Shown: in pieces, positions 1 to 64,000 of the stretch
How positions within the stretch are numbered: position 1 is the first letter of the stretch
How the letters are laid out: every line of letters begins with the position of its first letter
Assembly: GCA_965209035.1 (NCBI GenBank)
Contig: OZ242372.1
Span: forward strand, 512,001 to 576,000
Reading direction: 5' to 3'
Length of the DNA: 64,000 nt
From: Gammaproteobacteria bacterium
GTDB taxonomy: Bacteria > Pseudomonadota > Gammaproteobacteria > CBDBNL01 > JAAOII01
The notes under the pieces: generated by a model
The model's database searches: none
What the model saw: the letters and a program-made list of their open reading frames with translations, nothing else
Told to the model about the DNA's origin: nothing
Program-made: the position numbers and the translations under genes

Positions 1-1580
1 TTTAACAGTATCTCTTTTTTTATCGGTAAATTATATTCTTCTCTATACTTCTTAATAAACTCTAAAAACTCTTGCTTGGAGAGTTCTTTCTGATCTTCGG
101 AAAAAAGTGCATAGGCAAGTTCCGTTAAAAAATTCATATAAGTATCCATATCTTTATCTTCCACTCCTTTTTTACGTAGAAAACAATATATCAACGCCTG
201 ATAACAATATCCTTGTGAGGTGATTTTGATTTCCAGAGAGCTCATTGACCATAGAGAAACCACAGATAAAATATAAAATGGATATGCTGGCATGATACCA
301 CCGCCAAATGCCTTGCCTAAAATAGCGTTAACTTGTTCCGTGGCTTGATCAATCTTGTCATATTTTTCATTCTCAGAATTAGAGGAGTTATTTATCCGTA
401 ACCATTTTTTCATCAACTTATTACGAAGTGACGGGGGACATTCTTTAATTTTAAAATGAGTATATGAAGCCAGTAGTTTTTTATCCTGAATGTTAAGTTC
501 ATGGATATCATCTACTATAATTATTTTGCGTTTATATGATGATAAGTATTCGACATGTTTCTCTCGATCATTGGCTAAATGAAAATTATCAACAATAGGG
601 ACTATTCTACTTCTTGGTTCTTTTAAAATCTCTTCTTTTAAAGAATCAGAAGGAATATCATACTGCTTGATCAGAGCATCTTCTATTCTATTTTTTAAGA
701 GTCCCTTTAGAGAATTCTCTTTATCTAAAAGATATACGGGTATCAAGTTTTGCTCTCTTAGATGCAGAAAGATTTTTCTACAAAGTGTTGTCTTACCTGA
801 TTGCCCTTCCCCTGCGATAAGAATTGCCGGATATTCATCTAAATTCTGTAAAAGTTCTTCAAAAGAAATATCGCCTTCATGCTCTCGCATATCGTCATAA
901 CACAATAATTCGGGAGATATAAAAATATCATCGATGCTTATTTCTTTTTTAGAATGTGCACTTGTCAACATATCAGCACTTTCTAGCTCTTTAACAAAAT
1001 CTTTTTTTACTTTTAATTTTTTAAATTGAATCTCAGAATCGATAACTTTTTTTAATGAGTGGCTAACATTTTCCCACCCTTTTTGGGGCGAATCATAACT
1101 GTCAATTTCTTTACCATCCTTCGTCGATGCTAATAACTTGGAAAGGTCTTCATCTTTTTTCCAACTACATTGAGATAATATTATCGGAACAACCGATATC
1201 TGCTTATCCTGTCGTAAAGAAAGAGCGACATCTTTCTCCTTTTGACAACTTTCTGAATCATTAAAATTTGCCGAGATAAGAAGGCAAACAATATCTGAAT
1301 TTTTAAGATTATCATCAATATCTTTATTGAATTCTTTACCCGCCCGTATTTCTTGATCACACCACCATTCAATTGATATTTTATCTTTATAAACAGTTTG
1401 CTGCAATTTTTCCAAACATTTCACAAAATGGTCTTTCTGTTCTTTATTCTGATGCGAATAACTGATAAATAATTTCAACTTATCGTTTTTTGTATCCTCT
1501 ACTACGATAGCCTCCTGATCTACAATAGATTCTGAGGGTTTTTGTAAATCAAAGTTGCCTTGATTTTTTGAACTGTTCAT
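1..1580 (-). CDS. TIR domain + STAND/NACHT-like P-loop NTPase (C-terminus runs off the window edge); probable anti-phage protein
   Basis: Translated by hand from ATG at 1580 (GGAG about 8 nt upstream); absent from the ORF track because no stop lies in the window. TIR motifs KLFISYSH, WCDQEIRAG, DIVCLLISANF..SESCQKE, VVPIIL; Walker A IAGEGQSGKTT; Walker B-like PIVDNFH. Very AT-rich. Confidence 0.85.
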   Translation of the reverse strand, partial: MNSSKNQGNFDLQKPSESIVDQEAIVVEDTKNDKLKLFISYSHQNKEQKDHFVKCLEKLQQTVYKDKISIEWWCDQEIRAGKEFNKDIDDNLKNSDIVCLLISANFNDSESCQKEKDVALSLRQDKQISVVPIILSQCSWKKDEDLSKLLASTKDGKEIDSYDSPQKGWENVSHSLKKVIDSEIQFKKLKVKKDFVKELESADMLTSAHSKKEISIDDIFISPELLCYDDMREHEGDISFEELLQNLDEYPAILIAGEGQSGKTTLCRKIFLHLREQNLIPVYLLDKENSLKGLLKNRIEDALIKQYDIPSDSLKEEILKEPRSRIVPIVDNFHLANDREKHVEYLSSYKRKIIIVDDIHELNIQDKKLLASYTHFKIKECPPSLRNKLMKKWLRINNSSNSENEKYDKIDQATEQVNAILGKAFGGGIMPAYPFYILSVVSLWSMSSLEIKITSQGYCYQALIYCFLRKKGVEDKDMDTYMNFLTELAYALFSEDQKELSKQEFLEFIKKYREEYNLPIKKEILL

Positions 1581-1656
1581 TGAAATAAACTCCATAAATT
1601 GAATATAAATTATTTATCCAAAATTATAACATAGATTTCAAGTTGACCTAGTGTGT

Positions 1657-1752
1657 TGTATCATCCCAACCAGTTTCGGACTCTTTGCGTTTTTGCCTGT
1701 TTTTGTCCAAGCCTGTGGGAGTGGTTAACGCGCATAACGCGCATAATGGGGA
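1657..1752 (-). mobile_element. Decayed right end of the IS481-family element
   Basis: TGTATCATCCCAACCAGTTTCGGACT...GCATAATGGGGA resembles the reverse complement of the intact IS right end (TGTATGATCCCACCCATTTCTGGACT...GCATAATGGGGA). Confidence 0.65.
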
Positions 1753-1898
1753 TGCCGGGCAGTTTGACAGTTTGATATACCCGGCACAGATAAAAGCCTG
1801 ACTTATGCATGTCGGTTTGCCGTATCTCTATAATGGAATATGATTAACCGCACATTAATAAATAGTCACGAAATAATAACGAAAATAACGAATACCCG

Positions 1899-3305
1899 AT
1901 GAACTCTGTTGTCACACGATTTGCCCCCAGCCCGACCGGTCATCTGCATATTGGCGGGGCGAGAACCGCCCTCTTTTGTTTCTTGTTCAGTCGCCGCCAT
2001 AACGGGAAGTTTCTTTTGCGTTTGGAGGACACCGATAAAAAAAGATCCAAAGAAGAGTATGCGACATCTATTCTGGAATCGCTGCGATGGCTTGGGTTGG
2101 GTTGGGACGGCGAGGTGATCCGGCAAAGCGAACGCCTCCATATTTATACCGACGTTGCCGGGCGTCTGCTGGAAACCGGACACGCATACGGCTGTGTTTG
2201 TCCGCCGGAAAGACTCGCGGAAATCCGAACAAAGCAATTAAAAGCCGGTGAAAAGCCGAAATACGACGGCTGCTGCCGGGACCGGGATATCCCCGCATCC
2301 GCACCGGGACGGGTGCTGCGTTTTCGCAATCCGCAAGCGGGGCAGACCGTCCTCAAAGATTTGGTAAAGGGAGAAGTGCGCGTTGAGAATACGGAATTGG
2401 ACGATATGATCCTACTGCGCTCCGACGGTTCCCCCACCTACAATCTCTGTGCCGTTGCGGACGATATTGAAACAGGCGTGACACATGTGTTGCGCGGCGA
2501 CGACCATCTGACGAATAGCATTCGCCAACTTTGTCTTTATGCCGCTCTCCGCCAGGCACCGCCGCATTTTGCCCATCTGCCACTCATCCTTAATCCGGAA
2601 GGGAAAAGACTCTCCAAACGTGATGCAGCCGAAAGCATTCTCGCCTATCGGGACAAACTGCACATTCTGCCGGAAGCCCTTTGCTGCTATCTGGCAAGGC
2701 TTGGCTGGTCGCACAAAGACAAGGAATTTTTTGAGCGCGCAGAACTGATTGAACTTTTTGGTATTGAAGCCATTCAAAAGTCGCCCGCCGGCTATGATGA
2801 AAAGAAACTCCGCAGGATCAACACCTTGTTTCTGAAACAACTGCCACCGGCAAGGCTGGCGCCTCTCTTAAAAGAAATTTTGCCACCCGAATGCGATGCC
2901 TTATTCGAGCGAACGGACGCGCAGGCTCTGATGCAATATCATCTGGAGCGTGCCGAAGACCTGCCGGGTATGGCGGACGAACTGACTGTTTATTGCCGCC
3001 AGCCGCAAGAATTTCCAACCAATAACAAGTTCATCAGCGGCGAAACACCGCATTATCTGCGGACCCTAAGCGAACAACTGGGTAAGATCCAAGACTGGCG
3101 GGCGGATAACATCAAAACAACTTTGCAACTTTTAACGGAAAAACTCGGCATTCGTTATCCGGAATTGGGGATGCCTTTGCGTATTGCTCTGACCGGAAAA
3201 GAGAAGTCCGCGCCAACCCAAGATATTGCCTTTTTTCTTGGAAAGCAAAAAACATGCAACCGGCTTGACAGACTGCGGGATCGCCTTCGCCCGCCCTCGG
3301 CATAA
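1899..3305 (+). CDS. gltX: Glutamate--tRNA ligase
   Basis: TRFAPSPTGHLHIGG, LRLEDTD, THVLRGDDH, RLSKR motifs. Confidence 0.97.
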   Translation: MNSVVTRFAPSPTGHLHIGGARTALFCFLFSRRHNGKFLLRLEDTDKKRSKEEYATSILESLRWLGLGWDGEVIRQSERLHIYTDVAGRLLETGHAYGCVCPPERLAEIRTKQLKAGEKPKYDGCCRDRDIPASAPGRVLRFRNPQAGQTVLKDLVKGEVRVENTELDDMILLRSDGSPTYNLCAVADDIETGVTHVLRGDDHLTNSIRQLCLYAALRQAPPHFAHLPLILNPEGKRLSKRDAAESILAYRDKLHILPEALCCYLARLGWSHKDKEFFERAELIELFGIEAIQKSPAGYDEKKLRRINTLFLKQLPPARLAPLLKEILPPECDALFERTDAQALMQYHLERAEDLPGMADELTVYCRQPQEFPTNNKFISGETPHYLRTLSEQLGKIQDWRADNIKTTLQLLTEKLGIRYPELGMPLRIALTGKEKSAPTQDIAFFLGKQKTCNRLDRLRDRLRPPSA

Positions 3306-3899
3306 ATGGAGTTAATCCTGGCTTCCGGTTCCGCACCGAGGGCGCAAATTCTAAAAGAAGCGGGCTTTATTTTTCGCGTTTACAAGACAAATATCAAAGA
3401 AGGTATGCCGGATGGGACGGAAGATCCGCGTCGCTATGTTGTCCGCTTGGCACGGGATAAGGCACAGGCGGCGCATCTGCAATTTCCGGGGGATTTGATT
3501 TTAGCGGCCGACACGATGGTACTCGGCGCAACCGGGGAACTGGTTGGTAAGCCGGCTTCCTTACGCCAGGCAACCCGGCTGCTAAGCGAACGCAGCGCAT
3601 CTTCGGAAGAGGTTCTGACAGGATTCTGCCTTCGCCATGCACACGGAATTTTTACGGGGTGTGCCGTTGCGCGTATCTTCTACAAAAAGATCCCAACCGC
3701 GATCCGGGAGAAGATTCTGACAACCAAAGAATGGGAGGGAGTTTGCGGCGGACTCAGAATAGAAGGGGCCATAGGTCCCTACATCCTGCGGCTGCGGGGC
3801 GACCGCGACAATGTGATGGGCTTGCCGCTGCGAGAAATTGCGCCGCTGATCAAACAGATCATGGCGGAGACGAAAAAGCGGGGGCTTTGCGTCGGATGA
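3306..3899 (+). CDS. maf: Maf family nucleoside triphosphate pyrophosphatase
   Basis: LILASGSAPRAQIL, ILAADTMV, GKP, NVMGLP. Confidence 0.9.
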   Translation: MELILASGSAPRAQILKEAGFIFRVYKTNIKEGMPDGTEDPRRYVVRLARDKAQAAHLQFPGDLILAADTMVLGATGELVGKPASLRQATRLLSERSASSEEVLTGFCLRHAHGIFTGCAVARIFYKKIPTAIREKILTTKEWEGVCGGLRIEGAIGPYILRLRGDRDNVMGLPLREIAPLIKQIMAETKKRGLCVG

Positions 3900-5218
3900 A
3901 CCGGCTCCTGTCATTATCAAAACTGCGCTTTCTCGCAGGCTCATCAGTGGCAGCCTTAATAGCCGCTTTAATAGCCGCCTTAACAATAACAGTCCTTTCG
4001 GTATCTTCCGTCCGGGCGGCCGACGAGCGGCAGATCTTCAAAGAGATTGTCGCCGCGGCACCTCAGGCGGGCATTCTGCTGGAACGCGACGGAAAAACAC
4101 TTCTGTCCCGCCATGCGGATCGCCTCTATGTGCCGGCATCCTTGGTCAAGATTCCGCTCGCCCTGTCCGCTTATGAGTTGCTCGGCGATGCGCATCGCTT
4201 TGTCACAGACTTTTATACGGACGACCGAAATAATCTGTTAATTCACGGTCGCGGCGACCCGTTTTTGGTAAGCGAAGAATGGCATCTCATAGCCCGGCAA
4301 ATCAAACTGGCGGGATACTCCCGGTTCAACGAATTGTTCTTGGATACCTCTCTCTTTCGCGATCTTGCCTTGCCCGGTGGCGGGAATTCGCAAAACCCTT
4401 ATGACGCGTCTTTTGGTTCCTTGTTTGTTAACTTTAATACGATGAATCTCAAGTTACGCCAAGACGGCACGGTGGTCTCGGCGGAGAAGCAAACACCCAC
4501 TCTGCCGGTGATGCAATCCTACGCCGACAAGCTACTATGTTGTGAAAAAAATGAGCGTATTAATGTGGGCAAGGATCCGGCGGCCGCCGACCGATACACA
4601 GCCGAGTTGGTGCGGCGTATTTTTCGTGCCAATGGCATCACTTTCACGGACCTCTCTTCTCTCAACTCTTTCAAAACGGGGGCTGTGGCAAAAGGCAACT
4701 GGCGTCTTATGTATCGGCATAAGAACTCGCGCACACTGGCAAAAATCCTCGGCGACATGCTTTACTATTCCACCAACATTGTTGCCAATGCGATTTTGAT
4801 GCAGTTTGCAACGGACCGGCACCGGCACCGGCAAAGCACCCCCACTTTACAGGATGCCTTAAACAAGTGGCACACGTCTCTCAAAAGAGCCCTGCGAGTG
4901 ATACCCGAGGCGCTTGGCACGGGTACAAGCACAGAATTGCATCTTTACGAAGGAGCCGGGCTGGACAGAAACAATCGGATGAGTGCGCGCATGATGGCAA
5001 GACTGTTGCGCCGATTTGCACCGCATAAAAATCTGCTACGCTACTATGAACCTACCGAAGCGTCCTATAAAACGGGAACGCTGGACGGTGTCTGTAATGC
5101 GGCCGGCTTTCTAAAGAGCGGGGCCATATTCGCCCTGTTCACTGCCTCTTGCGAAGAAAGAGATCGGGTGATTGCACTTCTCGCCCGAGCGGACACACGC
5201 CAATACAAAAGACACTAA
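3896..5218 (+). CDS. dacB: D-Ala-D-Ala carboxypeptidase/endopeptidase (peptidase S13, PBP4-like)
   Basis: SxxK (PASLVK), GRGDP, SxN (STN), GAGLDR, KTGTL; start moved to ATG 3896 (ATGA overlap with maf), followed by a hydrophobic signal. Confidence 0.85.
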   Translation: MNRLLSLSKLRFLAGSSVAALIAALIAALTITVLSVSSVRAADERQIFKEIVAAAPQAGILLERDGKTLLSRHADRLYVPASLVKIPLALSAYELLGDAHRFVTDFYTDDRNNLLIHGRGDPFLVSEEWHLIARQIKLAGYSRFNELFLDTSLFRDLALPGGGNSQNPYDASFGSLFVNFNTMNLKLRQDGTVVSAEKQTPTLPVMQSYADKLLCCEKNERINVGKDPAAADRYTAELVRRIFRANGITFTDLSSLNSFKTGAVAKGNWRLMYRHKNSRTLAKILGDMLYYSTNIVANAILMQFATDRHRHRQSTPTLQDALNKWHTSLKRALRVIPEALGTGTSTELHLYEGAGLDRNNRMSARMMARLLRRFAPHKNLLRYYEPTEASYKTGTLDGVCNAAGFLKSGAIFALFTASCEERDRVIALLARADTRQYKRH

Positions 5219-5389
5219 ATGCCGCCTCAAATCCAGATCCCGCCAAAGTACTGTCCAAACTAAAATATACCGACCGAAAGAACCATAGCAGCCGCAGCGA
5301 TTCTGCCGGTCGCCTGTGATAAAATTAAACAATTAAAGCATTAAACTATATCGAAATCAAATTACCGCATAAGCCTTACCAAGCAATCA

Positions 5390-6844
5390 ATGAAATTTTT
5401 ATTAGAATCTAAGTCAAAAATAAGTAACGAACCGGAATACTACGAATACGGCAGACACGGTATTTCCGCCGAACAGATAAACCCGGTCGCTTTGACGGCG
5501 GTTCGCCGCTTAAAAGGAAAAGGGTATCAGGCTTATGTTGTCGGCGGTTGTTTGCGGGACCTCTTGTCGGGTGTAGATCCCAAGGATTTTGATGTGGTAA
5601 CAGATGCCTTGCCGCAACAAATAAAAGAAGCATTACCCGGCTCTATCATCATTGGGAAAAGATTTCAATTGGTGCATTTTCGTCGCAAAAAAACTATCAT
5701 TGAAATTTCCACTTTTCGGGGCAAACACAAAAGCGTTCTCAAGCGCTTCTTTCTCTTTTTCTTACTCATTCTTGACCGGAGGCGGCAACAGTACATCCGC
5801 CACAATACTTTCGGCACCATGGCCGAAGATGTGCATCGTCGCGACATCACCATTAATGCTCTTTATTATGACCCCGATAAACAAATTATTATTGATCATG
5901 TGGGCGCGATGCAAGACATTCAAAACAACATAGCCCGCATGATCGGCAACACAGAAACAAGATTTGAGGAAGACCCTATGCGAATGATCCGAGTCCTGCG
6001 TTTTGCGGCAAAACTTGATCTGCAATTGGCGCCGGACATTGAGCCCGCCATACGCAAAATGCATCAACATATTGACAAACTACCCAGTGCCCGACTCTTT
6101 GATGAGTACTTAAAACTGTTTTGCACCTCGCACGGACTTAAGAGTTACGAGATGATCAAAAAATTCAATCTCTTCGGTTATTTCTTTGTTCAAACGGAAG
6201 AACCGCTCAGCCCGGTCGATGAAAAAATTATTCTCGCAGCTCTGCAAAACAACGATGAAAGAATAACCAAGCATCTTTTTTACACACCGGCTTTTTTATT
6301 AAGTATTTTTCTTTGGTTTCCTTACCGGGACAATCTGCAAAAACACTTTACCGACAAGAATGAAAAGAAAAAAAACAGATATGGTTATTTTTGTGAAAAA
6401 CACGAACAAACCTGCCGCGAACTTTTTTATGAGCAGAAAAACATCATGCTGGTATTCCATAAGTTTAAGGAGCGAATCAACAATATTTGGGGGATGCAAT
6501 ATAACCTGTTACGGTGTGACGAAGAACATACAAATCGTGTGACGACTAAAAAAGATTTTCCGATCAGTTATGACTTTTTGAAATTATTGGCTGTCGGTTA
6601 TCCGGAAATGGAGGTCGCGGTAAACTTCTGGAAAAAATTTTCCCACCAAAAGAAACAGCAACACAAAAAACAAGAGTTTAACAAAGCACATAGTCCGCTT
6701 GACATTAAAGAGATGAAGGAGATGCCAAAAAAACGGAAAGGGCACTCTTCTCGGCATTCGAGGTATTCCTCGCCTTCCCGACTGGAAGATCCGGCAAAAA
6801 GCAAAGAACAGAACTCATCCGGTCAGCCGGAAGACACTTCTTAA
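5390..6844 (+). CDS. pcnB: Poly(A) polymerase I
   Basis: VGGCLRDLL..PKDFDV, PAP-type signature IIGKRFQLVHF, RRDITINAL, EDPMRMIR; followed by folK. Confidence 0.9.
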   Translation: MKFLLESKSKISNEPEYYEYGRHGISAEQINPVALTAVRRLKGKGYQAYVVGGCLRDLLSGVDPKDFDVVTDALPQQIKEALPGSIIIGKRFQLVHFRRKKTIIEISTFRGKHKSVLKRFFLFFLLILDRRRQQYIRHNTFGTMAEDVHRRDITINALYYDPDKQIIIDHVGAMQDIQNNIARMIGNTETRFEEDPMRMIRVLRFAAKLDLQLAPDIEPAIRKMHQHIDKLPSARLFDEYLKLFCTSHGLKSYEMIKKFNLFGYFFVQTEEPLSPVDEKIILAALQNNDERITKHLFYTPAFLLSIFLWFPYRDNLQKHFTDKNEKKKNRYGYFCEKHEQTCRELFYEQKNIMLVFHKFKERINNIWGMQYNLLRCDEEHTNRVTTKKDFPISYDFLKLLAVGYPEMEVAVNFWKKFSHQKKQQHKKQEFNKAHSPLDIKEMKEMPKKRKGHSSRHSRYSSPSRLEDPAKSKEQNSSGQPEDTS

Positions 6845-6864
6845 ATTAAACGCCGATCTAAAAG

Positions 6865-7482
6865 ATGCTTAGGCAATGCTGTCTGGGCCTGGGTGCCAAT
6901 CTTGGAAATCCTGTTCGCCAAATTGAAGATGCTGTCCGCGAATTATTTTCTCTGCCGGGGGTAACCGACTGTTGTTGCTCTTCGTTGTATATTTCTCATG
7001 CCATGACCAAAGAGAACGAATGTCAGGCCGACTATGTCAATGCGGTTGTCAAACTGCGGACGGATATGCTGCCGGACGAGTTACTAAAACAAACCCAAAG
7101 AATTGAAATCAAAATAGGACGCAGCAAGAAAAACGGGAAAAACGGGAAAAACGGGAAGAACGGGGAGAGCAAGGTATGGCAACCCAGAGTAATGGACATA
7201 GATATTTTACTTATGGGGGACCTGGAAGTATCCGAACCGAAACTTACCCTGCCACACCCGGGATTATTTGTGCGCCCTTTTGTTCTTTATCCGCTTAATG
7301 AAATATTGCCGAATCTCTCCCTTGGCAACGGCAGCACGGTCAATTCCTGTGCCGTCGCGGTCAAAGACCTGTGGAATACGCGCCGGCTTGAAGATACCCG
7401 ACAAAACAATGTAAAAGAAAGGAAACAACCGGCGGCACTCGGCGACTGCGGCGAAGTTACCGCACTGAACACACTCCAATGA
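6865..7482 (+). CDS. folK: 2-amino-4-hydroxy-6-hydroxymethyldihydropteridine diphosphokinase
   Basis: LGLGANLG, YVNAV, WQPRVMDIDIL, LPHP..RPFVL; contains a KNG x4 insertion. Confidence 0.93.
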   Translation: MLRQCCLGLGANLGNPVRQIEDAVRELFSLPGVTDCCCSSLYISHAMTKENECQADYVNAVVKLRTDMLPDELLKQTQRIEIKIGRSKKNGKNGKNGKNGESKVWQPRVMDIDILLMGDLEVSEPKLTLPHPGLFVRPFVLYPLNEILPNLSLGNGSTVNSCAVAVKDLWNTRRLEDTRQNNVKERKQPAALGDCGEVTALNTLQ

Positions 7483-7895
7483 GTTTTGCCAAATATTTGA
7501 AAAAGAGTATCCGATTCGCAGTTCTTCCGCTACTGCTGGTCGGCTGTATCTACCGACTTGAAATCTCTCAAGGAAGTATTCTAAAAAAAGAAGATGTGGA
7601 AAAATTAAGAATCGGGATGAACAAAGCACAAGCGGAGTACATTCTCGGCGGCCCCAGCCTGGACCCGACTTTTGATCCGAACAGGTGGGATTATGTTTAC
7701 AGATTGATAGATCGTAAGAAGCGCATCACCTATAAAAAAGGATATCTCATCTTTGAGGACGACATCTTGACCGAAATTCATATGGAAGCATTCGCCGAAG
7801 ATAGCCCGGAAGAAAACCCCAAAGAAAGCCACAAAGATAGCCCGGAAGATAATCCCGAAGATAAAAAGCCTTTAAGAAAACAAAGAGGCGAGTAA
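7479..7895 (+). CDS. bamE: Outer membrane assembly lipoprotein BamE
   Basis: Lipobox LVGC, ISQG, GMNKAQAEYILGGP, RWDYVY. Confidence 0.9.
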   Translation: MSFAKYLKKSIRFAVLPLLLVGCIYRLEISQGSILKKEDVEKLRIGMNKAQAEYILGGPSLDPTFDPNRWDYVYRLIDRKKRITYKKGYLIFEDDILTEIHMEAFAEDSPEENPKESHKDSPEDNPEDKKPLRKQRGE

Positions 7896-7896
7896 G

Positions 7897-8274
7897 TTGA
7901 GTAAGTTAACAACCCAAACTCCCGCCAAGGTACATTCATCCGCCAAGGCGCATTCACCCGCCAAGGTGCGTTTGCCCGCCAAGGTGCGATTAGAAGTTGC
8001 TTTGGCTTTGCCGGAGGAACAACATATCGCCAAGGTTTCTGTCCCGCCCGGAACGAACATTTTGCATGCCATAGAACTTTCAAACATTTTTGAACTGTTT
8101 GATCGGGAAGTGCCGGCGGAACTGCATCGGTTGGAATACGGAGTTGGTATTTCGGGCAAGGAAATCAAACAACCCGCGGAATATATTCCCCAAAACGGCG
8201 AGCGAATAGAAATTTATCGTCCCCTGTTAATAGACCCGAAACAAGCCCGGCTGAACAGAATCCGGAAGAAATAG
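7897..8274 (+). CDS. rnfH: RnfH/RatB (YfjF) ubiquitin-like protein
   Basis: GVGISGK, GERIEIYRPLLIDPKQAR; start uncertain (TTG, N-terminal PAKV repeats). Confidence 0.85.
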   Translation: MSKLTTQTPAKVHSSAKAHSPAKVRLPAKVRLEVALALPEEQHIAKVSVPPGTNILHAIELSNIFELFDREVPAELHRLEYGVGISGKEIKQPAEYIPQNGERIEIYRPLLIDPKQARLNRIRKK

Positions 8275-8296
8275 TCTTCGTTACAGAGGTTCTTCT

Positions 8297-8761
8297 ATGG
8301 CAAAAAAAAAGACTTCGCCGAACAGCATCTGTGAAAACAGGCGCGCCCGGCATGATTATGAAATCCTTGAAAAATTTGAAGCGGGTATGATGCTGCAAGG
8401 CTGGGAAGTCAAGTCGCTGCGCGAAGGCAAGGCCCAGATTATCAATTCTTATATTCGCTTTCTGGGAGACGAGTTGTTTTTAGTCGGCGCACACATTCAA
8501 CCGCCCGACCATATCTCGGCACAGACAGATTACGACGAGGGACGCAGTCGCAAACTATTGATGCAACGCAAAGAGATCAACAAAATTAAAGGCTCTCTGC
8601 AAACCAAAGGGCTTGCATGTGTCCCGCTAAGATTGAAATGGAAAAAGCAGTTTGTCAAATGCGATATCGCACTGGGGCGCGGGAAAAAACTGCACGACAA
8701 ACGTGCCGCCATCAAAGAACGCGATATTCAAAGAAGTTTGCGAAAAAAAGAGGATTACTAA
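8297..8761 (+). CDS. smpB: SsrA-binding protein
   Basis: NRRARHDY, EAGMMLQGWEVKSLR, RKLL, GKKLHDKR. Confidence 0.96.
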   Translation: MAKKKTSPNSICENRRARHDYEILEKFEAGMMLQGWEVKSLREGKAQIINSYIRFLGDELFLVGAHIQPPDHISAQTDYDEGRSRKLLMQRKEINKIKGSLQTKGLACVPLRLKWKKQFVKCDIALGRGKKLHDKRAAIKERDIQRSLRKKEDY

Positions 8762-9049
8762 TACCGGTTACCGGGCTGAAATACAAAAATATTTTTGTAA
8801 GGTGTTTGATTGATAAGATTTGATTGATAAGAAAAAATCCCTATAATAATAAGTGATATGGCGAAGAGAAGTAAAAAACCGTTCTCCCTGTTGATGGTTT
8901 TTGTCGGTCCGATTGGAACCGGAAACGAGGGATTTTTTAATGCCGGTGATTTTTGTCCTTTTTGTTCTTTTTGTCCTTTTTGTAATGCCTTTTTCCGGCA
9001 ATTTTTGGCTGAGAGCAAAATTTTACCCTCCAAACCGGAAGAACGAATT

Positions 9050-9395
9050 GGGGGCGTCAGGTTTCGACGTCCTATGGAAGCTTGTAATAGCATGCCGAGT
9101 TGCGGAAACTCGTAAAACTTTCGCAGCCATTAGTAACCGGCGAAGAAAATAGTTACGCTCTGGCTGCTTAACGCAGCCTCTCTGTGAATTGCCCGTCCCG
9201 GGACGCGATTTACAGAGTCGGAAACCCGGGATAGTCAGATCTTCTTTCTTGCGGAAGGTCGGGCGAAACTCTTGCAAGACATTTGCCGGCACAAATGTGC
9301 CGTTTCATTAACCGGCAAATAGTAAGAAGCGGCTATGTATGTAGAAGTTACCGGCAGATATTTGACGGACGCGGGTTCAATTCCCGCCGCCTCCA
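9050..9395 (+). ncRNA. ssrA: tmRNA; tag peptide (A)GEENSYALAA at 9139-9171
   Basis: 5' GGGGGCG pairs with 3' CGCCTCC-A (G3:U pair); GTTTCGAC D-loop-like segment; T-arm GCGGGTTCAATTCCCGC; tag ends YALAA-stop; downstream of smpB. Confidence 0.95.
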
Positions 9396-9478
9396 TTTTT
9401 GGATTTTTTAATCTTCCGCAACAGACTGCGGATGACATCAAGAACATTACAAACCAATGGTTACTAATTAATAAAAGA

Positions 9479-11089
9479 ATGACAACAGAACTACAACAAC
9501 ATAAAAAACAGATTAAGGGACTTGATATGCGACAAGAGTTTGTCAATAACCCGCACAGGTTTGCCGATTTTTCGGCATCCGCGTGCGGTATCTTGCTGGA
9601 CTATTCCAAGAATCTGATCACACCGGAAACAATGCGTCTCTTAATGGCACGGGCAAAAAACCTCAAAGTGACACAGCAACTACGCCGCCAAGCCCGCGGT
9701 GAACATTTGAATTACACGGAAAAGCGTGCCGTCACCCACACTCTGTTGCGCGCCGAACCGGAAGATCCGGAAGCCGGGGCAAACGACACCGTGTCCGCGT
9801 TATGCCGGGAATCTAAAGAAACTCGGTTAAAAATATATGCCCTGCGAGAAGAACTAACCGGCAAGAGGCTGCGCGGTTTTTCCGACAAGATACTGACAAA
9901 CCTGGTGAACATCGGCATAGGCGGTTCGGATTTGGGACCCTATATGGTGTGTAACGCGCTGCCGGCGGCAGCGGGCGCACCGAAAGTGCATTTTCTTGCA
10001 TCACCGGACGGTCTCGGCGAAATCCTTGCCGAAACAGACCCGGCAACCACTTTGTTTGTTGTCTCTTCAAAATCTTTCGGCACCGGCGAGACTCTCGCAA
10101 ATGTTCGGGCTCTAAAAAGTATTTACGCAGGACTGGGGGCGGGAGAAAAATTCTCGCGCCATCTGTGTGCGGTGACCTCCGCGCAGGACAAGGCTATCGC
10201 GATGGGGGTGCCGCGCGAACGCATTTTTCGCATACCCGTTTCTGTCGGCGGGAGGTTCTCGCTGTGGTCGGCAATTGGCTTGCCGATCATCATGCATCTG
10301 GGGCGAGACGGATTTGAAGAACTTCTCAAAGGCGGCAGAGATATGGATCGACACGCGTTGGATACAAAAGAAGAAAACAATTTACCCCTGATCATGGCAC
10401 TCTTGTCTTATTGGTATGGCGTTCATCTCCGTGCCGATACGCACTGCGTGAATGTTTATGAGCATTCGCTGCGGTTGTTTCCGCAATTCTTACAGCAACT
10501 TGTCATGGAAAGTTGCGGTAAAACGGCGACTGCGAGCGGAGAAAGGGTCGCGGTAGGCGGGCACATTCTCTGGGGCGGCGAAGGTCCCAATGTGCAGCAT
10601 TCTTATATGCAATTATGTCATCAAGGGCATCTCCTGATTCCCACCGACATCCTGTTCGGCGGGAAACCGATGCATCCCGAAGAGCCGGATGCCGCCGAAC
10701 GCCACGCCCTCTTGGTAACCAACGCGCTGGCACAGGCGCAGGCATTGCTACTCGGACGGGACAAAGAAGAACTTGCCGAAGCAGCAAGAAAAGCCGGTAT
10801 TGAAGAGCAATTAATTTCTCACCTCGCCATACCGGGCAACCGACCAAGTAATTGCTTGATTTACGAACGCCTGAATGCTCGCTCGCTGGGCAGCCTCATC
10901 AGTTTGTACGAACACAAAACAACTTTCTTTGGGTATCTGACCGGCATCAATCCGTTTGACCAATGGGGTGTGGAATTGGGTAAGCAACTCGGCAGCAGTC
11001 TCGCTTCCGTATTTAACGGTGAAACTGCCGTGCCGGAAAATTGGGATTCTTCCACCGTCGGGCTTCTGAACTTTCTAAAGCGCCTTTAA
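9479..11089 (+). CDS. pgi: Glucose-6-phosphate isomerase
   Basis: IGIGGSDLGP, SSKSFGT, VGGRFSLWS, FDQWGVELGK; start moved downstream of the tmRNA. Confidence 0.95.
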   Translation: MTTELQQHKKQIKGLDMRQEFVNNPHRFADFSASACGILLDYSKNLITPETMRLLMARAKNLKVTQQLRRQARGEHLNYTEKRAVTHTLLRAEPEDPEAGANDTVSALCRESKETRLKIYALREELTGKRLRGFSDKILTNLVNIGIGGSDLGPYMVCNALPAAAGAPKVHFLASPDGLGEILAETDPATTLFVVSSKSFGTGETLANVRALKSIYAGLGAGEKFSRHLCAVTSAQDKAIAMGVPRERIFRIPVSVGGRFSLWSAIGLPIIMHLGRDGFEELLKGGRDMDRHALDTKEENNLPLIMALLSYWYGVHLRADTHCVNVYEHSLRLFPQFLQQLVMESCGKTATASGERVAVGGHILWGGEGPNVQHSYMQLCHQGHLLIPTDILFGGKPMHPEEPDAAERHALLVTNALAQAQALLLGRDKEELAEAARKAGIEEQLISHLAIPGNRPSNCLIYERLNARSLGSLISLYEHKTTFFGYLTGINPFDQWGVELGKQLGSSLASVFNGETAVPENWDSSTVGLLNFLKRL

Positions 11090-11215
11090 ACAAAGCACCT
11101 TTAAAGCAACCTTTTAAAGCACCTTAAAATACTTCGGTAAAAAATAAGCCCGGTGTTGGGGCTGTCTTGTCTCGTCTCAACCGGGGCGGACAGCATGCGG
11201 GGATCTCCCCGCTTT

Positions 11216-11545
11216 TTAGCGAATCAGTTTGTCTTCTTTTTCCGCCGCCGATACATTAGCCCACTTGTCCGCATCCGCGGGCGGATCCTTGACTTCGGTA
11301 ATCGGCTCCCAACCTTTGGAAAGTTCGGCATTCAAAGCGGTATAGTGTTGTTGATCTGCCGGGACTTCTTCTTCCGGGAAAATGGCTTCCACCGGACATT
11401 CGGACACGCACAGATGGCAATCCACGCACAACTCGGGGTCTATTGCCAGAAAGTTCTCCCCTTCCACAAAACAATCCACCGGGCAAACTGCCACACAATC
11501 CGTGTACTTGCAATTGATGCAAGCACCTGTTACCACATAAGTCAT
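11216..11545 (-). CDS. fdxA: 7Fe ferredoxin (FdxA type)
   Basis: [36 protein letters not shown]. Confidence 0.93.
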
Positions 11546-11862
11546 TCGGTTCCTATTTTCGTTTTTATTTTCATTTTCTTTGCCCTCTTTGTTTTAGTTA
11601 TCTTACGAGCCTCTGCGATGCTCTTATTGTCCGCCAGTGTATTATTGTATATGAGTTCAGTTTTTCGCTTTAATTCCGGTAATATATCTATCCTTGCTTC
11701 AAGTTTATTTAATGTATGAGTAGTATCGGATGCCTTTTCTTCATGTTTACCTAACCATTTGGCAAACTTAAAAAGACAATAACAAAACAGAACAAGTATA
11801 AGGATTAATACAAAAACAGACGGGTTCAGTTGTTCTATTAGAGCAATAATAATCTCAGTCAT
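11542..11862 (-). CDS. Hypothetical single-pass membrane protein
   Basis: Purine-rich RBS, one hydrophobic segment, ATGA overlap with fdxA. Confidence 0.6.
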
Positions 11863-12090
11863 ATCTATCCCCTCTCCGCCAATCCTACCGGCCTACCCGC
11901 ATTTACAGGGGCAGTCATATTCTTATTTATTTTCATTTTTTCCGCCATATGTTATGTATGTTATGTTGTTACGAACAATAAAATTGTATCACAAATGAGG
12001 CTCACTTTTTTATTCGGGGAATATTGTTCGCAATGCTCTTAAATGATTAGAGCGGGCAAAAAGCACCCCGGACCTGATAGACGGAGAATA

Positions 12091-13701
12091 TTACAAAGGG
12101 CAATCATAGTGCTCAATCCTTTCCAGTATGTCCGCAAGAGGGATCAATCGCGTGCGGCCGTTGCTGTCGTATGTGACATTTCCCGCAGCATCTCTTTCCA
12201 GCAGAACTCTAAGGTCCGCCACCCCCAACCCCTGCAGGCGGAAGTCCTCAACCGGGGATTCTGACCGCACTGTCGCCGACTTGAACAGAGCGGATAATTG
12301 CCTGCCGGTGAGTTCAACACCATAGACATCCTTAACCGCCATCCAGAGAACGACCAGAGATGCGAATACATTTGGTGTGGCAAAGGAAGTTCCTCTGATC
12401 GTCTCTTTGCGCTCGGTTCCCGGCACCGAATACAAATATCTGTGACTGCCATGCACTCTAAAACAGGCCGCACCCAAACTCCCCGCTTGCCTTTCACTAA
12501 AATCGTAATCGGCAAACCTCAAGCGCGGTTCTGTGTCAACAATCGCCTCAACCTTGTCCGGGATTTCCTCAAAATTAAACCCGCCGACAAATATCAGAGT
12601 ATCGTTTCCCGCCCGTTTTACCGCACTGCGGTAGTTTGCCACATCCGCCGCATAATTCGCTTCAATATCGTCGGTGAGGTATTTTGTTACATTAAGAATC
12701 GTTACATGACAAGAGGTCTGCAAAGAGCTGTTTATCAAAACAAAAGAAAAGGGATTGCGGCAAGAAGGATCATTTCCCGTGCCTCTAACAACCAACAGAT
12801 CATTCAAAGGTCCCCCTTCGGCAAGAGCGGAATGGTTGAAGCCGCTTTCCGTAAAAGACAAACTAACACCTATCAGCGATTGATTAACCCTCTTTTGAAT
12901 ATCGGTTAGGGTATCAAAGGTCAAATAAGATGCGGCCTGCTTTTGCTCTTTATCACGATAAGCATAGGATACCCCGAAGTTGGCAGCCGTAAATAGTTTA
13001 ATGCCACTGTCAAGGAATGTGGCAAAGACCTTGCGGGCATGGGCATCCGCTTCATCCAAACAGTTGCTGTTGTTATCACACGGCTCAAGAACAACGAAGC
13101 GCGCAAGATCGGAGTGATTAAACTCACCTCGGATAGATGAATGCGCCAGTTCTTCCACACCATACATCGCATAAACGGTATTTTGTAAATCTTGCAACGG
13201 CGAAAGAGGATAATAAACAGTTTGTGTTGAGTTTTCCAAAGAATGTGTACCAAATCGGTTGGTATATGAAGCGATCACTCTTAAGGTTCTATTAAAAACC
13301 TCCTCGCCCGCAATGTATTCACACACATTTTGGGCAACTGTTGCGTTGCCAACAAACCACATGCAAGAGAGGTCTTCGGTGCCGTTCGCATCTCTGATTG
13401 TGGCGGTAATCCTGTCGCCTATTTCCGGGTTTGTATCGGAAAGAGAAAGCCTCCCCGTTGTATTTGCGGGAGCATTGGGGCCAGGCATAGACGCATTATT
13501 GGGGTTGGGAACTTTCGGTGTTGTAACAGGTTCTTTGGATTCGCCACCACAGGATGCCAGCATGAGGATACAAAATACCGGAATGCTGATGGCGATTAAA
13601 CTTCTCACAACTCTCACAACTCTCACAACTCTCACAATCCAAGGACAGGATCGGGTCGGGGAACTCGCCTTGCCGGCATTAAACAAAACATACTCTCGCA
13701 A
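12091..13701 (-). CDS. Lipoprotein with Ig-like segment and subtilase (S8)-like domain
   Basis: Lipobox MLASC, Pro-rich linker, GTGND oxyanion-like motif, GTSFATP catalytic-Ser motif; true start uncertain. Confidence 0.7.
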   Translation of the reverse strand: MREYVLFNAGKASSPTRSCPWIVRVVRVVRVVRSLIAISIPVFCILMLASCGGESKEPVTTPKVPNPNNASMPGPNAPANTTGRLSLSDTNPEIGDRITATIRDANGTEDLSCMWFVGNATVAQNVCEYIAGEEVFNRTLRVIASYTNRFGTHSLENSTQTVYYPLSPLQDLQNTVYAMYGVEELAHSSIRGEFNHSDLARFVVLEPCDNNSNCLDEADAHARKVFATFLDSGIKLFTAANFGVSYAYRDKEQKQAASYLTFDTLTDIQKRVNQSLIGVSLSFTESGFNHSALAEGGPLNDLLVVRGTGNDPSCRNPFSFVLINSSLQTSCHVTILNVTKYLTDDIEANYAADVANYRSAVKRAGNDTLIFVGGFNFEEIPDKVEAIVDTEPRLRFADYDFSERQAGSLGAACFRVHGSHRYLYSVPGTERKETIRGTSFATPNVFASLVVLWMAVKDVYGVELTGRQLSALFKSATVRSESPVEDFRLQGLGVADLRVLLERDAAGNVTYDSNGRTRLIPLADILERIEHYDCPL

Positions 13702-13718
13702 ACATACTCTCGAAATAA

Positions 13719-13792
<74 letters not shown>

Positions 13793-13903
13793 GTCACATC
13801 CATTCAACATAATCATAAAATCGACAAGTACATGACTGCAAAAAGACAAAAACACACCAAAACATACAAAAACATCGGGTATTTCGTGTGTTTTCTTTTC
13901 ATT

Positions 13904-13969
13904 ATATGAGAGATTAACCGGAATGCCCGGTCTCACCAAATGCTTTGCCGGGATTGTAAGAAATACCCG
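13904..13969 (+). repeat. 66-bp direct repeat, copy 1 (copy 2 at 18409-18474)
   Basis: ATATGAGAGATTAACCGGAATGCCCG...AAATACCCG; 2 mismatches between copies. Confidence 0.92.
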
Positions 13970-14077
13970 TTTTGTTCAATAGCCGGCACTAAGGGCAAGG
14001 CACGGGATTGCAGGGTATAAAAACTGCCCGCAAACCCTTGTAAAATCAAGGTTTTTTAAAAAGTTTCCGAAGTCAGG
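13970..14077 (+). mobile_element. Orphan right end of a long-DR (IS1634-like) element
   Basis: GGCACTAAG...GGGTATAAAAAC...AAAATCAAGGTTTTTTAAAAAGTTTCCGAAGTCAGG, homologous to 50780-50901 and 54560-54681. Confidence 0.7.
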
Positions 14078-14186
14078 TTAGAAGTCAGGTTATATGACAA
14101 TACAGTACATATGCGATATATATGATGTATTAGAATGAGACGCCTTCGGATCGCAAGAGCGACTTCCCCGGCAAGACGACTATTAT

Positions 14187-14199
14187 CTTGACTTCGGCA
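14187..14199 (+). mobile_element. Left terminal inverted repeat of the long-DR element
   Basis: CTTGACTTCGGCA matches the inverted tip CCGAAGTCA(A/G)G and the end at 51020. Confidence 0.55.
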
Positions 14200-14244
14200 G
14201 ATTCTTTTGTTTGTTTGCCTTGCACTGCATTATTTTGGAAATTA

Positions 14245-15548
14245 TGCATGATCTCATAAAGGTTCTGGACTCTGAGTTTGGCATTGTGCGTCCTCAGATC
14301 AAGCAGCCGGAGGTTCTGTCGGACGGGTCGAAAATAGATCCGGCAACGGGTCTCCGGTATGTGGAGCTAGATGAATGAAACGGGCAAGAAAGATGGATAG
14401 CTGTTTTGCTCTCACCGCCGCAGACAGCGGAGGCTTGTTGTTGATAAAACTGTCTAGGTGTATCCGCTGGCAAGACGGTACGGTGTGCGAGAGCGGCTGC
14501 ACCGCGGAGGTGATTTGAAATGAGAGGAACACGTTTACGCTACATTGGTTATCGCGTGCGCGGTTTCAATAAAATGGTGGTTTTAGCAAACAAATATTCA
14601 AACATGTCTAAAACCACCAAAATCAAACTGGACACCTTAGCGTTCGCGCGCAAACATGGTGTCGCGGCGGCGCTGGATCATGCCGGGATCAGTCGTGCTA
14701 CATTCTACGAGTGGCAGCGGCGTTTCCGTGAAGGCGGGGTCGATGAACTGGCGAACAACTATGGGTATCAGCCCAAGCGGTCCAACACCTGGCCACCGGC
14801 ACTGATTACCAAGATCCGATCTTGGCGACAAGAGCGTCCGAACATCGGTGCCGGTAAACTGGTCTGCTTGTTACCCGAATGGTGTCAGCAGCGCGGGCTG
14901 CCGCTGCCCAGCCAATCAACGCTCTCTCGCATCATTGCCGATGACCCGGATAAGATGCGGTGCAAACCATCGCGGTCCGTGCCGAAACGCCCGCGGCAAG
15001 GTGCTCCGCGCGAGCGCAAGGACATCCGCTTTGTTGCGGGCCGGAGAGGTGAATGTGTTGCCTTTGATACGCTCGTCCGCATCGTCGATGGCCGGCGCTT
15101 TTATTGGCATGTCGGCATTGATCTATTTTCCCGCATCGCGCTAGTCCATGTCGATACCTCGGCTGCTTCGGCCAGTTCCGCCCGGCTCTTTACCGCCATG
15201 CAAAACATACTCGGCACTCGGATCGAAAAAGTCCTCACCGATAATGGCAGTGAGTTCGCCAAAGACTTTCACCGGGTCGTGACCGCAAACGGCAGCACCC
15301 ACTGGTATACTTATCCAAGGAAACCGCAAATGAATGCACACTGCGAACGGTTTAATCGCACTCTCTGGGAAGAGTTCGGTTGTCATATGCGGCATCTCTT
15401 GGTTAAGGATATGCCGGCATTCAACGCCAAACTCATCGAGTGGTTGGCTTGGTATAATCTTGAACGTCCCCATTATGCTCTCAAACAACTCTCGCCAATC
15501 CAGTTTTTGCAAAAACAACAAAAGTCCAGAAATGGGTGGGATCATACA
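14245..15548 (+). mobile_element. Intact IS481-family insertion sequence (~1.3 kb)
   Basis: Imperfect IRs TGCATGATCTCATAAAGGTTCTGGACT and (reverse complement) TGTATGATCCCACCCATTTCTGGACT; AATTA on both flanks (14240-14244, 15549-15553); encloses a transposase. Confidence 0.85.
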
Positions 15549-15554
15549 AATTAA
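14520..15554 (+). CDS. DDE (integrase core/rve) transposase, IS481 family
   Basis: N-terminal HTH (GISRATFYEW), AFDT, LTDNGSEF, PQMNAHCERFNRT, YNLERPH; GGAGG RBS; stop lies just outside the right IR. Confidence 0.9.
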   Translation: MRGTRLRYIGYRVRGFNKMVVLANKYSNMSKTTKIKLDTLAFARKHGVAAALDHAGISRATFYEWQRRFREGGVDELANNYGYQPKRSNTWPPALITKIRSWRQERPNIGAGKLVCLLPEWCQQRGLPLPSQSTLSRIIADDPDKMRCKPSRSVPKRPRQGAPRERKDIRFVAGRRGECVAFDTLVRIVDGRRFYWHVGIDLFSRIALVHVDTSAASASSARLFTAMQNILGTRIEKVLTDNGSEFAKDFHRVVTANGSTHWYTYPRKPQMNAHCERFNRTLWEEFGCHMRHLLVKDMPAFNAKLIEWLAWYNLERPHYALKQLSPIQFLQKQQKSRNGWDHTN

Positions 15555-15635
15555 GGATTATTTTGGAAATTAAGGTTATAATAATGGTTGAGCGATGTCT
15601 CAAAAATTAATATTAATCATAATAAAAAATAGAAA

Positions 15636-18197
15636 ATGATCGATCAGTTAAATTTTTTTCCTGTGCGTCCGGCAAAAGCAATGCGCCGCACACAAAGAGG
15701 CACAGTATCTGTGCTTCTCTTTAATACTCTTAATGTCTTTAATATCTTTAAGGCTTTTCCCGCACCCAATAGGACGCGACGGATGTGCATACCGACTCGC
15801 CTTTACAGTGTGCTGCTGGCGGGGTTGTTCGGTTTGGTCCTGGCAGGTTGTGCCGGCGGCGGTGGCGGTGGTGGCGGTTCCGGCGGTGGTGATCCCCGGG
15901 CTGTTTCCAACATTAGCTCCGTGGTCGGTGAGGAGAATATTCTCGTGAGTTGGACCAATCCGAATCAGACGAATATCACCGGGTTCAATATCACTTGGTT
16001 TGACGCCGCCGATATGAGCGTTGAGGGAATGAAGATCCTTAGTGCCGCCGATGTGCGGCTGCTGACGCCTGAGGCTGACCTGCTGAAGCCCGGGAGTCGG
16101 GTGATGTTCAACATTACGGGTCTAGATAACAGTATCACCTACCGGATCACGATTGCGGTACTTTATAGGGATGGCCCACCTTCGACTTCTGTTTCCGTTC
16201 AAATGGATGATCCGAATGGCGGTGATGATCCCAATTTCCCGGCTGTTTCCAATATCCAAGCCACTGTTAATGGGAACAATATTACCGTGAGTTGGACCAA
16301 TCCGAACCGGGAGAATATCGTCGGGTTCAATATTGCTTGGATCAATGTTGGCGATGATGCCGATGTGACCGATCGCGGGGAAATGGAACTTGATTCTGAC
16401 GAAGCGGGTGTTTCGGTTGCGTCCGGTGCCCAGTCGATGTACACCATTACGGATCTAAACTATGTTGCCACCTATAGCATCACAGTTTCAGTGCGTTATG
16501 CGGGTCAAGATCCCATCCCTTCGGTTCCGGTTGAATACACAACAAACGAAGCGAACCCGGATGATATTGATGGTGATGGTGTGGCGAATGCGGACGATAA
16601 TTGTCCGTCGGCTGCCAATGCGGACCAAGCCAACACGGATGGTGCGGAGGACGGCGGTGATGCCTGTGATGAAGATGATGACAATGATGGCCTGGAAGAC
16701 AGTATGGATGCTTGTCCGACCGGTGTGATTGGCTGGACTTCCAATCCGGCCGCGGACAATGACGGTGACGGTTGTCGTGATAGTGATGAGGATGTGGATG
16801 ACAATAATAACGGTTTGATAGAGCTCCACACTTTGGATGACTTGGCACGGCTGCACGATGATCTGAACGGCGATGGGACGGATGATGACCGTATCCCCGA
16901 GATCACCTCTGTGGGCTCTATGGGCTGCCCGGGTCCGGATGATGATACCGGCGGCTGTGTGGGTTATGAGTTAACTGGCTTGCTCAATTTTAGCGATGCG
17001 GCTTCCTATGCCGCGAGCAGTGGCAACCTGACTGCCTGGACGACCGGCAGCGGCTGGCAGCCGATCGGCTCTTGTTCCACTGTGAATGCTTGCACCTCTT
17101 ATACCGGAATCTTTGACGGTGGGGGTTATACTCTTGCAGATCTGTTCATTGCTGCGGAGGATACTGTCATTGGAGTGGGGTTGTTTGGTGCCTTAACCGG
17201 CGAGATTCAAAATCTGCATATCCGGAATGCGCGTGTCAGTGGCGGTGCCAGTGGTGTGGGCACACTGGCAGGCTATAGCCAGAATGCCCGTTATGAGAAC
17301 CTGTCGGTTACGGGTGGCAGTGTGATGAGTCCATCCGCCGACGGCGTGGGTGGCCTGGTTGGGGATAGTCCGAGTGCTCAAATTCGCTCTGTCAATGTAT
17401 CCGGCGGAGTTGTTTCCGGGAATATTGGGGTTGGCGGAATGATTGGGCGAGGGACTCTTGCGAATATTCATCATGCTTATGTATCCGACGGAAGTATTAC
17501 AGGAACCGGAGCTGGTGTTGGTGGAATGATTGGGAGCGGGGAAGAGATGATGATTCGCTCTGCCGTCGTATCCGGCGGAAGTGTTACAGGAAGCGGAATT
17601 AATGTTGGCGGAATAGTTGGGAGCGGGTTTGTGAATATTCGCTATGCTACTGTGCTCGGCGTAGTTGTTGTTTCCAAGGGATTTTTCAATGCTGGTGGAA
17701 TGATTGGGCAAGGGGTGCGTGCGAATATTCGTCATGTTTATGTGTCCGGCGGAAGCGTTACAGGAAGCGGAAATAGTGCTGGCGGACTAATTGGGAATGC
17801 ACAGCAGTCCACTCAAACTGCTTATTCTTATGCAGCCGGGGGGGTTGTTTCAGGTGCCAGGGGCAGTAATACAATTGGCGGTTTGATTGGCAGCATCATT
17901 GGCACAGCCATCATCACTGCCTCCTATTGGGATAGTGAAACTACCATGCAGTCAGACAGCGCCGATAATTTGGGCGAGGGTCAGACCACTGCCCTGCTGC
18001 AAAACCCGATTACTTTTACAGGCATCTATGCCGACTGGGGTAACTTTTGGTGCGACCCGAACACCGGCGATGAGATGGAAGATGCCACCGAGGCCGGGCC
18101 AGGCGATCCCTTCATTCGTGTCTGGGATCTGGGCACAAGCGGCCAATACCCCGCCTTGAACTGCATGCCGGGCGGCCTCTCGGCGCAAGGCAGATAA
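15636..18197 (+). CDS. Large surface lipoprotein: FN3-like domains, thrombospondin type 3-like Ca-binding repeats, GLUG-type repeats
   Basis: Lipobox LAGC + poly-Gly; two VSWTNP..YxITV FN3-like units; DIDGDG..DNCP repeats; GG(L/M)(V/I)G repeats; paralog of 51719-54121. Confidence 0.8.
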   Translation: MIDQLNFFPVRPAKAMRRTQRGTVSVLLFNTLNVFNIFKAFPAPNRTRRMCIPTRLYSVLLAGLFGLVLAGCAGGGGGGGGSGGGDPRAVSNISSVVGEENILVSWTNPNQTNITGFNITWFDAADMSVEGMKILSAADVRLLTPEADLLKPGSRVMFNITGLDNSITYRITIAVLYRDGPPSTSVSVQMDDPNGGDDPNFPAVSNIQATVNGNNITVSWTNPNRENIVGFNIAWINVGDDADVTDRGEMELDSDEAGVSVASGAQSMYTITDLNYVATYSITVSVRYAGQDPIPSVPVEYTTNEANPDDIDGDGVANADDNCPSAANADQANTDGAEDGGDACDEDDDNDGLEDSMDACPTGVIGWTSNPAADNDGDGCRDSDEDVDDNNNGLIELHTLDDLARLHDDLNGDGTDDDRIPEITSVGSMGCPGPDDDTGGCVGYELTGLLNFSDAASYAASSGNLTAWTTGSGWQPIGSCSTVNACTSYTGIFDGGGYTLADLFIAAEDTVIGVGLFGALTGEIQNLHIRNARVSGGASGVGTLAGYSQNARYENLSVTGGSVMSPSADGVGGLVGDSPSAQIRSVNVSGGVVSGNIGVGGMIGRGTLANIHHAYVSDGSITGTGAGVGGMIGSGEEMMIRSAVVSGGSVTGSGINVGGIVGSGFVNIRYATVLGVVVVSKGFFNAGGMIGQGVRANIRHVYVSGGSVTGSGNSAGGLIGNAQQSTQTAYSYAAGGVVSGARGSNTIGGLIGSIIGTAIITASYWDSETTMQSDSADNLGEGQTTALLQNPITFTGIYADWGNFWCDPNTGDEMEDATEAGPGDPFIRVWDLGTSGQYPALNCMPGGLSAQGR

Positions 18198-18408
18198 GCA
18201 GATAAGCAGGTAGGCGGATAAGCGAGTAAGCGAAGACAGAACGGGCCTCAAAGCAGAACAAATCAAAGCCAATGGCCGGCAGGATATAAAAACTGCCGGC
18301 AAGTTCTTGGCAATTCTTTATCAATCTCTGATAGATCCCGTATCCATCCGGGCTTACAACAAGCAGCCGAAGCATTCAAGATTAATTGAATCCAAATGAT
18401 GCCAAGTG

Positions 18409-18474
18409 ATATGAGAGATTAACCGGAATGCCCGATCTCACCAAATGCTTTGCCGGGATTGTAACAAATACCCG
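18409..18474 (+). repeat. 66-bp direct repeat, copy 2
   Basis: Matches 13904-13969 with 2 mismatches. Confidence 0.92.
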
Positions 18475-18500
18475 CTGCCCGGAAGGTTTATAATACAACT

Positions 18501-18794
18501 ATGATTAAGGTAGTAATCAAGCGCAAGGTGATGCCCGAATGTGTGGCGGAGTACGAAAAACGGGCTCTGCATTTACATCAACTCGTTCTGCATGTCCCCG
18601 GTTTCGTATCCAGCGAAGCATACTTTGATGTCAAGAATCGGAATGACCGTTATGTCATGGTAAGTTTCAATAGTGTGCACAGTTGGAACAGATGGCATAA
18701 ATCGGACGCAAGGCGCGAAGCCTCCACTGAGATGATGCAGATGCTGGAAGAACCCGAAAAAATTACTATTCTGGAGGCGGTCATACGCAAGTGA
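18501..18794 (+). CDS. Antibiotic biosynthesis monooxygenase (ABM) family protein
   Basis: 97 aa, PGFVSSE, W..W.KS..R pattern; GTGA overlap with priA. Confidence 0.8.
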   Translation: MIKVVIKRKVMPECVAEYEKRALHLHQLVLHVPGFVSSEAYFDVKNRNDRYVMVSFNSVHSWNRWHKSDARREASTEMMQMLEEPEKITILEAVIRK

Positions 18795-21067
18795 CCGCTT
18801 CGCGGCAGGTTACGGTCGCCCTGCCTCTGCCTATTCGTAAGACCTTCACCTATCTGTTACCGCCGGGAATTGACTCGGCGGAAATACCGCCCGGGGTGCG
18901 CGTTCTGGTTCCTTTTGGCAAGCGACGACTTCTCGGTTTTGTGTGCGAGAGCGAAACCCAAAACCGACAAGAGAACCGCGCCTATCAATTAAAAAGCGTG
19001 GAGAAGATATTGGACAAGAGTCCTGTCTATTCCAAGGTTCTGTATCAGTTATTGGTATGGGCTGCGGACTATTACCAAACGCCGCTCGGTATGGTCTTGG
19101 AAGCGGCATTACCGGTTGCTTTGCGGCGGGGCAAGGAGGCGAAACCTGCGGAATTCAAAATCTGGCGAGTGACTGAAAAGGGGGAGCGGACAGACCCCGC
19201 AACACTGACAGGTCATGTTCAAAGATCCTTGCTTGAAACCCTTATCATAAAAAAAGAAGCGGACGAAGAAACTCTGCGGGAACTCGGCTTCAAGGCGGCA
19301 AGTTTGACATCTTTGGCATCGTTGGAAAAAAAGAACTTGATCGCAGCGGAAAAAACGAAAAAAACAAAAAAAACGGGGCGGATGCCGACTCAACAGATCA
19401 AAAGCGGTAGCAAAAGCAGCACCTCAAACGAGCAGATCATCTTGACGGAAAGTCAACTGGCGGCTGCAAAAAAAATCACGGAAGCCGCCGACAAATACGG
19501 TTGCTATCTTTTGGAAGGACCGACAAACAGCGGCAAGACGGAAGTTTACATAGAAGTCATCAAGCATGTTATTAAAACAAACGGGCAGGTTCTCTACCTG
19601 GTTCCCGAAATTAACTTGTCGCCGCAAACAGTTGCCCGGCTGCAAGAATCCTTAAAAGACATGCCTTTAGGTGTGCTGAATTCCAAAATGAGCAATGCCG
19701 ACAGATTGCAAAATTATCTGCTCGCATCCTCCGGGAAGTTCCCCGTTTTAGTCGGCACACGCTCCGCAATCTTTACCCCCATGCCGAATCTGCGTTGTAT
19801 TCTCATTGACGAAGAGCAAGACAATTCTTATAAGCAACAGGATAACTTTCATTACAACGGCAAACATCTGGCAATCAAGTATGCCCAACTGCTGAAAATA
19901 CCGGTTGTCTTGGGCAGTGCCACTCCTTCCTTGGAGTCCTTGCATAACACGGCACGCGGTTATTATCATTCTATTAAATTACCGCCGCTTGAAAAGCGCA
20001 AAAAGAAAATAGTCCCGCTGGATATTTCCGGACGATACGCAGAAGACCCACTGCCCGACACAGTTCTTCTTGCCATAGAAAATCAACTGAAACAAAAAAA
20101 GCAGGTTCTGGTTTTTGTTAATCGACGAGGATTTGCCACCGTGGTCCGATGCCAAAAATGTGGCTGGATTCAAAACTGCAAATCTTGCGACAAGCCGATG
20201 ATACTTCACAAGAATCCGCCGACATTTGTCTGTCATCTGTGCGACAAGCGCGCAGCCGCCGGGATCCGCTGCCCGAATTGCAACAGCGATCAACTGCTGC
20301 CGATTGGCAGCGGCACCCAGAGAGTGGAAGAGTTTTTGAGACGCAAGTTTCCCGCTTACCCAGTGCTGCGCATAGACCGGGACAGTATGCGAGCGGCCGA
20401 CTCGCATATCAAGTTTTATCAAACTGTTCATAATGCGGAGCCTTCCATTTTGGTCGGAACACAAATGCTTGCCAAGGGGCATGATTTCTCAAATATTTTT
20501 CTGGGAATTATTGTTAATTGCGACCAGGGTCTTATTAACCCGGATTTTTACGCCAAGGAAGCATTCGCCCAAACTTTAATTCAAGTCATCGGGCGCATAG
20601 GTCGCCGGGCACCGGGCAGGGAGACTGCCGGCGAAGTGATCATTCCAACCTGTTATCCTAACAACGAGTTTCTGCGCAGTTTGGTTGGCGGCGGCTATGG
20701 TGATTTCGCCCGACACGAACTGGAACAACGCAAACGCTTGGGGCTTCCGCCTTACTCTTATTTGGCATACTTGCGAGCGGAAAACAAGCTGGCGGCTGCG
20801 GCTTTCCGCTTTTTGGAAGAAGTCAAACAACAAACACAAAACGCCTTACAAACAACAGACGAAGGATTTTTGTCAAAAGATATTCTGGGGCCAAACGAAT
20901 GCGTCATCGCCAAAAAAGCCGATTACTATCGGGCAGCTCTTGTTATCAAGAGTACGAGCAGAAAAAATCGGGCGGAGATCACCACAAAAATATGCGACAT
21001 AGCCGCCAAGAAACATATTCCCGGTACCCGTTGGTTTCTAAACACAGACCCGATCGAGGCAGCATAA
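18791..21067 (+). CDS. priA: Primosomal protein N'
   Basis: GPTNSGKTEVY, LVPEI, DEEQ, SATPS, four CxxC pairs, GTQMLAKGHDF. Confidence 0.96.
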   Translation: MTASRQVTVALPLPIRKTFTYLLPPGIDSAEIPPGVRVLVPFGKRRLLGFVCESETQNRQENRAYQLKSVEKILDKSPVYSKVLYQLLVWAADYYQTPLGMVLEAALPVALRRGKEAKPAEFKIWRVTEKGERTDPATLTGHVQRSLLETLIIKKEADEETLRELGFKAASLTSLASLEKKNLIAAEKTKKTKKTGRMPTQQIKSGSKSSTSNEQIILTESQLAAAKKITEAADKYGCYLLEGPTNSGKTEVYIEVIKHVIKTNGQVLYLVPEINLSPQTVARLQESLKDMPLGVLNSKMSNADRLQNYLLASSGKFPVLVGTRSAIFTPMPNLRCILIDEEQDNSYKQQDNFHYNGKHLAIKYAQLLKIPVVLGSATPSLESLHNTARGYYHSIKLPPLEKRKKKIVPLDISGRYAEDPLPDTVLLAIENQLKQKKQVLVFVNRRGFATVVRCQKCGWIQNCKSCDKPMILHKNPPTFVCHLCDKRAAAGIRCPNCNSDQLLPIGSGTQRVEEFLRRKFPAYPVLRIDRDSMRAADSHIKFYQTVHNAEPSILVGTQMLAKGHDFSNIFLGIIVNCDQGLINPDFYAKEAFAQTLIQVIGRIGRRAPGRETAGEVIIPTCYPNNEFLRSLVGGGYGDFARHELEQRKRLGLPPYSYLAYLRAENKLAAAAFRFLEEVKQQTQNALQTTDEGFLSKDILGPNECVIAKKADYYRAALVIKSTSRKNRAEITTKICDIAAKKHIPGTRWFLNTDPIEAA

Positions 21068-21099
21068 ACAGCGGCATAAACAGCGGCGTGAAAGGTGGT

Positions 21100-22218
21100 A
21101 TGAACAGCGGCATGAACGACAGCCGGAATATCGGCAACCGGGCATTGGCATGGCTGGATGGCGGCGGCGCCCGGGTTCTCGGCAAGATGCCGTGGGCGAG
21201 TGCGGACCCTTACAAAGTATGGGTATCCGAGGTGATGCTACAACAAACTCAGGTTACAGTAGTTCGCGCGTTTTATGTCAAATTCATTGAACACTTCCCC
21301 GATGTAACCGCCCTGGCAAATGCCAGCCCGGACAAGGTGATTCATCTCTGGGCCGGTATGGGATACTATGCCCGCGCTCGCAATATGCACAAGGCCGCCC
21401 GCATCATCGTCGACAAACACCGGGGGATCTTCCCCGACAACATAGAAACTCTTTGCACACTGCCGGGCATAGGACGCTCTACCGCCGGAGCGATCTTGTC
21501 AATGACGATGAATCTGCCACACCCGGTGCTGGACACCAATGTCAAGCGGGTTCTCATTCGCCTTAAAGGTATTCGGACCAAGCCCGGTGCCGCTGCCGAG
21601 CGCGAACTATGGCAAGAAGCGGTAACCCTGATGCCGGACCGACGCTTTGGAGACTACAACAAAGCGATGATGCATATCGGGTCCTTGATCTGCCGCCCAA
21701 AGAATCCCGACTGCGCCCACTGCCCGTTCGTTGCCGAATGTGTGGCATTTGCCGAAAAACTGACCGCAGAGTTGCCCTTGCGAAAAACACAAACTCGCAA
21801 GCAGGCACACGCGGTATTTTTTGCGATCATATGCAACAGACAAGGTGAATTGCTACTCCAACGCAGACCCGAAACGGGTATCTGGGGAGGCCTGCACTGC
21901 TTTCCCCGGTTTGAGACTGATGCAGAACTTGAAAGAGAAGTCACCCATCTCTGCGAAGATCTGGTTGAAAGCATCGCACCCTTGCCGACACGCCGGCATA
22001 TCTTTTCCCATCGTATCTGGTCTATTCGGCCGAGGTTGGTATTCGTCCAACCGGAATTTAAAGCGGACCGAATGGTGGCGGAAAATGAGAATTTATGGTA
22101 TAGTATGCAAAAGGAAGTGGCAACTATTGGCATGCCCGCTCCCGTTATTGCTTTAATAAAAGAAGTCAGAAAAAAAGTGGCAAGTAAAGAATCCGTATGC
22201 GCAAAGTATTTTGTATAA
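21100..22218 (+). CDS. mutY: A/G-specific adenine glycosylase
   Basis: WVSEVMLQQTQV, GYYARARN, HhH LPGIGRSTAG, Fe-S C-x6-C-x2-C-x5-C; start moved to ATG 21100. Confidence 0.95.
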   Translation: MNSGMNDSRNIGNRALAWLDGGGARVLGKMPWASADPYKVWVSEVMLQQTQVTVVRAFYVKFIEHFPDVTALANASPDKVIHLWAGMGYYARARNMHKAARIIVDKHRGIFPDNIETLCTLPGIGRSTAGAILSMTMNLPHPVLDTNVKRVLIRLKGIRTKPGAAAERELWQEAVTLMPDRRFGDYNKAMMHIGSLICRPKNPDCAHCPFVAECVAFAEKLTAELPLRKTQTRKQAHAVFFAIICNRQGELLLQRRPETGIWGGLHCFPRFETDAELEREVTHLCEDLVESIAPLPTRRHIFSHRIWSIRPRLVFVQPEFKADRMVAENENLWYSMQKEVATIGMPAPVIALIKEVRKKVASKESVCAKYFV

Positions 22219-22535
22219 AGTATCAAAAAGAATTACCCGGCCTGGAAAAAGAACCGATGCCGGGAGAACCGGGCAAATTCGTCTATGAACATATCTCCGC
22301 CCTTGCTTGGGAGGAATGGCTGCGTCATCAAACAATGCTAATCAACGAAAAGCGACTGCAACTGTTTGATGTCAAAACGCGCGCATATCTGAAAGAGCAA
22401 ATGCATCTTTATATGGAGAACAAAAATTATGACAAGCCGGCCGGCTATGTCGCACCGGCAGCCGCAGCCAAGGAAGCCGAAGAAGTCAAGGAAGTCCGGG
22501 AAGTCAAAGATGCCGAAATCTCGGATAAAGGATAA
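22197..22535 (+). CDS. yggX: Oxidative damage protection / Fe(II)-trafficking protein
   Basis: VFCIK, W..W.RHQTMLINE; follows mutY. Confidence 0.92.
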   Translation: MRKVFCIKYQKELPGLEKEPMPGEPGKFVYEHISALAWEEWLRHQTMLINEKRLQLFDVKTRAYLKEQMHLYMENKNYDKPAGYVAPAAAAKEAEEVKEVREVKDAEISDKG

Positions 22536-22577
22536 CAGGAAATACAAAAAAACAGGAGCAATAAATAAAGGAGCAAT

Positions 22578-22799
22578 ATGCCGGACGAACCACAAAATAC
22601 GGACTTTAATTTTGAAAAGAGTATGCAAGAAATTGATACTATCGTTGCATCCATAGAAAAAGGAGAACTGAGTTTGGACGAGAGTCTCAAGCAATACGAA
22701 CGCGGCAACAAGTTAATTCGTCTTTGTCAAAAATTTCTGGAACAAAAGAACAAACAACTGGAAGAAATTTCCGCACAAACAAAAGAAACTCCCGATTAA
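22578..22799 (+). CDS. xseB: Exodeoxyribonuclease VII small subunit
   Basis: FEKSM.E...IV..IEKGELSLDESL..YERG. Confidence 0.92.
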   Translation: MPDEPQNTDFNFEKSMQEIDTIVASIEKGELSLDESLKQYERGNKLIRLCQKFLEQKNKQLEEISAQTKETPD

Positions 22800-23712
22800 T
22801 CAAGAACACCCCGTAACCGGCACCTCGTTTGCAGGCAACATACGCGATCATAACGAAGTCCGTATCCAATTTTTACAATTTTTTGAAGAAGAACTGCATC
22901 AAAAACTCGGCTTGCTCGGCCAAGAATACCCCGAAAGCGGCGAGACAAACAAGGCAATACTTTACAGCAGTCTTACCACAGGCGGCAAACGCATCCGCCC
23001 CCTTTTGGCATATGCGGCGGCACTGACTGTTGCCGAAGAAGGAGACGATGTTCGCCCGAATGTCGCGGATGCGGCCATCGGTGTTGAACTAATTCACACC
23101 TACTCTTTGATTCACGATGATCTGCCGATTATGGATGACGACGATATGAGACGCAATATGCCAAGTTGCCATAAAAAGTTTGGCGAAGCAAACGCCATTC
23201 TTGCCGGAGATATGCTGCAGGTTCTTGCATTTGACCGGTTGATTAAGAATAACGACTATGATCTCCAAACAAAATATCAAATGTTCGGGACCCTGGTGCG
23301 CGCCGCTTTGGAGATGGTATCCGGTCAGGCGTTGGATATCACGGGAGAACAGAGTTTATTACCTTTGGCAAAAATAGAAAGAATGTATGAATTGAAAACA
23401 GCCTCCTTGATCACGGCTGCCCTAAAACTCGGAGCCCTATCCGGTCGAGACTGTTCGGAAGTCTTGCCAAATCTCGCGCAGGCCGGCAAAAAAATCGGAG
23501 TGGCTTTTCAAATACAAGACGACATTCTCGATCTGGAAGAAGAGCCGCGTGAAAAAGGAAAATCCACCTATCCCAATGCCGCCGGCATCTCGGTGGCAAC
23601 ACAAAGAAAAAACGAACTGCATCGTTTGGCAAAAGCCGACATTGAAGAGTTGGACGAGCGTGCCGATTTTCTGAGATATCTGTTTGATCTGATGTGCGAT
23701 CGGCAGGAATAG
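22795..23712 (+). CDS. ispA: Farnesyl diphosphate synthase (start uncertain, between 22795 and 22912)
   Basis: GGKRIRP, HTYSLIHDDLP.MDDDD.RR, GQALD, FQIQDDILD; follows xseB. Confidence 0.9.
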   Translation: MNQEHPVTGTSFAGNIRDHNEVRIQFLQFFEEELHQKLGLLGQEYPESGETNKAILYSSLTTGGKRIRPLLAYAAALTVAEEGDDVRPNVADAAIGVELIHTYSLIHDDLPIMDDDDMRRNMPSCHKKFGEANAILAGDMLQVLAFDRLIKNNDYDLQTKYQMFGTLVRAALEMVSGQALDITGEQSLLPLAKIERMYELKTASLITAALKLGALSGRDCSEVLPNLAQAGKKIGVAFQIQDDILDLEEEPREKGKSTYPNAAGISVATQRKNELHRLAKADIEELDERADFLRYLFDLMCDRQE

Positions 23713-23716
23713 GCAA

Positions 23717-24331
23717 ATGAAAAACTTCCTGTTAATTGCGGTTCTTTTATTTCTGACCTGGCAGCCTGTTTGGGGACAGGATGGGCCGGAACCGATTGAA
23801 GAAAACCCGCAACAACGGCTCAAGGAATTACTCGGCAATCTTAAAAGTTTACAAGGGAACTTTATTCAACACGAATACCAAGCGGGACTTGTGCCGGTGC
23901 GCACTCTAAAAGGGAATTTCAAAATGAAACGGGAACACAAATTGGCGTGGAAGGTGGCAAAACCCTATGTCCAATTTATTATCAGTAACGGAACCCATCT
24001 TTCCATTTACGACAAGGACATCCGTCAATTGATCATTCGCCCGTTGAACAAAGACGCCCTGCCGCCGTTCTTCTTGCTTAACGACGCCGGCTTTGAAGAT
24101 ATGCAAGTGACCTCCTTGGGAAAAGATGAGTTTTTACTGAGGGCGGCACAAGAAGGCGGCATTTACATGCGCTTTCAAGAAGATCTGCCGGTAGAAACAC
24201 ATTGGGAAGATTACAGCGGCCAACGCATTGTGCTGTTTCTCAGCAATATTGCGGCAAACAAACGCATTGCCGAAAGAAACTTCCGCTACAAACCGCCCGC
24301 AGGCACTGACATCATCCTACAAGAAGAATAA
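23717..24331 (+). CDS. lolA: Outer membrane lipoprotein carrier LolA-like
   Basis: Signal peptide, LQGNFIQ, W...KPY.Q.IISNG...IYD, F.YKPPAG.DI. Confidence 0.8.
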   Translation: MKNFLLIAVLLFLTWQPVWGQDGPEPIEENPQQRLKELLGNLKSLQGNFIQHEYQAGLVPVRTLKGNFKMKREHKLAWKVAKPYVQFIISNGTHLSIYDKDIRQLIIRPLNKDALPPFFLLNDAGFEDMQVTSLGKDEFLLRAAQEGGIYMRFQEDLPVETHWEDYSGQRIVLFLSNIAANKRIAERNFRYKPPAGTDIILQEE

Positions 24332-25470
24332 TGGCTTCGCAACCTCAGCCTCAACCTCGGGCAAGACGCATTAAAAGGGGAAGGGAAAGGGTCACGGTCA
24401 TCGGCGGCGGCAGTTTCGGCACAGTGCTGGCAAACATCCTGGCAAACAACGGACAATCCGTGTGCCTGCGACTGAGATCGGAAGAACTGGCAGAAGAGAT
24501 AAAAACAACCGGGTGCAACAACCGATACTTGCCCGGAATACAACTTGATAAAAGACTTGAATTGACCACAAGCATACAACAGGCACTCGCCGGAGCGCGG
24601 CTTGTTTTTATTGCGGTGCCGACCCGTTTTTTCACGGATGTTTTCAGACAGATGAAACCTTGGATCACCGCCGAGCATCTTCTCATCAGCACGGCCAAAG
24701 GTTTTGCCGGCAAAGACTTCATCCTAATGAGCGAGGTGATACGACAGGAATTGGCGGACAAAAAAGAAATAAACCCGGACCAATGTTTGGGTGTGCTTAG
24801 CGGTCCCAATATTGCCCGCGAACTTGCGCACAAGCATATTACCGGCTCTGTGGTGGCATCGCATAACCCCCAATTACGCGCTTTGGTTTGTGAAACGCTG
24901 GGAAACAAGTATTTGCATGTCTTTGAAAATGAAGATCTGTATGGCGTGGAACTTGCCGGTGCGCTAAAAAATATCTATGCCATCGCCGCCGGCATTTCGG
25001 ACGCCCTTGGATTTGGCGCTAACACAAAAAGCCTTTTGATTACCAGAGCCATTGCGGAGATGGCGCGATTTGCCGTCCGCTTGAACGCCGATCATCTGAC
25101 ATTTCTTGGTCTGGCGGGTATGGGCGACTTAATCGTTACTTGCAACTCTCCCGCCAGTCGCAATTATTCTCTGGGATATGCATTGGGTCAAGGGAAATCC
25201 CTAAAAGAGGCATTGGCGGAAAGTAGCGGCGTAGCGGAAGGAATCTATGCGGTGCGGGCCGCATTCAAAAAATCCGGGGAAATGGCAATTCACATGCCCT
25301 TGTTGGAAGGCGTTTACAATATTGTCTGTCTCAATAAGCGGGCGAAGCACATGTTATGGCATGCCATGCGAAACACGCCGCGCGAAGATGTGGAATATCT
25401 GCCGTCAATACCAATTAAAATGCCGATTAAACTGCCGATTAAAATACCGCTTAAACCGCCCGAAAACTAA
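24331..25470 (+). CDS. gpsA: NAD(P)H-dependent glycerol-3-phosphate dehydrogenase
   Basis: GGGSFGT, SGPNIA.E, GVELAGALKN, GDLIVTC.S..SRN. Confidence 0.95.
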   Translation: MASQPQPQPRARRIKRGRERVTVIGGGSFGTVLANILANNGQSVCLRLRSEELAEEIKTTGCNNRYLPGIQLDKRLELTTSIQQALAGARLVFIAVPTRFFTDVFRQMKPWITAEHLLISTAKGFAGKDFILMSEVIRQELADKKEINPDQCLGVLSGPNIARELAHKHITGSVVASHNPQLRALVCETLGNKYLHVFENEDLYGVELAGALKNIYAIAAGISDALGFGANTKSLLITRAIAEMARFAVRLNADHLTFLGLAGMGDLIVTCNSPASRNYSLGYALGQGKSLKEALAESSGVAEGIYAVRAAFKKSGEMAIHMPLLEGVYNIVCLNKRAKHMLWHAMRNTPREDVEYLPSIPIKMPIKLPIKIPLKPPEN

Positions 25471-25517
25471 AAAGAGCGTCATAGTTTTTGCACTCGTTTT
25501 TGCGATTATCTTTGCGA

Positions 25518-26279
25518 TCATTTTTCCCGTTGCCTTCGCCTCTCCGCCAAAGCACTTAGCACGGCAAGATCATCCGGACGGGTCAGTTTGATGTTCTCTC
25601 TGCTTCCTTCCACTATGCCAATAGGGGTGTCGGCATCATACGCCAAAATAACCTCGCAATCATCTTTGGGTGGGTTGGGGTTGGGTAGGTTGGGGTTGGG
25701 TAATTTTTTTTTGCCTATCGGGCAAGCCATCGAGTAAGCCGCATAGGCGGCGCGCAGCAGACCCAGTCTCGCCCCTTGCGGGGTCTGTATGTAAAAATGT
25801 TTCTCGCGTGGCAGAATACCGCGAACAAGTCCGCCGTCCCCCGCGGCCAAACTGTCACTTATGGCAACCGCCGTGGTAACCGCCGGATAGGTTTCCAAAG
25901 CCGATACACAGCGGTTAAAAAGCACCGGCTCCGCCAAAGGGCGTGCCGCATCATGCACGAGAACAATCGCATCATCCTCGTATGCGTCAAGCTGCGCGAG
26001 TGAAAGACGGATAGAATCGAAACGCGTCGCGCCTCCTTTCAAGGTTTTTTGCAACTTGCCGGTCGGAGGAATCGGCGGCATCTCCGCAGGCAGTGCGCTC
26101 GGTAGCACACTCGATAGCACCGGGAAAATATGTTGTATGCAATCACAGCCGCACATTGTATCCAGCGAATGAAACATTAAAGGTTTATCGTCAAAATTAA
26201 CAAACTGTTTTTCGGCACCGTAACGGATGCCCTTCCCGGCTGCCAGCAAAAGGGCAATAACCGGGACTTCTTTTTTCAA
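25518..26279 (-). CDS. ispD: IspD/TarI family cytidylyltransferase
   Basis: LLAAGKG.R, KQF, VLVHDAARP, QTPQG, NIKLT..DDL. Confidence 0.75.
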   Translation of the reverse strand: MKKEVPVIALLLAAGKGIRYGAEKQFVNFDDKPLMFHSLDTMCGCDCIQHIFPVLSSVLPSALPAEMPPIPPTGKLQKTLKGGATRFDSIRLSLAQLDAYEDDAIVLVHDAARPLAEPVLFNRCVSALETYPAVTTAVAISDSLAAGDGGLVRGILPREKHFYIQTPQGARLGLLRAAYAAYSMACPIGKKKLPNPNLPNPNPPKDDCEVILAYDADTPIGIVEGSRENIKLTRPDDLAVLSALAERRRQREK

Positions 26280-27133
26280 TAGCCCGTCGGATCCGATGAC
26301 CCGGTCTTCTTTTTATCGAAGTTTGGTTTCTCCCTGTAAGCATTGTTCAGGGAGACTGCCTTTTCCAACAGTTCAAACTTGGCGGAAACCTCATTGGCAT
26401 AGTAAGCAAACCCTTTGGTATCCTTCGGGAAGCAGGAGCCACCGAAACCGGGCATGCCGTCAAAACCGGGGACGCGCATATGCGAACCGCCGATGCGCTT
26501 ATCCGCCGAGACGATCTTAATAAATTCTTCCCAATCGGATGTCGCGCCAGTTTTGGTGTGAATATCTTTGAGTTGATTAAAGAAAATCACTTTGGTAGCC
26601 AAAAAAGTATTGATCGTGTACTTGGCGAGAGACGCACTTTTTAGATCGGTTTTGTAAACCGGACAAGGGGCACAATCCGAATGCTCTTTGTAAAGTTTTT
26701 CCACCAAATCCGCATGCCGCGGATCACCTCCCAAAATATGCATCGGCGGATTTACAAAGTCTTCAAGAGAATTTTTCTCGGTCAAAAACTCGGGATTATA
26801 CACAAGTTTCGGATATATGTCCGCCAACTCCGTGAAAGTTGTCGGCGGTGCGGTGCTTTTTACAATCAAAAGAATATCCGAGTCTGCCATCGCAAACTCG
26901 GTAATCACTTCAAATAATATTTTGTCTTGCACTCTGCCATCGGCAAGTGCCGGTGTGGGTACCGCAACAAACGCCGCATCCGGCCGCTTTGCTATCAGGT
27001 CTTGCAAGGTCAGTCTTGTATAAAGCGGATCCACAACCAATTTTTGAATGTTTCTTGTAAAACCGTAATCCACCGCTTTGCCAACAAATCCGTGGCCAAT
27101 AATACCGATGGTACGCGTTGCGTGTTCTGTCAT
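26276..27133 (-). CDS. Short UDP-glucose/GDP-mannose dehydrogenase family protein
   Basis: GHGFVG, VPTP, VKST, YNPEFL, KY..N.FLA.K, GFGGSCFPKD; only 285 aa. Confidence 0.85.
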   Translation of the reverse strand: MTEHATRTIGIIGHGFVGKAVDYGFTRNIQKLVVDPLYTRLTLQDLIAKRPDAAFVAVPTPALADGRVQDKILFEVITEFAMADSDILLIVKSTAPPTTFTELADIYPKLVYNPEFLTEKNSLEDFVNPPMHILGGDPRHADLVEKLYKEHSDCAPCPVYKTDLKSASLAKYTINTFLATKVIFFNQLKDIHTKTGATSDWEEFIKIVSADKRIGGSHMRVPGFDGMPGFGGSCFPKDTKGFAYYANEVSAKFELLEKAVSLNNAYREKPNFDKKKTGSSDPTGY

Positions 27134-27158
27134 AACTTCAAAACTTCAAATTGGGGTC

Positions 27159-28148
27159 CTAATAACTCAAAGTTTTCATCAGTTCCAAAAACAACTCATC
27201 CCGTATTTTTTTTTCGCTCGCCAATTGCATCCTCTCCGTCGCCTTTTGTCGATCCAAACTTTCTTCTTTTAAGTTCCACTTAATTTGTCGCACCGGGAGA
27301 TCATCGTAAAAAACCTCTATTCGCATATCCCGGCGCAGCACATGCCATTTTCCCTGTCGGTTAACTTTTTCCGCATCCAAAGAAATATCAAGTCGCAGAT
27401 TGGGAGATGCCGAAACAGGGCGCATCCCCTGTGCCGCCAGTGCCCCGCTGGCAACGGATATCAAGTCCGCATTCTCTCCCTGTGCCAAAAAAGTAAATTG
27501 CTCCGCTTGCCTCCTTACCAGGCTGCCCGTATCATCCGGGAGCTGTCGGTGGGATCTCTGCGGCTCTACAATCCGCAGTCTGCGGATCAAAAAATTATAG
27601 TCCGCAATCAATGCTTGCCGCTCAATCAGCGACAAAATAATTGCTTGAGGAGGCGTCCCCGCGTCGTTCGCGCTCAAAACTTCAATATCCCGTCTCAAGA
27701 GTTGCGCATCCTTCCTCCACCCGCTGGCGGCATCCTTTTTGTTGAGAACCGCAAGCGCATAATAAACCTTGTTTTTTTTATCAAACCATATCTCCGCCAC
27801 CTCGGCGCCTTCTATGTCTTCGCGGGAAACAGTCAATACCGAGCGCGACAGATAGTCACTCTTTTCTTCGGCTTCTCCCCGGGAAACCAAGTTTTGATTG
27901 TAAACAGAATCGTCTTCTATGCGGACGGAAAATATTTTGGCAAGATTGCCGAGAGCCCTCTCCTTCGCATCCGTGAGATCCGCAGCGGCATCCAAAGCGG
28001 TCAGATACTCACTTTCGGGATACTTTGCCGTCGCCTCTCGCAAAATTTGATTCGGGTCCACACTCTTTGGGGGTGCGGCCGCACCCCGGATCTCCGGCAC
28101 GGAACAAAATAATCCCAAAACCAGTAAAACGGAAAAAAATCTCATCAT
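27159..28148 (-). CDS. Exported LPP20-like protein
   Basis: Signal peptide; YP...YL.A...AKERAL..LAKIFSV.I pattern; in operon with LpoB-like gene. Confidence 0.55.
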   Translation of the reverse strand: MMRFFSVLLVLGLFCSVPEIRGAAAPPKSVDPNQILREATAKYPESEYLTALDAAADLTDAKERALGNLAKIFSVRIEDDSVYNQNLVSRGEAEEKSDYLSRSVLTVSREDIEGAEVAEIWFDKKNKVYYALAVLNKKDAASGWRKDAQLLRRDIEVLSANDAGTPPQAIILSLIERQALIADYNFLIRRLRIVEPQRSHRQLPDDTGSLVRRQAEQFTFLAQGENADLISVASGALAAQGMRPVSASPNLRLDISLDAEKVNRQGKWHVLRRDMRIEVFYDDLPVRQIKWNLKEESLDRQKATERMQLASEKKIRDELFLELMKTLSY

Positions 28149-29413
28149 CTTGTCAAAACGGGGTAAAAGTTAATCCCCTCTTTTATATTCAGTTCTACGG
28201 CGGGAGCCGTATAGGCATCGGTACTTGCAAATGAGGTATGTGTTCCGGCGGGAAACGATGTGCGAGATATGTAAAGGGCCGCCGGCAGGCTATCCCAACT
28301 GCGAGTATCCGCAACACTGCCACTTGCTATCCGACCAACAAAAACCAAAGCACTGAAAATAGAATCCTTTTGCTGATTGGCGGCATTTTGGAGCTGTTGC
28401 TGAATCAAAGCCCTTGCCAAGGCGCGCAAAATTAAAATCGGCGTATCCGCGGCCAGGGCATCGCGCATCTTGCGTTGCAAATTTATCAGAAGTTCAAAAG
28501 AAATCCCTGTCTCACCAATCCGAACAAACGGCGGTCCGGCGACAGGCGGTCTATCCGCATATACGGGAATGGAAATTAACAGATCTTGCAAAGCGGCCGG
28601 ATGCCAATGGTAAACACTCAGGGTCTCACGCCGACTGACCTGCCCCGAAGTCCCGATCACCACCAAAGACGCCGCATCCTGTTCCCGTTGCGCCGCAAGC
28701 CCAAGCAGCTTTTCTTGTTCCGCGAGTTCGCGCGTTCTGCCGCCGCGCCATAACAAATTAAGATAACTCTGTTTGAGCGAAGCGGGTGCTTCGCCATTGT
28801 CTGCGTAAGCAAGAAGCGCGCGCCTGTAAGCAACCAGCGCGTCATCGGTTCTGCCCTGACCTTCATAAGATAACGCCAACAAAAAAGGCAGGTAAGGGTA
28901 ATCTTCCGGTTCAAGCCGCCACTCGCGCAGTTGCAGTTCGGCTTGCCGCATTTCTATGCGTGCCTCGTTATATTGCCCCAAGGCAACATAGTTGATATAC
29001 TTATAAATGTAAATCATCACACGCTCAAAGATACTCCCGCTATAACTCTGAACCGCATCATTAATTGCCAATGCGGCCGCCTCCCCGGTCAAACTCAGCG
29101 GTGCCAATTCGTCGCTCAGCTTCTTTGCCTCCTCAAGTAGTCTGTTGCTCTCAATATAGTTACCCTCCAACTGACGCAAAACGGCATAATGCATCTTGAT
29201 CAGCAGCGTGTTTTTATTTTTCTGTGGGATATCCTCCAGTTTTTCTTCGGCCGCTTGCAAATCCCCCTCCGCAAAATGATCGTAATAGGTCGCAAAAGCA
29301 TGAACGGCACAGCTTGTAAGGCCTGTAAGGCCCGCAAATCCCGTAATCCCGCCTAACACCAAAAGAAGCACACCCCCGCACCGTCTCATCCGAAGGCCGG
29401 AAAGAAGGCGCAT
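28145..29413 (-). CDS. COG3014-like TPR lipoprotein
   Basis: Lipobox LTSC; Y.GS.FE.VM...Y..INY, ARIE.R, ADTRSW..LP motifs. Confidence 0.65.
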   Translation of the reverse strand: MRLLSGLRMRRCGGVLLLVLGGITGFAGLTGLTSCAVHAFATYYDHFAEGDLQAAEEKLEDIPQKNKNTLLIKMHYAVLRQLEGNYIESNRLLEEAKKLSDELAPLSLTGEAAALAINDAVQSYSGSIFERVMIYIYKYINYVALGQYNEARIEMRQAELQLREWRLEPEDYPYLPFLLALSYEGQGRTDDALVAYRRALLAYADNGEAPASLKQSYLNLLWRGGRTRELAEQEKLLGLAAQREQDAASLVVIGTSGQVSRRETLSVYHWHPAALQDLLISIPVYADRPPVAGPPFVRIGETGISFELLINLQRKMRDALAADTPILILRALARALIQQQLQNAANQQKDSIFSALVFVGRIASGSVADTRSWDSLPAALYISRTSFPAGTHTSFASTDAYTAPAVELNIKEGINFYPVLTR

Positions 29414-30036
29414 TACAATCTGGACGATGGCTTACGAATGTCTTTTTTAATTTTTTTCTGTCCGATCCAAAGTTTACGGTTTGTCTCTATGTCAATCAAT
29501 TCCATATCAACCTGATAATAGCGCACGCGACGTCTGCCTTCCACATCTTCAATTGTGCTAATCGTTCCAAGGAGCATTACATCCGCTCCAAGTTCGTTAC
29601 CCAGTCTCTTACGAGTCTCCTCGCTGACATACAGATCCTGATTTTCACGCTCTTCGCGCAACAATGACTGTTGATCCGAGCCGGCTACAACATCCAACCG
29701 TGCCGAATTAACCATCGCGGCCTCAATGTCCTTGATGAAAGTTACCGTATTAATATGCTCACTGCTATCGTTACGCACACCGCCGACTATGACAACCGGC
29801 GTCTTGGCAATATCTGCGGAATATCTGGCATACCAGGGGCGAGACAAGACATCCTTGGTAATCTCCTCAGCAACCAAGCGGGAATCAACATCATTCCATT
29901 CGCCGCTCAAATCAATATCCGTATCCACACCGACTCGTTTCACCTGGGTGGAACAGGCAACCAGAGACATCAATGCCAACCACAAAAAGTATTCGGCAAA
30001 CCGTCCAAACTGCATAAGTATTATCTTCTTTTTCAT
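29413..30036 (-). CDS. Penicillin-binding protein activator LpoB-like lipoprotein
   Basis: Lipobox [40 protein letters not shown]. Confidence 0.75.
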
Positions 30037-30467
30037 TTTTTCTTCTCTTTATTAATTTTATCGGATTTGGCGACAGCACCGGAACTTTCCGACTTCTCCC
30101 GCTTCTTCTCCGCTTTGTCCACTAACTCAATATAAGCCATAGGCGCCTTATCGCCGGCACGATAGCCGGCCTTGATGATGCGCGTATAGCCACCGGGTCT
30201 CTCCAAAGCCCGTACGGCAGCCCCTTCAAAAATCTCTTTCAAAATAATCTTATTATGAAGTTTTGATACCACATGCCGTCGTCTGGACGGACCGTCCTTC
30301 TTCGCATAGGTGACAATCGGCTCCACAAATCGCCTCAATTCCTTGGCCTTGGGCAAGGTCGTCTTAATGCAGCCGTGTTCTATCAAAGAAACAGCGAGGT
30401 TCCGCAACATCGCATTTCGGTGTGCGGAAGTCTTACCAAGTTTACGCCCCTGTTTAAGATGCCGCAT
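30033..30467 (-). CDS. rplQ: 50S ribosomal protein L17
   Basis: MRH...[20 protein letters not shown]. Confidence 0.97.
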
Positions 30468-31524
30468 CTTCTTCGGGTTGCTCTTGCTCCTCTTTTATTT
30501 CGCGCTTCAAGTGTTTCGGCGGCCAACCGCTGAGTTTCATACCCAATTCCAGGTCCAATTCCACCAAACCATCTTTAATCTCATCCAAACTGCGCTTGCC
30601 AAAACTGGGCTGTTTCATCAGATCCGCTTCGCTATTAATCACCAGATCGCCAAGATACTCTATGTTTGCCCGACGCAAACAATTTGTGGATCTCCCGCCC
30701 AACTCTTTCAGTTTATCTTCCACCTTATCAAAGAATATTTCCGGTATATCTTCCTGACTGGCCTGAGTACTGATAATTTCCTCGCTTTCCAGATCAATCA
30801 TGGGTTTCAATTGCTTGTATAAAAGCGTGGTGCCGCGCCGAATTGCCGCGGTCGGGTCCAGAGTGCCGTCCGTTTCCAACTCAATGATTAACTTATCCAA
30901 ATCCGTCTGTTGTTTGACACGGGCACTTTCCACCTTGTAAGAAACACGTAAAACGGGGGAATAACTTGCATCCAAATGCAAACTATTGGCGGAAACACTT
31001 TCCTCGGCATCCAGTATATCACGCGCCAAACGACTTTCCGCAGTTTCATAACCCGTCCCTTGTCTAATAGTCATTTGCATATCCAATTGCCCGCGCTCAT
31101 TAAGATGGGCGATGACATACCCAGGGTCCACCACTTCCATATTCGGTGGCAAGTTGATATCTCCGGCTGTCACAACACCGGGGCCTTCTTTTTTAAGAGA
31201 AATATCCGCTCGGTCCGCTTTCTTGTCATAAATGATAAAAGCAATGCCCTTCAAGTTTAAGAGTAACGAGAGAACATCCTCCTGCATCCCTTCTATAGTG
31301 TCATATTCGTGTTTCACTCCTTTAATACGCACATCGGTGATTGCGACACCCGCCATAGAAGATAAAAGAATACGCCGCAAGGCATGACCCAGCGTATAGC
31401 CAAACCCGCGCTCCAGCGGCGAGATGACGATTTTGGCGGCATTAACTTTACCGCCCCTTGTGTGTCCTAAGATTTCTACGGTCGGCTTATCAGCCACTAA
31501 AAATTTATTGGGAGAGTTTTGCAT
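30454..31524 (-). CDS. rpoA: RNA polymerase alpha subunit
   Basis: [33 protein letters not shown]. Confidence 0.97.
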
Positions 31525-31530
31525 AACAGA

Positions 31531-32151
31531 TTATTTGGAATAAAGTTCAACTATAAGATTTTCATTAATAAGAGAAGATATTTCTTCCCGTTTCGGCAAT
31601 GACACAAAAACACCTTCCTGTTCATCCTGATTAATTAATAACCACGAAGGTTGTTCCAGTTGCTTGGCAATCTCCAACGCAACCTTGACCCGTTCTTGCT
31701 GTGCCGCCTTTGCGGAAAGTTTAATTTTATCGCCCGGCTTTACCTCATATGAAGGAATATTAACTTGTTTTTCATTAACTACCAGTCCCTTGTGAGAAAT
31801 AAGTTGACGTGCCTCGTTACGTGTGACAGCAAAACCCATACGATAAATCACATTGTCCAAGCGCGTTTCCAGCAGATGTATCAGATTCAAGCCAGTTGCC
31901 CCTTTCCGACGCGATGCCTTTTTATAATAATTGCGAAACTGACGCTCTAACAAACAATACATTCTTTTCACCTTCTGCTTCTCGCGCAATTGAAAATAAT
32001 AATCCGAACGACGGACGCGCTGCTGCTGTTGCTGACCGGGCGGGTTGCTTAGATTACACTTGGTGTCTAACGGACGAACGCCGCTCTTGTGTTCCAAATC
32101 AACCGACTCGCGCCGTGACAACTTACACTTTGGTCCCAGATATCGCGCCAT
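31531..32151 (-). CDS. rpsD: 30S ribosomal protein S4
   Basis: [29 protein letters not shown]. Confidence 0.97.
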
Positions 32152-32552
32152 TATGGTCTCCTTCTTTTGGGCGGACGACAACCGTTATGCGGTATGGGCG
32201 TCACATCCGATATTTTACTAATATGAACTCCCAGCAAGTTAATTGCCCGGATTGCGGAATCGCGGCCGGGGCCGGGACCCTTGACCCGAACTTCCGCCCG
32301 AGAAAATCCCATTTCCATCACTTCTTTAATAACCTTCTCACAAGCCGTTTGTGCGGCAAATGGGGTGCTCTTACGCGCACCGCGAAAACCCGAACCGCCT
32401 GCGGTAGCCCAGGCATAGGTATTACCCTGCATATCGGTCACCGTAATAATCGTATTATTAAAGGAAGTATGAATATTGATGATTCCTTCCGTCAATACTT
32501 TCTTTTTCTTACTCTTGGCGGATGCCCTTTTTTTTGATTTTTGTTCTGCCAT
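32151..32552 (-). CDS. rpsK: 30S ribosomal protein S11
   Basis: [21 protein letters not shown]. Confidence 0.97.
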
Positions 32553-32560
32553 TTTTCTGT

Positions 32561-32917
32561 TTATCTCTTAATCAGTTTTACCGGTCCCTTGCGCGTTCGG
32601 GCATTGGTTTTCGTTCTCTGGCCTCTGACCGGAAGATGAAACCTGTGCCGCAAACCGCGATAGGCTCCCATGTCTATCAATCGCTTAATACTCATAGAAT
32701 TCTGCCGCCTGAGATCTCCTTCGGTCGTATACTTGCGAATCTCAGTGCGCAGTTTACCCAAAGTATCTTCACTTAAGGTCTTCAAACGCACGGACGGACT
32801 AACACCGCATGCCTCACAAACCTTAAATGCGGTGGTCTTGCCGATCCCGTAAATGTGGGTCAGCGAAATCACCGTATGCTTGTTATCGGGAATATTGACC
32901 CCCGCTATCCGTGCCAT
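32561..32917 (-). CDS. rpsM: 30S ribosomal protein S13
   Basis: [24 protein letters not shown]. Confidence 0.97.
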
Positions 32918-32924
32918 CCGCCGA

Positions 32925-33041
32925 CTATCCTTGTCTTTGCTTTAATCTCGGCTGACGCTTACAGATCACCCGCAACACTCTTTTGCGACGCACTATTTTA
33001 CAGTCGCGATTAATTTTTTTGATACTTGAACGAACTTTCAT
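32925..33041 (-). CDS. rpmJ: 50S ribosomal protein L36 (below ORF-track cutoff)
   Basis: Hand translation [38 protein letters not shown], between secY and rpsM. Confidence 0.95.
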
Positions 33042-33042
33042 A

Positions 33043-34371
33043 TTATCTGGCTACTCTGCCTCTGGTTCTGTTCAATCCCGCCTTTTTTAGAACCGAACTA
33101 TATTGACTTGACATTAAATGAGATTGAATCTGAGAAATAAAATCCATAACCACCACCACAACGATTAGGATAGATGTGCCCGCAAAGAAAAAGGGAATAT
33201 TCATACCGACAAGGATCATTTGTGGCAAAAGAGAAACGGCCGTAATATACAAACTGCCAAACACCGTCAAACGGGTTAAAACATTGTCAATATAATCCGC
33301 CGTATGAGTGCCGGGACGAATACCCGGGATCAGGGCGCCGGATCTCTGCAAGTTGTTTGCAACATCACGCGGATTGAATACCAATGCCGTATAAAAGAAA
33401 CAAAAGAAGATCACCGCTGCGGCAAAAATAAAATTGTAAAGCGGTTGGCCGGGTGCCAACAAAAGCGAGATGTCTTGCAACCAACCCAACCCGTCTCCTC
33501 CCTGGCCCACCCATTGCCCCAGAGTGGCGGGAAACAAAAGAAGACTGGAAGCAAAAATCGGAGGAATGACACCCGCCACATTCACCTTAAGCGGTAAATG
33601 AGAATACTGGCGCGCATAGATCCCGCCCTGGGTCATACGATTTGCATAGTTTATCGTAATGCGTCTCTGCCCTCTTTCAATAAAGATGACAAACATCACA
33701 GTCAAAAAGACAAAAATCACAAACCCCAACCCGATCAGAATACTAATATCACCCTGACGCATCAGGTCCGCCGATTGCCCCACCAACGAAGGAATTCCGG
33801 ACACAATACTCGCGAAAATAAGCAAGGAGATGCCGTTACCGATCCCTCTTTCATTAATCTGTTCTCCCAGCCACATTAAAAACACCGAACCCGCAACAAA
33901 ACTGATGGTAGATATCAGGTAAAAAGAAACATTCGGGTCAATGGCGATCTCCTGATTTGCCAAGGCCGCCGCAATGCCAAACCCCTGAACCGTGGAAATG
34001 CCCACCGTGAGATAACGCGTATACTGATTGATTTTTCGCCTCCCGCTCTCCCCTTCTTTGCGCAGTTGCTCCAAAGTCGGCACAACCGCCGACATCAACT
34101 GCATAATAATGGCAGCGGAAATATAGGGCATAATACCCAGGGCAAAAATACTCATCCGTTCAAGTGCCCCGCCCGAGAACACATTGAACAAACTCAGAAT
34201 CGTTCCCTGATTATAGTTAAAAATCTCCGCCAACCGAATCGGGTTAATCCCCGGCAACGGAATGTGAGCCCCCATGCGATAGACGACCAGAACTCCGAAA
34301 ACGAACAACAGGCGACGGAACAATTCGCCCATTGACGATTGCATCGGCTGATTTCTTTTATTTGTCGCCAT
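33043..34371 (-). CDS. secY: Preprotein translocase SecY
   Basis: [37 protein letters not shown]. Confidence 0.97.
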
Positions 34372-35086
34372 CTTCTTTCTTGGAATTCATGATGTCAGTA
34401 GTGTCGGTAGCATCGGGTTTCACCTCTGCTTCCGGGGATTCGGATACTTTCGGGGCTGCCCCTTCTGTCTTAACATCCGCGGCAACATCTTCTCCGGTCG
34501 TCTTTTTCTTTGCCACAACTTCTGTCTTACCCGCCGGCTTGGCGGCCTGCTCAGTTGCCGCGGTTTTCTTTGCGGGAGATGCGGCATCCGCAGAGTGCTC
34601 TTTCCTTTTCTTTTTTTCCTTTACATCCGCAGCCGTACCGGTAAGAAGGATCTTGCCCTTTTGGGAAACGATCGCCGCACTCGCACCTTTGGTAACCTTG
34701 ATGTTCACATCGTCCAACACCACACTTTTGGTAAGTTCCCCCGAAAGAAAAATTCTGACACGCTTGATGTTCTTGCGCACGATACCGGCATCCTTAAGTG
34801 CTTGCAGATTCACGGTATCTTTTTCCAACAGATTCAACTCGCCCAGACGCACCGAAGCATCGGTGGACGCTGTCGGCGAAGTAAATCCGAATTTCGGCAA
34901 CCTTCTTTGCAACGGCATTTGACCGCCTTCAAACCCTTTCATAGAAGTGGACACCCCGGAACGGCTTTTTTGTCCCTTGTGTCCTCTGCCGCAGGTCTTG
35001 CCCTTACCGCTGCCAATCCCTCTGCCAACACGCATTCTCTTCTTGCGGGAGCCTTCGGCGGGTACTATCGTATTCAAAAATAACAT
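34358..35086 (-). CDS. rplO: 50S ribosomal protein L15 with ~95-aa C-terminal extension
   Basis: [33 protein letters not shown]. Confidence 0.95.
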
Positions 35087-35268
35087 TACTCGCAGACCTT
35101 CACCATATAATTCACCTTCGCGATCATCCCGCGCACCGACGGTGTATCCTCCACTTCCGTTTCTTGCCCTATCTTACTTAGACCCAAACCATAAACACAC
35201 TTCTTGTGTTTTGGCAAGCGACCTATCAGACTTTTCACCAACTTAACCTTAACGACAGGTTTCTTCAT
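35086..35268 (-). CDS. rpmD: 50S ribosomal protein L30
   Basis: KSLIGR, LGL.KI, RGMI.KV. Confidence 0.95.
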
Positions 35269-35288
35269 TATTTATTTATCCCTTTTAC

Positions 35289-35813
35289 TTATTGCTGCTT
35301 ATCCGCCTGCGGGGGTTTTTCCCGATGCTTTCTGCCGTGGCGTTTGCGATAAACATCCCGGGGCGAAAGCATCTCCCGCAATCCCTTGAATGTCGCATGA
35401 ACAATGTTAACCGGATTGGTTGAACCATAACTCTTTGCCAGAACATTACGAACTCCCGCCAATTCAAGAACAGCCCGCATGGCACCGCCGGCAATCAAAC
35501 CGGTTCCCTCTGCGGCAGGTTGCATATAAACCCGGGACGCGCCGTGTCTCGCTTTGATGGGATACTGCAGTGTGGCACCTTTGGGCGCTATCTTCACTTC
35601 TATCATATTGCGTCTGGCCGCGTCCAAAGACTTCTGCATCGCAACCGGCACCTCGCGCGCCTTGCCACGCCCAAACCCCACCTTGCCGTTGCCGTCGCCG
35701 ACTACAGTGAGCGCACTAAATCGCAGGATACGACCGCCCTTCACCACCTTGGTGACGCGACGAATATCTACCTGTTTTTCTTGCAGAGCCGAAGACTCTT
35801 CAAATGATGCCAT
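35289..35813 (-). CDS. rpsE: 30S ribosomal protein S5
   Basis: [23 protein letters not shown]. Confidence 0.97.
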
Positions 35814-35943
35814 GATTTTCTTTACTTTACTTTTCTTTGTTAATTAATGTTAATGGTGAGCTGCCGAAATAGGGCAAAATGAACACATTTCGTTTTCTAT
35901 TATAGGGTACACAAGAATCCAAATTCCCAATAAGTCTTATCTG

Positions 35944-36297
35944 TTAAAACTTCAATCCGTTTTCGCGGGCAGATTCGGCAAGTGCCTTAACACAACCGTG
36001 ATACTTAAAACCCGAACGGTCAAATCCCACCGTCTCTATCTTTTTCTTGATCGTTCGCACCGCTATCAAACTGCCCACTATTTTGGCGCCTTCCAGACCT
36101 TTATGCGTTTTTTTGGCACGCAGCTCTTTTTCCACGGTAGAAGCGGATGCCAAAATCTTGCCGCCATCCGCGGTGATCACCTGAGCATAAATGTGCTTAC
36201 CGGAGCGAAACACACTCAAACGCGGCAACTTGCATTCACGCAACAACATCCGGCCGCGCTTCGCCCGTCTGAGTCGGTTATTTTTTTTGATACTCAT
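35944..36297 (-). CDS. rplR: 50S ribosomal protein L18
   Basis: [23 protein letters not shown]. Confidence 0.96.
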
Positions 36298-36302
36298 CGG
36301 AA

Positions 36303-36842
36303 TTATTTCTTCTTCTTGGCTTCTTTCAAAATAATCTCTTCGTCCGCATATCGGACACCCTTGCCTTTGTAAGGATCCGGCCGTCTCAGGCTGCGTATTT
36401 CCGCCGCAATCTGCCCCACCCGTTGCTTATCGATACCGGACACTGTGAGTTTGGTCTGATCCTCCGGTTTTGCCTGCACATCCGCGGGCATCTTGTATAT
36501 GATAGGGTTTGAATAACCCAGCGATAATTTAAGGTCTTTCCCTTGCTGTTCCACCCGATAACCGACCCCGCGCAGTTCCAAATTCTTGGAAAAGCCATCG
36601 GTCACCCCGACAAACATATTTTGCGTTAATCTGTGCAGTGTTCCCGCCATGGCACGCGACTGTTTGTTCTCGCTATCCGTGGGAACGAAAAACAGAGCAT
36701 CTTCTTCCTGCCGACATGTCACCAACGGATGCATTCTTAAAGATGCCTCGCCTTTGGATCCTTTTACACGAAGTTGATTTTCTTTCAAACTCCATTCCAC
36801 GGACTGCGGAATCTTTACGGGAATTTTAGCAAATCTTGTCAT
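36303..36842 (-). CDS. rplF: 50S ribosomal protein L6
   Basis: [16 protein letters not shown]. Confidence 0.96.
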
Positions 36843-36851
36843 TTGGAATAT

Positions 36852-37247
36852 TTAGAATACGGAGCACAAAAGTTCGCCGCCGACTTTCAGTTTACGCGCT
36901 TCTTGACCGGTGATCACTCCGCCGGAAGTGGACAGAATACATACCCCAAGCCCCGAACGAATCTGCGGGATTTCGTCAAACTTGCAATAGGAGCGCAATC
37001 CGGGACGACTAATGCGTTTAATTTCGGCGATGACCGGCTTATCTTTGTAATACTTCAGCCCGATCTTCAATACCGGAAAGCGTTCATCACGCATCACCTC
37101 ATAACTCTTGATATAGCCCTCGTCTTGTAAAATTTTTGCCACGCTCTCCTTAAGACCGGAGGACGGCATTTCCACCCAAGATTTACGCACCATCAGAGAA
37201 TTTCTGATGCGTGTCAGCATATCGCTCAAAGGATCTTGCATACTCAT
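36852..37247 (-). CDS. rpsH: 30S ribosomal protein S8
   Basis: MSMQDP..DMLTRIRN, SRPGLR.Y, GGE; start moved to 37247. Confidence 0.96.
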   Translation of the reverse strand: MSMQDPLSDMLTRIRNSLMVRKSWVEMPSSGLKESVAKILQDEGYIKSYEVMRDERFPVLKIGLKYYKDKPVIAEIKRISRPGLRSYCKFDEIPQIRSGLGVCILSTSGGVITGQEARKLKVGGELLCSVF

Positions 37248-37251
37248 TTTT

Positions 37252-37557
37252 CTACCAACTTGCTTTTTTGATACCGGGTATCTCGCCGCGCATTGCCAGC
37301 TCACGCAACTTGTTGCGTCCCAGACCAAACTTTCTATAAACTCCCCGCGGTCGCCCGGTGAGATAACAACGCAGACGCAACCGCACCTTGCTGGAATTGC
37401 GCGGTAATTGTTGCAGTTTCAACTGCGCGTCCCAACGCTCCTTCTCATCAAGTTTCGGATCTATCACAAGTGCCTTAAGTTCCTTGCGCTTGGCGGCATA
37501 AAATTCCACCAACCGTTGTCTCTTGTGTTCGCGCGCGATAACAGATTTCTTTGCCAT
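37252..37557 (-). CDS. rpsN: 30S ribosomal protein S14 (long form)
   Basis: MAKKS, LPRNSS, TGRPRG..RKFGL.R, KASW. Confidence 0.96.
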
Positions 37558-37568
37558 AATTTGTAATT

Positions 37569-38108
37569 TTAAGAACGAAACGGAAATCCCAAAGATTTCA
37601 ATAACATTAAACTTTCCTCGTCATTGCCTCCCGTAGTCGTCACCGTAATATCCAGCCCCCGTAACTTGTCTATTTTCTCATAATTGATTTCCGGGAAAAC
37701 AATCTGCTCCGTAATGCCCATGGAAAAATCTCCGTGACCATTAAAAGCCTTCGGATTAAGCCCGCGAAAGTCACGCACCCGCGGCAAATCAATATAAACC
37801 AACTTATCCAAAAAGTGCCACATCCGCTTTTTACGCAGGGTCACCTTGCAACCAATCGGCCAACCCGCCCGAATCTTAAACCCGGCGATAGACTTACGGG
37901 CTTTGGTCACCGCCGGCTTCTGCCCGCTGATCAAACGCAAGTCATCCATGGCCTTATCAAGGACGGACTTATCCGCAACCGCCTCGCCAACTCCCATGTT
38001 CAAGACCACCTTTTCTACGCGTGGCACGCGCATCGGGCTCTTAAAAGAATAATGCTTCATCATCTGCGGCACAGATTCCTTTTTATATTTCTCCAGTAAA
38101 AGCGACAT
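37569..38108 (-). CDS. rplE: 50S ribosomal protein L5
   Basis: [24 protein letters not shown]. Confidence 0.97.
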
Positions 38109-38113
38109 CTTTG

Positions 38114-39058
38114 TTATGATACCTTAATTTTATGTAACTCGTTTTTAATTCTATCTTTGGTGACGGCGACCGCATCCTTGTTCTCGTCTATGAGAATGCA
38201 TTTGCGCTGATGACTGAGGGCCGCGATGCCCGCGGTGCCACTGCCGGCAAAAAAATCCAACACCTTATCACCCGGGTTGGAATGAATCCGAACAATTCTG
38301 TCCAAAATCGCAAGCGGTTTCTGTGTCGGATAGTCCGTCCGCTCCTTGCCGTTGGTTGGCACAATGGTTTGCCACCAAACATCCGTGGGTGTCTTACCCT
38401 GTTCGGCTTTTTTCTCACCCACCAGACCGGGTGCCATGTAAGGGATACGGTCCATCGCCGCATAATTGAAAGTATACTTCTCTTTGTCTTTCGCATACCA
38501 AAGAATATTGTCGTGCTTGGTCGACCATTTTGTCCGGGATCTCGCGCCAAAATCATACACCCAGATGATTTCGTTAACAAAATTATCTCTGCCAAAAATA
38601 CGATCCAGCAGAACCTTGCAGTAATGCGCCTCGCGATAATCAATATGCAAAAAGAAACTGCCGTCATCCGCCAACAGACGATGTGCCTGTTGCAAGCGCG
38701 GCTCCATAAATGCAATGAAATCGTCAAACTTATCTCCGTAAGAGAGAGCGGACAAATGTTCTGTCTTGTACGACTTACCGCCAAAACCAAGGCGCTTGCC
38801 GTTCGGGTCCGCCTCTGTCTTAATTCTCTTGTATGTTTGCGCTTTTTGCGTATTAAACGGCGGGTCTATGTAAATCAGGTTTGCCACACCGTCCGGCAGC
38901 AGCGGCAATATGTCCAGGTTATCACCGCAGAACAACTCACAATCCGGATGAGAAACCTCAACCCGAAATTTGTCTGTGTTGGTCTCGGGCATGTCCGCAC
39001 GGAACGAAACCTTGCGAGCCGCCCCGTTTTGGTCGGGCAGGTTGGTCATCTCGGTCAT
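38114..39058 (-). CDS. Orphan N6-adenine/N4-cytosine DNA methyltransferase (beta class)
   Basis: Motif [11 protein letters not shown] precedes YPTQKP and motif [11 protein letters not shown]; start moved to ATG 39058, 19 nt after the rplX stop. Confidence 0.9.
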
Positions 39059-39077
39059 TATTTCGGCTGTTTGCAAC

Positions 39078-39386
39078 TTACAACTCCTTATTGCTTGATT
39101 TAAAAAACCTGACCTTCTTGCCCTTGTCATCTTTTTTATAAGAAATCTTTTCCACCTTATTGGTCTCCGGATTCACCGGCACCACGTTGGATATATGCAA
39201 TGACAGATGTTTGGTGATAATTCCGCCGGGCTTGTTCGCATTGGGATTCCCGCGCTGATGTTTCTTGTAAGCATTCAGACTGCGAAGCATCACCCTGTCG
39301 CCAATAATTTTTTCAACCACATCGGTCTTCTTCTTATCCTTGCCGGTAAGAATCATGACCCTGTCATTGCGTTTAATTCTTCTCAT
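39078..39386 (-). CDS. rplX: 50S ribosomal protein L24
   Basis: IK.ND.V.IL.GKDK, KKH, GGII, HISNV. Confidence 0.93.
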   Translation of the reverse strand: MRRIKRNDRVMILTGKDKKKTDVVEKIIGDRVMLRSLNAYKKHQRGNPNANKPGGIITKHLSLHISNVVPVNPETNKVEKISYKKDDKGKKVRFFKSSNKEL

Positions 39387-39400
39387 CTTGCTATAAACTT

Positions 39401-39769
39401 CTAAAGAACTTCCGGTGCCAGTGAAACGATACGCATAAAATTGCTGACCCTCAGTTCGCGCGTCACCGGACCAAAGATACGCGTACCAATCGGGGCACGC
39501 TGCTGATTAAGCAGAACGCAAGCATTATCGTCAAAACTAATCAAAGCCCCGTCCGAGCGTCGCACTCCCTTCTTGGTTCTGACGACCACCGCAAAAAAGA
39601 CCTCTCCTTTCTTAACGCGTCCGCGCGGAATGGCATCTTTAACAGTCACCTTAATAACATCGCCGACGGAAGCATACCTTCTTTTGGAACCGCCCAGCAC
39701 CTTGATGCAGAGAACTCTGCGGGCACCGCTGTTGTCCGCCACATTGATCATTGTCTCGGTTTGAATCAT
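39401..39769 (-). CDS. rplN: 50S ribosomal protein L14
   Basis: [32 protein letters not shown]. Confidence 0.97.
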
Positions 39770-39771
39770 CG

Positions 39772-40023
39772 TTACTTTTCGTTAATATGAACAATCTCAA
39801 AAAACTTTGTTTTGGCAATCGGCCTGGTCTCGCCGATGCTCACTCGATCGCCCGTCTTGGCTTTGTTTTCCGGGTCATGAGCATGAATCTTTGTGGAGCG
39901 TTTAATGTACTTCCCATAAAGAGGATGCTTAACCTTTCGGGTAATTGAAACAGTCACGGTCTTATCCATCTTGTCACTCACCACTACGCCCGTAAGGACT
40001 CTTCTATTCGGTTTGTCTGTCAT
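39772..40023 (-). CDS. rpsQ: 30S ribosomal protein S17
   Basis: [24 protein letters not shown]. Confidence 0.96.
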
Positions 40024-40034
40024 TATTTACTTGT

Positions 40035-40298
40035 CTATTTATTCGTATTCCCTTTTTCCTTGGCGGATATCTTTTCGTTCCCCTTTCGCAGATTCTCCGT
40101 CATCAAGGTTTTAATGCGGGCAATCTCACGCCGATTCACCTTCAAAAGATGAGTCTGCGACAGTCTCCCGGTCTTGTGTTGCATCCTGTAACGAAACAAT
40201 TCCTCGCACCGTTCCAATAAAAGGTTGGGCAGTTCTTCCGGTTGCTTTTGACGGAAGTCGCGTATCACCTTGCGGGTAATTTTCTTTTCCTTAGCCAT
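40035..40298 (-). CDS. rpmC: 50S ribosomal protein L29
   Basis: ELF..RMQ..TG.L.QTH.LK..RR.IARIKT; start moved to 40298. Confidence 0.9.
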
Positions 40299-40710
40299 AA
40301 AAATCGCTTCTCTTAACAAATACGGTAGATACCGGCAGTTTACTTGCCGCCAATCGCATCGCTTCCCGTGCCAGTGGCTCCGGCACGCCGTCCATCTCAT
40401 AAAGCATGGTCCCGGGTTTCACCGGGGCCACCCAGTATTCCACGGCACCCTTGCCCTTTCCTTGACGCACCTCAAGCGGTTTTTGCGTAATCGGCTTGTC
40501 CGGAAAAATCCGAATCCAAATCTGGCCGCCGCGCTTGACATGTCTGGTCATTGCACGCCGCGCCGCTTCTATCTGCCGGGAAGTAATTCGCTGATGAGCG
40601 GTTGCACGCAATCCGTATTCACCAAAGGATACTTGATTACCGCGACAAGCCAGGCCTCTGTTGCGTCCCTTCTGCTGCTTACGATACTTGGTTTGTTTTG
40701 GCTGTCTCAT
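40291..40710 (-). CDS. rplP: 50S ribosomal protein L16
   Basis: [24 protein letters not shown]. Confidence 0.97.
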
Positions 40711-41489
40711 CTCCCTCTTGGCGGTTTAGTGCCGCCGCCCGGTCCTCGTTCTCTTGGCGGTTTGCCACCGCCGCCCGGTCCTCGTTTTAATTTTTTCTTG
40801 CCCGACCGACGCAGTCCCCGCTTCTGTGCGGCATCCTCATCTTCGGCATAACTCTTGGCAAAATCCATAATCTCGGAACGAAAAATCCAAACCTTCACTC
40901 CCAGAATCCCGTATGTTGTCTTGGCTTCAATCATCGCATAATCAATATCCGCACGCAGGGTATGCAGCGGTACACGCCCCTCTTTGTAACTTTCCGAGCG
41001 CGCAATATCCGCCCCCGCCAAACGTCCGCTCACTGCCACCTTTATTCCCAAAGCACCCGCCTCCATAGTGGAACTTACCGCCCGCTTCATCGCCCGCCGA
41101 AACATCACCCGTTTTTCCAATTGGCGCGCTATGCCTTCCGCCACCAACCGACTTGCCAACTCCGGCTTATGAATTTCTTGAATATCTATGTAAACATCCA
41201 TACCCAGACAACGCGAAGCAATTTTGTTGAGGGCATCAATCTCCGCTCCTTTTTTACCTATGACGATACCGGGTGAGGCGGTGCGAATGATCACCTGCGC
41301 ATTGTTTGCCATTCTTTCAATACGAATCTCGCTCACAGACGCTCTTTCAAATCTTGCCATCAACTCGCCCCGCAGCTTAATATCCGCCAGAAGATTGCTG
41401 GTGTACTTGCTTTTTTCCGCATACCAAATAGCCGAATGCCGTTTGGTAATTCCCAAACGCATGCCAATCGGATGAACTTTCTGACCCAT
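40707..41489 (-). CDS. rpsC: 30S ribosomal protein S3
   Basis: [31 protein letters not shown]. Confidence 0.97.
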
Positions 41490-41494
41490 AATGA

Positions 41495-41827
41495 TTAGCC
41501 GCTCAATTCAATTGTAATGTGACTGGATCGTTTGATGATCCTGTCCGCCCGTCCTCGCGCGCGCGGCTTCATTCGCTTCAAAACACCCGCCTTATCCACC
41601 GATATCTTGCTCAACACAAAATTTTCCGGGTTCTCGCCAAGATTATTTTCCAAGTTGGCAAGAGCGGACTTAAGCGTTTTATCCAAGTAGGTCGCCGCCT
41701 TACTGTTGTTAAACATCAAAATGTTCAACGCCTGAGACACCTTTTTGCCGCGAATTAATTTGGCAAGAGGTCTCACCTTTGCGGGCGATATCCGAGCACT
41801 CTTATAAACAGATCGTATTGAAGCCAT
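41495..41827 (-). CDS. rplV: 50S ribosomal protein L22
   Basis: [25 protein letters not shown]. Confidence 0.96.
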
Positions 41828-41829
41828 GA

Positions 41830-42105
41830 TCACTTCTGTGTTTTTCTGTCACCGGAATGTCCCTTAAAAGTGCGAGTAGGTGCAAACTCGCCCAACTTGT
41901 GTCCGACCATGTTTTCGTTAATAATGACAGGTATGTGTGCCCGCCCGTTATGAACGGCAATCGTCAAACCCACCATGTCCGGGAAAACAGTGGTTCGGCG
42001 CGACCAGGTCTTAATTGGCTTCTTATCTTTGGTTTCCACCGCCTTTTGAATCTTATTTAAGAGAGCACCGTCAATGAAAGGAGGTTTTTTAAGAGAACGC
42101 GACAT
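41830..42105 (-). CDS. rpsS: 30S ribosomal protein S19
   Basis: [24 protein letters not shown]. Confidence 0.97.
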
Positions 42106-42110
42106 AATGA

Positions 42111-42950
42111 TTATCTCTTCTTCCCTTGCTGTCTCTTACGCACAATGAAAACATCCGTATTTTTTCTGTGACGCGTTTTATATCCTTTGGTCTTTACTCC
42201 CCAAGGGGTTACCGGATGGCGGCCACCCGATGTCTTGCCTTCGCCGCCGCCGTGAGGATGATCCACAGGATTCATCGCAACACCGCGCACCGTCGGTCTA
42301 ATTCCGCGGTGACGACTTGCCCCCGCTTTGCCAAGGGCTATCAGCCCGTGTTCTTCATTGCCAACCTCACCGACCGTCGCACGACAATCCAACAAAATTT
42401 TTCGCATCTCACCGGAGCGCAGCCTCATAGTGGCATAATTGCCTTCCTTGGCAACCAATTGCACCGAAGTACCCGCACTGCGCGCCAACTGGGCCCCCTT
42501 CTGCGGCTTGAGTTCCACACAATGCATCACAGTCCCCAAAGGCACCGAACGAAGCGGCATGGCGTTACCGGGTTTGATCGGGACATCCTTCTTACCCGAA
42601 AGAATTGAAGAATCCACATCAACCTTTTGCGGGGCAAGAATATAGCGTCTCTCTCCGTCCGCATACTTAATCAGAGCGATGTGGGCACTGCGATTGGGAT
42701 CATATTCCAGTCTCTCCACTATGCCGGGAACTCCGTCCTTATCGCGCTTAAAGTCTATGATCCTGTATCTGCGTTTTGCACCGCCCCCCTGGTGTCGCAC
42801 CGTGATTCTCCCCTGATTATTGCGACCAGACTTCGCATTCAAAGGTGCGGTCAAAGGTGCATGGGGCTTGCCTTTGAATAAAAACGAATAGTCCGCCTTA
42901 ATTCTGTGGCGATGGCCGGGCGATGTGGGTTTTAACTTAATAGTTGGCAT
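42111..42950 (-). CDS. rplB: 50S ribosomal protein L2
   Basis: [29 protein letters not shown]. Confidence 0.97.
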
Positions 42951-42961
42951 CTTGTATCCTC

Positions 42962-43276
42962 TTATGCCCCTTCCACAAAGAAATCTATGCGTTCCCCTTT
43001 TGCCAAGGAGACATAAGCCTTCTTATAACCGGAGCGCACCCCCGCGCGACCGGTGCGAATGTTACGCACCTTTTCCGGCTTGAGATTCACAATTCGCACC
43101 GCGGTAACCTTCACATCAAACAGTTTCTGCACCGTATCCTTAACCATTTGCTTGGTCGCTTGCGGCAACACACGAAAAACATACTGCCCGTACTTGCTAT
43201 TGAGATCATTGCTCTTCTCGGACACATGGGGAGCAAGAATCACCTTATACATAAATTCTTCTTTTGTCGTGGTCAT
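42962..43276 (-). CDS. rplW: 50S ribosomal protein L23
   Basis: [10 protein letters not shown]...ATK, KKAYV.L. Confidence 0.95.
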
Positions 43277-43881
43277 ACCAATCTCTTCTCCAATTCTTTG
43301 CAGGCATCTACGGTAAAAATGAGTTTATTGGCACCCAGCAAAAATTCCGGGGTGATGCGGGTCGATTCCGTCACATGCACATTGGGCAAATTGCGGGAAG
43401 CAAGATGCAGTTCTTCGCTTATTTTGCTCACCACTATGGAAGAGTGCAAGGCATCATACTGACCGAGAATTTTAATCAAAGTTTTTGTTTTCTTGTCGGC
43501 GACATTGATATCACTGACCACTCGCACTCTGTCACCGCGCACCAGATCCGAAAGAATGCAACACATGGCTCCTTTATACATCTTGCGATTAACTCGCTGT
43601 TTGTAAGAACGCGGAACAGCCGCAAAAGCAACTCCGCCACCGCGCCGAATGGGGTCCTTGCCCGCACCCACACGAGCGCGACCTGTTCCCTTTTGACGCC
43701 AAAGTTTCTTTGTGCTGCCGACAACCTGACCGCGTGTCTTCTGCGCCTTACTTCCTTGACGCTTGCCGGCAAAAGAAGCCACAAGAACTTGATGCGCAAG
43801 AGTCGGGTTGCTGTCTCTTTTAAACACCTTATCGTCAAGACTTACCTTTTTCTTGTCGCCGTCCAATAATTCCACTTGCAT
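43273..43881 (-). CDS. rplD: 50S ribosomal protein L4
   Basis: RQKGTGRAR.G, GGGVAF, RNLP.V; start moved to 43881. Confidence 0.95.
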   Translation of the reverse strand: MQVELLDGDKKKVSLDDKVFKRDSNPTLAHQVLVASFAGKRQGSKAQKTRGQVVGSTKKLWRQKGTGRARVGAGKDPIRRGGGVAFAAVPRSYKQRVNRKMYKGAMCCILSDLVRGDRVRVVSDINVADKKTKTLIKILGQYDALHSSIVVSKISEELHLASRNLPNVHVTESTRITPEFLLGANKLIFTVDACKELEKRLV

Positions 43882-43906
43882 TGTTGTTATCCCCTGTTGT
43901 TTTCTG

Positions 43907-44953
43907 TTATTTCTTGTTTTTATCTTTACCGGCATCCTGCTCATCGGATTCTTTCGGCTTCTCCGCCTGTTGTTGCTCTTCACTCGTTTCGGCATTACTG
44001 TCGCTCTTTGCCGCCGCATCAGGTTTTGCCTCCGTTTCAGGCTTCGCTTCCGGCTTCTTGCCATCCGTCATTGCCGCATCCTCGGTCTTTGCCTCCGTAT
44101 CGGGTTTTGCTTCCGCCTCGGGCTTCCCGTCATCTGCCGCATCCTCGGTCTTTGCCGCCGTATCGGGTTTTGCTTCCGCCTCGGGCTTCCCGTCATCTGC
44201 CGTTGCCGCATCCTCGGTCTTTGCCGCAGCATCGGCCGCTTCCTGTTCTTTAAGTTGTCGTTGCTCTTCTCTCTCGCGCATCAATTTTTCCGTTTTTTCT
44301 CGTTCCGGCGGGCTCTCCTTAACGGAAGGACGCACAACCACCCAGCCACCGCGCGAACCCGGAACCGCTCCTTTAATTAAAATAAGACGATTTTCTTCGT
44401 CTATGTCCGCCACTTCCAACCGCATGGTTGTAACTCGTTCCGCCCCGTAATGTCCCGCCATCTTTTTGCCCTTAAAAACTCTGCCGGGGAACTGACACTG
44501 GCCGGTGGATCCCAGATGCCGGTGGGACAAAGAATTGCCGTGTGTGGCATCCTGCATTGCAAAGTTCCACCGCTTAACAGCACCGGCAAAGCCACGCCCT
44601 TTGGATATACCCGTCAAATCCACTTTCTGCCCTGTCACAAAATGCCCCACCGTGACCTCCGTACCCAAGGCAACATCCGCATCCGCACGAATACGAAACT
44701 CCGCCAACTTGTGTCCAAAAGGAACGCCCGCCTTCTTGTAATGACCGCCCAGAGCCTTGCTTGTTCTTTGTGCCTTTCGGGTGCCTGCCGCCAACTGCAC
44801 CGCATCATAGCCGTCTGTTTTCTTCGTCTTCAACTGACAAACACGATTGGTATCCGCATAGATCACCGTAACGGGAACAGATGCCCCTTGTTCGTTAAAA
44901 ATACGAGACATGCCGAGTTTAACCCCCAATAATCCGACAGAACTGTCCATCAT
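43907..44953 (-). CDS. rplC: 50S ribosomal protein L3 with ~135-aa acidic repeat extension
   Basis: G.KLGMS, DGY.AVQ, KGRGFAG..KRWNF, KGAVPG; tail with [20 protein letters not shown] repeats. Confidence 0.95.
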
Positions 44954-45843
44954 TTGTCCGCTTTACCCGGTTTGGCTTCGTCGCCGACAGCTTTTCCCGG
45001 CTTTTTCGCGGCCGGCTTCTTGTCTGCCACTGCAGCAGGTGGCTTCTCACTTACCGCAGCATCGGATGACTTCTCGTCTGCCACCGCATCGGATGGCTTC
45101 TTACCCGCCTCGGCATCGGCTGGCTTCTTGCCTGCCTCGGCATCGGATGGCTTCTTGCCTGCCTCGGCATCGGATGACTTCTTGTCTGCCACTGCAGCAG
45201 GTGGCTTCTCACTTACCGCAGCATCGGATGGCTTCTTGCCGGCCACCGCAGCATCAGATGGCTTCTTGTCTGCCACTGCAGCAGGTGGCTTCTCACTTAC
45301 CGCAGCATCGGATGGCTTCTTGTCTGCCACCGCATCGGATAGCTTCTCGCCAACCGCAGCATCAGATGGCTTCTTGCCGGCTGCCGTCTCCGCCGTTGTT
45401 TTCTTTATTCTTGTTATCTTTGCCGATCCGGTCAATGCGTCGTTCTTCCGTCGAATCGCTTGTTTGGTTTTTACTTTCTTTGCCGCCTTCTTAACACTCG
45501 CCGTTCTGCGGGCAATCGTCTCAGGATCCGGAAAACTGATGTCCACCTCAACGCCCGCCGCCAAATCCAATTCCTTAAGTGCTTCCAGCGTCTTATCCGT
45601 CGGCGAAACGATTTCCAGCATCCGCTTATAGGTTCTAATTTCGTATTGATCCCGGGCATCCTTATCCACATGCGAAGAAATAAGAAGAGTAAAACGCTCC
45701 TTACGAACAGGCAAAGGAATAGGTCCTCTGATCTCGGCTTGGGTTCTTTTTGCCGCCCCCACGATTTCCCGGGCGGAGCTATCCAACAACCTATGATCAA
45801 AGGCTTTCAAGTTAATGCGTATTGTTTGCGAATTTTCCGGCAT
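44950..45843 (-). CDS. rpsJ: 30S ribosomal protein S10 with ~190-aa repeat extension
   Basis: [32 protein letters not shown]; tail of 11-aa KKPSDAAVA-type repeats. Confidence 0.95.
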
Positions 45844-46160
45844 CAATAATAATTATTCCTATCTAATTTTTGTGTTTTATTCAAAACTTAATCACTTATT
45901 TACTCAACTTATAAAATATTCAAAAAATCTAAAAAATCAAAATACAATCCAACCCAACCCTAATAACGGAAATCCGGGGAGTCAAAAAGACATCCTTCAT
46001 CACTTTATTTAACTTTGAAATCAAAGTAAACAAAGTAAAAAAAATCTCTACGGATAACTTGTTCTCTTACCCATAGAACCATCACAACCAGCCTTCAAAA
46101 AAGTAAAGGGCTGTCTATTTGTCTATTTATTGTATAGCTAAATCCGCGATTACGCCTGTT

Positions 46161-48254
46161 CTAAGAGGCTTTTTTTGTAATTTCTTCCATTATACTATGC
46201 GGAACTTCCATATACTTGGCAAATTCCATGGAATAACTTGCTCTGCCTTGAGTGGCGGAGCGCAAATCCGTCGCATAACCAAACATTTCCGCCAACGGAA
46301 CCTGTGCCCGAATAATCTTGCCGGCGGGTGATTCTTCCATCGCTTGCACCATTCCGCGCCGACGATTCAAGTCACCGACCACATCTCCCATGTAATCTTC
46401 CGGCGTCACCACCTCTACCTGCATCACCGGTTCCAACAAACCGGGCGATGCCTTCCGCACGGCTTCTCGGATAGCGGTGGAACCCGCTATCTTAAACGCC
46501 ACCTCGCTGGAATCCACATCGTGATAAGACCCCTCATACAATTCAACCCGCACACCCAAAACAGGATAGCCGGCAACCACACCGTTATTCAACTGCTCCT
46601 TAATGCCCTTGTCAACCGCGGGGATGAACTCTCTCGGGATCATTCCGCCGACAATCTTGTTAACAAATTCATAGCCATCTTCAGGCGAGGTCGGCTCTAC
46701 CCGAATCACCACATGACCATATTGGCCGCGTCCGCCCGACTGCTTAATATACTTGCCTTCCACCTTGTCCAAAGCATTGCGAATGAATTCGCGATAAGCC
46801 ACCTGCGGTCTGCCCACATTGGCTTCCACTTTAAATTCGCGCCGCATCCTGTCCACCAGAATCTCCAAATGCAGTTCTCCCATGCCGGAAATAATCGTCT
46901 GACCGGACTCATCATCCACATGCACCCGAAAAGAAGGGTCTTCCAGTGCCAACTTACCCAAGGCAACACTCATCTTCTCCTGGGCATCCTTGGACTTCGG
47001 TTCCACCGCCACGGAAATGACCGGCTCCGGAAACTCCATCTTCTCCAAAATAATCTGCTTATCGATGGCACACAAAGTATCGCCGGTCGTCACATCTTTC
47101 AAGCCGATCGCGGCGGCAATATCCCCCGCTCGCACCTCTTTCACCTCCTGGCGATTATTGGAATGCATCTGCAACAAACGCCCGATGCGCTCTTTCTTAC
47201 TCTTCGTGGAATTGAACACACTGTCACCGCTCTTCAAAACCCCGGAATAAACACGGAAAAAAGTCAGAGTGCCAACAAACGGGTCTGTCGCTATCTTAAA
47301 TGACAGGGCGGAAAAAGGCGCATCGTCATTGCCGGCACGCGTCGCTTCTTTGTCATGCACATCCACCCCCTTAACATCCGGCACCTCGTTGGGCGCGGGC
47401 AGGTAATCCAAAACACCGTCCAACACAGCCTGCACGCCCTTGTTCTTAAAAGCCGAACCGCAGAAAGCGACTACAATTTCTCCCGCCACGGTGCGCTTCT
47501 TCAAACCTCTTTTAATATCGTTCACATCCAACGCCCCGCCTTCCAAATACTTATTCATCAGTTCCTCGTCCGCTTCCGCAGCCGCCTCGATGAGTTGCGA
47601 GCGATAGTCTTCCGCCAGATCGCGCAGATCCCCCGGAATCTCTTCCTCGCGAAAACTGGCACCCTGAGTGGCATCATCCCAGTAGATCGCCTTCTGTCGC
47701 ACCAGATCCACGATGCCCTTAAATTTTTCCTCGCTGCCAATCGCCAACTGCACCGGCACAGGTTTTGCCCCCAATCTGTCTTTAATCTGTTGCACCACAC
47801 GCAAAAAATCCGCCCCCGCCCGATCCATCTTGTTGACAAAGACGATGCGAGGAACATTGTATCTGGTGGCCTGCCGCCAAACCGTCTCCGACTGAGGTTC
47901 CACCCCGGAAGTTGCACAGAACACCACAACCACCCCGTCCAACACCCGCAAAGAGCGTTCCACTTCAATGGTAAAATCCACATGACCCGGCGTGTCTATG
48001 ATATTAATTCTGTGTTTTTCGCGCTTGCCGTCCATCCCTTGCCAAAAGCAGGTAGTTGCAGCCGAGGTGATGGTAATGCCGCGTTCCTGTTCCTGTTCCA
48101 TCCAATCCATAACGGCGGCACCGTCATGCACCTCGCCCATCTTGTGCGAAATACCCGTATAAAAAAGAATACGCTCGGTAGTCGTAGTCTTACCCGCATC
48201 CACATGTGCGGCAATGCCGATGTTTCGGTAAAGTTTTATGGGAGTTTGGCGCAT
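46161..48254 (-). CDS. fusA: Elongation factor G
   Basis: [33 protein letters not shown]. Confidence 0.98.
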
Positions 48255-48256
48255 CT

Positions 48257-48360
48257 ATGAGTTGTTATGAGTTGTTATGAATCGCTATAAATTGTTATGA
48301 ATTGTCCGCCCTGTGTTTAAAAATGCGTCTAAAAATGTGTCTAAAAATGTGTCTAAAAAT
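48257..48360. repeat. Two short tandem arrays (10-nt x5, 12-nt x4) in the rpsG-fusA spacer
   Basis: TATGAGTTGT-like units followed by CTAAAAATGTGT-like units. Confidence 0.75.
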
Positions 48361-48373
48361 AAAACGACAATCG

Positions 48374-48844
48374 TCAGAATCTGAGATGCGAAAAGGCACG
48401 GCTGGCTTCCGCCATCTTATGCACATCTTGTTTTTTCTTGATAGCAGCTCCGCGCTCATCCAAAACATCCAAGAATTCGGACGCCAGAGACTTATCCATC
48501 TCCTGATTCTTGCGTCCGCGCGCCGCCTGAATGAGCCAACGCATCGCCAGGGTCGTCCGCCGTGCGGAACGAATTTCTACAGGCACAGAATAGGTGGCAC
48601 CGCCGACACGCCGCGACTTAACTTCCACCACAGGTCGCAGATCGTCTATGACCCGGGTGAACAAATCCAACGGCTTCATTTTCTTTTTCTTGGTGGCCCT
48701 CTCCAAAGCATCATAAACAATCCTTTCCGCCACAGACTTCTTGCCGTTCCACATGATCATATTAATGAAGCGTGCCAACTCCACGCTTTCATATTGCGGA
48801 TCCGGGACTATAGCACGTTTTTCCGCAGGCTTACGACGGGACAT
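48374..48844 (-). CDS. rpsG: 30S ribosomal protein S7
   Basis: GKKS.AE.I.Y, VEVKSRRVGGATY.VP, HKMAEA.RAF. Confidence 0.97.
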   Translation of the reverse strand: MSRRKPAEKRAIVPDPQYESVELARFINMIMWNGKKSVAERIVYDALERATKKKKMKPLDLFTRVIDDLRPVVEVKSRRVGGATYSVPVEIRSARRTTLAMRWLIQAARGRKNQEMDKSLASEFLDVLDERGAAIKKKQDVHKMAEASRAFSHLRF

Positions 48845-48867
48845 AATAAGATAAAAAAACTAAGTAA

Positions 48868-49245
48868 CTAAGCGGCTTTGCCTTTCTTGGTGCCGTATTT
48901 GGAACGCCCCTGCTTGCGGTCACTGACCCCGGCCGTATCCAAACTACCCCGAATCGTATGATAACGCACCCCGGGCAAATCCTTAACACGACCACCGCGA
49001 ATCAAAACCACCGAATGCTCCTGCAAGTTATGTCCTTCACCTCCTATATAGGAAGTGACCTCCTGCCCGTTCGTCAGGCGCACCCGACAAACCTTACGCA
49101 ACGCGGAATTGGGCTTCTTTGGCGTGGTAGTATAAACACGCAAACAGACACCCCGCTTCTGCGGACATTGCTGCAATGCCGGAACATTGCTTTTAACCGG
49201 CTTATCCTTGCGCGGCGAACGCGTCAATTGATTAATCGTAACCAT
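48868..49245 (-). CDS. rpsL: 30S ribosomal protein S12
   Basis: [22 protein letters not shown]. Confidence 0.98.
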
Positions 49246-49402
49246 AATGACTATTTTATAGAAAGAAAAATAGCGAAAAGTAGCAAAATCACCGAAATTC
49301 TGTGTTTATCGCAGGTTTTCCAAAGATTCCCCGAAACTCACTCCCTTCAAAAGTCCGCACAAGATACAATATGAATATGTTCCAAAAATTCACAATGTCC
49401 AA

Positions 49403-50554
49403 ATGAGCCTCAAATGCGGTCTAGTCGGTCTGCCCAATGTGGGAAAATCCAGCCTGTTCAACGCCCTCACCAATTCGCATGTGAGCGCGGAAAACTTTGC
49501 CTTCTGCACCATAGACCCGCACATGGGCATTGTGGAGGTCCCGGACGAGCGGCTGGCACAACTGGCATCCGTTGTCAAACCGCAACGCATCGTCCCCGCA
49601 ACCATTGAGTTCACGGATATTGCCGGACTGGTGCAAGGTGCCTCCAAAGGCGAAGGTCTCGGCAACCAATTCCTCGCCCATGTCCGCGAAACGGACGCCA
49701 TCGCGCACTTGTTACGCTGCTTCAAAAACGAAGCGGTCACACATGTTCACAACAAAACAGACCCCTGGCATGATCTTCAAATCATCAATACCGAACTCTG
49801 CATAGCGGACCTGACAACCGCCGAAAACTCACTGCAAAAACACGAACGCAAGATAAAAAGCGGTGACAAAGAAGCCATCGCGCTCACCGCCCTCCTCAAA
49901 AATAAAGTCCTGCCCGTATTGAGCGAAGGGAAATTCTTGCGAGAAGCAACATTCACCAAAGAAGAAAAAGAAACCCTAAAATCCTTCGGCTTTCTCACAA
50001 TGAAGCCCACCATTTATGTGCTAAATATCAGCGACGAACCCGCACAAAATATCAACACAGACGCCATAGAAGATCTGGCACGCAAAGAAGGAAGTCAAAC
50101 CATAAAACTCAACATCAAATTGGAAGCCGAACTCAGCGAACTGGGACCGGAAGATCGTGCCGAATTCCTTGCCGTAAGCGGGGAAAACAGGGACGAAGAC
50201 AAAGACACAGACACATCCGATGCCAATAGCGGCGAAAAGACTCCCACAGAAGATGCCCTGGGCGGTTTCATCCGCTGTTGCTATGCGCTGCTCAACCTGC
50301 ACACCTTTTTCACAGCCGGCCCCAAAGAACTGCGCGCTTGGACCATCCCCCGCGGGACCACCGCCCTGGCCGCGGCCGGCAAGATCCACAACGACTTTAT
50401 CAAACACTTCATCCGCGCCGAAGTCATCGCCTTTGACCGCTACATAGAATGCGGCGGCGAACAACCCGCCAAAGCCAAAGGGCATCTCCGCCTGGAAGGC
50501 AAAGATTATGTTGTGGCAGACGGAGATCTGGTTTACTTCCGGACGAGTGCGTGA
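49403..50554 (+). CDS. ychF: Redox-regulated ATPase YchF
   Basis: GLPNVGKS, FCTIDP, DIAGLV.GAS.GEGLGN.FL, EGKDYVV.DGD. Confidence 0.96.
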   Translation: MSLKCGLVGLPNVGKSSLFNALTNSHVSAENFAFCTIDPHMGIVEVPDERLAQLASVVKPQRIVPATIEFTDIAGLVQGASKGEGLGNQFLAHVRETDAIAHLLRCFKNEAVTHVHNKTDPWHDLQIINTELCIADLTTAENSLQKHERKIKSGDKEAIALTALLKNKVLPVLSEGKFLREATFTKEEKETLKSFGFLTMKPTIYVLNISDEPAQNINTDAIEDLARKEGSQTIKLNIKLEAELSELGPEDRAEFLAVSGENRDEDKDTDTSDANSGEKTPTEDALGGFIRCCYALLNLHTFFTAGPKELRAWTIPRGTTALAAAGKIHNDFIKHFIRAEVIAFDRYIECGGEQPAKAKGHLRLEGKDYVVADGDLVYFRTSA

Positions 50555-50744
50555 TTTTTTTATGAAATTCGAAGTTTGTATCGCCCAAACATAAAGAGTA
50601 AAAAATGATACTAATTTTTATACGGCAGGACGCAGTGAATATCCGACTTCTGTTCTCACCCACTCGAAAAAATGCCATGTATAAAAAACAATAATTCCGA
50701 ACCCAATAATGTTCTCTCACATTACTTCATACCGGATATTTAAG

Positions 50745-50901
50745 TTCATTGCATTTTACAAACAGTTCAATTACAACCCAAACAAACCCGCTTTGTTCCA
50801 TCACCGGCACTAAGTGCAAAAGAACGAGGGCTGATAGGGTATAAAAACTCCCCTCAATCCCTTATAAAACAAGGATTTTTTAAAAAGTTTCCGAAGTCAA
50901 G
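50745..50901 (+). mobile_element. Orphan right end of the long-DR (IS1634-like) element
   Basis: Aligns with 54535-54681 and 13970-14077; ends TTTCCGAAGTCAAG. Confidence 0.7.
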
Positions 50902-50974
50902 GGCAAGGTGGTCGCGGGACTACGCCTTAATGAATGCCCGAACAATCCGGCGTTATGAATGTCCCCCTCGGCTC

Positions 50975-51019
50975 ATTTCTTCTAACGACCACCCTTCTTC
51001 TTTTGTCAGCATCTTATAA
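50975..51019 (+). repeat. 45-bp direct repeat, left copy (putative target duplication)
   Basis: ATTTCTTCTAACGACCACCCTTCTTCTTTTGTCAGCATCTTATAA, 1 mismatch to 54682-54726; abuts the IR exactly. Confidence 0.92.
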
Positions 51020-51072
51020 CTTGACTTCGGAAAGAATTTTTTAGATTTTTAAAAACTCTTGTATTTATAAGG

Positions 51073-51350
51073 CGCATGATCTCATAAAGGTTCCGGACTC
51101 TGAGTTCGGCATTGTGCGTCATCAGATCAAGGAGCCGGCGGTGTATGATCCCACCCAGTTTCGGACTTTTGTTGTTTTTGTAAAAACCGGATCGGCGAGA
51201 GTTATTTGTGAGCATCGCGGGGATCTGCTAAATGATATCAACGCATCCCTCTCATTTCAACTCCGCGGGGCAGCCGCACCCGCATAGTGCAACTGTGTCG
51301 CAAGCGAGAGTGCCGCGACAGATTTTGAACAACAGGCCGCCGCCCGCACC
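51073..51350. mobile_element. IS481 relics: left end (+, 51073-51141) abutting an internally deleted copy (-, 51142-51350)
   Basis: 51073-51141 matches 14245-14312; 51142-51238 matches the reverse complement of the IS right end; 51246-51350 resembles the reverse complement of 14410-14530; a further sliver at about 51453-51490. Confidence 0.75.
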
Positions 51351-51718
51351 GCGGAGACCGGAGTAGTCGGCAGTCCGGCTTACTCGCCTTATATTTTTAT
51401 TCTTGCGGCACTTGAACCCGGCACCCTCCTGTTTGCGGGTTCCTTAATAGACGGACTTATTTTTGCAAAAACCGGATCAGCGAGAGTTGTTAAGGGAAAA
51501 ACGCGTATCAGCCAGCATAAAAGATCCGGGTGCCTGCCCATAGATTTCGAATAATAATAGATGAGCGGCAGAGACTAAGAATAAGTGGAAAGTTGGAAGT
51601 TGGGCCGGCAGTCGTCTTATTTGTCGTGCTCTGCCCCGCCCTGCCTCGTCCTGTCCCGCCCCGATCTGCCGGTCCGTTCCGGGGCTTCCCTCTTGCCGGC
51701 CTCTCTTACCGGCCCCTC

Positions 51719-54121
51719 TTACCGGTCTTGCGCCGAGAGGCCGCCCGGCAGGCAATTCAGAGCCGGGTATTGTGTGCTGTTGCCCAGATTCCAGACGCGG
51801 ACGAAGGGGGCGGGCTCCTCGGTGGTGCTTTCCGCACCGGTGTTCGGGTTGCACCAAGCATTGCCCCAGTCGGCATAGATGCTCCCGGCAAACTCGGTCG
51901 GCGATTGCAAGGCTGTCGTGTTATGACCCTCGCCCAAATTACCGTCACTCATAGACTGCATGGTGGTTTGATTGTCCCAATAGGTGGCAATGACATTGGT
52001 CTCAGGATTGGTGTTGCCGATCAATCCGCCGACAGTACCCTCACCTGAAACAAGCCCGGGGGCGGCATAAGAATAATTAATTTGAGCTTTTTCCCCATAC
52101 CCAACCAGGCCGCCAGCAGCACCATAAGTCTCGCCGCCGCTCCCGGAAACAATTCCGCCGAGCACATAGGCATAGCGAATATCCGCATTCCTACCAAACC
52201 CAACCAGGCCGCCAACATGAACAAGCCCGGAAACATTTCCGCCGGACACGGACGCATAGCGAATATCCGCATTCTCACCATGCCCAACCAGGCCGCCAGC
52301 AAAATCCCCGGAAACATCCACACCGGACACGAACGCATAGCGAATATCCGCATTTAGACCATTCCCAGCCAGGCCGCCAGCTCTATTCTCGAAAGCATTC
52401 CCGGCAACACTTCCGCCGGACACGGACGCATTGCGAATATCCGCATTCTCACCATACCCAACCAGGCCGCCCACACCCACATTAGTGGCATTGCCTCTGA
52501 CATCCGCATTCCGGAGATGCAGATTTTGGATATCGCCGGTTAAGGCACCAAACAACCCCACTCCATAGGCAGTATTGTTCGCAGAGATGAACAGATCGGC
52601 AATACGATAACCGCCGCCGTCAAAGATTCCGGTATAAGAGGTGCAAACATTCACAACGGAACAAGAGCCGATCGGCTGCCAACCGCTGCCGGTCGTCCAA
52701 ACAACTTGATTGCCACTGCCCGCGGCATAGGAATCCGCATCGCTAAAATTCAACGAGCGAGTTAATTCATAACCCACACAGCCGCCGTCATCGTCATCCG
52801 GGCAACCCATAGAACCCACAGAGGTGATCTCGGGGATAGGGCCATCATCCGCCCCATCGCCGTTCAGATCATCGCGCAGCCGCGCCAAGTCATCCAAAGT
52901 GTGGATCTCGATCAAGCCATTATTATCGTCATCCACATCCTCTGTCAAGGTAGTATTCACATCGGTCCTGCAGCCGGCAGATAATCTGTCCGGTGCTCCG
53001 TCTCCATCCGTGTCGGCGCTCGCACAGGCATCCGTCACAAACGCATCGCCCGGATCCGCCACGCCATCATTGTCATCGTCCGAATCTTCATCTGTGTCGC
53101 GACAGCCGTCACGGTCATGGTCCGCGGACGCATTGGAAGTCCAGCCGGTAACACCGGTCGGGCAAAGATCTGTTATATCCTCCACACCGTCATTGTCATC
53201 ATCTTCATCACAGGCATCACCGCCGTCATCCGCATTGTCCGTGTTGGCTTGGTCCGCATTGGCAACCAACGGACAATTATCGTTATCATCATCCCTATCG
53301 TCATTGTCATCGTCCGAATCTTCATCTGTGTCGCGACAGCCGTCATCGTCATGGTCCGCGGACGCATTGGAAGTCCAGCCGGTAACACCGGTCGGACAAG
53401 TATCGGCCGTATCCGCCACGCCATCATTGTCATCGTCATCATCACAGGCATCACCGCCGTCATCCGCATTGTCCGTGTTGGCTTGGTCCGCATTGGCAAC
53501 CAGCGGACAATTATCGATATTATTATCCTCACCGTCATCGTCAATATCTGTGCCTACACCCGCTCCCGCTCCCGTTGTACTTGACACAGGAGGTGAGGCC
53601 ACGATAATGCCGCTCTCATAACGCACCGCAATCGTGATGTGATAGGTGATGTTATTGATTAAGCCCGTAATGTTGTAGATGACCCGAGCACGCGGCGCAA
53701 CATCCGCCATGGCAGAATTAAGTTCTTTTGTGCCGCCATCGCTTGCATTGTCACGGCGTGTGCTAATAACGAACCCGGTGATATTCATCCGGTTCGGATT
53801 AGTCCAACCCACGAGAATATAATCCTCACCGGCCAGAGTCTGCATATTGAAAACAGCCGGGAAATTCTGAGGAACGGGATCGCCGCCGCCGATGCTGCTG
53901 CTGATGCTGCTGCTGCCACAACCTGTCAGGACCAAACCGAACATACCCGCCAGCAGCACACCGTAAAAACGAGCCGGTATGTGCATCCGTCGTGCCCTAC
54001 TGGGTTCGGGAAAAGCCTTAAAGACATTAAAGGTATTAAGGAGACGCACAGATACCGCGCCTCTTTGTTTGCGGCACATTGCTTTCGCCGACCGCACAGG
54101 AAAAAAGTGCAACTGATTCAC
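51719..54121 (-). CDS. Large surface lipoprotein (FN3-like, TSP3-like, GLUG-type repeats), paralog of 15636-18197
   Basis: Lipobox LTGC + poly-Ser; one FN3-like unit; duplicated [15 protein letters not shown] block; shared [15 protein letters not shown] and YADWGN..QYPALNC.PGGLSAQ segments. Confidence 0.8.
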
Positions 54122-54379
54122 TACTTCCTATCATTATTAATTGGAATAATGTACCTTATTATTACATTAAATGAGAGTTGAGGAGTAAAATATGAGCATA
54201 AATGCCGGTAAATACAAGAAAAAAGAGGGTTATTTTCTGTTCGCGACCTTCAGAATGGAAGTTTTGGCAGATCCCCAGGCTGTTTGCAATGGCTCTTGAG
54301 GCAAATGGCAAATTTTTTGAAGTGCATAGGTTGTCAAGAGTATAATTCCCTTATTTAATTTTCAAAATCATGTGTATTC

Positions 54380-54523
54380 TGTATGATCCCACCTATTTTC
54401 GGACTTTTTTTGTTTTTGTAAAAACCGGATCGGCGAGAGTTGTTTGTGAGCATAATGGGGACGTCCGAGATGATACCAAGCCAGCCATGCGATGAACTTG
54501 GCATTGAATGCCGGCATATCCTT
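54380..54523 (-). mobile_element. IS481 right-end relic
   Basis: TGTATGATCCCACC...GCCGGCATATCCTT aligns with the reverse complement of the last ~145 bp of the intact IS. Confidence 0.8.
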
Positions 54524-54681
54524 GGGGGACAGCAGTGCATTCTACAGGCCGTTCAACTAAAACCCAAACAACCCGCTCTGTTGGATCACAAACACTAAGT
54601 GCAAGCCAGGGCTGGCAGGGTATAAAAACGGCTCGCAAACCCTTATAAAATCAAGGTTTTTAATAAGTTTCCTAAGTCAAG

Positions 54682-54726
54682 ATTTTTTCTAACGACCACC
54701 CTTCTTCTTTTGTCAGCATCTTATAA
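54682..54726 (+). repeat. 45-bp direct repeat, right copy
   Basis: Matches 50975-51019 with 1 mismatch. Confidence 0.92.
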
Positions 54727-54826
54727 TATATTCTTGTAACCGGTGCTGCACCGACTATTTGAATTCGTGTGAACATAAAGCACCGGCTACTTGAATTTAG
54801 ATAAAAAAACATTAATAGTATTACAT

Positions 54827-57175
54827 ATGCCTAACATTACTCGCGAACAAAAAGAAAAATATCTGAAGCAATTATCCGCGGAGGAATTTAAGGCAAAGGT
54901 GATTCGTCCGCTTTTTGAAAAAATGGGCTACGGCAGCGGTAAAAACATTGACAGAAGTTCGCAAGATTCCGCGAGTGTTTTATTTATAGACAAGGACAGA
55001 TTGGAGGATATCAGAATTATTCGAGTGATCCCGCATCTCAAGAACATCAATATGGTCAAGACAAGCAAAGAAGAAGTGGAATCTCTAATTCAAACTGTTC
55101 GCTCCGCTTGGCAAGAAAACCTTCGTTTGGAAAATAGCAACAAGAAAGTTCACTGCGATGATATTATTATTTGTTCCACGGGAAAAATTAATGATAAGGC
55201 GGAAAACTATATCAAAAAACAGACAAGCGGTAAAGAACCGAGATTATTCGATTTACAGCGTCTGATCGGCTTAGTGGATAATCATTGCGAGGAGATATGG
55301 AAAAAAGTATCACCGGATGTCATTTTATATTACAACTTCTTGCGGGGTAACATTGAGCAAGACCTCAAAGATCCTTTGGCAACATCCGTGGATAACGAGC
55401 ATTATATTCATCTTAATCTCGGCAGACACATAGCCAAACCTAAAAAGATTGACGGGGAAATAAAACGAGTCCCCGAGTACACGAGTATTGAAGAAACGGA
55501 ACTTCTCCGGCAGAAACATCCAAAATGTATCATTCGCGGCGACGCTGGGATGGGTAAAAGCACTATTTTGCGGCGGTTGGTCTATCAGATTACTCAATAT
55601 TCTCTTCAGGATGAGGGGATGAAACCGATTTTGTTGCTGCCTCAAGATGTGGAAGTATTTGCCGATGCCGATGCGGATACTTTTGTTAAGAAGTGCGATG
55701 CTCATTTCAAAAAATGTATGAATCAACCCGAACAAGTATTCAGTCAGTCCGACTTTGAGCAAGGCAAGGTAGTTCTTTTAGCAGATGCTCTGGATGAAAT
55801 TGCGGATGACCGGCAAGAAAAATTTATAAAACTCCTCAATGAACTGTCTAAAAGATATCCAAAGGTCAAGATCATTTGCACATCAAGACCGGGACAACGC
55901 GAGAAAAAAATGGTTCGCGATGAAGGATATGTGCGGTATGATGTCTCTCATATCAGTTGGCGTCAGGCTCAAAAATTGCTTTCTATTATGAAAAAAGAAG
56001 GGGACCTCCCCCGGTCTATTGCTTCGGAAGTTCTGCGTCGGATCAACTCCATCCATGGCTTGGATCTCACGCCGCTTCTTGTTAAGGTTTTTGCGGCAAC
56101 TTTGACATACTCGCGTCAGGATATACCCGCAAACATTACCGAGTTGTTTAGCAAGTATACCGAACTGATGCTTGGCAGGTGGGATCAAGACAAGGGGTTT
56201 GAGCAGCAATATGAGGCAAACTTAAAGATTTTCCTAATGAAAAAATTGGCGGGATGGATGCATGACAACCGGGTCAGTCACATATCGGAATACAATTTCA
56301 AAAATATCATTGAAGAGGAGATGAAGTCGCGCGGCTACGAAATTAAAATAGAAGAGATTTGCACCGAAATGTTGGAACGATCCGGGCTATTGAAGCGGCG
56401 CGGCGATGCGATACTTTTTACACATCATTTGTTACAAGAATTTTTTGCCGGGATTGGTATATCGGACTTAGACAAAGATGAGATATTCAAAAAATTTGGC
56501 AACCGCTGGTGGACGCGCCCTTTGATGTTTTATTTCGGCAATCGACCGGACGCCATACACAGGCTGGAACAAGCACAAGAAAAAGTATCAACGCGTAAAA
56601 AGTTGGATCCCTATGAAGTTTCCTTGGCGATAGGATTATCATTACAAGCATGCTATCTTTCCGAAGTTTCTACAAGACTGGATATATGGAAAACATTGAT
56701 AAACAACATTGCTATGATCAGCACGCCCCAAGACAAATCTAAAGTTCTATTTCCTCTTTTTGATTCTATGTTCCCTTATGCTGTTTTGCGCGAAGCCGTC
56801 CCTTTGTCTGTCTTAAAAGATCCTTGGAATCAAGAGGAGCTAACCGAATGGTCAAAAACTGCGGATGAGGGTAAGTTTTGCTGGTTTCTCATCGCCTTGA
56901 TGGAAACCGGTTGTTTTGAGAAAGCACACCAACTCATTAAAAAAACAAAGAAATGGAAAAATTCGTTTTATCCGTTTATTTTGTATTGGCATTCCGGGTT
57001 TCTTATGAGGGTATCTGCAATCTCACCGGAACAAAAGAAAACGGTCAATTTAATACGCACCGAATTGGATAAAAGAAATGGTGTGGAATTAATGGAGTTT
57101 CGACGGGAAATTGTAAGAGAGATTGACACCTATTTTTCTTCACCCGATAAAAGCCTGAAAAATGATTCCAAATGA
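54827..57175 (+). CDS. NACHT-family STAND NTPase with N-terminal Mrr/REase-like domain (apparently degenerate)
   Basis: Walker A IIRGDAGMGKST, Walker B LLADALDE, ICTSRP, TPLL, FTHHLLQEFFAG; N-terminus EEFK..VIRPLFEKMGY ... IIICSTGKIN; start taken at ATG 54827. Confidence 0.85.
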   Translation: MPNITREQKEKYLKQLSAEEFKAKVIRPLFEKMGYGSGKNIDRSSQDSASVLFIDKDRLEDIRIIRVIPHLKNINMVKTSKEEVESLIQTVRSAWQENLRLENSNKKVHCDDIIICSTGKINDKAENYIKKQTSGKEPRLFDLQRLIGLVDNHCEEIWKKVSPDVILYYNFLRGNIEQDLKDPLATSVDNEHYIHLNLGRHIAKPKKIDGEIKRVPEYTSIEETELLRQKHPKCIIRGDAGMGKSTILRRLVYQITQYSLQDEGMKPILLLPQDVEVFADADADTFVKKCDAHFKKCMNQPEQVFSQSDFEQGKVVLLADALDEIADDRQEKFIKLLNELSKRYPKVKIICTSRPGQREKKMVRDEGYVRYDVSHISWRQAQKLLSIMKKEGDLPRSIASEVLRRINSIHGLDLTPLLVKVFAATLTYSRQDIPANITELFSKYTELMLGRWDQDKGFEQQYEANLKIFLMKKLAGWMHDNRVSHISEYNFKNIIEEEMKSRGYEIKIEEICTEMLERSGLLKRRGDAILFTHHLLQEFFAGIGISDLDKDEIFKKFGNRWWTRPLMFYFGNRPDAIHRLEQAQEKVSTRKKLDPYEVSLAIGLSLQACYLSEVSTRLDIWKTLINNIAMISTPQDKSKVLFPLFDSMFPYAVLREAVPLSVLKDPWNQEELTEWSKTADEGKFCWFLIALMETGCFEKAHQLIKKTKKWKNSFYPFILYWHSGFLMRVSAISPEQKKTVNLIRTELDKRNGVELMEFRREIVREIDTYFSSPDKSLKNDSK

Positions 57176-58403
57176 ATTAAAACAACTCGTCGAAAACGGT
57201 GAGAATTCCAAAGTTGAATTTAAAGACGATCAAGTAAACGGTGAGAATTTGGCACGTGCGATGGTCGCTTTTTTAAATTCCAACGGCGGGCGGATATTCT
57301 TAGGTGTTGAGGATAATGGCAACATCAAAGGTATGGTTATCACAAATAAGGCAATGGAAGAGAAAGTGATGAGTTGGGCTCACAATTTAATTCAACCGCA
57401 GTTCACCCCGAACTGGGAGACGGTGATGATGGGCAATGGCAAACGAGTAGCGATTATTGAGTTACCAAGCCAGGCACCGGACAAACCCTATAAAGCAAGG
57501 GTAGGCAAGGTATGGAAAATTTTCACAAGAAAGGGAAGTCAAATAAGAGAAGCATCCCGAGAAGAAGAAGCCCGCCTTTATTATGCTTCACCGATTGGCC
57601 ATCGTTATGAGACCAAACCTATTGTCGGCAGAAACCTAAAAGACCTGAGCATGGATAGGATAGAAACCTATTTTCGTAAGAGAGGCATTCCAAAATACCT
57701 GCCCCTCCAAAACAATACCAAACAATGGGAGTCCCTGCTAATGAATACCGACTATGCGGTAGAATTTAACCGGCAAGTAACTCCGAATGTGACGGGGATG
57801 CTATTATTTGGTGTGTCTCCATACCAGTTTATGAAGCAATCCGGTATGAGAATAGTTGCGTTCTCGAAGACGGAGAAAGATTATGATTACGAAGGAGATG
57901 ATTTTCGCAGTGCCCTGATACCCGTCCAAAAAGAAGACGGCGAGATCATAGAGCCGGGATTATTTGAGTTGGCATTGCAATTTATTAACCGATTTGTCCG
58001 GCGAAACCGCCTAAACAAAAAAACAGGAAGACGCGTAGAAGAAACAGATTATCCGGTAGAAGTGATTCGCGAAGTTTTGGCAAACGCAATCGTACATCGC
58101 GAGTATGCCCTTGTGCAACAAGAAATTCAAGTTCATATTTACTCCGATAGAATGGAAGTGATTTCACCGGGAGGACTGCCGGACGGCGTCACCGAAGAAA
58201 AGATAAGAAATGGTGTTACCGCAGCGCGTAACCCCACACTGCGAGATGCTATGAGCGCATTTGGATATGTCGATAAAATTGGTATGGGTATTCCCACAAA
58301 AATTATCAAGGGAATGCAAGAACATAACGGGACCGAACCCGAAATCATTCCCAAAGAGGACCTTTTTACTGTGCGTTTATTTAATCGGCATTCAGCCCGC
58401 TAA
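57162..58403 (+). CDS. Schlafen/AlbA_2 domain + HATPase_c_4-like domain protein
   Basis: GENSKVEFK, VAFLNSNGG.IFLGVEDNG, REVLANAIVHREY, ISPGGLP, RNP.L, GMGI; overlaps the NACHT gene by 14 nt. Confidence 0.85.
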   Translation: MIPNELKQLVENGENSKVEFKDDQVNGENLARAMVAFLNSNGGRIFLGVEDNGNIKGMVITNKAMEEKVMSWAHNLIQPQFTPNWETVMMGNGKRVAIIELPSQAPDKPYKARVGKVWKIFTRKGSQIREASREEEARLYYASPIGHRYETKPIVGRNLKDLSMDRIETYFRKRGIPKYLPLQNNTKQWESLLMNTDYAVEFNRQVTPNVTGMLLFGVSPYQFMKQSGMRIVAFSKTEKDYDYEGDDFRSALIPVQKEDGEIIEPGLFELALQFINRFVRRNRLNKKTGRRVEETDYPVEVIREVLANAIVHREYALVQQEIQVHIYSDRMEVISPGGLPDGVTEEKIRNGVTAARNPTLRDAMSAFGYVDKIGMGIPTKIIKGMQEHNGTEPEIIPKEDLFTVRLFNRHSAR

Positions 58404-58485
58404 CACAACACTTGTTTTCAAATATTTATGCTCCGTTTTAAGTTTTTAAGCACTCCGGGTGTTGCACCGGAAGGTTAAATTCACC

Positions 58486-58513
58486 TTCCTTGAATTTTAC
58501 AAAATTCAAGGAA
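58486..58513. terminator. Perfect 13-bp inverted repeat between convergent genes
   Basis: TTCCTTGAATTTT-AC-AAAATTCAAGGAA; AT-rich, so could equally be a protein-binding palindrome. Confidence 0.4.
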
Positions 58514-58583
58514 ACATTTCACGGTGTTGCACTAATTACTTGAGTTCACAGTTCATTAATTCTGGCATTAATTACATCATTCT

Positions 58584-59789
58584 TTACTGCCAGCCGATTA
58601 AAGGATAATCCAATTTCTTGGCAAACGCAGAAAGATACTTTAACTTGAGTCCGGTTAAATCATAAATGTCCCGTGCCATAATGAAGCCACTTTGATAGGC
58701 ATCCAACACGCAGCGCGAAAAATATGTGCCACAGTGCTTAATAGCGGTATTTTCAGGCACAGTGATACCACCCGGCTGCTTATTATCAAACGGTCCGGGG
58801 GTATATTTATCAAGTAACTCCTCTAACTTATTTTGATCAATGAAGTGATTCTGCCGCGCTTGGACCGCCAGCATCTGACGACTCACTTTAATTTCATTTG
58901 CTATTTCTTCAATTTGTGTTCCTGCATCCTCTTGCCGCAACCATACCCGACCCAACCAATCGCTTGGAGCAATCACTTCGGCCGCCACCCTGTTACACCA
59001 TCGCTCTTTTTGCCGAACCTCCTTATCCGCAATATCTTCGTAATACTGACTGCGAAAATTGATAACCGACACAGCGGTATCGCCCAACAACAAATGTGCC
59101 AATTCATGCATCAATGTAAAAATAGAGCGAGCACTTCTAAGCTTCCTCCCCGGATTAAGTAAAATCACAGGGGCTATTTCATCCGGAATTGCAAGCCCGT
59201 CATATTCCTCGGAAGTAATCTTATAACTTTTGTGTGTGTCATTTGTTAGCACCGGAATACCTCTCTTCTCAACGGCATCACGCCACAGATCAAAAGCATC
59301 TTCAACACTGCCACAACCCCGCACAGTTTCAACTGTTACACCCAACCACTCCCGGATCCTAAACGCCGACTCAGCCGGCGTAAGAGTCATATCGGCAGCA
59401 AACGGCTGGGCAAAATTCTTTTGGCCGGTTTCTCGTAAATAGTCTCTTAACCAACGCTGCCGCATGCGTGCCTCTCTGATAGCAAAACGCAAATTGGGTA
59501 AATAAGGTTTTTTCTGTTCATCACGCCTAAAATCAAGCGGCAATTCATCCGGCAGTTCCGCGGGCAATTCTTTCAAACAAAAAAGAATATAAAACACACG
59601 ATACTTCGTGGCAAGTTTTTTTGCTTCAGTTAAAGTGGGTCGCTCCTTCCCGCTTTCCCAAGAGCGAATTTTTTCCGCAGCATCCTTCACTCCGGACAAC
59701 GACACATCTTCCGGCCGCCCATAACCCACTCTTTCCCGTATCCCCTTCAAAGTAGAAGGAACGACAGGAAGTATCACCCTGGCAGACAC
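58584..59789 (-). CDS. XRE-like HTH + ImmA/IrrE (peptidase M78) metallopeptidase
   Basis: IRSWESGKERPT..EAKKLA (HTH), FTLMHELAHLLLG (HExxH), ERWCNRVAAEVI.P. Confidence 0.88.
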   Translation of the reverse strand: MSARVILPVVPSTLKGIRERVGYGRPEDVSLSGVKDAAEKIRSWESGKERPTLTEAKKLATKYRVFYILFCLKELPAELPDELPLDFRRDEQKKPYLPNLRFAIREARMRQRWLRDYLRETGQKNFAQPFAADMTLTPAESAFRIREWLGVTVETVRGCGSVEDAFDLWRDAVEKRGIPVLTNDTHKSYKITSEEYDGLAIPDEIAPVILLNPGRKLRSARSIFTLMHELAHLLLGDTAVSVINFRSQYYEDIADKEVRQKERWCNRVAAEVIAPSDWLGRVWLRQEDAGTQIEEIANEIKVSRQMLAVQARQNHFIDQNKLEELLDKYTPGPFDNKQPGGITVPENTAIKHCGTYFSRCVLDAYQSGFIMARDIYDLTGLKLKYLSAFAKKLDYPLIGWQ

Positions 59790-59862
59790 AGAATATTACC
59801 TATACCGGCACTCGATAAAATCTTATTTTTACTTGGAAAAAATAAGATGCGTTTATCTGTTC

Positions 59863-60228
59863 TTACTCTGCTGCCGGCTTATCCGACCAAACGGCATATT
59901 CGTTGCCGTTCGGGTCGCAGAAGTGAAACCGCCGACCGCCCGGGAACGAAAAGACCGGCTTGACAATCTCGCCGCCGGCTTTCACAACCTTTGCTTCGGT
60001 GCATTCCAGATCCTCGCTGTAAAACACCACCAAAGCGGCGCCTTGATCGGCATCGGAGCATTTGTCATCGCGATAAAACCCACCGTCCAGCACTCCGTCC
60101 GAAAACGCCAGGTAGTCTTCACCATAAGCGGTGAAGGACCAGCCGAACACCTCGTCAAAAAACTTTTGCGCTAACTTCAAGTCCTTGGCGGGGAATTCCA
60201 CATAGTTAATTTTTTCGTGTTTGTTCAT
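59863..60228 (-). CDS. VOC/glyoxalase family protein
   Basis: INYVEFPAKDL, FGWSF..YG.DY, FSFPGGRRFHF.DPNGNE. Confidence 0.92.
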   Translation of the reverse strand: MNKHEKINYVEFPAKDLKLAQKFFDEVFGWSFTAYGEDYLAFSDGVLDGGFYRDDKCSDADQGAALVVFYSEDLECTEAKVVKAGGEIVKPVFSFPGGRRFHFCDPNGNEYAVWSDKPAAE

Positions 60229-60468
60229 ACTGTTATTTTACTCCCAATCGGCTCGTTTGAATTCCAATTAGCCCGGTTCGCCTCGCTTCTGTTCCCCCTG
60301 CTACTCCTGTTGTCCGCCGCGCACATCAAAGAACTGCCAATCAAAACCGCCCCCGAACCGCTTCTCGCTTCGCACACAATCTGCCTTACATACGGAATGT
60401 TGCCCGCCAGGGATGCACTTCTATCGAAACAAGCGACATACATACCGGAACGGTTTCCAATGCCCACA

Positions 60469-62634
60469 TTATTTGTCCTTAAAGGACGAAGACCGGCGGC
60501 TACCGTCCCGCGACGGTCTTGCCGAACCGGAGCCAGCATCTCTTTCCCTATCACTACCCTTAAAAGATGAAGACCGGCGGCTACCGTCCCGCGACGGTCT
60601 TGCCGAACCGGAGCCATAACCTCTATCTCTACCTCCAAACGACGAAGACCTACTGCCACCTTCCCGCGGCGGTCTCGCTGAACCGGAACCATAACCTCTG
60701 TCACTGCCCTTAAAGGACGAAGACCGACTGCCACCTTCCCGCGGCGGTCTCGCCGAACCGGAGCCATAACCCCTATCACTACCTTTAAAGGACGAAGACC
60801 TGCGGGCACCATCCCGCGGCGGTCTTGCCGAACCAGAACCAGCATCTCTGTCCCTGTCTCTGTCACCACCTCTAAATGACGAAAACCGACCGCCACCATC
60901 TCGCGGCGGTCTCGCCGAACCGGAGCCATAACCCCTATCACTCCCTTTAAAGGACGAAGACCGGCGAGCACCGTCCCGCGGTGGTCGCGCCGAACCGGAG
61001 CCATAACCCCTATCACTACCCTTAAAGGACGAAAACCGACCGCCACCTTCCCGCGACGGTCTTGCCGAACCAGAACCAGCATCTCTGTCCCTGTCTCTGT
61101 CGCCGCCCCTAAATGACGAAAACCGACCGCCACCGTCCCGCGACGGTCTTGCCGAACCGGAGCCATAACCCCTATCACTACCCTTAAAGGACGAAAACCG
61201 ACCGCCACCTTCCCGCGGTGGTCTCGCCGAATCGGAACCCGAACCATAATCTCTATCTCTAAACGACGAATACCTACTGCCACCTTCCCGCGGAGGTCGC
61301 GCCGAACCGGAACCATAACCCCTATCACTACCTTTAAAGGACGAAGACCTACTGCCACCTTCCCGCGGAGGTCTCGCCGAACCGGAACCATAATCCCTGT
61401 CTCTATCACCACCCCTAAATGATGAAGACCTACTGCCACCATCTCGCGGAGGTCTTGCCGAACCGGAACCAGCATCTCTGTCCCTGTCTCTATCACCACC
61501 CCTAAACGACGAATACCTACTGCCACCTTCCCGTGGCGGTCTCGCCGAACCAGAACCATAATCCCTGTCTCTATCACCACCCCTAAATGATGAAGACCTA
61601 CTGCCACCATCCCGCGGAGGTCGCGCCGAACCGGAACCATAACCCCTATCACTACCTTTAAAGGACGAAGACCTACTGCCACCTTCCCGTGGCGGTCTTG
61701 CCGAACCAGAACCATAATCCCTGTCTCTATCACCACCCCTAAATGACGAAGACCTACTGCCACCATCTCGCGGAGGTCTCGCCGAACCGGAACCGGAGCC
61801 ATAACCCCTATCACTACCTTTAAAGGACGAAGACCGACGGCCACCGTCCCGCGGCGGTCTTGCCGAACCGGAACCGGAGCCATAACCCCTATCTCTACCT
61901 TTAAAGGACGAAGACCCCCGGCTACTATCCCGCGGCGGTCGCGCCGAACCGGAACCGGAACCATAATCCCTATCTCTGTCACCACCCTTAAACGATGAAG
62001 ACCCGCTGCTACCGTCCTCCGGCTGTTTGACGGAGCCGGATCCATCACCACTATCCTCAAATGACGAATACCGGCGGCTACCGTCCTCCGGCTGTTGGAA
62101 CGATGAATATCTGCGGCTACCGTCTTCCGGCTGCCGGAATGTTGAATACCTACGGCCACCGCCCTGCGAACTGAAAGATTGTTTACCCATCGGTTCGTCC
62201 GGATTCTCTTGCCCGTCACGCCCAAAGGACCGGCGGCTATCGCCCCCTCGCTGTTGGACCGAGCCGAACTCATCATCCCCAAACAATGAGGACCGGCGGC
62301 TATCGCCCCCCGGACCGGAAGATTGTTTATTAAGAAGCGGACGAAATTTTTGAGTTAGAAGTTTTTCCGTTTCGTCTCTCGTGTTATCGTCATCTTCATA
62401 AATAATCCAAATGGAATAGGACCCTTTACACTGCCTCAACATTCCATCGCTTTCGTGTTCTTCCAAACGAACAAGAACATCAACAGATTGCCCCACATAC
62501 AGAACATTGCCTGCCAGTGGCGCACTTCCATCGAAACAAACGACATAAATACCGGAACGGTTTTCAATGCCATAATTCTTTGCTCCCAATCTATAAGGAC
62601 CTTGGGGGGAGGGTATATCGTATATTTGCATCAT
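60469..62634 (-). CDS. GIY-YIG nuclease-like domain fused to a ~600-aa R/G/S/D-rich repeat tail
   Basis: SGIYVV...LYVGQS..VLVRLEEH...ETEKLL..KFRPLLN; start taken at ATG 62634; variation between units at the ARP codons is synonymous in this frame. Confidence 0.75.
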   Translation of the reverse strand: MMQIYDIPSPQGPYRLGAKNYGIENRSGIYVVCFDGSAPLAGNVLYVGQSVDVLVRLEEHESDGMLRQCKGSYSIWIIYEDDDNTRDETEKLLTQKFRPLLNKQSSGPGGDSRRSSLFGDDEFGSVQQRGGDSRRSFGRDGQENPDEPMGKQSFSSQGGGRRYSTFRQPEDGSRRYSSFQQPEDGSRRYSSFEDSGDGSGSVKQPEDGSSGSSSFKGGDRDRDYGSGSGSARPPRDSSRGSSSFKGRDRGYGSGSGSARPPRDGGRRSSSFKGSDRGYGSGSGSARPPRDGGSRSSSFRGGDRDRDYGSGSARPPREGGSRSSSFKGSDRGYGSGSARPPRDGGSRSSSFRGGDRDRDYGSGSARPPREGGSRYSSFRGGDRDRDRDAGSGSARPPRDGGSRSSSFRGGDRDRDYGSGSARPPREGGSRSSSFKGSDRGYGSGSARPPREGGSRYSSFRDRDYGSGSDSARPPREGGGRFSSFKGSDRGYGSGSARPSRDGGGRFSSFRGGDRDRDRDAGSGSARPSREGGGRFSSFKGSDRGYGSGSARPPRDGARRSSSFKGSDRGYGSGSARPPRDGGGRFSSFRGGDRDRDRDAGSGSARPPRDGARRSSSFKGSDRGYGSGSARPPREGGSRSSSFKGSDRGYGSGSARPPREGGSRSSSFGGRDRGYGSGSARPSRDGSRRSSSFKGSDRERDAGSGSARPSRDGSRRSSSFKDK
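60475..61990 (-). repeat. Coding tandem array of ~19 units of 75-87 nt (GSGSARPPR[DE]GG.R.SSF...DR)
   Basis: 19 ARP(P/S)R units counted in the translation; unit lengths are multiples of 3. Confidence 0.92.
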
Positions 62635-63112
62635 TAAATATGTATATTGATTTTTAATAAAAGTTCGGCACCGGTCGGGAAAGGATTCAGAGAAAGAGAA
62701 CACTCCCGCCAACCCGTCCCGATTTTGCCTCTCGCCACAAAACGGTATAAAGATAGCATAAAGGCGGCACAAAACGGCATCAATGGCTTCCGCATTGCCG
62801 GTGCCATACCATCTCTCTTCACCCGGTCATTGTCATAATAAACACAGATATTCGGCACACGAGATGCCCCCCCGTTGCGTTTCCAACTGCCTTCACGACC
62901 ACAAGCATGCAAACGATCCGCGCGTGTCCCGGCTTGGCCTGCATCCGCAACTTGTGTTGCTTCGTCATCACAGGCACTACAGACAATACAGGCACCCGGG
63001 TAATTCCCGGTGGCATGACTATCCTTTGAAACAGGTTCTCCAAAAGAATTGCCTAATGAATTGCGTAGCATTTGTTTATCGTCTTCAAACATATTGATAT
63101 CTTTATCCCATC

Positions 63113-63560
63113 TTGGTCCCATCCCGCCAAATTTGGGGCTTGTTCTATTGAGAACTAAAGCGGAGGGAATAATGTGTGAACATAACGGGGATACTAAAAT
63201 TATACCGCAGAAGCCAGTCAACAAATGCGGATTTGAGCGCAAGAATACTCTTAAACAAAAGATGTCGCACAACAGTCAAAGAATTCCCCCCAAGGCACTT
63301 AGGCACTTATTAAGAAGCGCGATTCCGCCTTCCACAACAACCCGATAACAATGCCAGCCGAACTCACCGCCGTTACAGACGAGTTGTTTTTGTTCGGGTG
63401 AGAACCCCCCGCAATTCTGAACGCAGGTAAATAGCCGGGCTGCGCCGGCGGAACCGCCAGAGGTATCGGCAGCAGCCGGCGATATGCAAGAAAACAAGCC
63501 CATACCGACATGCAAACAGATACGCCGACCACGGATAATGCGGGCGACCCTATCAAGCCT
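63113..63560 (-). pseudogene. Heavily decayed IS481 transposase fragment with right end
   Basis: HVGMGLFS....DTS..SA..ARLFT..QN...NGGEF parallels HVGIDLFS..DTS..SA..ARLFT.MQN..DNGSEF; ATCCCGCCAAATTTGGGGCT...CATAACGGGGA resembles the IS right end. Confidence 0.65.
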
Positions 63561-63689
63561 TAATCACTTTGCTTTATTAAAATTAAAAAAATGCCGAGCA
63601 TCCGGGAGGGAAACATAATGAATCAAAATACCCCCCCCAAACGCCCGGCAAAATCATTACAACACCCGGCTGACTGGATATGTATAGTC

Positions 63690-64000
63690 TGTATGCTCCC
63701 ACCCATTCCCGGACTTTTTTTGTTTTTGCAAAAATTGGATCGGCGAGAGTTGTTTGTGGGCATAATGAGGGCACTCGCGATGATACCAAGCCAACCATGC
63801 GATGAGTTTGGCTTGAATGCCGGCAGATCCTTAAACAGGAGATGCCGCATAGGACAACCGAACTATTCCCCCAAGGTTATTTTTTAAGGAGCGCAATTAA
63901 ACCGTTCGCAGTGTGCATTCATTTGCGATTTCTCCAAAAAACAACATAGCATAGGCATACCAGTGTCTGCTGCCGTTTGCGGTCACGACCCGGTGAAAGT
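63690..64000 (-). pseudogene. Frameshifted IS481 copy (3' part; continues beyond the window)
   Basis: TGTATGCTCCCACCCATT...AAACCGTTCGCAGTGTGCATTCATTTGCG...GTCACGACCCGGTGAAAGT aligns with the reverse complement of 15265-15548 with indels. Confidence 0.85.

Follow-up and report, generated by a model that had tools for sequence, protein, structure and literature searches.

How does a gene for a DNA methyltransferase come to lie between the genes of ribosomal proteins L24 and L5? The row rplN-rplX-rplE is among the most stable bacterial gene orders. In contig OZ242372.1 of a Gammaproteobacteria bacterium (assembly GCA_965209035.1) the row is interrupted by a methylase gene, and the locus raises the question of whether the interruption is real, which enzyme is encoded, and why the gene has stayed at this position. 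The stretch of DNA analyzed, called the window throughout, measures 64,000 nt and corresponds to positions 512,001–576,000 of the forward strand of the contig. The host genome is a metagenome-type assembly made of 2 contigs, which measures 2.24 Mb and is 92.7% complete.

Organization of the locus

The order of the genes on the minus strand, established from the ORF list and Pfam matches, is rplN, rplX, methylase, rplE, rpsN (Table 1), and ribosomal-protein genes extend for more than 4 kb on either side of the methylase. Gene order is identical to that of the E. coli spc operon except for the insert. A preliminary description of this DNA had reported an intact beta-class amino-methyltransferase (DPPF...FAGSG), co-oriented with rplX and rplE and placed between them; both the coordinates and the PF01555 match agree with it. 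The spacers are also those reported, as ATG 39058 lies 19 nt past the rplX stop, and the methylase ends 5 nt before rplE. Restriction genes, IS ends and repeats had been described as missing from the surroundings, and this holds. No restriction gene was found near the methylase, both flanks being made of ribosomal-protein genes, and the search for direct or inverted repeats or IS ends flanking the insert returned short, chance-like matches only. Local alignments in search of a target-site duplication, or of an rplX-derived 3' end in the methylase, scored no better than shuffled sequences (fraction of shuffles reaching the observed score, 0.10–0.99).

Table 1. Coordinates, in the window, of the methylase insert and of the spc genes and signals around it.
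Feature	Position	Strand	Basis
rplN (L14), spc operon gene 1	39401..39769	-	PF00238, E 1.3e-53
rplX (L24), 102 aa, TAA stop 39078-39080	39078..39386	-	PF17136, E 1e-18
AAGGAG Shine-Dalgarno-like site within the last rplX codons	39084..39089	-	junction sequences, duplex energy
Solitary beta-class amino DNA methyltransferase, 320 aa from TTG	38114..39076	-	PF01555, E 2.1e-49
Methylase N-terminal tail, variable, probably disordered, ~36 residues	38969..39076	-	pLDDT, strain comparison
Methylase motif IV, DPPF (catalytic)	38855..38866	-	sequence
Methylase motif I, FAGSG (SAM binding), C-terminal to motif IV	38237..38251	-	sequence
5-nt spacer, methylase stop (TAA 38114-38116) to rplE ATG	38109..38113	-	sequence
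rplE (L5), weak SD-like site of its own	37569..38108	-	PF00281 and PF00673
rpsN (S14), next spc gene	37252..37557	-	ORF list, tblastn vs relatives

Junctions of the insert and a second strain

Both junctions are covered, with no difference, by Logan contigs from three runs of one sample. One contig of 25.8 kb spans the entire stretch concerned; others cover positions 37732–38761, 37988–39500 and 38732–39138. The sample is possibly the source of the assembly itself, so that the three runs do not count as independent support. None of the sequencing runs listed as containing the stretch is an RNA run. In the independent sample X4, analyzed as raw reads (~12% of the run), 12 reads of 90–99% likeness were found, some inside the methylase and none across a junction.

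A second strain is represented by a contig of 407 nt over positions 38732–39138, which includes 61 nt of rplX and carries 36 differences. The 27 differences listed are exactly the substitutions of P0001, a protein 88% identical to the methylase, and the sole near homologue that the protein database contains; scans of genome and metagenome contigs for the methylase returned nothing above 66% identity. Since the contig reproduces the changes of P0001, a strain diverged by ~9% shares the rplX-methylase junction. Another contig, of 438 nt and depth 2, carries a 5' end of rplE 93% identical to that of the host (8 differences in 121 nt, positions 37988–38108), preceded by sequences that do not resemble the methylase. 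Its source may be a relative lacking the insert, or one in which the 3' end of the methylase is diverged; some relatives in the sample may thus be free of the insert.

A chimeric metagenome assembly could have joined the methylase into the operon. The metagenome-type assembly, in 2 contigs, and the presence in the same sample of related methylases of other organisms, on contigs with GC-rich loose ends, speak for such an artefact. Against it stand the Logan assemblies of the three runs, which cover both junctions and include the 25.8-kb contig, the identical rplX-methylase junction of the diverged strain, the uniform composition across the junctions, and the start given by the gene caller to P0001, a TTG right after rplX. 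Misassembly at the junctions, foreseen as a weak point in the preliminary description, is contradicted by the first two of these observations. The artefact reading is largely refuted already, and deserves almost no credence.

Identity of the enzyme

The product matches PF01555 (N6_N4_Mtase) with 168.9 bits, the cut-off being 26.7, and its residues 60–301 align to positions 2–220 of the 221 of the profile. The PADLOC model PDLC03300 (MTase_II) is matched with 422.8 bits (E 1.5e-127). Motif IV precedes motif I, which is the order of the beta class. Residues D71, P72, P73 and F74 (numbered from the TTG start) are invariant across 36 aligned homologues, as are F276, A277, G278 and G280 of motif I, located at residues 276–280. 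By these sequence features the ORF is a beta-class amino DNA methyltransferase of type II-like kind, and the enzyme is probably active.

The AlphaFold model, obtained with 36 sequences, has a mean pLDDT of 78, residues 1–29 being below 50. Foldseek assigned a probability of 1.00 to the matches with M.RsrI, CcrM, M.BceJIV, M.MboIIA and M.PvuII. Best matches were M.RsrI, CcrM and M.BceJIV (E ~1e-17 to 1e-18), and N4-cytosine enzymes followed at ~1e-14. By sequence, too, no solved relative is closer than M.RsrI (E 1.5e-26), and the best NCBIfam matches are adenine-specific DNA methylases, all under cut-off. As N6-adenine enzymes rank above N4-cytosine enzymes both in sequence and in fold, which is a hint only, the predicted target base is probably N6-adenine.

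Known systems resemble the host gene in part. M.RsrI, the N6-adenine methylase of a type II R-M system of Rhodobacter sphaeroides (PDB 1eg2/1nw8), has motif IV before motif I and a similar length, and its fold is the best match to the methylase model (E 2e-18). It is accompanied by a cognate endonuclease and features DPPY, whereas the host gene is solitary and features DPPF; identity is 26–29%. The host gene, like orphans of the CcrM/Dam type, has no restriction partner, and may share with them the retention of orthologues across the genera of one family. CcrM is the second-best fold match, yet the host gene is no CcrM equivalog (NF050803, 82.5 bits vs 830). CcrM and Dam are not known from within ribosomal operons. 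The best NCBIfam match is the E. coli YhdJ type (NF008572 / PRK11524), labelled as an adenine-specific DNA methyltransferase, but the score is 101.7 bits and the cut-off 292. Lineage-specific solitary methylases are described as common in passages of PMC12707154 and PMC4752239.

The preliminary description had also considered an enzyme acting on RNA. A target in rRNA or in a ribosomal protein would explain the position in the operon, and the ribosomal neighbors, as the weak matches to RsmD, HemK/PrmC and MTS models, are in line with it. These matches are confined to the SAM loop (residues ~251–313), and both RsmD (TIGR00095, 36.3 bits vs 117.5) and PrmC (TIGR03534, 17.1 bits vs 199.1), matched at residues ~256–307, are far below their cut-offs, whereas DNA methylases match over the whole length and the structural comparison ranks DNA N6-adenine methylases first. 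At 8 of 151 loci a methylase of the same family has a type II restriction enzyme as its partner, and neither the orthologues nor the homologues, at 160 loci, ever adjoin ribosomal or other translation genes. An RNA or ribosomal target is therefore very unlikely.

A solitary member of a widespread family

The family is large, as at least 8000 proteins were found at E 1e-20 or better, most of the top matches being 59–67% identical. Its loci reside in Alphaproteobacteria, Myxococcota, Dehalococcoidia/SAR202, Planctomycetota and other groups, many of them in MAGs. Neighbors could be read in 151 loci and were sorted into 153 clusters, the largest of which has 10 members; those that could be identified are mostly metabolic genes. 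A type II restriction enzyme (PADLOC PDLC03515, E 1.2e-47) lies directly downstream of the methylase in 8 of the 151 loci, so that members of the family are sometimes true R-M methylases, and mostly solitary. These 8 loci are mostly from Dehalococcoidia, and the enzyme measures 213 aa (e.g. L057:4806-5447). It has no match in Pfam, NCBIfam or PDB. Used as a query, it was absent from the host genome (92.7% complete) and from two genomes of sister genera, G001 and G003, and gave a weak match (E 6e-6) in a third, G002. On this gene content, the host gene is a solitary methylase without a restriction partner, and appears not to belong to a type II R-M system. In 10 of the 151 loci a co-oriented gene of 373 aa is found ~48 nt downstream of the methylase (e.g. 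L141:1187-2308). It has no Pfam, NCBIfam or PADLOC match, and may encode an unrecognised partner of the methylase.

PF01555 is matched 43 times in the host genome, with 31 or more of the matches in intact ORFs, and several large Mod-plus-Res-like pairs occur among them. The methylase genes other than the insert are in many cases AT-rich relative to the genome. Clusters or pairs are found on contig C1, for example, at 1039–1055, 1277–1282, 1440–1444 and 1551–1556 kb. An enrichment of R-M genes in sponge microbiomes has been published (excerpts of PMC5099237).

Rarity of the position

The conservation of the rplX-rplE adjacency, described beforehand as extreme, is borne out by the synteny of related genomes. 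The two genes adjoin in 11 of the 11 relatives in which rplE was matched by tblastn; a further relative, 62% complete, gave no rplE match and is outside the 11. The same arrangement is present in every one of another 40 genomes of the class, chosen as the first entries among the L5_C matches listed; in these, 14–104 nt separate the end of the L24 match from the start of L5. The adjacency is thus intact in all 51 other genomes of the class examined. Genes for L14, L24, L5 or S14 were found within 3–4 kb of the closest homologues of the methylase in none of 160 loci, and searches of PMC open-access and bioRxiv texts brought up no description of a DNA methyltransferase located in the spc operon. 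Judged from these neighborhoods, the position is rare and the enzyme ordinary, and the insert is known to date from a single uncultured genus.

Having persisted for no less than the time since the two strains diverged, the insert shows what the operon tolerates: a co-oriented ORF, without a terminator and with almost no spacer, which re-uses the ribosome-binding site of the downstream gene. Two co-oriented hydrophobic ORFs, of 241 and 143 aa, reside between rplE and rpsN in G005, a genome of the same order (L026:326-1492), indicating that the spc operon tolerates cargo.

Start codon and expression with the operon

Three in-frame starts are available to the methylase: TTG 39076 (320 aa), ATG 39058 (314 aa) and ATG 39049 (311 aa). 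The deposited protein (P0121) starts at the last and measures 311 aa. TTG 39076 is located 1 nt past the rplX stop, and is the only one preceded by an SD-like site (AAGGAG, 6-nt spacing), with a duplex energy of -8.8 kcal/mol; energies before the two ATGs are -0.9 and -1.8 kcal/mol. All energies were computed with the canonical anti-SD, which is assumed, as the canonical pattern of the 16S 3' tail is absent from the assembly. The gene caller used the equivalent TTG for the protein of the variant strain, P0001, which begins with MQAAEI. TTG 39076 is the likelier true start.

In the sister genera G002, G003 and G004 the rplX stop overlaps or abuts the rplE ATG (TAATG in G002 and G004, TTGATG in G003), and AAGGA(A/G) is found in the last rplX codons, 5–8 nt before the rplE ATG (-5.7 to -8.7 kcal/mol). 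The equivalent site precedes the methylase TTG in the host, where rplE has a weak SD-like site (AAGGU, 12 nt from the ATG, -3.9 kcal/mol). The other genes of the host operon feature no SD-like site at all, so translational coupling is probably the rule in this operon.

One promoter-like site was found at the insert (4.2 expected from shuffled sequences), and four terminator-like sites (4.1 expected). The methylase has the attributes by which genes are assigned to the spc transcription unit, namely co-orientation, short spacers, and lack of internal terminators or promoters. Because the spacers measure 1–19 nt upstream and 5 nt downstream, and promoter-like and terminator-like sites are not in excess over shuffles, it is reasonable to assume that the methylase is expressed together with the spc operon, and that its synthesis would be coupled to growth. 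Codon adaptation was also considered as a sign of high expression. The CAI of the methylase is 0.707, at the 89th percentile, but the same value is reached by 4 of 30 other methylase genes, and the index is not discriminating.

The position raises the question of ribosomal feedback. In E. coli, protein S8 exerts feedback at rplE, and the preliminary description placed its site at the rplX-rplE junction. This is imprecise, since nearly all of the E. coli site is coding sequence of rplE, whose start it overlaps, according to PMC3616713, where the S8-interacting RNA is also reported as narrowly distributed. Such a site could survive an insert placed before the ATG. No E. coli-type hairpin is detectable in the host: an alignment of the host and 7 relatives (8 sequences) revealed no conserved pair for an S8-type hairpin over the rplE start, and an Rfam scan of positions 33000–46000 identified no family, the sole match being a chance snoRNA (E 0.99).

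History of the gene

Copies of the methylase, 56–58% identical (E 1e-103 to 1e-119), reside at other loci in the sister genera G001, G002 and G003; none was found in G004, a genome 72% complete. In G002 and G003 the copy lies beside a TctC-type gene, and is followed in G002 by a defence-type AAA ATPase; in G001 it lies beside inositol-type genes. No methylase remnants were detected in the host at the TctC and inositol-type sites, which are the equivalents of the G001 and G002 loci.

A rapid maximum-likelihood tree of 51 rows pairs the methylase with P0001 (SH-aLRT 99), and joins the two to the copies of the three sister genera (SH-aLRT 98), on long branches (0.43–1.02). This family clade suggests that the gene has long been resident in the family and was relocated later. 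Identity to copies in other phyla reaches 67%, above that to the sister-genus copies, and together with the long branches makes long-branch attraction possible. The GC content of the methylase (0.490, GC3 0.578) equals that of the genome (0.492) and of the neighboring genes. Taken together, the data suggest that the gene has long been resident in this gammaproteobacterial family, at a different locus in each genus. The notion of a domesticated methylase, put forward in the preliminary description, is accordingly plausible, given the one clade formed with the orthologues of three sister genomes, the mostly silent changes of the core and the host-like GC. A phage origin was considered and rejected: of 631 matching phage records none reaches 60% identity, and the ten that are listed have 33–36%.

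Selection on the two parts of the protein

The variant strain differs from the host unequally along the gene. In counts from which 9 of the 36 contig differences, not listed, are left aside, 12 of the changed codons in the stretch 31–99 are synonymous and 4 non-synonymous, and in codons 1–30 the changes are 1 synonymous and 9 non-synonymous. For rplE, a variant contig features 9 synonymous and 2 non-synonymous changed codons. At the protein level, residues differing from P0001 are 6 of 233 in the core and 11 of 36 in the N-terminal region. The methylase core thus looks constrained. The shared junction, the mostly silent core and the host GC argue that the insertion is real and not recent, and that it is probably kept by selection.

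P0001 carries a 1-nt frameshift, located after HSNPG, which removes or replaces motif I. No indel is listed in four runs, where three reads or one contig are required for an entry. Either an error of assembly or genuine decay may account for the frameshift; in the second case, the sister strain can do without the gene.

Origin and role of the insert

The reading that we favor, with some confidence, is that of a solitary DNA methylase conserved in the lineage, probably specific for N6-adenine, which has been relocated into the spc operon and is expressed with it. A type II-like enzyme of the beta class, from a widespread and highly conserved family, would have resided for long in the host family, and in the host genus its gene would have been placed exactly between the rplX stop and the rplE start. 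Having no promoter or terminator of its own, the methylase would have taken over the Shine-Dalgarno site of rplE. As it also ends 5 nt before the next gene, it is presumably transcribed with the ribosomal-protein genes, and translation is probably coupled: ribosomes coming from rplX would translate the methylase, and synthesis of L5 would follow termination of the methylase 5 nt upstream. Production of the enzyme would then keep pace with growth, and the enzyme would methylate its DNA motif genome-wide.

Of the competing explanations, recent horizontal transfer from a different phylum living in the habitat accounts for the top identities outside the genus (62–67%), found in Planctomycetota, Alphaproteobacteria, Myxococcota and Dehalococcoidia, many of them MAGs, and for sister-genus copies being only 56–58% identical. 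It is hard to reconcile with the tree, which groups the gene with the family copies (SH-aLRT 98), with GC and GC3 equal to those of the host, with a junction common to strains ~9% apart, and with phage copies which do not exceed 36% identity among the ten listed, and we hold it to be improbable. A tolerated passenger is a more serious rival, because of the frameshifted copy of the sister strain. The gene would have landed by chance at one of a small number of sites where a co-oriented, terminator-free ORF spares the operon, and would bring no benefit and decay slowly, persisting since only a precise deletion is viable. With so many methylase genes in the genome (43 PF01555 matches, 31 or more in intact ORFs), raw material for insertions would be frequent, and the operon of G005, with two unrelated ORFs between rplE and rpsN, shows the same tolerance. 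The loss of the SAM-binding motif in P0001 and the free evolution of the N-terminal tail (9 non-synonymous changed codons vs 1 synonymous) fit the expected decay, but the frameshift may be an assembly error, and all catalytic motifs of the host gene are intact. At a DNA divergence of ~9% the core accumulated 12 synonymous vs 4 non-synonymous changed codons and 6 changes in 233 residues, and three sister genomes retain orthologues at other loci. Passive persistence is for these reasons doubtful, though it has to be kept in mind.

A further hypothesis assigns a defensive role to the gene. Locked in its position, the solitary copy might work as a 'vaccine', shielding the chromosome, through methylation of the motif, from incoming restriction systems with the cognate specificity. 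The family circulates across many phyla of the habitat, sometimes with a restriction enzyme, and such protection would be growth-proportional, as the seat between coupled essential genes would make expression track growth, and hence DNA synthesis. Once the ribosome-binding site of rplE had been captured, L5 synthesis would hinge on ribosomes traversing the methylase, and the gene would not be lost by imprecise deletion. We consider this role quite unlikely.

For the relocated, lineage-conserved methylase that we favor, the consequences hinge on activity. If the enzyme is active, the locus would tie the capacity for DNA methylation firmly to ribosome synthesis in a natural setting, and would serve to test whether position in an essential operon can protect a gene from loss.

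Ribosomal proteins of the window

Several ribosomal proteins encoded in the window feature long low-complexity extensions. L3 (43907–44953) measures 348 aa and contains repeats (13 protein letters, not shown), L4 (43273–44064) measures 263 aa and has a basic N-terminal extension, S3 (40707–41489) measures 260 aa and ends with a tail (14 protein letters, not shown), and L15 (34358–35086) measures 242 aa.

Follow-up and report, generated by a model that had tools for sequence, protein, structure and literature searches.

A transposase-less cargo cassette with IS1634-family ends, a 45-bp target duplication and a lipoprotein gene, probably inserted by a transposase supplied in trans

The 64,000-nucleotide stretch of bacterial DNA analyzed here (the window) carries a 3,662-bp element, designated E1 (window positions 51020-54681), which retains both terminal sequences of an insertion sequence (IS) of the IS1634 family in inverted orientation, contains no transposase gene and holds an intact lipoprotein gene between its ends. 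In our view, E1 is best explained as a non-autonomous, cargo-bearing derivative of this IS, a mobile insertion cassette (MIC), that was probably inserted by a transposase supplied in trans; we place the probability of this reading, which is built on sequence comparisons, at roughly three in four. A sister cassette, designated E2, lies elsewhere in the genome (C1:1878104-1884824, where C1 stands for chromosome coordinates).

A 45-bp direct repeat (50975-51019 and 54682-54726, the right copy with 1 mismatch) adjoins the two tips of E1 base for base, exactly as a first-pass annotation of this DNA had claimed, including the bounds of the element. The tips themselves, CTTGACTTCGGAAA at 51020-51033 and TTTCCTAAGTCAAG at 54668-54681, are complementary at 13 of 14 positions; compared with the consensus tip of the IS, the left one matches at 14/14 positions and the right one at 13/14, the one mismatch residing in the right inverted repeat (IR). 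These IRs had been recognized correctly in the annotation, but the similarity to full-length IS ends extends further than it had stated, reaching 53 bp into the element from the left tip and 156 bp from the right one. The left end (51020-51072, + strand), consisting of the 14-bp terminal IR and subterminal sequence, is 98% identical to that of the 1,971-bp copies of the IS (IS_B). The right end (54526-54681, + strand) comprises the last ~20 codons of the transposase gene (ending in ILQAVQLKPKQPALLDHKH and the stop codon), the subterminal region and the terminal IR. These codons are the only transposase remnant in E1; about 1.78 kb of the ~1.97-kb IS are absent, and with them nearly the whole transposase gene. 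The insertion site is intergenic DNA upstream of an Mrr-NACHT gene, and searches with Rfam (E <= 0.1) and ARAGORN over positions 48000-56000 revealed no RNA gene as the target.

That the IRs and the 45-mer are mere coincidences or dispersed repeats is, in our judgment, practically negligible, since nothing beyond the high repeat content of this genome speaks for it. The 40-bp core of the 45-mer occurs exactly twice in the window vs 0 expected from 100 shuffles, the tip motif (<=2 mismatches) occurs 6 times vs 0.62 expected, none of the 100 shuffles reached the count for either motif, and the tips belong to a genuine IS that is present in 6 intact copies. When the region was searched with BLAST against the whole genome, the 45-mer was present twice, with no third copy; the sole other match is a 99-bp relative with 74% identity at C1:1371808. 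A dispersed 45-mer, the objection that the first-pass annotation had raised against its own interpretation, is therefore not what we find.

The six intact full-length copies that share the 14-bp tips of E1 were found across the whole genome, four of them identical and 1,986 bp long (IS_A) and two of 1,971 bp (IS_B; ~90% identity). The 598-aa open reading frame (ORF) of IS_A matches the NCBIfam model NF033559, 'IS1634 family transposase', with an E-value of 9.8e-90 and 301.9 bits (cut-off, 100 bits); the next family, IS4, reaches 30.9 bits, and the Pfam match is DDE_Tnp_1 (4.1e-10). The lengths of these copies and their tip, CTTGACTT, fall within the limits of the IS1634 family, 1,500-2,000 bp and an end consensus of C-----YT, as listed in Table 1 of a 2008 family review (PMC2266710). 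The earlier guess of an IS1634-type element was consequently right, and the autonomous copy with these ends for which the annotation had advised a search exists six times over, so that the objection of a missing transposase falls away. None of these autonomous copies belongs to the sublineage of E1 and E2; the nearest autonomous right ends in the genome are 83-87% identical to that of E1. The host is gammaproteobacterium-like (its EF-G is at best ~72% identical to those of Gammaproteobacteria). Among 150 other genomes of the class, the nearest relatives of the transposase are at most 34% identical to it. The tally of such relatives, 8/151, includes the unpublished genomes G044 and G145, and a search of genome contigs with the transposase returned no further ones. 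A DNA search for the IS in the 4 other genomes of the host's family yielded nothing apart from a lone 34-bp match (E 6e-4), which we regard as noise.

Long target duplications of variable length are a property of this IS throughout the genome. All six full-length copies have perfect duplications directly at their tips, with lengths of 169, 190, 247, 212, 159 and 561 bp. For two MITE-like derivatives of ~430 bp the duplications measure 295 bp (1 mismatch) and ~860 bp (85.5% identity), and for the cassettes E1 and E2 they measure 45 bp and 80 bp (8 mismatches), respectively. Hence, what the annotation had named as a trait of IS1634 and IS1549 holds for 10/10 bounded elements. The range published for these two elements, 8-514 bp (PMC2266710), includes the 45 bp of E1 and is exceeded by the perfect 561-bp and the decayed ~860-bp duplications. 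The sequence TATAA lies against one tip in 8/10 bounded elements, whichever IS end that tip is (background, 0.00087 per position), and the opposite tip adjoins T in all ten; in E1, TTATAA forms the end of the duplication at the left tip, and ...AT lies next to the right tip. One tip is thus joined at the ordinary AT-rich hexamer of the family (TTATAA), and the other 45 to ~860 bp further on, beside a T. This asymmetry may mean that the two strand transfers are uncoupled, one of them being anchored and the other roaming, and that the stagger is not fixed. According to the 2008 review of the family (PMC2266710), no mechanistic model had been put forward for the long, variable duplications made by IS1634-type transposases.

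The same repeat ends bear on the question of whether two unrelated IS remnants merely bracket resident DNA in the manner of a decayed composite, the 45-mer being a local duplication of other origin. Solo right ends of the IS are indeed frequent (window 50747-50901 and 14012-14077; C1:1852464, 1414370 and 1283826), and one of them is found 118 bp from the left tip of E1. Nevertheless, we consider such an origin very improbable: the 45-mers meet both tips exactly and are confined to these two places, repeat ends of the TTATAA/…AT type mark single insertions of this IS, and the whole architecture recurs in E2. The neighboring solo right end (50747-50901, + strand) lies outside the cassette, stops 118 bp before its left tip, is 77-80% identical to other right ends and is older, showing that insertions had occurred earlier at the spot of E1. 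A tip-like match at 14187-14200, beside a solo right end, was considered as a second junction between an IS end and an IS481-like element and was rejected, as only 12 of its bases are tip-like.

Between its IS ends, E1 consists of fragments of an IS481-like element ('IS-X') and the lipoprotein gene. The transposase of IS-X finds its best match in NF033577 (IS481; E 1.3e-50) with 172.6 bits, below the curated cut-off of 224 bits, and we thus call the element IS481-like without assigning it to the IS481 family. The left IS end is followed by a 69-bp tip fragment (51074-51142, + strand; 93% identical to a full copy), by a ~100-bp fragment of the other tip, on the side of the transposase 3' end (51142-51248, + strand), and by a third, 35-bp piece of this latter type (51457-51491, + strand), at which homology to E2 resumes. 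On the right, a 151-bp tip fragment (54373-54523, + strand), oriented as 51142-51248, joins the right IS end directly. The passenger gene (51719-53986, - strand; stop codon at 51719-51721) is intact, has no relation to transposition and encodes a lipoprotein of 755 aa with a signal peptide ending in LTGC (lipobox), TSP3 and GLUG repeats and a weak match to fn3; the Pfam matches are Glug (1.3e-10), TSP_3 (4.4e-10) and fn3 (5.3e-4, below its cut-off). It is the sole long ORF with Pfam support within E1, and the three other internal ORFs that were scanned (51006-51215, 53981-54181 and 54393-54638) matched no Pfam family. The first-pass annotation had named an FN3/TSP3/GLUG lipoprotein as the only intact gene inside, which stands among the ORFs scanned, fn3 being weak; its epithet 'giant' was an overstatement for a protein of 755 aa.

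The sister cassette E2 (6,721 bp) has flanks unrelated to those of E1 and, as noted, a duplication of its own; its cargo, likewise lipoprotein coding sequence, is paralogous to that of E1 and oriented alike. The left 45 bp of the two cassettes are 100% identical. Their right ends are mutually closest, with 93% identity vs 87% to IS_A and 83-85% to IS_B, and have derived indels in common. In both cassettes an IS481-like tip fragment sits just inside the right end, and this fragment is 97% identical between them, whereas identity to most other copies is about 88%. If 665 bp between two CCTT motifs are taken out of the right inner junction of E2, that of E1 results. As a second cargo-bearing copy with its own duplication and with shared derived ends and junctions, E2 makes it most likely that a transposase-less, cargo-bearing ancestor of the two moved in trans at least once. 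The proposal of the first-pass annotation, a non-autonomous IS1634-like cassette mobilized in trans, thus stands with respect to the transposase-less anatomy, and its second half is a reading that E2 supports.

How much of this likeness could have arisen in place? It is conceivable that a full-length, autonomous IS made the 45-bp duplication, that its interior was subsequently destroyed by IS481-like insertions and deletions, that the lipoprotein unit came in by homologous recombination at the IS481-like fragments bordering lipoprotein genes throughout the genome, and that the resemblance to E2 reflects gene conversion. The ingredients for such a course of events are present: the genome holds 21 full IS481-like copies and 62 + 27 tip fragments, a fragment of the 51142-51248 type is found downstream of many lipoprotein paralogs, and 23/62 L-tip fragments lie <=600 bp from a lipoprotein block vs 7.9 expected (maximum of 17 in 1000 randomisations). 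In addition, the interior of E1 is a patchwork of several paralog loci; for 7/24 windows of 150 bp the best non-self match is E2, and for the remaining ones it is other paralog arrays, at 88.6-98.7% identity. The cargo of E1 is, by this comparison, a gene-conversion mosaic, and homology of the interior cannot on its own show that cargo and ends moved together. The segment 54132-54379, upstream of the lipoprotein gene, has no counterpart in E2, and the left inner junctions of the two cassettes differ. Two deletions, one at a TGTAT microhomology and the other between two IS481-like pieces, could account for this difference, or the junctions may have arisen independently. We nevertheless regard decay and cassette swapping in place as unlikely. 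On the left, gene conversion between the two cassettes would have required crossovers confined to 45-53 bp of homology. At its right inner junction, E1 derives by a simple 665-bp deletion from the non-tip junction of E2, whose position (IS481-like ~321 / IS position 1356) is an arbitrary breakpoint that is unlikely to have formed twice. The ends, and not just the interior, are mutually closest between E1 and E2, and transposase-less forms of this IS do move, as is evident from the MITE-like elements, each of which has a long duplication of its own.

Under the preferred reading, that of a cassette inserted in trans, a DDE transposase acting in trans would have inserted E1 upstream of the Mrr-NACHT gene. 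A long staggered cut of the target, followed by repair, would have produced the 45-bp duplication, with one tip joined by TTATAA and the other, 45 bp away, by T, as in the other copies. E1 would already have carried its cargo and lacked a transposase on landing here, and the resident transposases may still be able to move it. An allele of the site without the insertion, for which the annotation had proposed to look, was not encountered in 30 relatives, in metagenome contigs or in the contigs of one sample. In the BLAST search of these relatives the right flank matched its own genome only (no other genome in the genus), the exact 28-nt pattern of an empty-site junction had 0 matches in metagenome contigs, and the assembled contigs from three public runs of one sample contained no joint skipping E1 among the joints listed; these contigs stop within the 45-mers, reaching to 51009 on one side and starting again from 54697 on the other. 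A fourth public run (raw reads, same species label) covers the region ~1x with reads that are mostly 90-95% identical, and is uninformative for the site.

Like IS1634 from Mycoplasma mycoides and IS1549 from Mycobacterium smegmatis, the IS studied here has a transposase of the family, a length of 1.5-2.0 kb and a C-----YT tip, and makes long, variable duplications; it differs from them in its gammaproteobacterium-like host, in a transposase with only remote relatives among the genomes of the class, and in two duplications longer than the published maximum. The anchoring of one tip at TATAA may be a further difference. A further likeness is to MIC231, a derivative of IS231 (IS4 family) that possesses both IS ends, lacks a transposase, carries a passenger gene and makes a duplication of the parental type, about 10-12 bp. 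E1 shares with MIC231 and other MICs the retained IS ends, the absent transposase, the passenger gene, the parent-type duplication and the presence of autonomous parents in the genome. Unlike MIC231, it has an IS1634-family parent, duplications of 45-80 bp (E1/E2), a cargo from a hugely expanded lipoprotein family bordered by IS481-like fragments, and a mobility that is predicted. In a limited search of open-access text, we found no published description of a MIC derived from the IS1634 family. Tn6097 from Paracoccus likewise combines an IS1634-family transposase with cargo unrelated to transposition; it is, however, a composite of two complete ISPfe2 copies with 6-bp duplications (PMC3281130), whereas E1 retains the IS ends alone, lacks a transposase and has a duplication of 45 bp.

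The lipoprotein family to which the cargo belongs covers 9.2% of the chromosome, only 2/66 of its blocks are situated within such cassettes, and it is equally expanded in 4/4 family relatives that yielded no copy of the IS. The first-pass annotation had therefore gone too far in suggesting that the cassette distributes adhesin-like genes over the genome. The IS481-like fragments inside E1 match those flanking the chromosomal lipoprotein arrays, so that alleles may recombine into the cassette and then transpose. The joint reading that the tip asymmetry explains IS1634-type long duplications and that the cassette is a landing pad for lipoprotein genes is a tentative one, to which we give somewhat less than even odds.

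Collectively, E1 offers a clean example from nature of a cargo cassette that lacks a transposase and is built on an IS1634-family element. Since a single 2.2-Mb genome contains the autonomous parents together with MITE-like derivatives and two versions with cargo, mobilization in trans is directly testable. The perfect duplications of 159-561 bp with TATAA at exactly one tip provide a handle on the open question of how long duplications arise in this family. For the surface lipoproteins of this bacterium, the cassette would represent one minor route by which members of the family are relocated, and not the process that built the family.

The 45-bp direct repeat with one mismatch that the first-pass annotation had reported at both inverted-repeat tips of the cassette E1 (3,662 bp; window 51020-54681) is confirmed by its coordinates, by the complementarity of the tips and by repeat counts. 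Its left copy, ATTTCTTCTAACGACC…CATCTTATAA, occupies positions 50975-51019 and recurs at 54682-54726 with a single T/C difference; CTTGACTTCGGAAA starts at 51020, directly after the left copy, and TTTCCTAAGTCAAG, complementary to it at 13 of 14 positions, ends at 54681, directly before the right one. Two copies of the 40-bp repeat core are present in the window (0 expected), and a BLAST search of the whole 2.24-Mb genome found no third copy of the 45-bp repeat. Between the tips lie an IS1634-family left end (51020-51072), fragments from each of two tips of an IS481-like element (51074-51142 and 51142-51248), a 35-bp piece of the same element (51457-51491), a lipoprotein gene of 755 aa on the minus strand (51719-53986), a further IS481-like tip fragment (54373-54523), and an IS1634-family right end that includes the last ~20 transposase codons (54526-54681). 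E1 lacks about 1.78 kb of the IS and with it almost all of the transposase gene. Upstream of the lipoprotein gene, ~200 bp (54156-54356) that contain a 35-codon plus-strand ORF (54193-54300) are 87-91% conserved at at least four other loci (chromosome coordinates C1:44980, 123503, 864377 and 1423305), but not in the sister cassette E2.

The reconstructed target of E1 is intergenic, downstream of ychF, rpsL and fusA and ~65-110 bp upstream of a Mrr_cat-NACHT STAND gene. The region directly downstream of E1 (54791-58403) holds defence-like genes, namely this one, whose 794-aa product matches Mrr_cat and NACHT/STAND NTPase, and one for a 413-aa Schlafen AlbA_2/HATPase_c_4 protein. At 118 bp to the left of E1 there is a diverged solo right end (50747-50901; 155 bp, 77-80% identical), a second one of 64 bp is present in the window at 14012-14077, and others are found at C1:1852464, 1414370, 1283826 and 2095; all are remnants left by older insertions of the IS1634-type element.

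The IS1634-like nature of the ends, likewise proposed at first pass, is borne out by six full autonomous copies, which we located by a whole-genome scan for the tip motif followed by BLAST with a full copy. Four identical 1,986-bp copies (IS_A; C1:97125, 139400, 802347 and 2175607) and two 1,971-bp copies (IS_B; C1:735886 and 1613439), ~90% identical to the former, each contain one long ORF. The 598-aa product matches NCBIfam NF033559, 'IS1634 family transposase', with 301.9 bits (E 9.8e-90; cut-off 100), the next-best NCBIfam family reaching 30.9 bits, and it also matches Pfam DDE_Tnp_1. The tip CTTGACTT and the copy sizes agree with the ends (C-----YT) and lengths (1,500-2,000 bp) listed for the IS1634 family in Table 1 of PMC2266710. 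By every feature tested, the parent of E1 is a member of this family, of the long-duplication type; it is a real and active-looking IS. Relatives of its transposase occur in 7 of 150 other sampled genomes of the same class (two of the seven, G044 and G145, are unpublished and support no other result here), with identities of at most 34%, and no DNA of the IS turned up in the four other genomes of the taxonomic family. The host is gammaproteobacterium-like by EF-G similarity, with an identity of ~72% at best.

Long duplications adjoining both tips are present in all ten bounded elements and are the rule for the parent IS in this genome; according to the family description in PMC2266710, most IS1634 members generate AT-rich duplications of 5-6 bp. 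They are perfect in the IS_A copies (169, 190, 212 and, at C1:2175607, 561 bp) and the IS_B copies (247 and 159 bp), and carry one mismatch in a MITE-like derivative of ~430 bp (C1:1620742; 295 bp), one in E1 (45 bp) and eight in E2 (80 bp). A second MITE-like derivative, of 431 bp (C1:1142381-1142811), has at both tips a ~860-bp direct repeat of 85.5% identity, which, should it be an old target duplication, would be longer than both the perfect 561-bp one and the published maximum of 514 bp. The 1,986-bp copy at C1:139400-141385 is nested within an IS481-like element, 190 bp of which is duplicated, and the 1,971-bp copy at C1:735886-737856 lies within a lipoprotein paralog, with 247 bp of coding sequence duplicated; the insertion point is CTTATAA, and the window lipoprotein gene has CTCATAA there.

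One tip adjoins TATAA, a motif with a background frequency of 0.00087 per position, in eight of the ten bounded elements (exact TTATAA in five); the ninth has TCTAA, and the tenth, decayed, has no such motif. The anchored tip is the left IS end in some elements and the right in others, while the opposite tip adjoins T in all ten and AT in seven. Since the motif lies inside perfect duplications, it is target and not IS sequence. E1 carries the same signature as the other bounded elements: read towards the tips, …CTTATAA abuts CTTGAC on the left and …AAAAAAT abuts CTTGAC on the right.

E2 (6,721 bp; C1:1878104-1884824) has flanks unrelated to those of E1, and its own 80-bp duplication ends in TTATAA. 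Over the leftmost 45 bp, E2 and E1 are 100% identical; the right end of E1 is closest to that of E2 (93%, versus 87% for IS_A and 83-85% for IS_B), and the two right ends have derived indels in common. Directly inside this end both cassettes carry the same IS481-like tip fragment, 97% identical mutually and ~88% identical to most other copies. In E2, the fragment extends to position ~321 of the IS481-like element and is followed by IS position 1356, an arbitrary breakpoint; the right junction of E1 is exactly that of E2, minus 665 bp between two CCTT. For the left side of E2, derivation from an arrangement like that of E1 is plausible, if less compelling; it would take two deletions, one of 97 bp at a TGTAT microhomology and one of 285 bp between two IS481-like pieces. 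As cargo, E2 has two tandem lipoprotein units in a 1,672-aa open frame whose C-terminus is frameshifted. In the simplest account, the common ancestor of E1 and E2 would already have been transposase-less, with lipoprotein cargo on board, would have inserted at two sites, and separate deletions would have followed in each copy. Duplication decay (8/80 in E2 versus 1/45 in E1) marks E2 as the older insertion. The genome holds no autonomous copy of this sublineage, and an empty-site allele was not found by BLAST in 30 relatives, by exact junction pattern in metagenome contigs or among the listed joints of public-run contigs.

The cargo might instead have been swapped into E1 after insertion. The interior of E1 is a mosaic, with only 7 of 24 150-bp windows finding their best non-self match in E2 and the others matching different paralog arrays at 88.6-98.7%, as would be expected from frequent gene conversion. 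IS481-like tip fragments are enriched near lipoprotein blocks, with 23 of 62 no more than 600 bp away from one, versus 7.9 expected (highest value in 1000 randomisations, 17), and such fragments could offer homology for lipoprotein gene exchange. We nevertheless consider a swap unlikely and prefer a cassette that already carried its cargo when it inserted. The IS481-like element is so termed because the best NCBIfam match of its transposase, IS481, stays under the cut-off of 224 bits, at 172.6. It is very abundant: the genome contains 21 full copies as well as tip fragments, 62 from one tip and 27 from the other. Between lipoprotein paralogs, solo fragments of one tip, 65-150 bp long, are often found. 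The paralogs are mosaics of each other at the 150-bp scale; the window holds two such FN3/TSP3/GLUG paralogs, at 15636-18197 (plus strand) and 51719-53986 (minus strand).

A role of the cassette in spreading adhesin-like genes around the genome, as initially envisaged, is not upheld. With 200 kb in 66 blocks, the lipoprotein family makes up 9.2% of the chromosome; only the blocks of E1 and E2 lie within IS1634-type cassettes, and the family is similarly expanded (21-73 matches) in all four other genomes of the taxonomic family, where the IS was not found; outside that family it appeared in only 1 of 26 genomes searched. Lipoprotein paralogs and IS481-like fragments may together constitute a recombination-driven surface-protein repertoire.

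E1 would work like a mobile insertion cassette and is best classed as one. Elements of this kind go back to MIC231 (IS231/IS4 lineage), which is cited in PMC2266710; the parent of E1 belongs to the IS1634 family. A limited search of open-access text found no described mobile insertion cassette of that family. Cargo transport by IS1634-family elements is described for Tn6097 (PMC3281130), yet this is a composite transposon with 6-bp duplications, as opposed to the 45 bp of E1. E1 is of moderate interest, and of somewhat more for the asymmetry of its family's long duplications in this genome, anchored at TATAA, as this offers a testable clue to a mechanism so far unexplained.

Follow-up and report, generated by a model that had tools for sequence, protein, structure and literature searches.

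NACHT/STAND sensors and Schlafen tRNases are common to bacterial and animal immunity, and the bacterial ones have so far been described as fusions or as autonomous proteins. According to the available text of Kibby et al. (10.1101/2022.07.19.500537), REase and Schlafen domains are both known N-terminal effectors in bacterial NACHT proteins; Schlafen-NACHT fusions also appear as cluster 5 in PMC13462974. The accessible part of Taboada et al. (PMC13056530) gives Ex4ExK as the catalytic motif of Schlafen nucleases and pSlfn-HisKinase as the commonest architecture, and reports protection by 2/7 tested systems, a DUF262 fusion and an Ig-like fusion. The Slfn-HisKinase constructs are not among the protective systems in that part, so that stand-alone defence by this architecture is unproven there. 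In published work, Schlafen-GHKL modules form tetramers with ATP, and their cleavage of tRNA leads to abortive infection (10.64898/2026.05.29.728809). Here we describe a locus in a 64,000-nucleotide stretch of DNA (the window) in which a NACHT NTPase and a Schlafen-GHKL protein are encoded by two overlapping genes, A and B. Its features are as follows.

54827..57175, + strand: gene A, Mrr_cat-NACHT STAND NTPase, 782 aa (ORF analysis, Pfam)
54827..55351, + strand: REase-fold domain of A, residues 1-175, a predicted pseudo-nuclease (Pfam Mrr_cat, family alignment, HMM, AF2)
54878-54880, 54974-54976, 55028-55030 and 55034-55036, + strand: A18, S50, I68 and H70 of A; also S37 (family alignment)
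55526..55957, + strand: NACHT NTPase module of A, residues 234-377 (Pfam, family-invariant columns)
55538-55564, + strand: Walker A, GDAGMGKST (G241/G243/K244)
about 55772-55798, + strand: Walker B, LLADALDE (D320/D323/E324)
56282..57175, + strand: post-NACHT helical region of A, presumed C-terminal sensor (Pfam, alignment)
57162..57175, + strand: 14-nt A/B overlap, with A's K-N-D-S-K-stop codons over B's ATG
57162..58403, + strand: gene B, TrlG-like Schlafen-GHKL ("Schlatpase") protein, 413 aa (Pfam, alignment, fold matches)
57201..57554, + strand: SLFN_AlbA_2 domain of B, residues 14-131 (Pfam, alignment, fold matches)
57201-57224, + strand: intact Ex4ExK motif of B, E14-NSKV-E19-F-K21
within 57201..57554, + strand: G48-V-E50-D51 loop of the SLFN_AlbA_2 domain (alignment)
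58119..58379, + strand: HATPase_c_4/GHKL ATPase-like domain of B, residues 320-406 (Pfam, alignment, fold matches)
58469..58499, + strand: terminator-like hairpin and T-rich tail 3' of gene B (consensus scan alone)

The open reading frame of A opens with TTG at 54791, and we took the ATG at 54827 as the start. The initial annotation had proposed this two-gene layout, with a 14-nt overlap, intact Walker A and B motifs in A, and an AlbA_2/Schlafen plus HATPase_c_4-like protein downstream. Every element was found in place: the overlap is present at 57162-57175, the Walker residues all fall in family-invariant columns, and both domains of B are confirmed by Pfam. The consensus scan that called the hairpin returned 11 sites against 6.5 expected. 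The pair lies in a GC trough (0.40-0.43, against flanks of ~0.55), and the A family occurs in a single genome, G000, among 401 genomes of its own phylum; together we take these as signs of an island. A and B are thus probably a two-gene operon that was gained horizontally.

The genes around the operon are non-classical for defence, save one HTH-ImmA/IrrE gene. This setting would suit a non-defence module, either a growth-arrest device triggered by stress or temperature, like Photorhabdus TRL, or an addiction module stabilising the island. It would also suit such a module that temperature-restricted growth is the only TrlG-type phenotype found in the literature searched (10.1101/2020.06.02.129163, seen in part), and that 30.4% of pSlfn genes lie away from known defence genes in the available text of PMC13056530. 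We consider this explanation very unlikely, given that NACHT/STAND-nuclease architectures and Schlafen fusions are repeatedly anti-phage in published work, and that a sporadic cross-phylum distribution, a low-GC island and partner swapping are typical of defence genes.

Gene A has 182 homologues, among which the best non-self identity is 36%; its family members are ~800 aa long and mostly encoded alone. NACHT membership is indicated by the Pfam score (PF05729, E 3.3e-10, 40.5 bits against a cut-off of 26.7), by both Walker motifs and by a sensor-1 arginine, with G241, G243, K244, D320, D323, E324 and R354 invariant across 48 sequences. The reading frame and the NTPase motifs are intact. In the post-NACHT region there are an nSTAND_NTPase4-like stretch (residues 486-541) and conserved motifs of the HHLLQEFFAG and PANITELF types; A lacks the LLExRxG motif typical of the family's tail. 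By Pfam and catalytic-residue alignment, no enzymatic output domain is left in A besides the NTPase.

The N-terminal domain of A matches Mrr_cat (PF04471, residues 14-149, E 7.2e-5, 23.3 bits against a cut-off of 21), and the AF2 model of this domain (pLDDT 89.6) has MspJI, EcoT38I, EndoMS, Can2 and AspBHI as its top fold matches, with probabilities of 0.82-0.99 and E-values of 3e-3 or weaker. Both lines of evidence place it in the REase alpha/beta core fold. The catalytic E...D...(E/Q)xK set of Mrr_cat and PD-(D/E)xK nucleases is missing from A in an alignment of 115 full-length family members: where the family has E18 (113/115), D37 (113/115), D50 (112/115), Q68 (111/115) and K70 (112/115), A reads A18, S37, S50, I68 and H70. 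D50, Q68 and K70 are jointly missing in only 3/115 (the window's A, P0009 and P0102), and an HMM built from intact members alone gives the same alignment of the domain (E 8.7e-37). By this alignment, the loss of catalytic residues is far beyond chance. Relative to the 93%-identical orthologue P0243, we counted 4 changes in 160 residues of the dead domain versus 52 in 622 elsewhere (Fisher p = 0.009). As the fold has been kept and the domain is conserved beyond the rest of the protein, we read it as a maintained and constrained pseudo-nuclease, predicted to be catalytically dead, rather than debris.

These results bear out the earlier suggestion of an REase-like, catalytically dead N-terminus, on which the Mrr_cat match, alignment, intact-member HMM and AF2 fold agree, and its reading of SSQDSASVLF and RVIPH at the catalytic positions, which the 115-relative alignment confirms. 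Its description of the nuclease as decayed stands for the catalytic residues; it does not stand for the domain, which is folded and under constraint. Acidic residues (D42, D47, D55 and D57) and K72 lie near the old active site and might form a remodelled one. None of these substitutions is found in the dead sister P0009, which counts against it.

Gene B combines an SLFN_AlbA_2 domain (PF04326, E 1.8e-18, 67.6 bits against a cut-off of 25.3) with a HATPase_c_4 domain (PF13749, E 1.6e-21, 76.6 bits against a cut-off of 26). The first of these, with its intact Ex4ExK, identifies B as a pSlfn, and the presence of Schlafen and PF13749 GHKL domains in one polypeptide identifies it as a Schlatpase/TrlG-like protein. 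S16, E19, K21, D23, G42, G43, G48 and E50 are invariant across the 42 sequences of the B family, and E14 is kept in at least 90% of them; E304, N308, H312 and R313, just upstream of HATPase_c_4, are also family-invariant. The Schlafen domain matches the folds of SLFN11/5/12/13/14 and the SAMD9 tRNase, and the C-terminus those of the PDK/BCKDK GHKL kinases. The best structural match, over the full length, is DIP2311 (3lmm, E 1.4e-18). We found no longer, fused form of B, which is weak evidence.

The coupling of the two genes, proposed initially from the window, recurs in a Spirochaetaceae MAG (L010), where an A-B pair has an identical 14-nt overlap at the corresponding position (8270-8283). The two loci belong to different phyla and are 33% (A) and 40% (B) identical. 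The A-B pair is known from three instances, one of them a 93-94%-identical relative in which adjacency is deduced only from the contigs being equal in length. The window's A and the L010 A fall in one clade of the A tree (support 1.0), and their two B partners likewise group together (support 0.91), amid B proteins linked to TrlF. By tree topology, the placements of A and B are congruent. A and B are also single-copy in their own genome, which has no TrlF above cut-off (best NF045780 match 46 bits versus 350), leaving A as the only candidate NTPase partner of B. Sequence comparison thus supports A and B as a conserved, translationally coupled unit.

A different picture would be that of independent neighbours in a defence island, with B an autonomous Schlafen-GHKL tRNase and A effector-less and either inactive or working in some other way. 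The families are indeed mostly apart: an A homologue was present at 0/80 metagenome B loci, 31/34 A loci have no coupled partner, and stand-alone Schlafen-GHKL modules exist (10.64898/2026.05.29.728809, available portion). We nevertheless regard independence as unlikely, in view of (i) the overlap kept across phyla at 33-40% protein identity, (ii) the congruent tree placements, (iii) the intact frame and NTPase motifs of A together with its constrained dead domain, and (iv) the usual coupling of B relatives to an NTPase, a TrlF-like ATPase lying directly upstream at 49/80 loci, which is lacking in the window's own genome.

Among 34 full-length A loci, a coupled downstream gene of at least 300 aa occurs in L010 and L033 only. 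In L033 the N-domain is degenerate (E->S, QxK->LxC and a deleted loop), a PIN_8 gene overlaps the A gene by 4 nt, and the locus lies far from the window clade in the A tree; its sequence suggests an independent parallel of a degenerate nuclease with a coupled partner. With the P0009 and P0102 contexts left out, a dead nuclease has a coupled partner at 2/2 loci, against 1/33 (p = 0.005), and at 1/1 against 1/33 (p = 0.059) once the index case is removed.

L010 also informs the order of events. Its A keeps the E/D/QxK nuclease set while paired with a Schlafen partner, so pairing probably preceded nuclease loss. The idea that B was acquired to replace a dead nuclease was rejected on the same evidence. 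Within the A tree, L010 is placed with members that lack a partner (0.89) and not directly with the window lineage, so if the pair arose once, B must have been lost afterwards; the B clade could instead be a product of long-branch attraction. A path consistent with these observations is that an Mrr-NACHT gene captured a TrlG-type gene of the kind that usually works with the PHP-ABC ATPase TrlF, that L010 preserves the capture stage with its nuclease still intact, and that the redundant cis nuclease was inactivated after capture in the window lineage.

We lean towards a mechanism in which A is a NACHT sensor and B a Schlafen tRNase supplied in trans, acting by abortive infection; we hold this to be reasonably likely. 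A would be the sensor and switch, an NLR-like NACHT NTPase whose C-terminal helical region presumably detects some phage cue. The cis effector of the ancestral A would have been an Mrr-like PD-(D/E)xK DNase, of which the predicted metal-binding and catalytic residues are all gone, and the pseudo-nuclease may now serve as a scaffold, adaptor or DNA tether. B, with its intact RNase and GHKL motifs, would be the effector. Upon binding of the trigger, A may oligomerise with ATP and then license or nucleate the oligomerisation, dependent on ATP, by which published Schlafen-GHKL modules become active nucleases. B would then cleave tRNA, translation would halt and phage replication would fail. For the outputs proposed for B, cleavage of tRNA and oligomerisation driven by ATP, the model draws on studies of SLFN-pAgo and other prokaryotic Schlafen proteins.

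The transfer of the effector role to B, as the initial annotation had it, is an inference that is strengthened by L033 and by the published TrlG and Schlafen-GHKL data. Since the nuclease of L010 is intact, B does not depend on a dead one and may serve as something other than a replacement effector. The roles might even be shared or reversed: B would sense foreign nucleic acid or regulate A, and the NTPase and pseudo-nuclease of A would do the work, perhaps by binding or sequestering DNA, in an arrangement of ATPase-nuclease and accessory protein such as TrlF-TrlG. In L010 (REase) and in TrlF-TrlG loci (PHP) the NTPase partner has a nuclease of its own, so B was not the only effector in the ancestral arrangements; AlbA_2/SAMD9-type folds bind DNA as well as RNA (B fold matches 7ksp and 7q3z), and a conserved dead REase domain could still bind DNA. 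We think such an arrangement quite unlikely, since the full Ex4ExK catalytic motif of B is invariant family-wide, A is without an enzymatic output domain besides the NTPase, and the Photorhabdus growth arrest is relieved by loss-of-function mutations in trlG, not trlF, in the available text of 10.1101/2020.06.02.129163.

Returning to A as sensor and B as trans effector, we tentatively suggest, as a possibility that we rate below an even chance, that the dead REase, made redundant by capture of the TrlG-type gene, became a docking or nucleation platform assembling the trans effector into an active oligomer, and that cis-effector loss following trans-effector capture is a general rule for STAND proteins. 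Such a rule would be seen here at three stages: most of the family as single genes, L010 with two active nucleases, and the window with its cis nuclease dead; L033 and its PIN gene would be an independent parallel. If true, the pseudo-enzyme adaptor would give bacteria an equivalent of the adaptor-domain-to-effector signalling of NLRs. More broadly, the locus suggests that sensor and Schlafen tRNase can also work as separate, exchangeable subunits, with one Schlafen-GHKL effector family serving two kinds of NTPase, the ABC-type TrlF and a NACHT protein. The progression from single-gene nuclease-NACHT to intact pair to cis-dead pair offers a natural series for receptor effector swap and dead-domain repurposing. 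Stand-alone Schlafen-HisKinase genes may need an NTPase partner, which may explain the result of Taboada et al. (PMC13056530), as far as its available text goes.

No named defence system was matched at a convincing level by A or B in PADLOC 2.0.0 and NCBIfam 20.0. A had sub-threshold matches to mad8 (E 0.0033), DS8_antiphage (38.6 bits against a cut-off of 790) and EruA (16.5 against 1000), and the PADLOC matches of B were partial, to pAgo/Aga models over the Schlafen-GHKL module (E 2e-16 to 8e-18). As first supposed, the layout is thus not a named system, and the searchable literature has the fused SLFN-NACHT, not the split form. A resembles Avs proteins with Mrr-like or Cap4-like effectors in joining a STAND NTPase to an N-terminal PD-(D/E)xK nuclease fold, and the Avs4 structure 8dgf is among the N-domain fold matches (rank 50, E 0.1). 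Unlike Avs, it has a NACHT rather than an Avs-type STAND module, its nuclease is predicted to be dead and a second gene is part of the system; in A no TPR sensor was detected, and PADLOC gave no Avs match.

At the level of architecture only, A is like the bNACHT25-type NACHTs in the available text of Kibby et al. (10.1101/2022.07.19.500537), with an N-terminal REase fold, a central NACHT and a short helical C-terminus, and its family is essentially single-gene, as are the bNACHTs of that text. It differs from the bNACHT25 type in having lost all REase catalytic residues and in its translationally coupled second gene. Schlafen-NACHT fusions (bNACHT34; "SLFN-NACHT" in the accessible part of 10.64898/2026.05.29.728809) likewise combine a Schlafen RNase and a NACHT switch in one system. 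They do so in a single polypeptide with the Schlafen domain N-terminal, whereas the window locus has Schlafen on a separate, downstream GHKL protein and a dead REase in the N-terminal slot. B shares a Schlafen Ex4ExK nuclease and a PF13749 GHKL domain with the SLFN-pAgo "Schlatpase" (RzAgo; same source, same part); RorSlfn5, EcoSlfn7 and Cash were the other prokaryotic Schlafen defence proteins compared. In these the sensor (Ago core, Ig-like domain or Csx15) is fused in cis, whereas the window locus would have its sensor on a second polypeptide, the NACHT protein.

The closest likeness of B in architecture, AlbA_2 plus HATPase_c_4 in ~410 aa, is to TrlG of the trlR-trlF-trlG (TRL) operon of Photorhabdus laumondii. 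We made this link through TrlF-adjacent homologues: B is 40-46% identical to proteins directly after TrlF-family ATPases (NF045780, 528-541 bits, cut-off 350). TRL and TrlF-TrlG(-DUF1156/HmaB) loci and the window locus all couple a Schlatpase to an upstream NTPase. Unlike TRL, the upstream NTPase here is a STAND/NACHT protein and not a PHP-ABC ATPase, so the locus is not a TRL operon; it also has neither trlR nor a DUF1156 methylase, and its genome is without TrlF. Taken together, the A-B locus is probably a split version, seldom seen, of anti-phage systems already known from bacteria.

A GC trough in the window (0.40-0.43 at 54.0-59.8 kb, compared with ~0.55 on both sides) carries two co-directional genes, A and B. 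They overlap by 14 nt (57162-57175), which confirms the initial annotation, and the ATG of B lies within the final codons of A. The features of the operon are as follows.

54827-57175, + strand: gene A, 782 aa from its ATG; the ORF opens at a TTG at 54791
57162-58403, + strand: gene B, 413 aa
58469-58489, + strand: terminator-like hairpin 3' of B, from a consensus scan only

A GLUG/TSP3 surface-protein gene lies upstream on the opposite strand, and a convergent HTH_3 + Peptidase_M78 (ImmA/IrrE) gene lies downstream. We looked for tRNA genes, flanking direct repeats and Rfam families at the island edges and found none. Read mapping with two sequencing runs, X1 and X4, revealed no clean joint excising the island and showed only that the flanking intergenic stretches are multi-copy. 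A comparison of the flank proteins with 20 relatives was uninformative about the island edges: one protein is a member of a paralogue family with 112 matches, and the second was found in no genome but the window's own.

The surroundings of the operon have several further features. The surface protein encoded by the upstream neighbor (51719-54121, - strand; 800 aa) combines GLUG, TSP_3 and fn3 domains and is part of a very large paralogue family, with 112 matches in the 2.24-Mb own genome and 2-22 in each of four same-family genomes. Dispersed repeats make up the intergenic DNA flanking the operon (54156-54682 and 58486-58556). Matches to 54150-54830 number at least 49 in the own genome and include a ~144-bp module (54380-54523) present ~35 times, and 58404-58600 has 19 further matches; the word depth of these repeats in run X1 is 836, versus ~30, and they match no Rfam family. 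Part of the repeats may be an upstream region common to the GLUG paralogues, and the remainder looks MITE/REP-like. The HTH_3 + Peptidase_M78 fusion (58584-59789, - strand) is still within the low-GC stretch, has weak PADLOC matches to CapP, PD-Lambda-2_B and RmrA, and could be an island regulator or a separate defence-associated gene. We rejected it for now as a third component of the system; the gene adjoining the homologous pair described below (L010) is unrelated. A ~75-81-nt unit is repeated four times in tandem (60467-60800; 76-85% identical over 103 nt) at the 3' end of a 767-aa ORF (60469-62772, - strand). This ORF matched no Pfam family, and a search of 20 relatives returned no homologue.

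Gene A encodes a NACHT protein with an Mrr-like N-terminus, with the following Pfam assignments.

Residues 14-149: Mrr_cat, 23.3 bits (cut-off 21)
Residues 234-377: NACHT, 40.5 bits (cut-off 26.7)
Residues 486-541: nSTAND_NTPase4 stretch, sub-threshold

No PADLOC or NCBIfam model matched A near any threshold, and a PDB sequence search returned just a chance P-loop match (RadD, E 0.77). A protein search (E <= 0.001, 7998 candidates scored) identified 182 relatives; among the 120 matches listed, nearly all are ~800 aa, many are annotated Mrr_cat + NACHT, and the highest non-self identity is 36%. For an N-terminal alignment, we used the 115 listed relatives that reach 760 aa and left out 5 shorter ones. 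The sharply conserved PD-(D/E)xK set of the family comprises E18 (113/115), D37 (113/115), D50 (112/115), Q68 (111/115) and K70 (112/115), and A has A18, S37, S50, I68 and H70 at these positions, in line with the earlier suggestion that its catalytic residues are lost. D50, Q68 and K70 are also lost in two other members of this alignment only, P0009 and P0102. An HMM built from intact members only aligns the N-domain of A end to end (E 8.7e-37) and gives identical substitutions. The top PDB folds for an AlphaFold2 model of residues 1-180 (35-sequence alignment, mean pLDDT 89.6, pTM 0.82) are the PD-(D/E)xK nucleases MspJI, EcoT38I, EndoMS, Can2, AspBHI and FokI (Avs4 ranks 50th), in a search that is statistically weak (best E 3.4e-3, none at E <= 0.001). 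The assignment of a nuclease (REase) fold, also made initially, therefore draws jointly on the Pfam match, the alignment of the family and the fold search. A 48-sequence alignment shows no variation at the NTPase motif residues G241, G243, K244, D320, D323, E324 and R354, which are intact in A, so the Walker motifs are as first read.

We considered whether the nuclease has simply decayed, as initially proposed. P0243, a 93%-identical orthologue on a 27,506-bp contig, shares the dead signature of A. The two proteins have 4 differences in residues 1-160 versus 52 in the other 622 (2-residue gap counted; Fisher p = 0.009), which argues that the pseudo-nuclease is under no weaker constraint than the remainder of A. 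Decay thus describes the loss of the catalytic set but not the state of the domain, which is a dead but constrained REase fold, not junk.

Both domains first assigned to gene B were recovered by Pfam.

Residues 14-131: SLFN_AlbA_2, E 1.8e-18
Residues 320-406: HATPase_c_4, E 1.6e-21

The motif E14-NSKV-E19-F-K21 fits the Ex4(E/D)xK pattern, described as the catalytic motif of human and prokaryotic Schlafens (PMC13056530), and is intact. Invariant in 42 B relatives are S16, E19, K21, D23, G42, G43, G48, E50, E304, N308 and the SPG(G)LP stretch. An AlphaFold2 model of B (pLDDT 87.2) matches the structural-genomics protein DIP2311 (3lmm) over its full length (E 1.4e-18), human SLFN11, SLFN5, SLFN12, SLFN13 and SLFN14 and the SAMD9 tRNase domain with its N-terminal part, and PDK/BCKDK GHKL kinases with its C-terminal part. 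Schlafen combined with PF13749 has been named the 'Schlatpase' supradomain and is reported in 60,692 of 103,533 prokaryotic Schlafen proteins (10.64898/2026.05.29.728809); the partial PADLOC matches of B to pAgo/Aga models arise because of this supradomain. A search for longer, fused forms of B scored none, which is weak evidence. A 94%-identical B, P0123, lies on a contig of equal size to that of P0243.

B has 545 relatives of similar length, often mis-named 'RecG'; among the matches listed, these are 40-46% identical to B, with the exception of P0123. We sampled the context of 80 B loci from metagenome contigs (L044-L123), and none has an A homologue (tblastn E <= 1e-3; at least 2.5 kb of upstream sequence in 48/80). 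A ~900-aa gene lies directly upstream in 49/80 loci (48/69 with >300 bp upstream, 36/47 with >2.7 kb). Sampled members of this gene have PHP and AAA_23/SMC_N/AAA_21 domains and score 528-541 bits on the NCBIfam model 'TrlF family AAA-like ATPase' (cut-off 350); these sampled members also show a relationship to the anti-phage protein Ppl. TrlF and TrlG are encoded in the 'temperature restriction locus' of Photorhabdus laumondii, and TrlG, which combines AlbA_2 with HATPase_c_4, has been wrongly annotated there as recG (10.1101/2020.06.02.129163). According to the same source, growth at 36 C is permitted by point, stop and IS mutations in trlG, with none in trlF, and likewise by deletion of the operon, which implies that TrlG activity arrests growth. 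In the window's own genome, A and B are each present once, and no protein scores above the TrlF cut-off. Since B relatives usually follow TrlF, B appears to be a TrlG-like effector without its usual NTPase partner. We note that a DUF1156/HmaB-type methylase is next downstream in 19 of the 55 B loci with enough downstream sequence. The recurrent trio of TrlF-family PHP-ABC ATPase, TrlG-like Schlafen-GHKL protein and DUF1156/HmaB-type methylase (e.g., L055 2294-9301, L077 and L079) looks like an uncharacterised modification-linked defence module.

Searching one genome per species for the patterns PANITELF and H[HLF][LM]LQEFFA, we identified 41 A loci in many phyla; 34 have a full-length A ORF and were kept, and 7 that are truncated or broken were excluded. 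Of the 34, 33 retain an intact catalytic set, and only two, L010 (from a Spirochaetaceae MAG) and L033 (from an Eremiobacterota MAG), have a downstream gene of at least 300 aa that is translationally coupled to A.

L010, 5974-8283: A, Mrr_cat + NACHT, E/D/QxK intact
L010, 8270-9496: B, SLFN_AlbA_2 + HATPase_c_4, Ex4ExK intact, 40% identical to the window's B
L033, 8292-9236: PIN_8 gene (E 4.9e-44), 4-nt overlap with the A-family gene

The L010 genes overlap by 14 nt with the geometry seen in the window, A ending K-N-x-x-x-stop and the ATG of B lying in the N codon, so the adjacency of A and B is conserved beyond the window. In L033 (5980-9236), the N-domain is homologous to the A family (E 4.7e-14) yet degenerate, with E18->S, an 8-residue deletion removing the D37 loop, and QxK->LxC. 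L033 provides an independent second case of the 'dead cis nuclease plus trans nuclease' layout. Downstream neighbors at other A loci are unrelated (thymidylate kinase, IS1595 transposase, peptidases, NOV_C, type I methylase). A coupled partner accompanies a dead nuclease in 2/2 cases versus 1/33 for the remainder (p = 0.005), or 1/1 versus 1/33 with the window's operon removed (p = 0.059). With two candidates scored per genome, we found no further A-B pairs in 400 more genomes of the window's phylum or in 400 more of L010's phylum. In the same searches, the A family occurred only in the own genome among 401 of its phylum, the second match there being a NACHT module only, and only in the genome of L010, with two matches, among 401 of its phylum. 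The A-B pair is rare. In the L010 genome (G401), two tandem AAA-ATPase_like + PDDEXK_9 genes lie upstream of the pair (1559-5435, - strand), and a second, more distant A-family paralogue (L137, C1:1531351-1533453) has no B nearby.

We built FastTree LG+gamma trees with midpoint roots for A (150 sequences, 798 trimmed columns) and B (199 sequences, 406 trimmed columns). The window's A, P0243 and dead P0009 form a clade (support 1.0), sister to a group in which L002 and L036 are joined successively by P0021, P0055 and L010 (0.89), all within a clade of support 1.0. The window's B, P0123 and the L010 B group together (0.91) within the TrlF-linked B proteins. A and B are co-inherited. L033 and P0102 are placed elsewhere in the A tree, and their inactivations are therefore independent events. 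The simplest history would have three steps: (i) an Mrr-NACHT gene captured a TrlG-type gene in a single event; (ii) the TrlG-type gene was retained beside an active nuclease in L010; and (iii) the cis nuclease died in the lineage of the window and P0009. Single capture would require loss of B, as L002 and L036 have no adjacent B, and the pair-bearing lineages are both on long branches. In a C-terminal alignment, the tail motif LLExRxG of the A family is missing in the window's A, P0243, P0009 and L010, that is, the pair-bearing lineages and the dead sister P0009, and is kept in L002, L036, P0021, P0055, P0102 and L033. Its absence may mark a surface remodelled upon B capture.

The NTPase, Ex4ExK and GHKL motifs are all intact in the A-B pair, and the junction is conserved and translationally coupled. 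In phage defence, bacterial NACHT proteins are reported to work through effectors at the N-terminus; besides REase and Schlafen domains, these include non-catalytic 'adaptors' (10.1101/2022.07.19.500537). Prokaryotic Schlafens are described as cleaving tRNA once activated (PMC13056530; PMC13462974), and Schlafen-GHKL modules as being switched on via ATP-driven oligomerisation (10.64898/2026.05.29.728809). We hypothesize that the C-terminal region of A senses a phage cue, that A then oligomerises, and that it licenses B assembly and tRNase activity through its retained pseudo-nuclease or a different surface, leading to abortive infection. When A(1-560) and B were modelled as a complex, with alignments as input and without controls, the score was 0.00 and the mark 0.32, which speaks neither for binding nor against it.

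The initial annotation knew of no named system with this layout, and our model searches and literature survey agree. We found no description in literature on NACHT with Schlafen and anti-phage, on Schlatpase or on TrlG, although supplementary tables of these papers may list it, and the available portion of a paper on STAND pattern-recognition receptors (10.64898/2026.01.04.697583) has nothing on a split NACHT/Schlafen layout. The main appeal of the system is a natural three-stage series together with the independent PIN-coupled parallel in L033. Its nearest known counterparts are REase-NACHT proteins, of which bNACHT25 is an example, Schlafen-NACHT fusions (bNACHT34, SLFN-NACHT), TrlF-TrlG loci and Schlafen-pAgo. 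In contrast to the fusions, the window's system is split over two genes; a NACHT protein takes the place of TrlF as the partner of a TrlG-type Schlatpase; and, in comparison with these closest systems, its NACHT protein carries a dead yet conserved REase domain.
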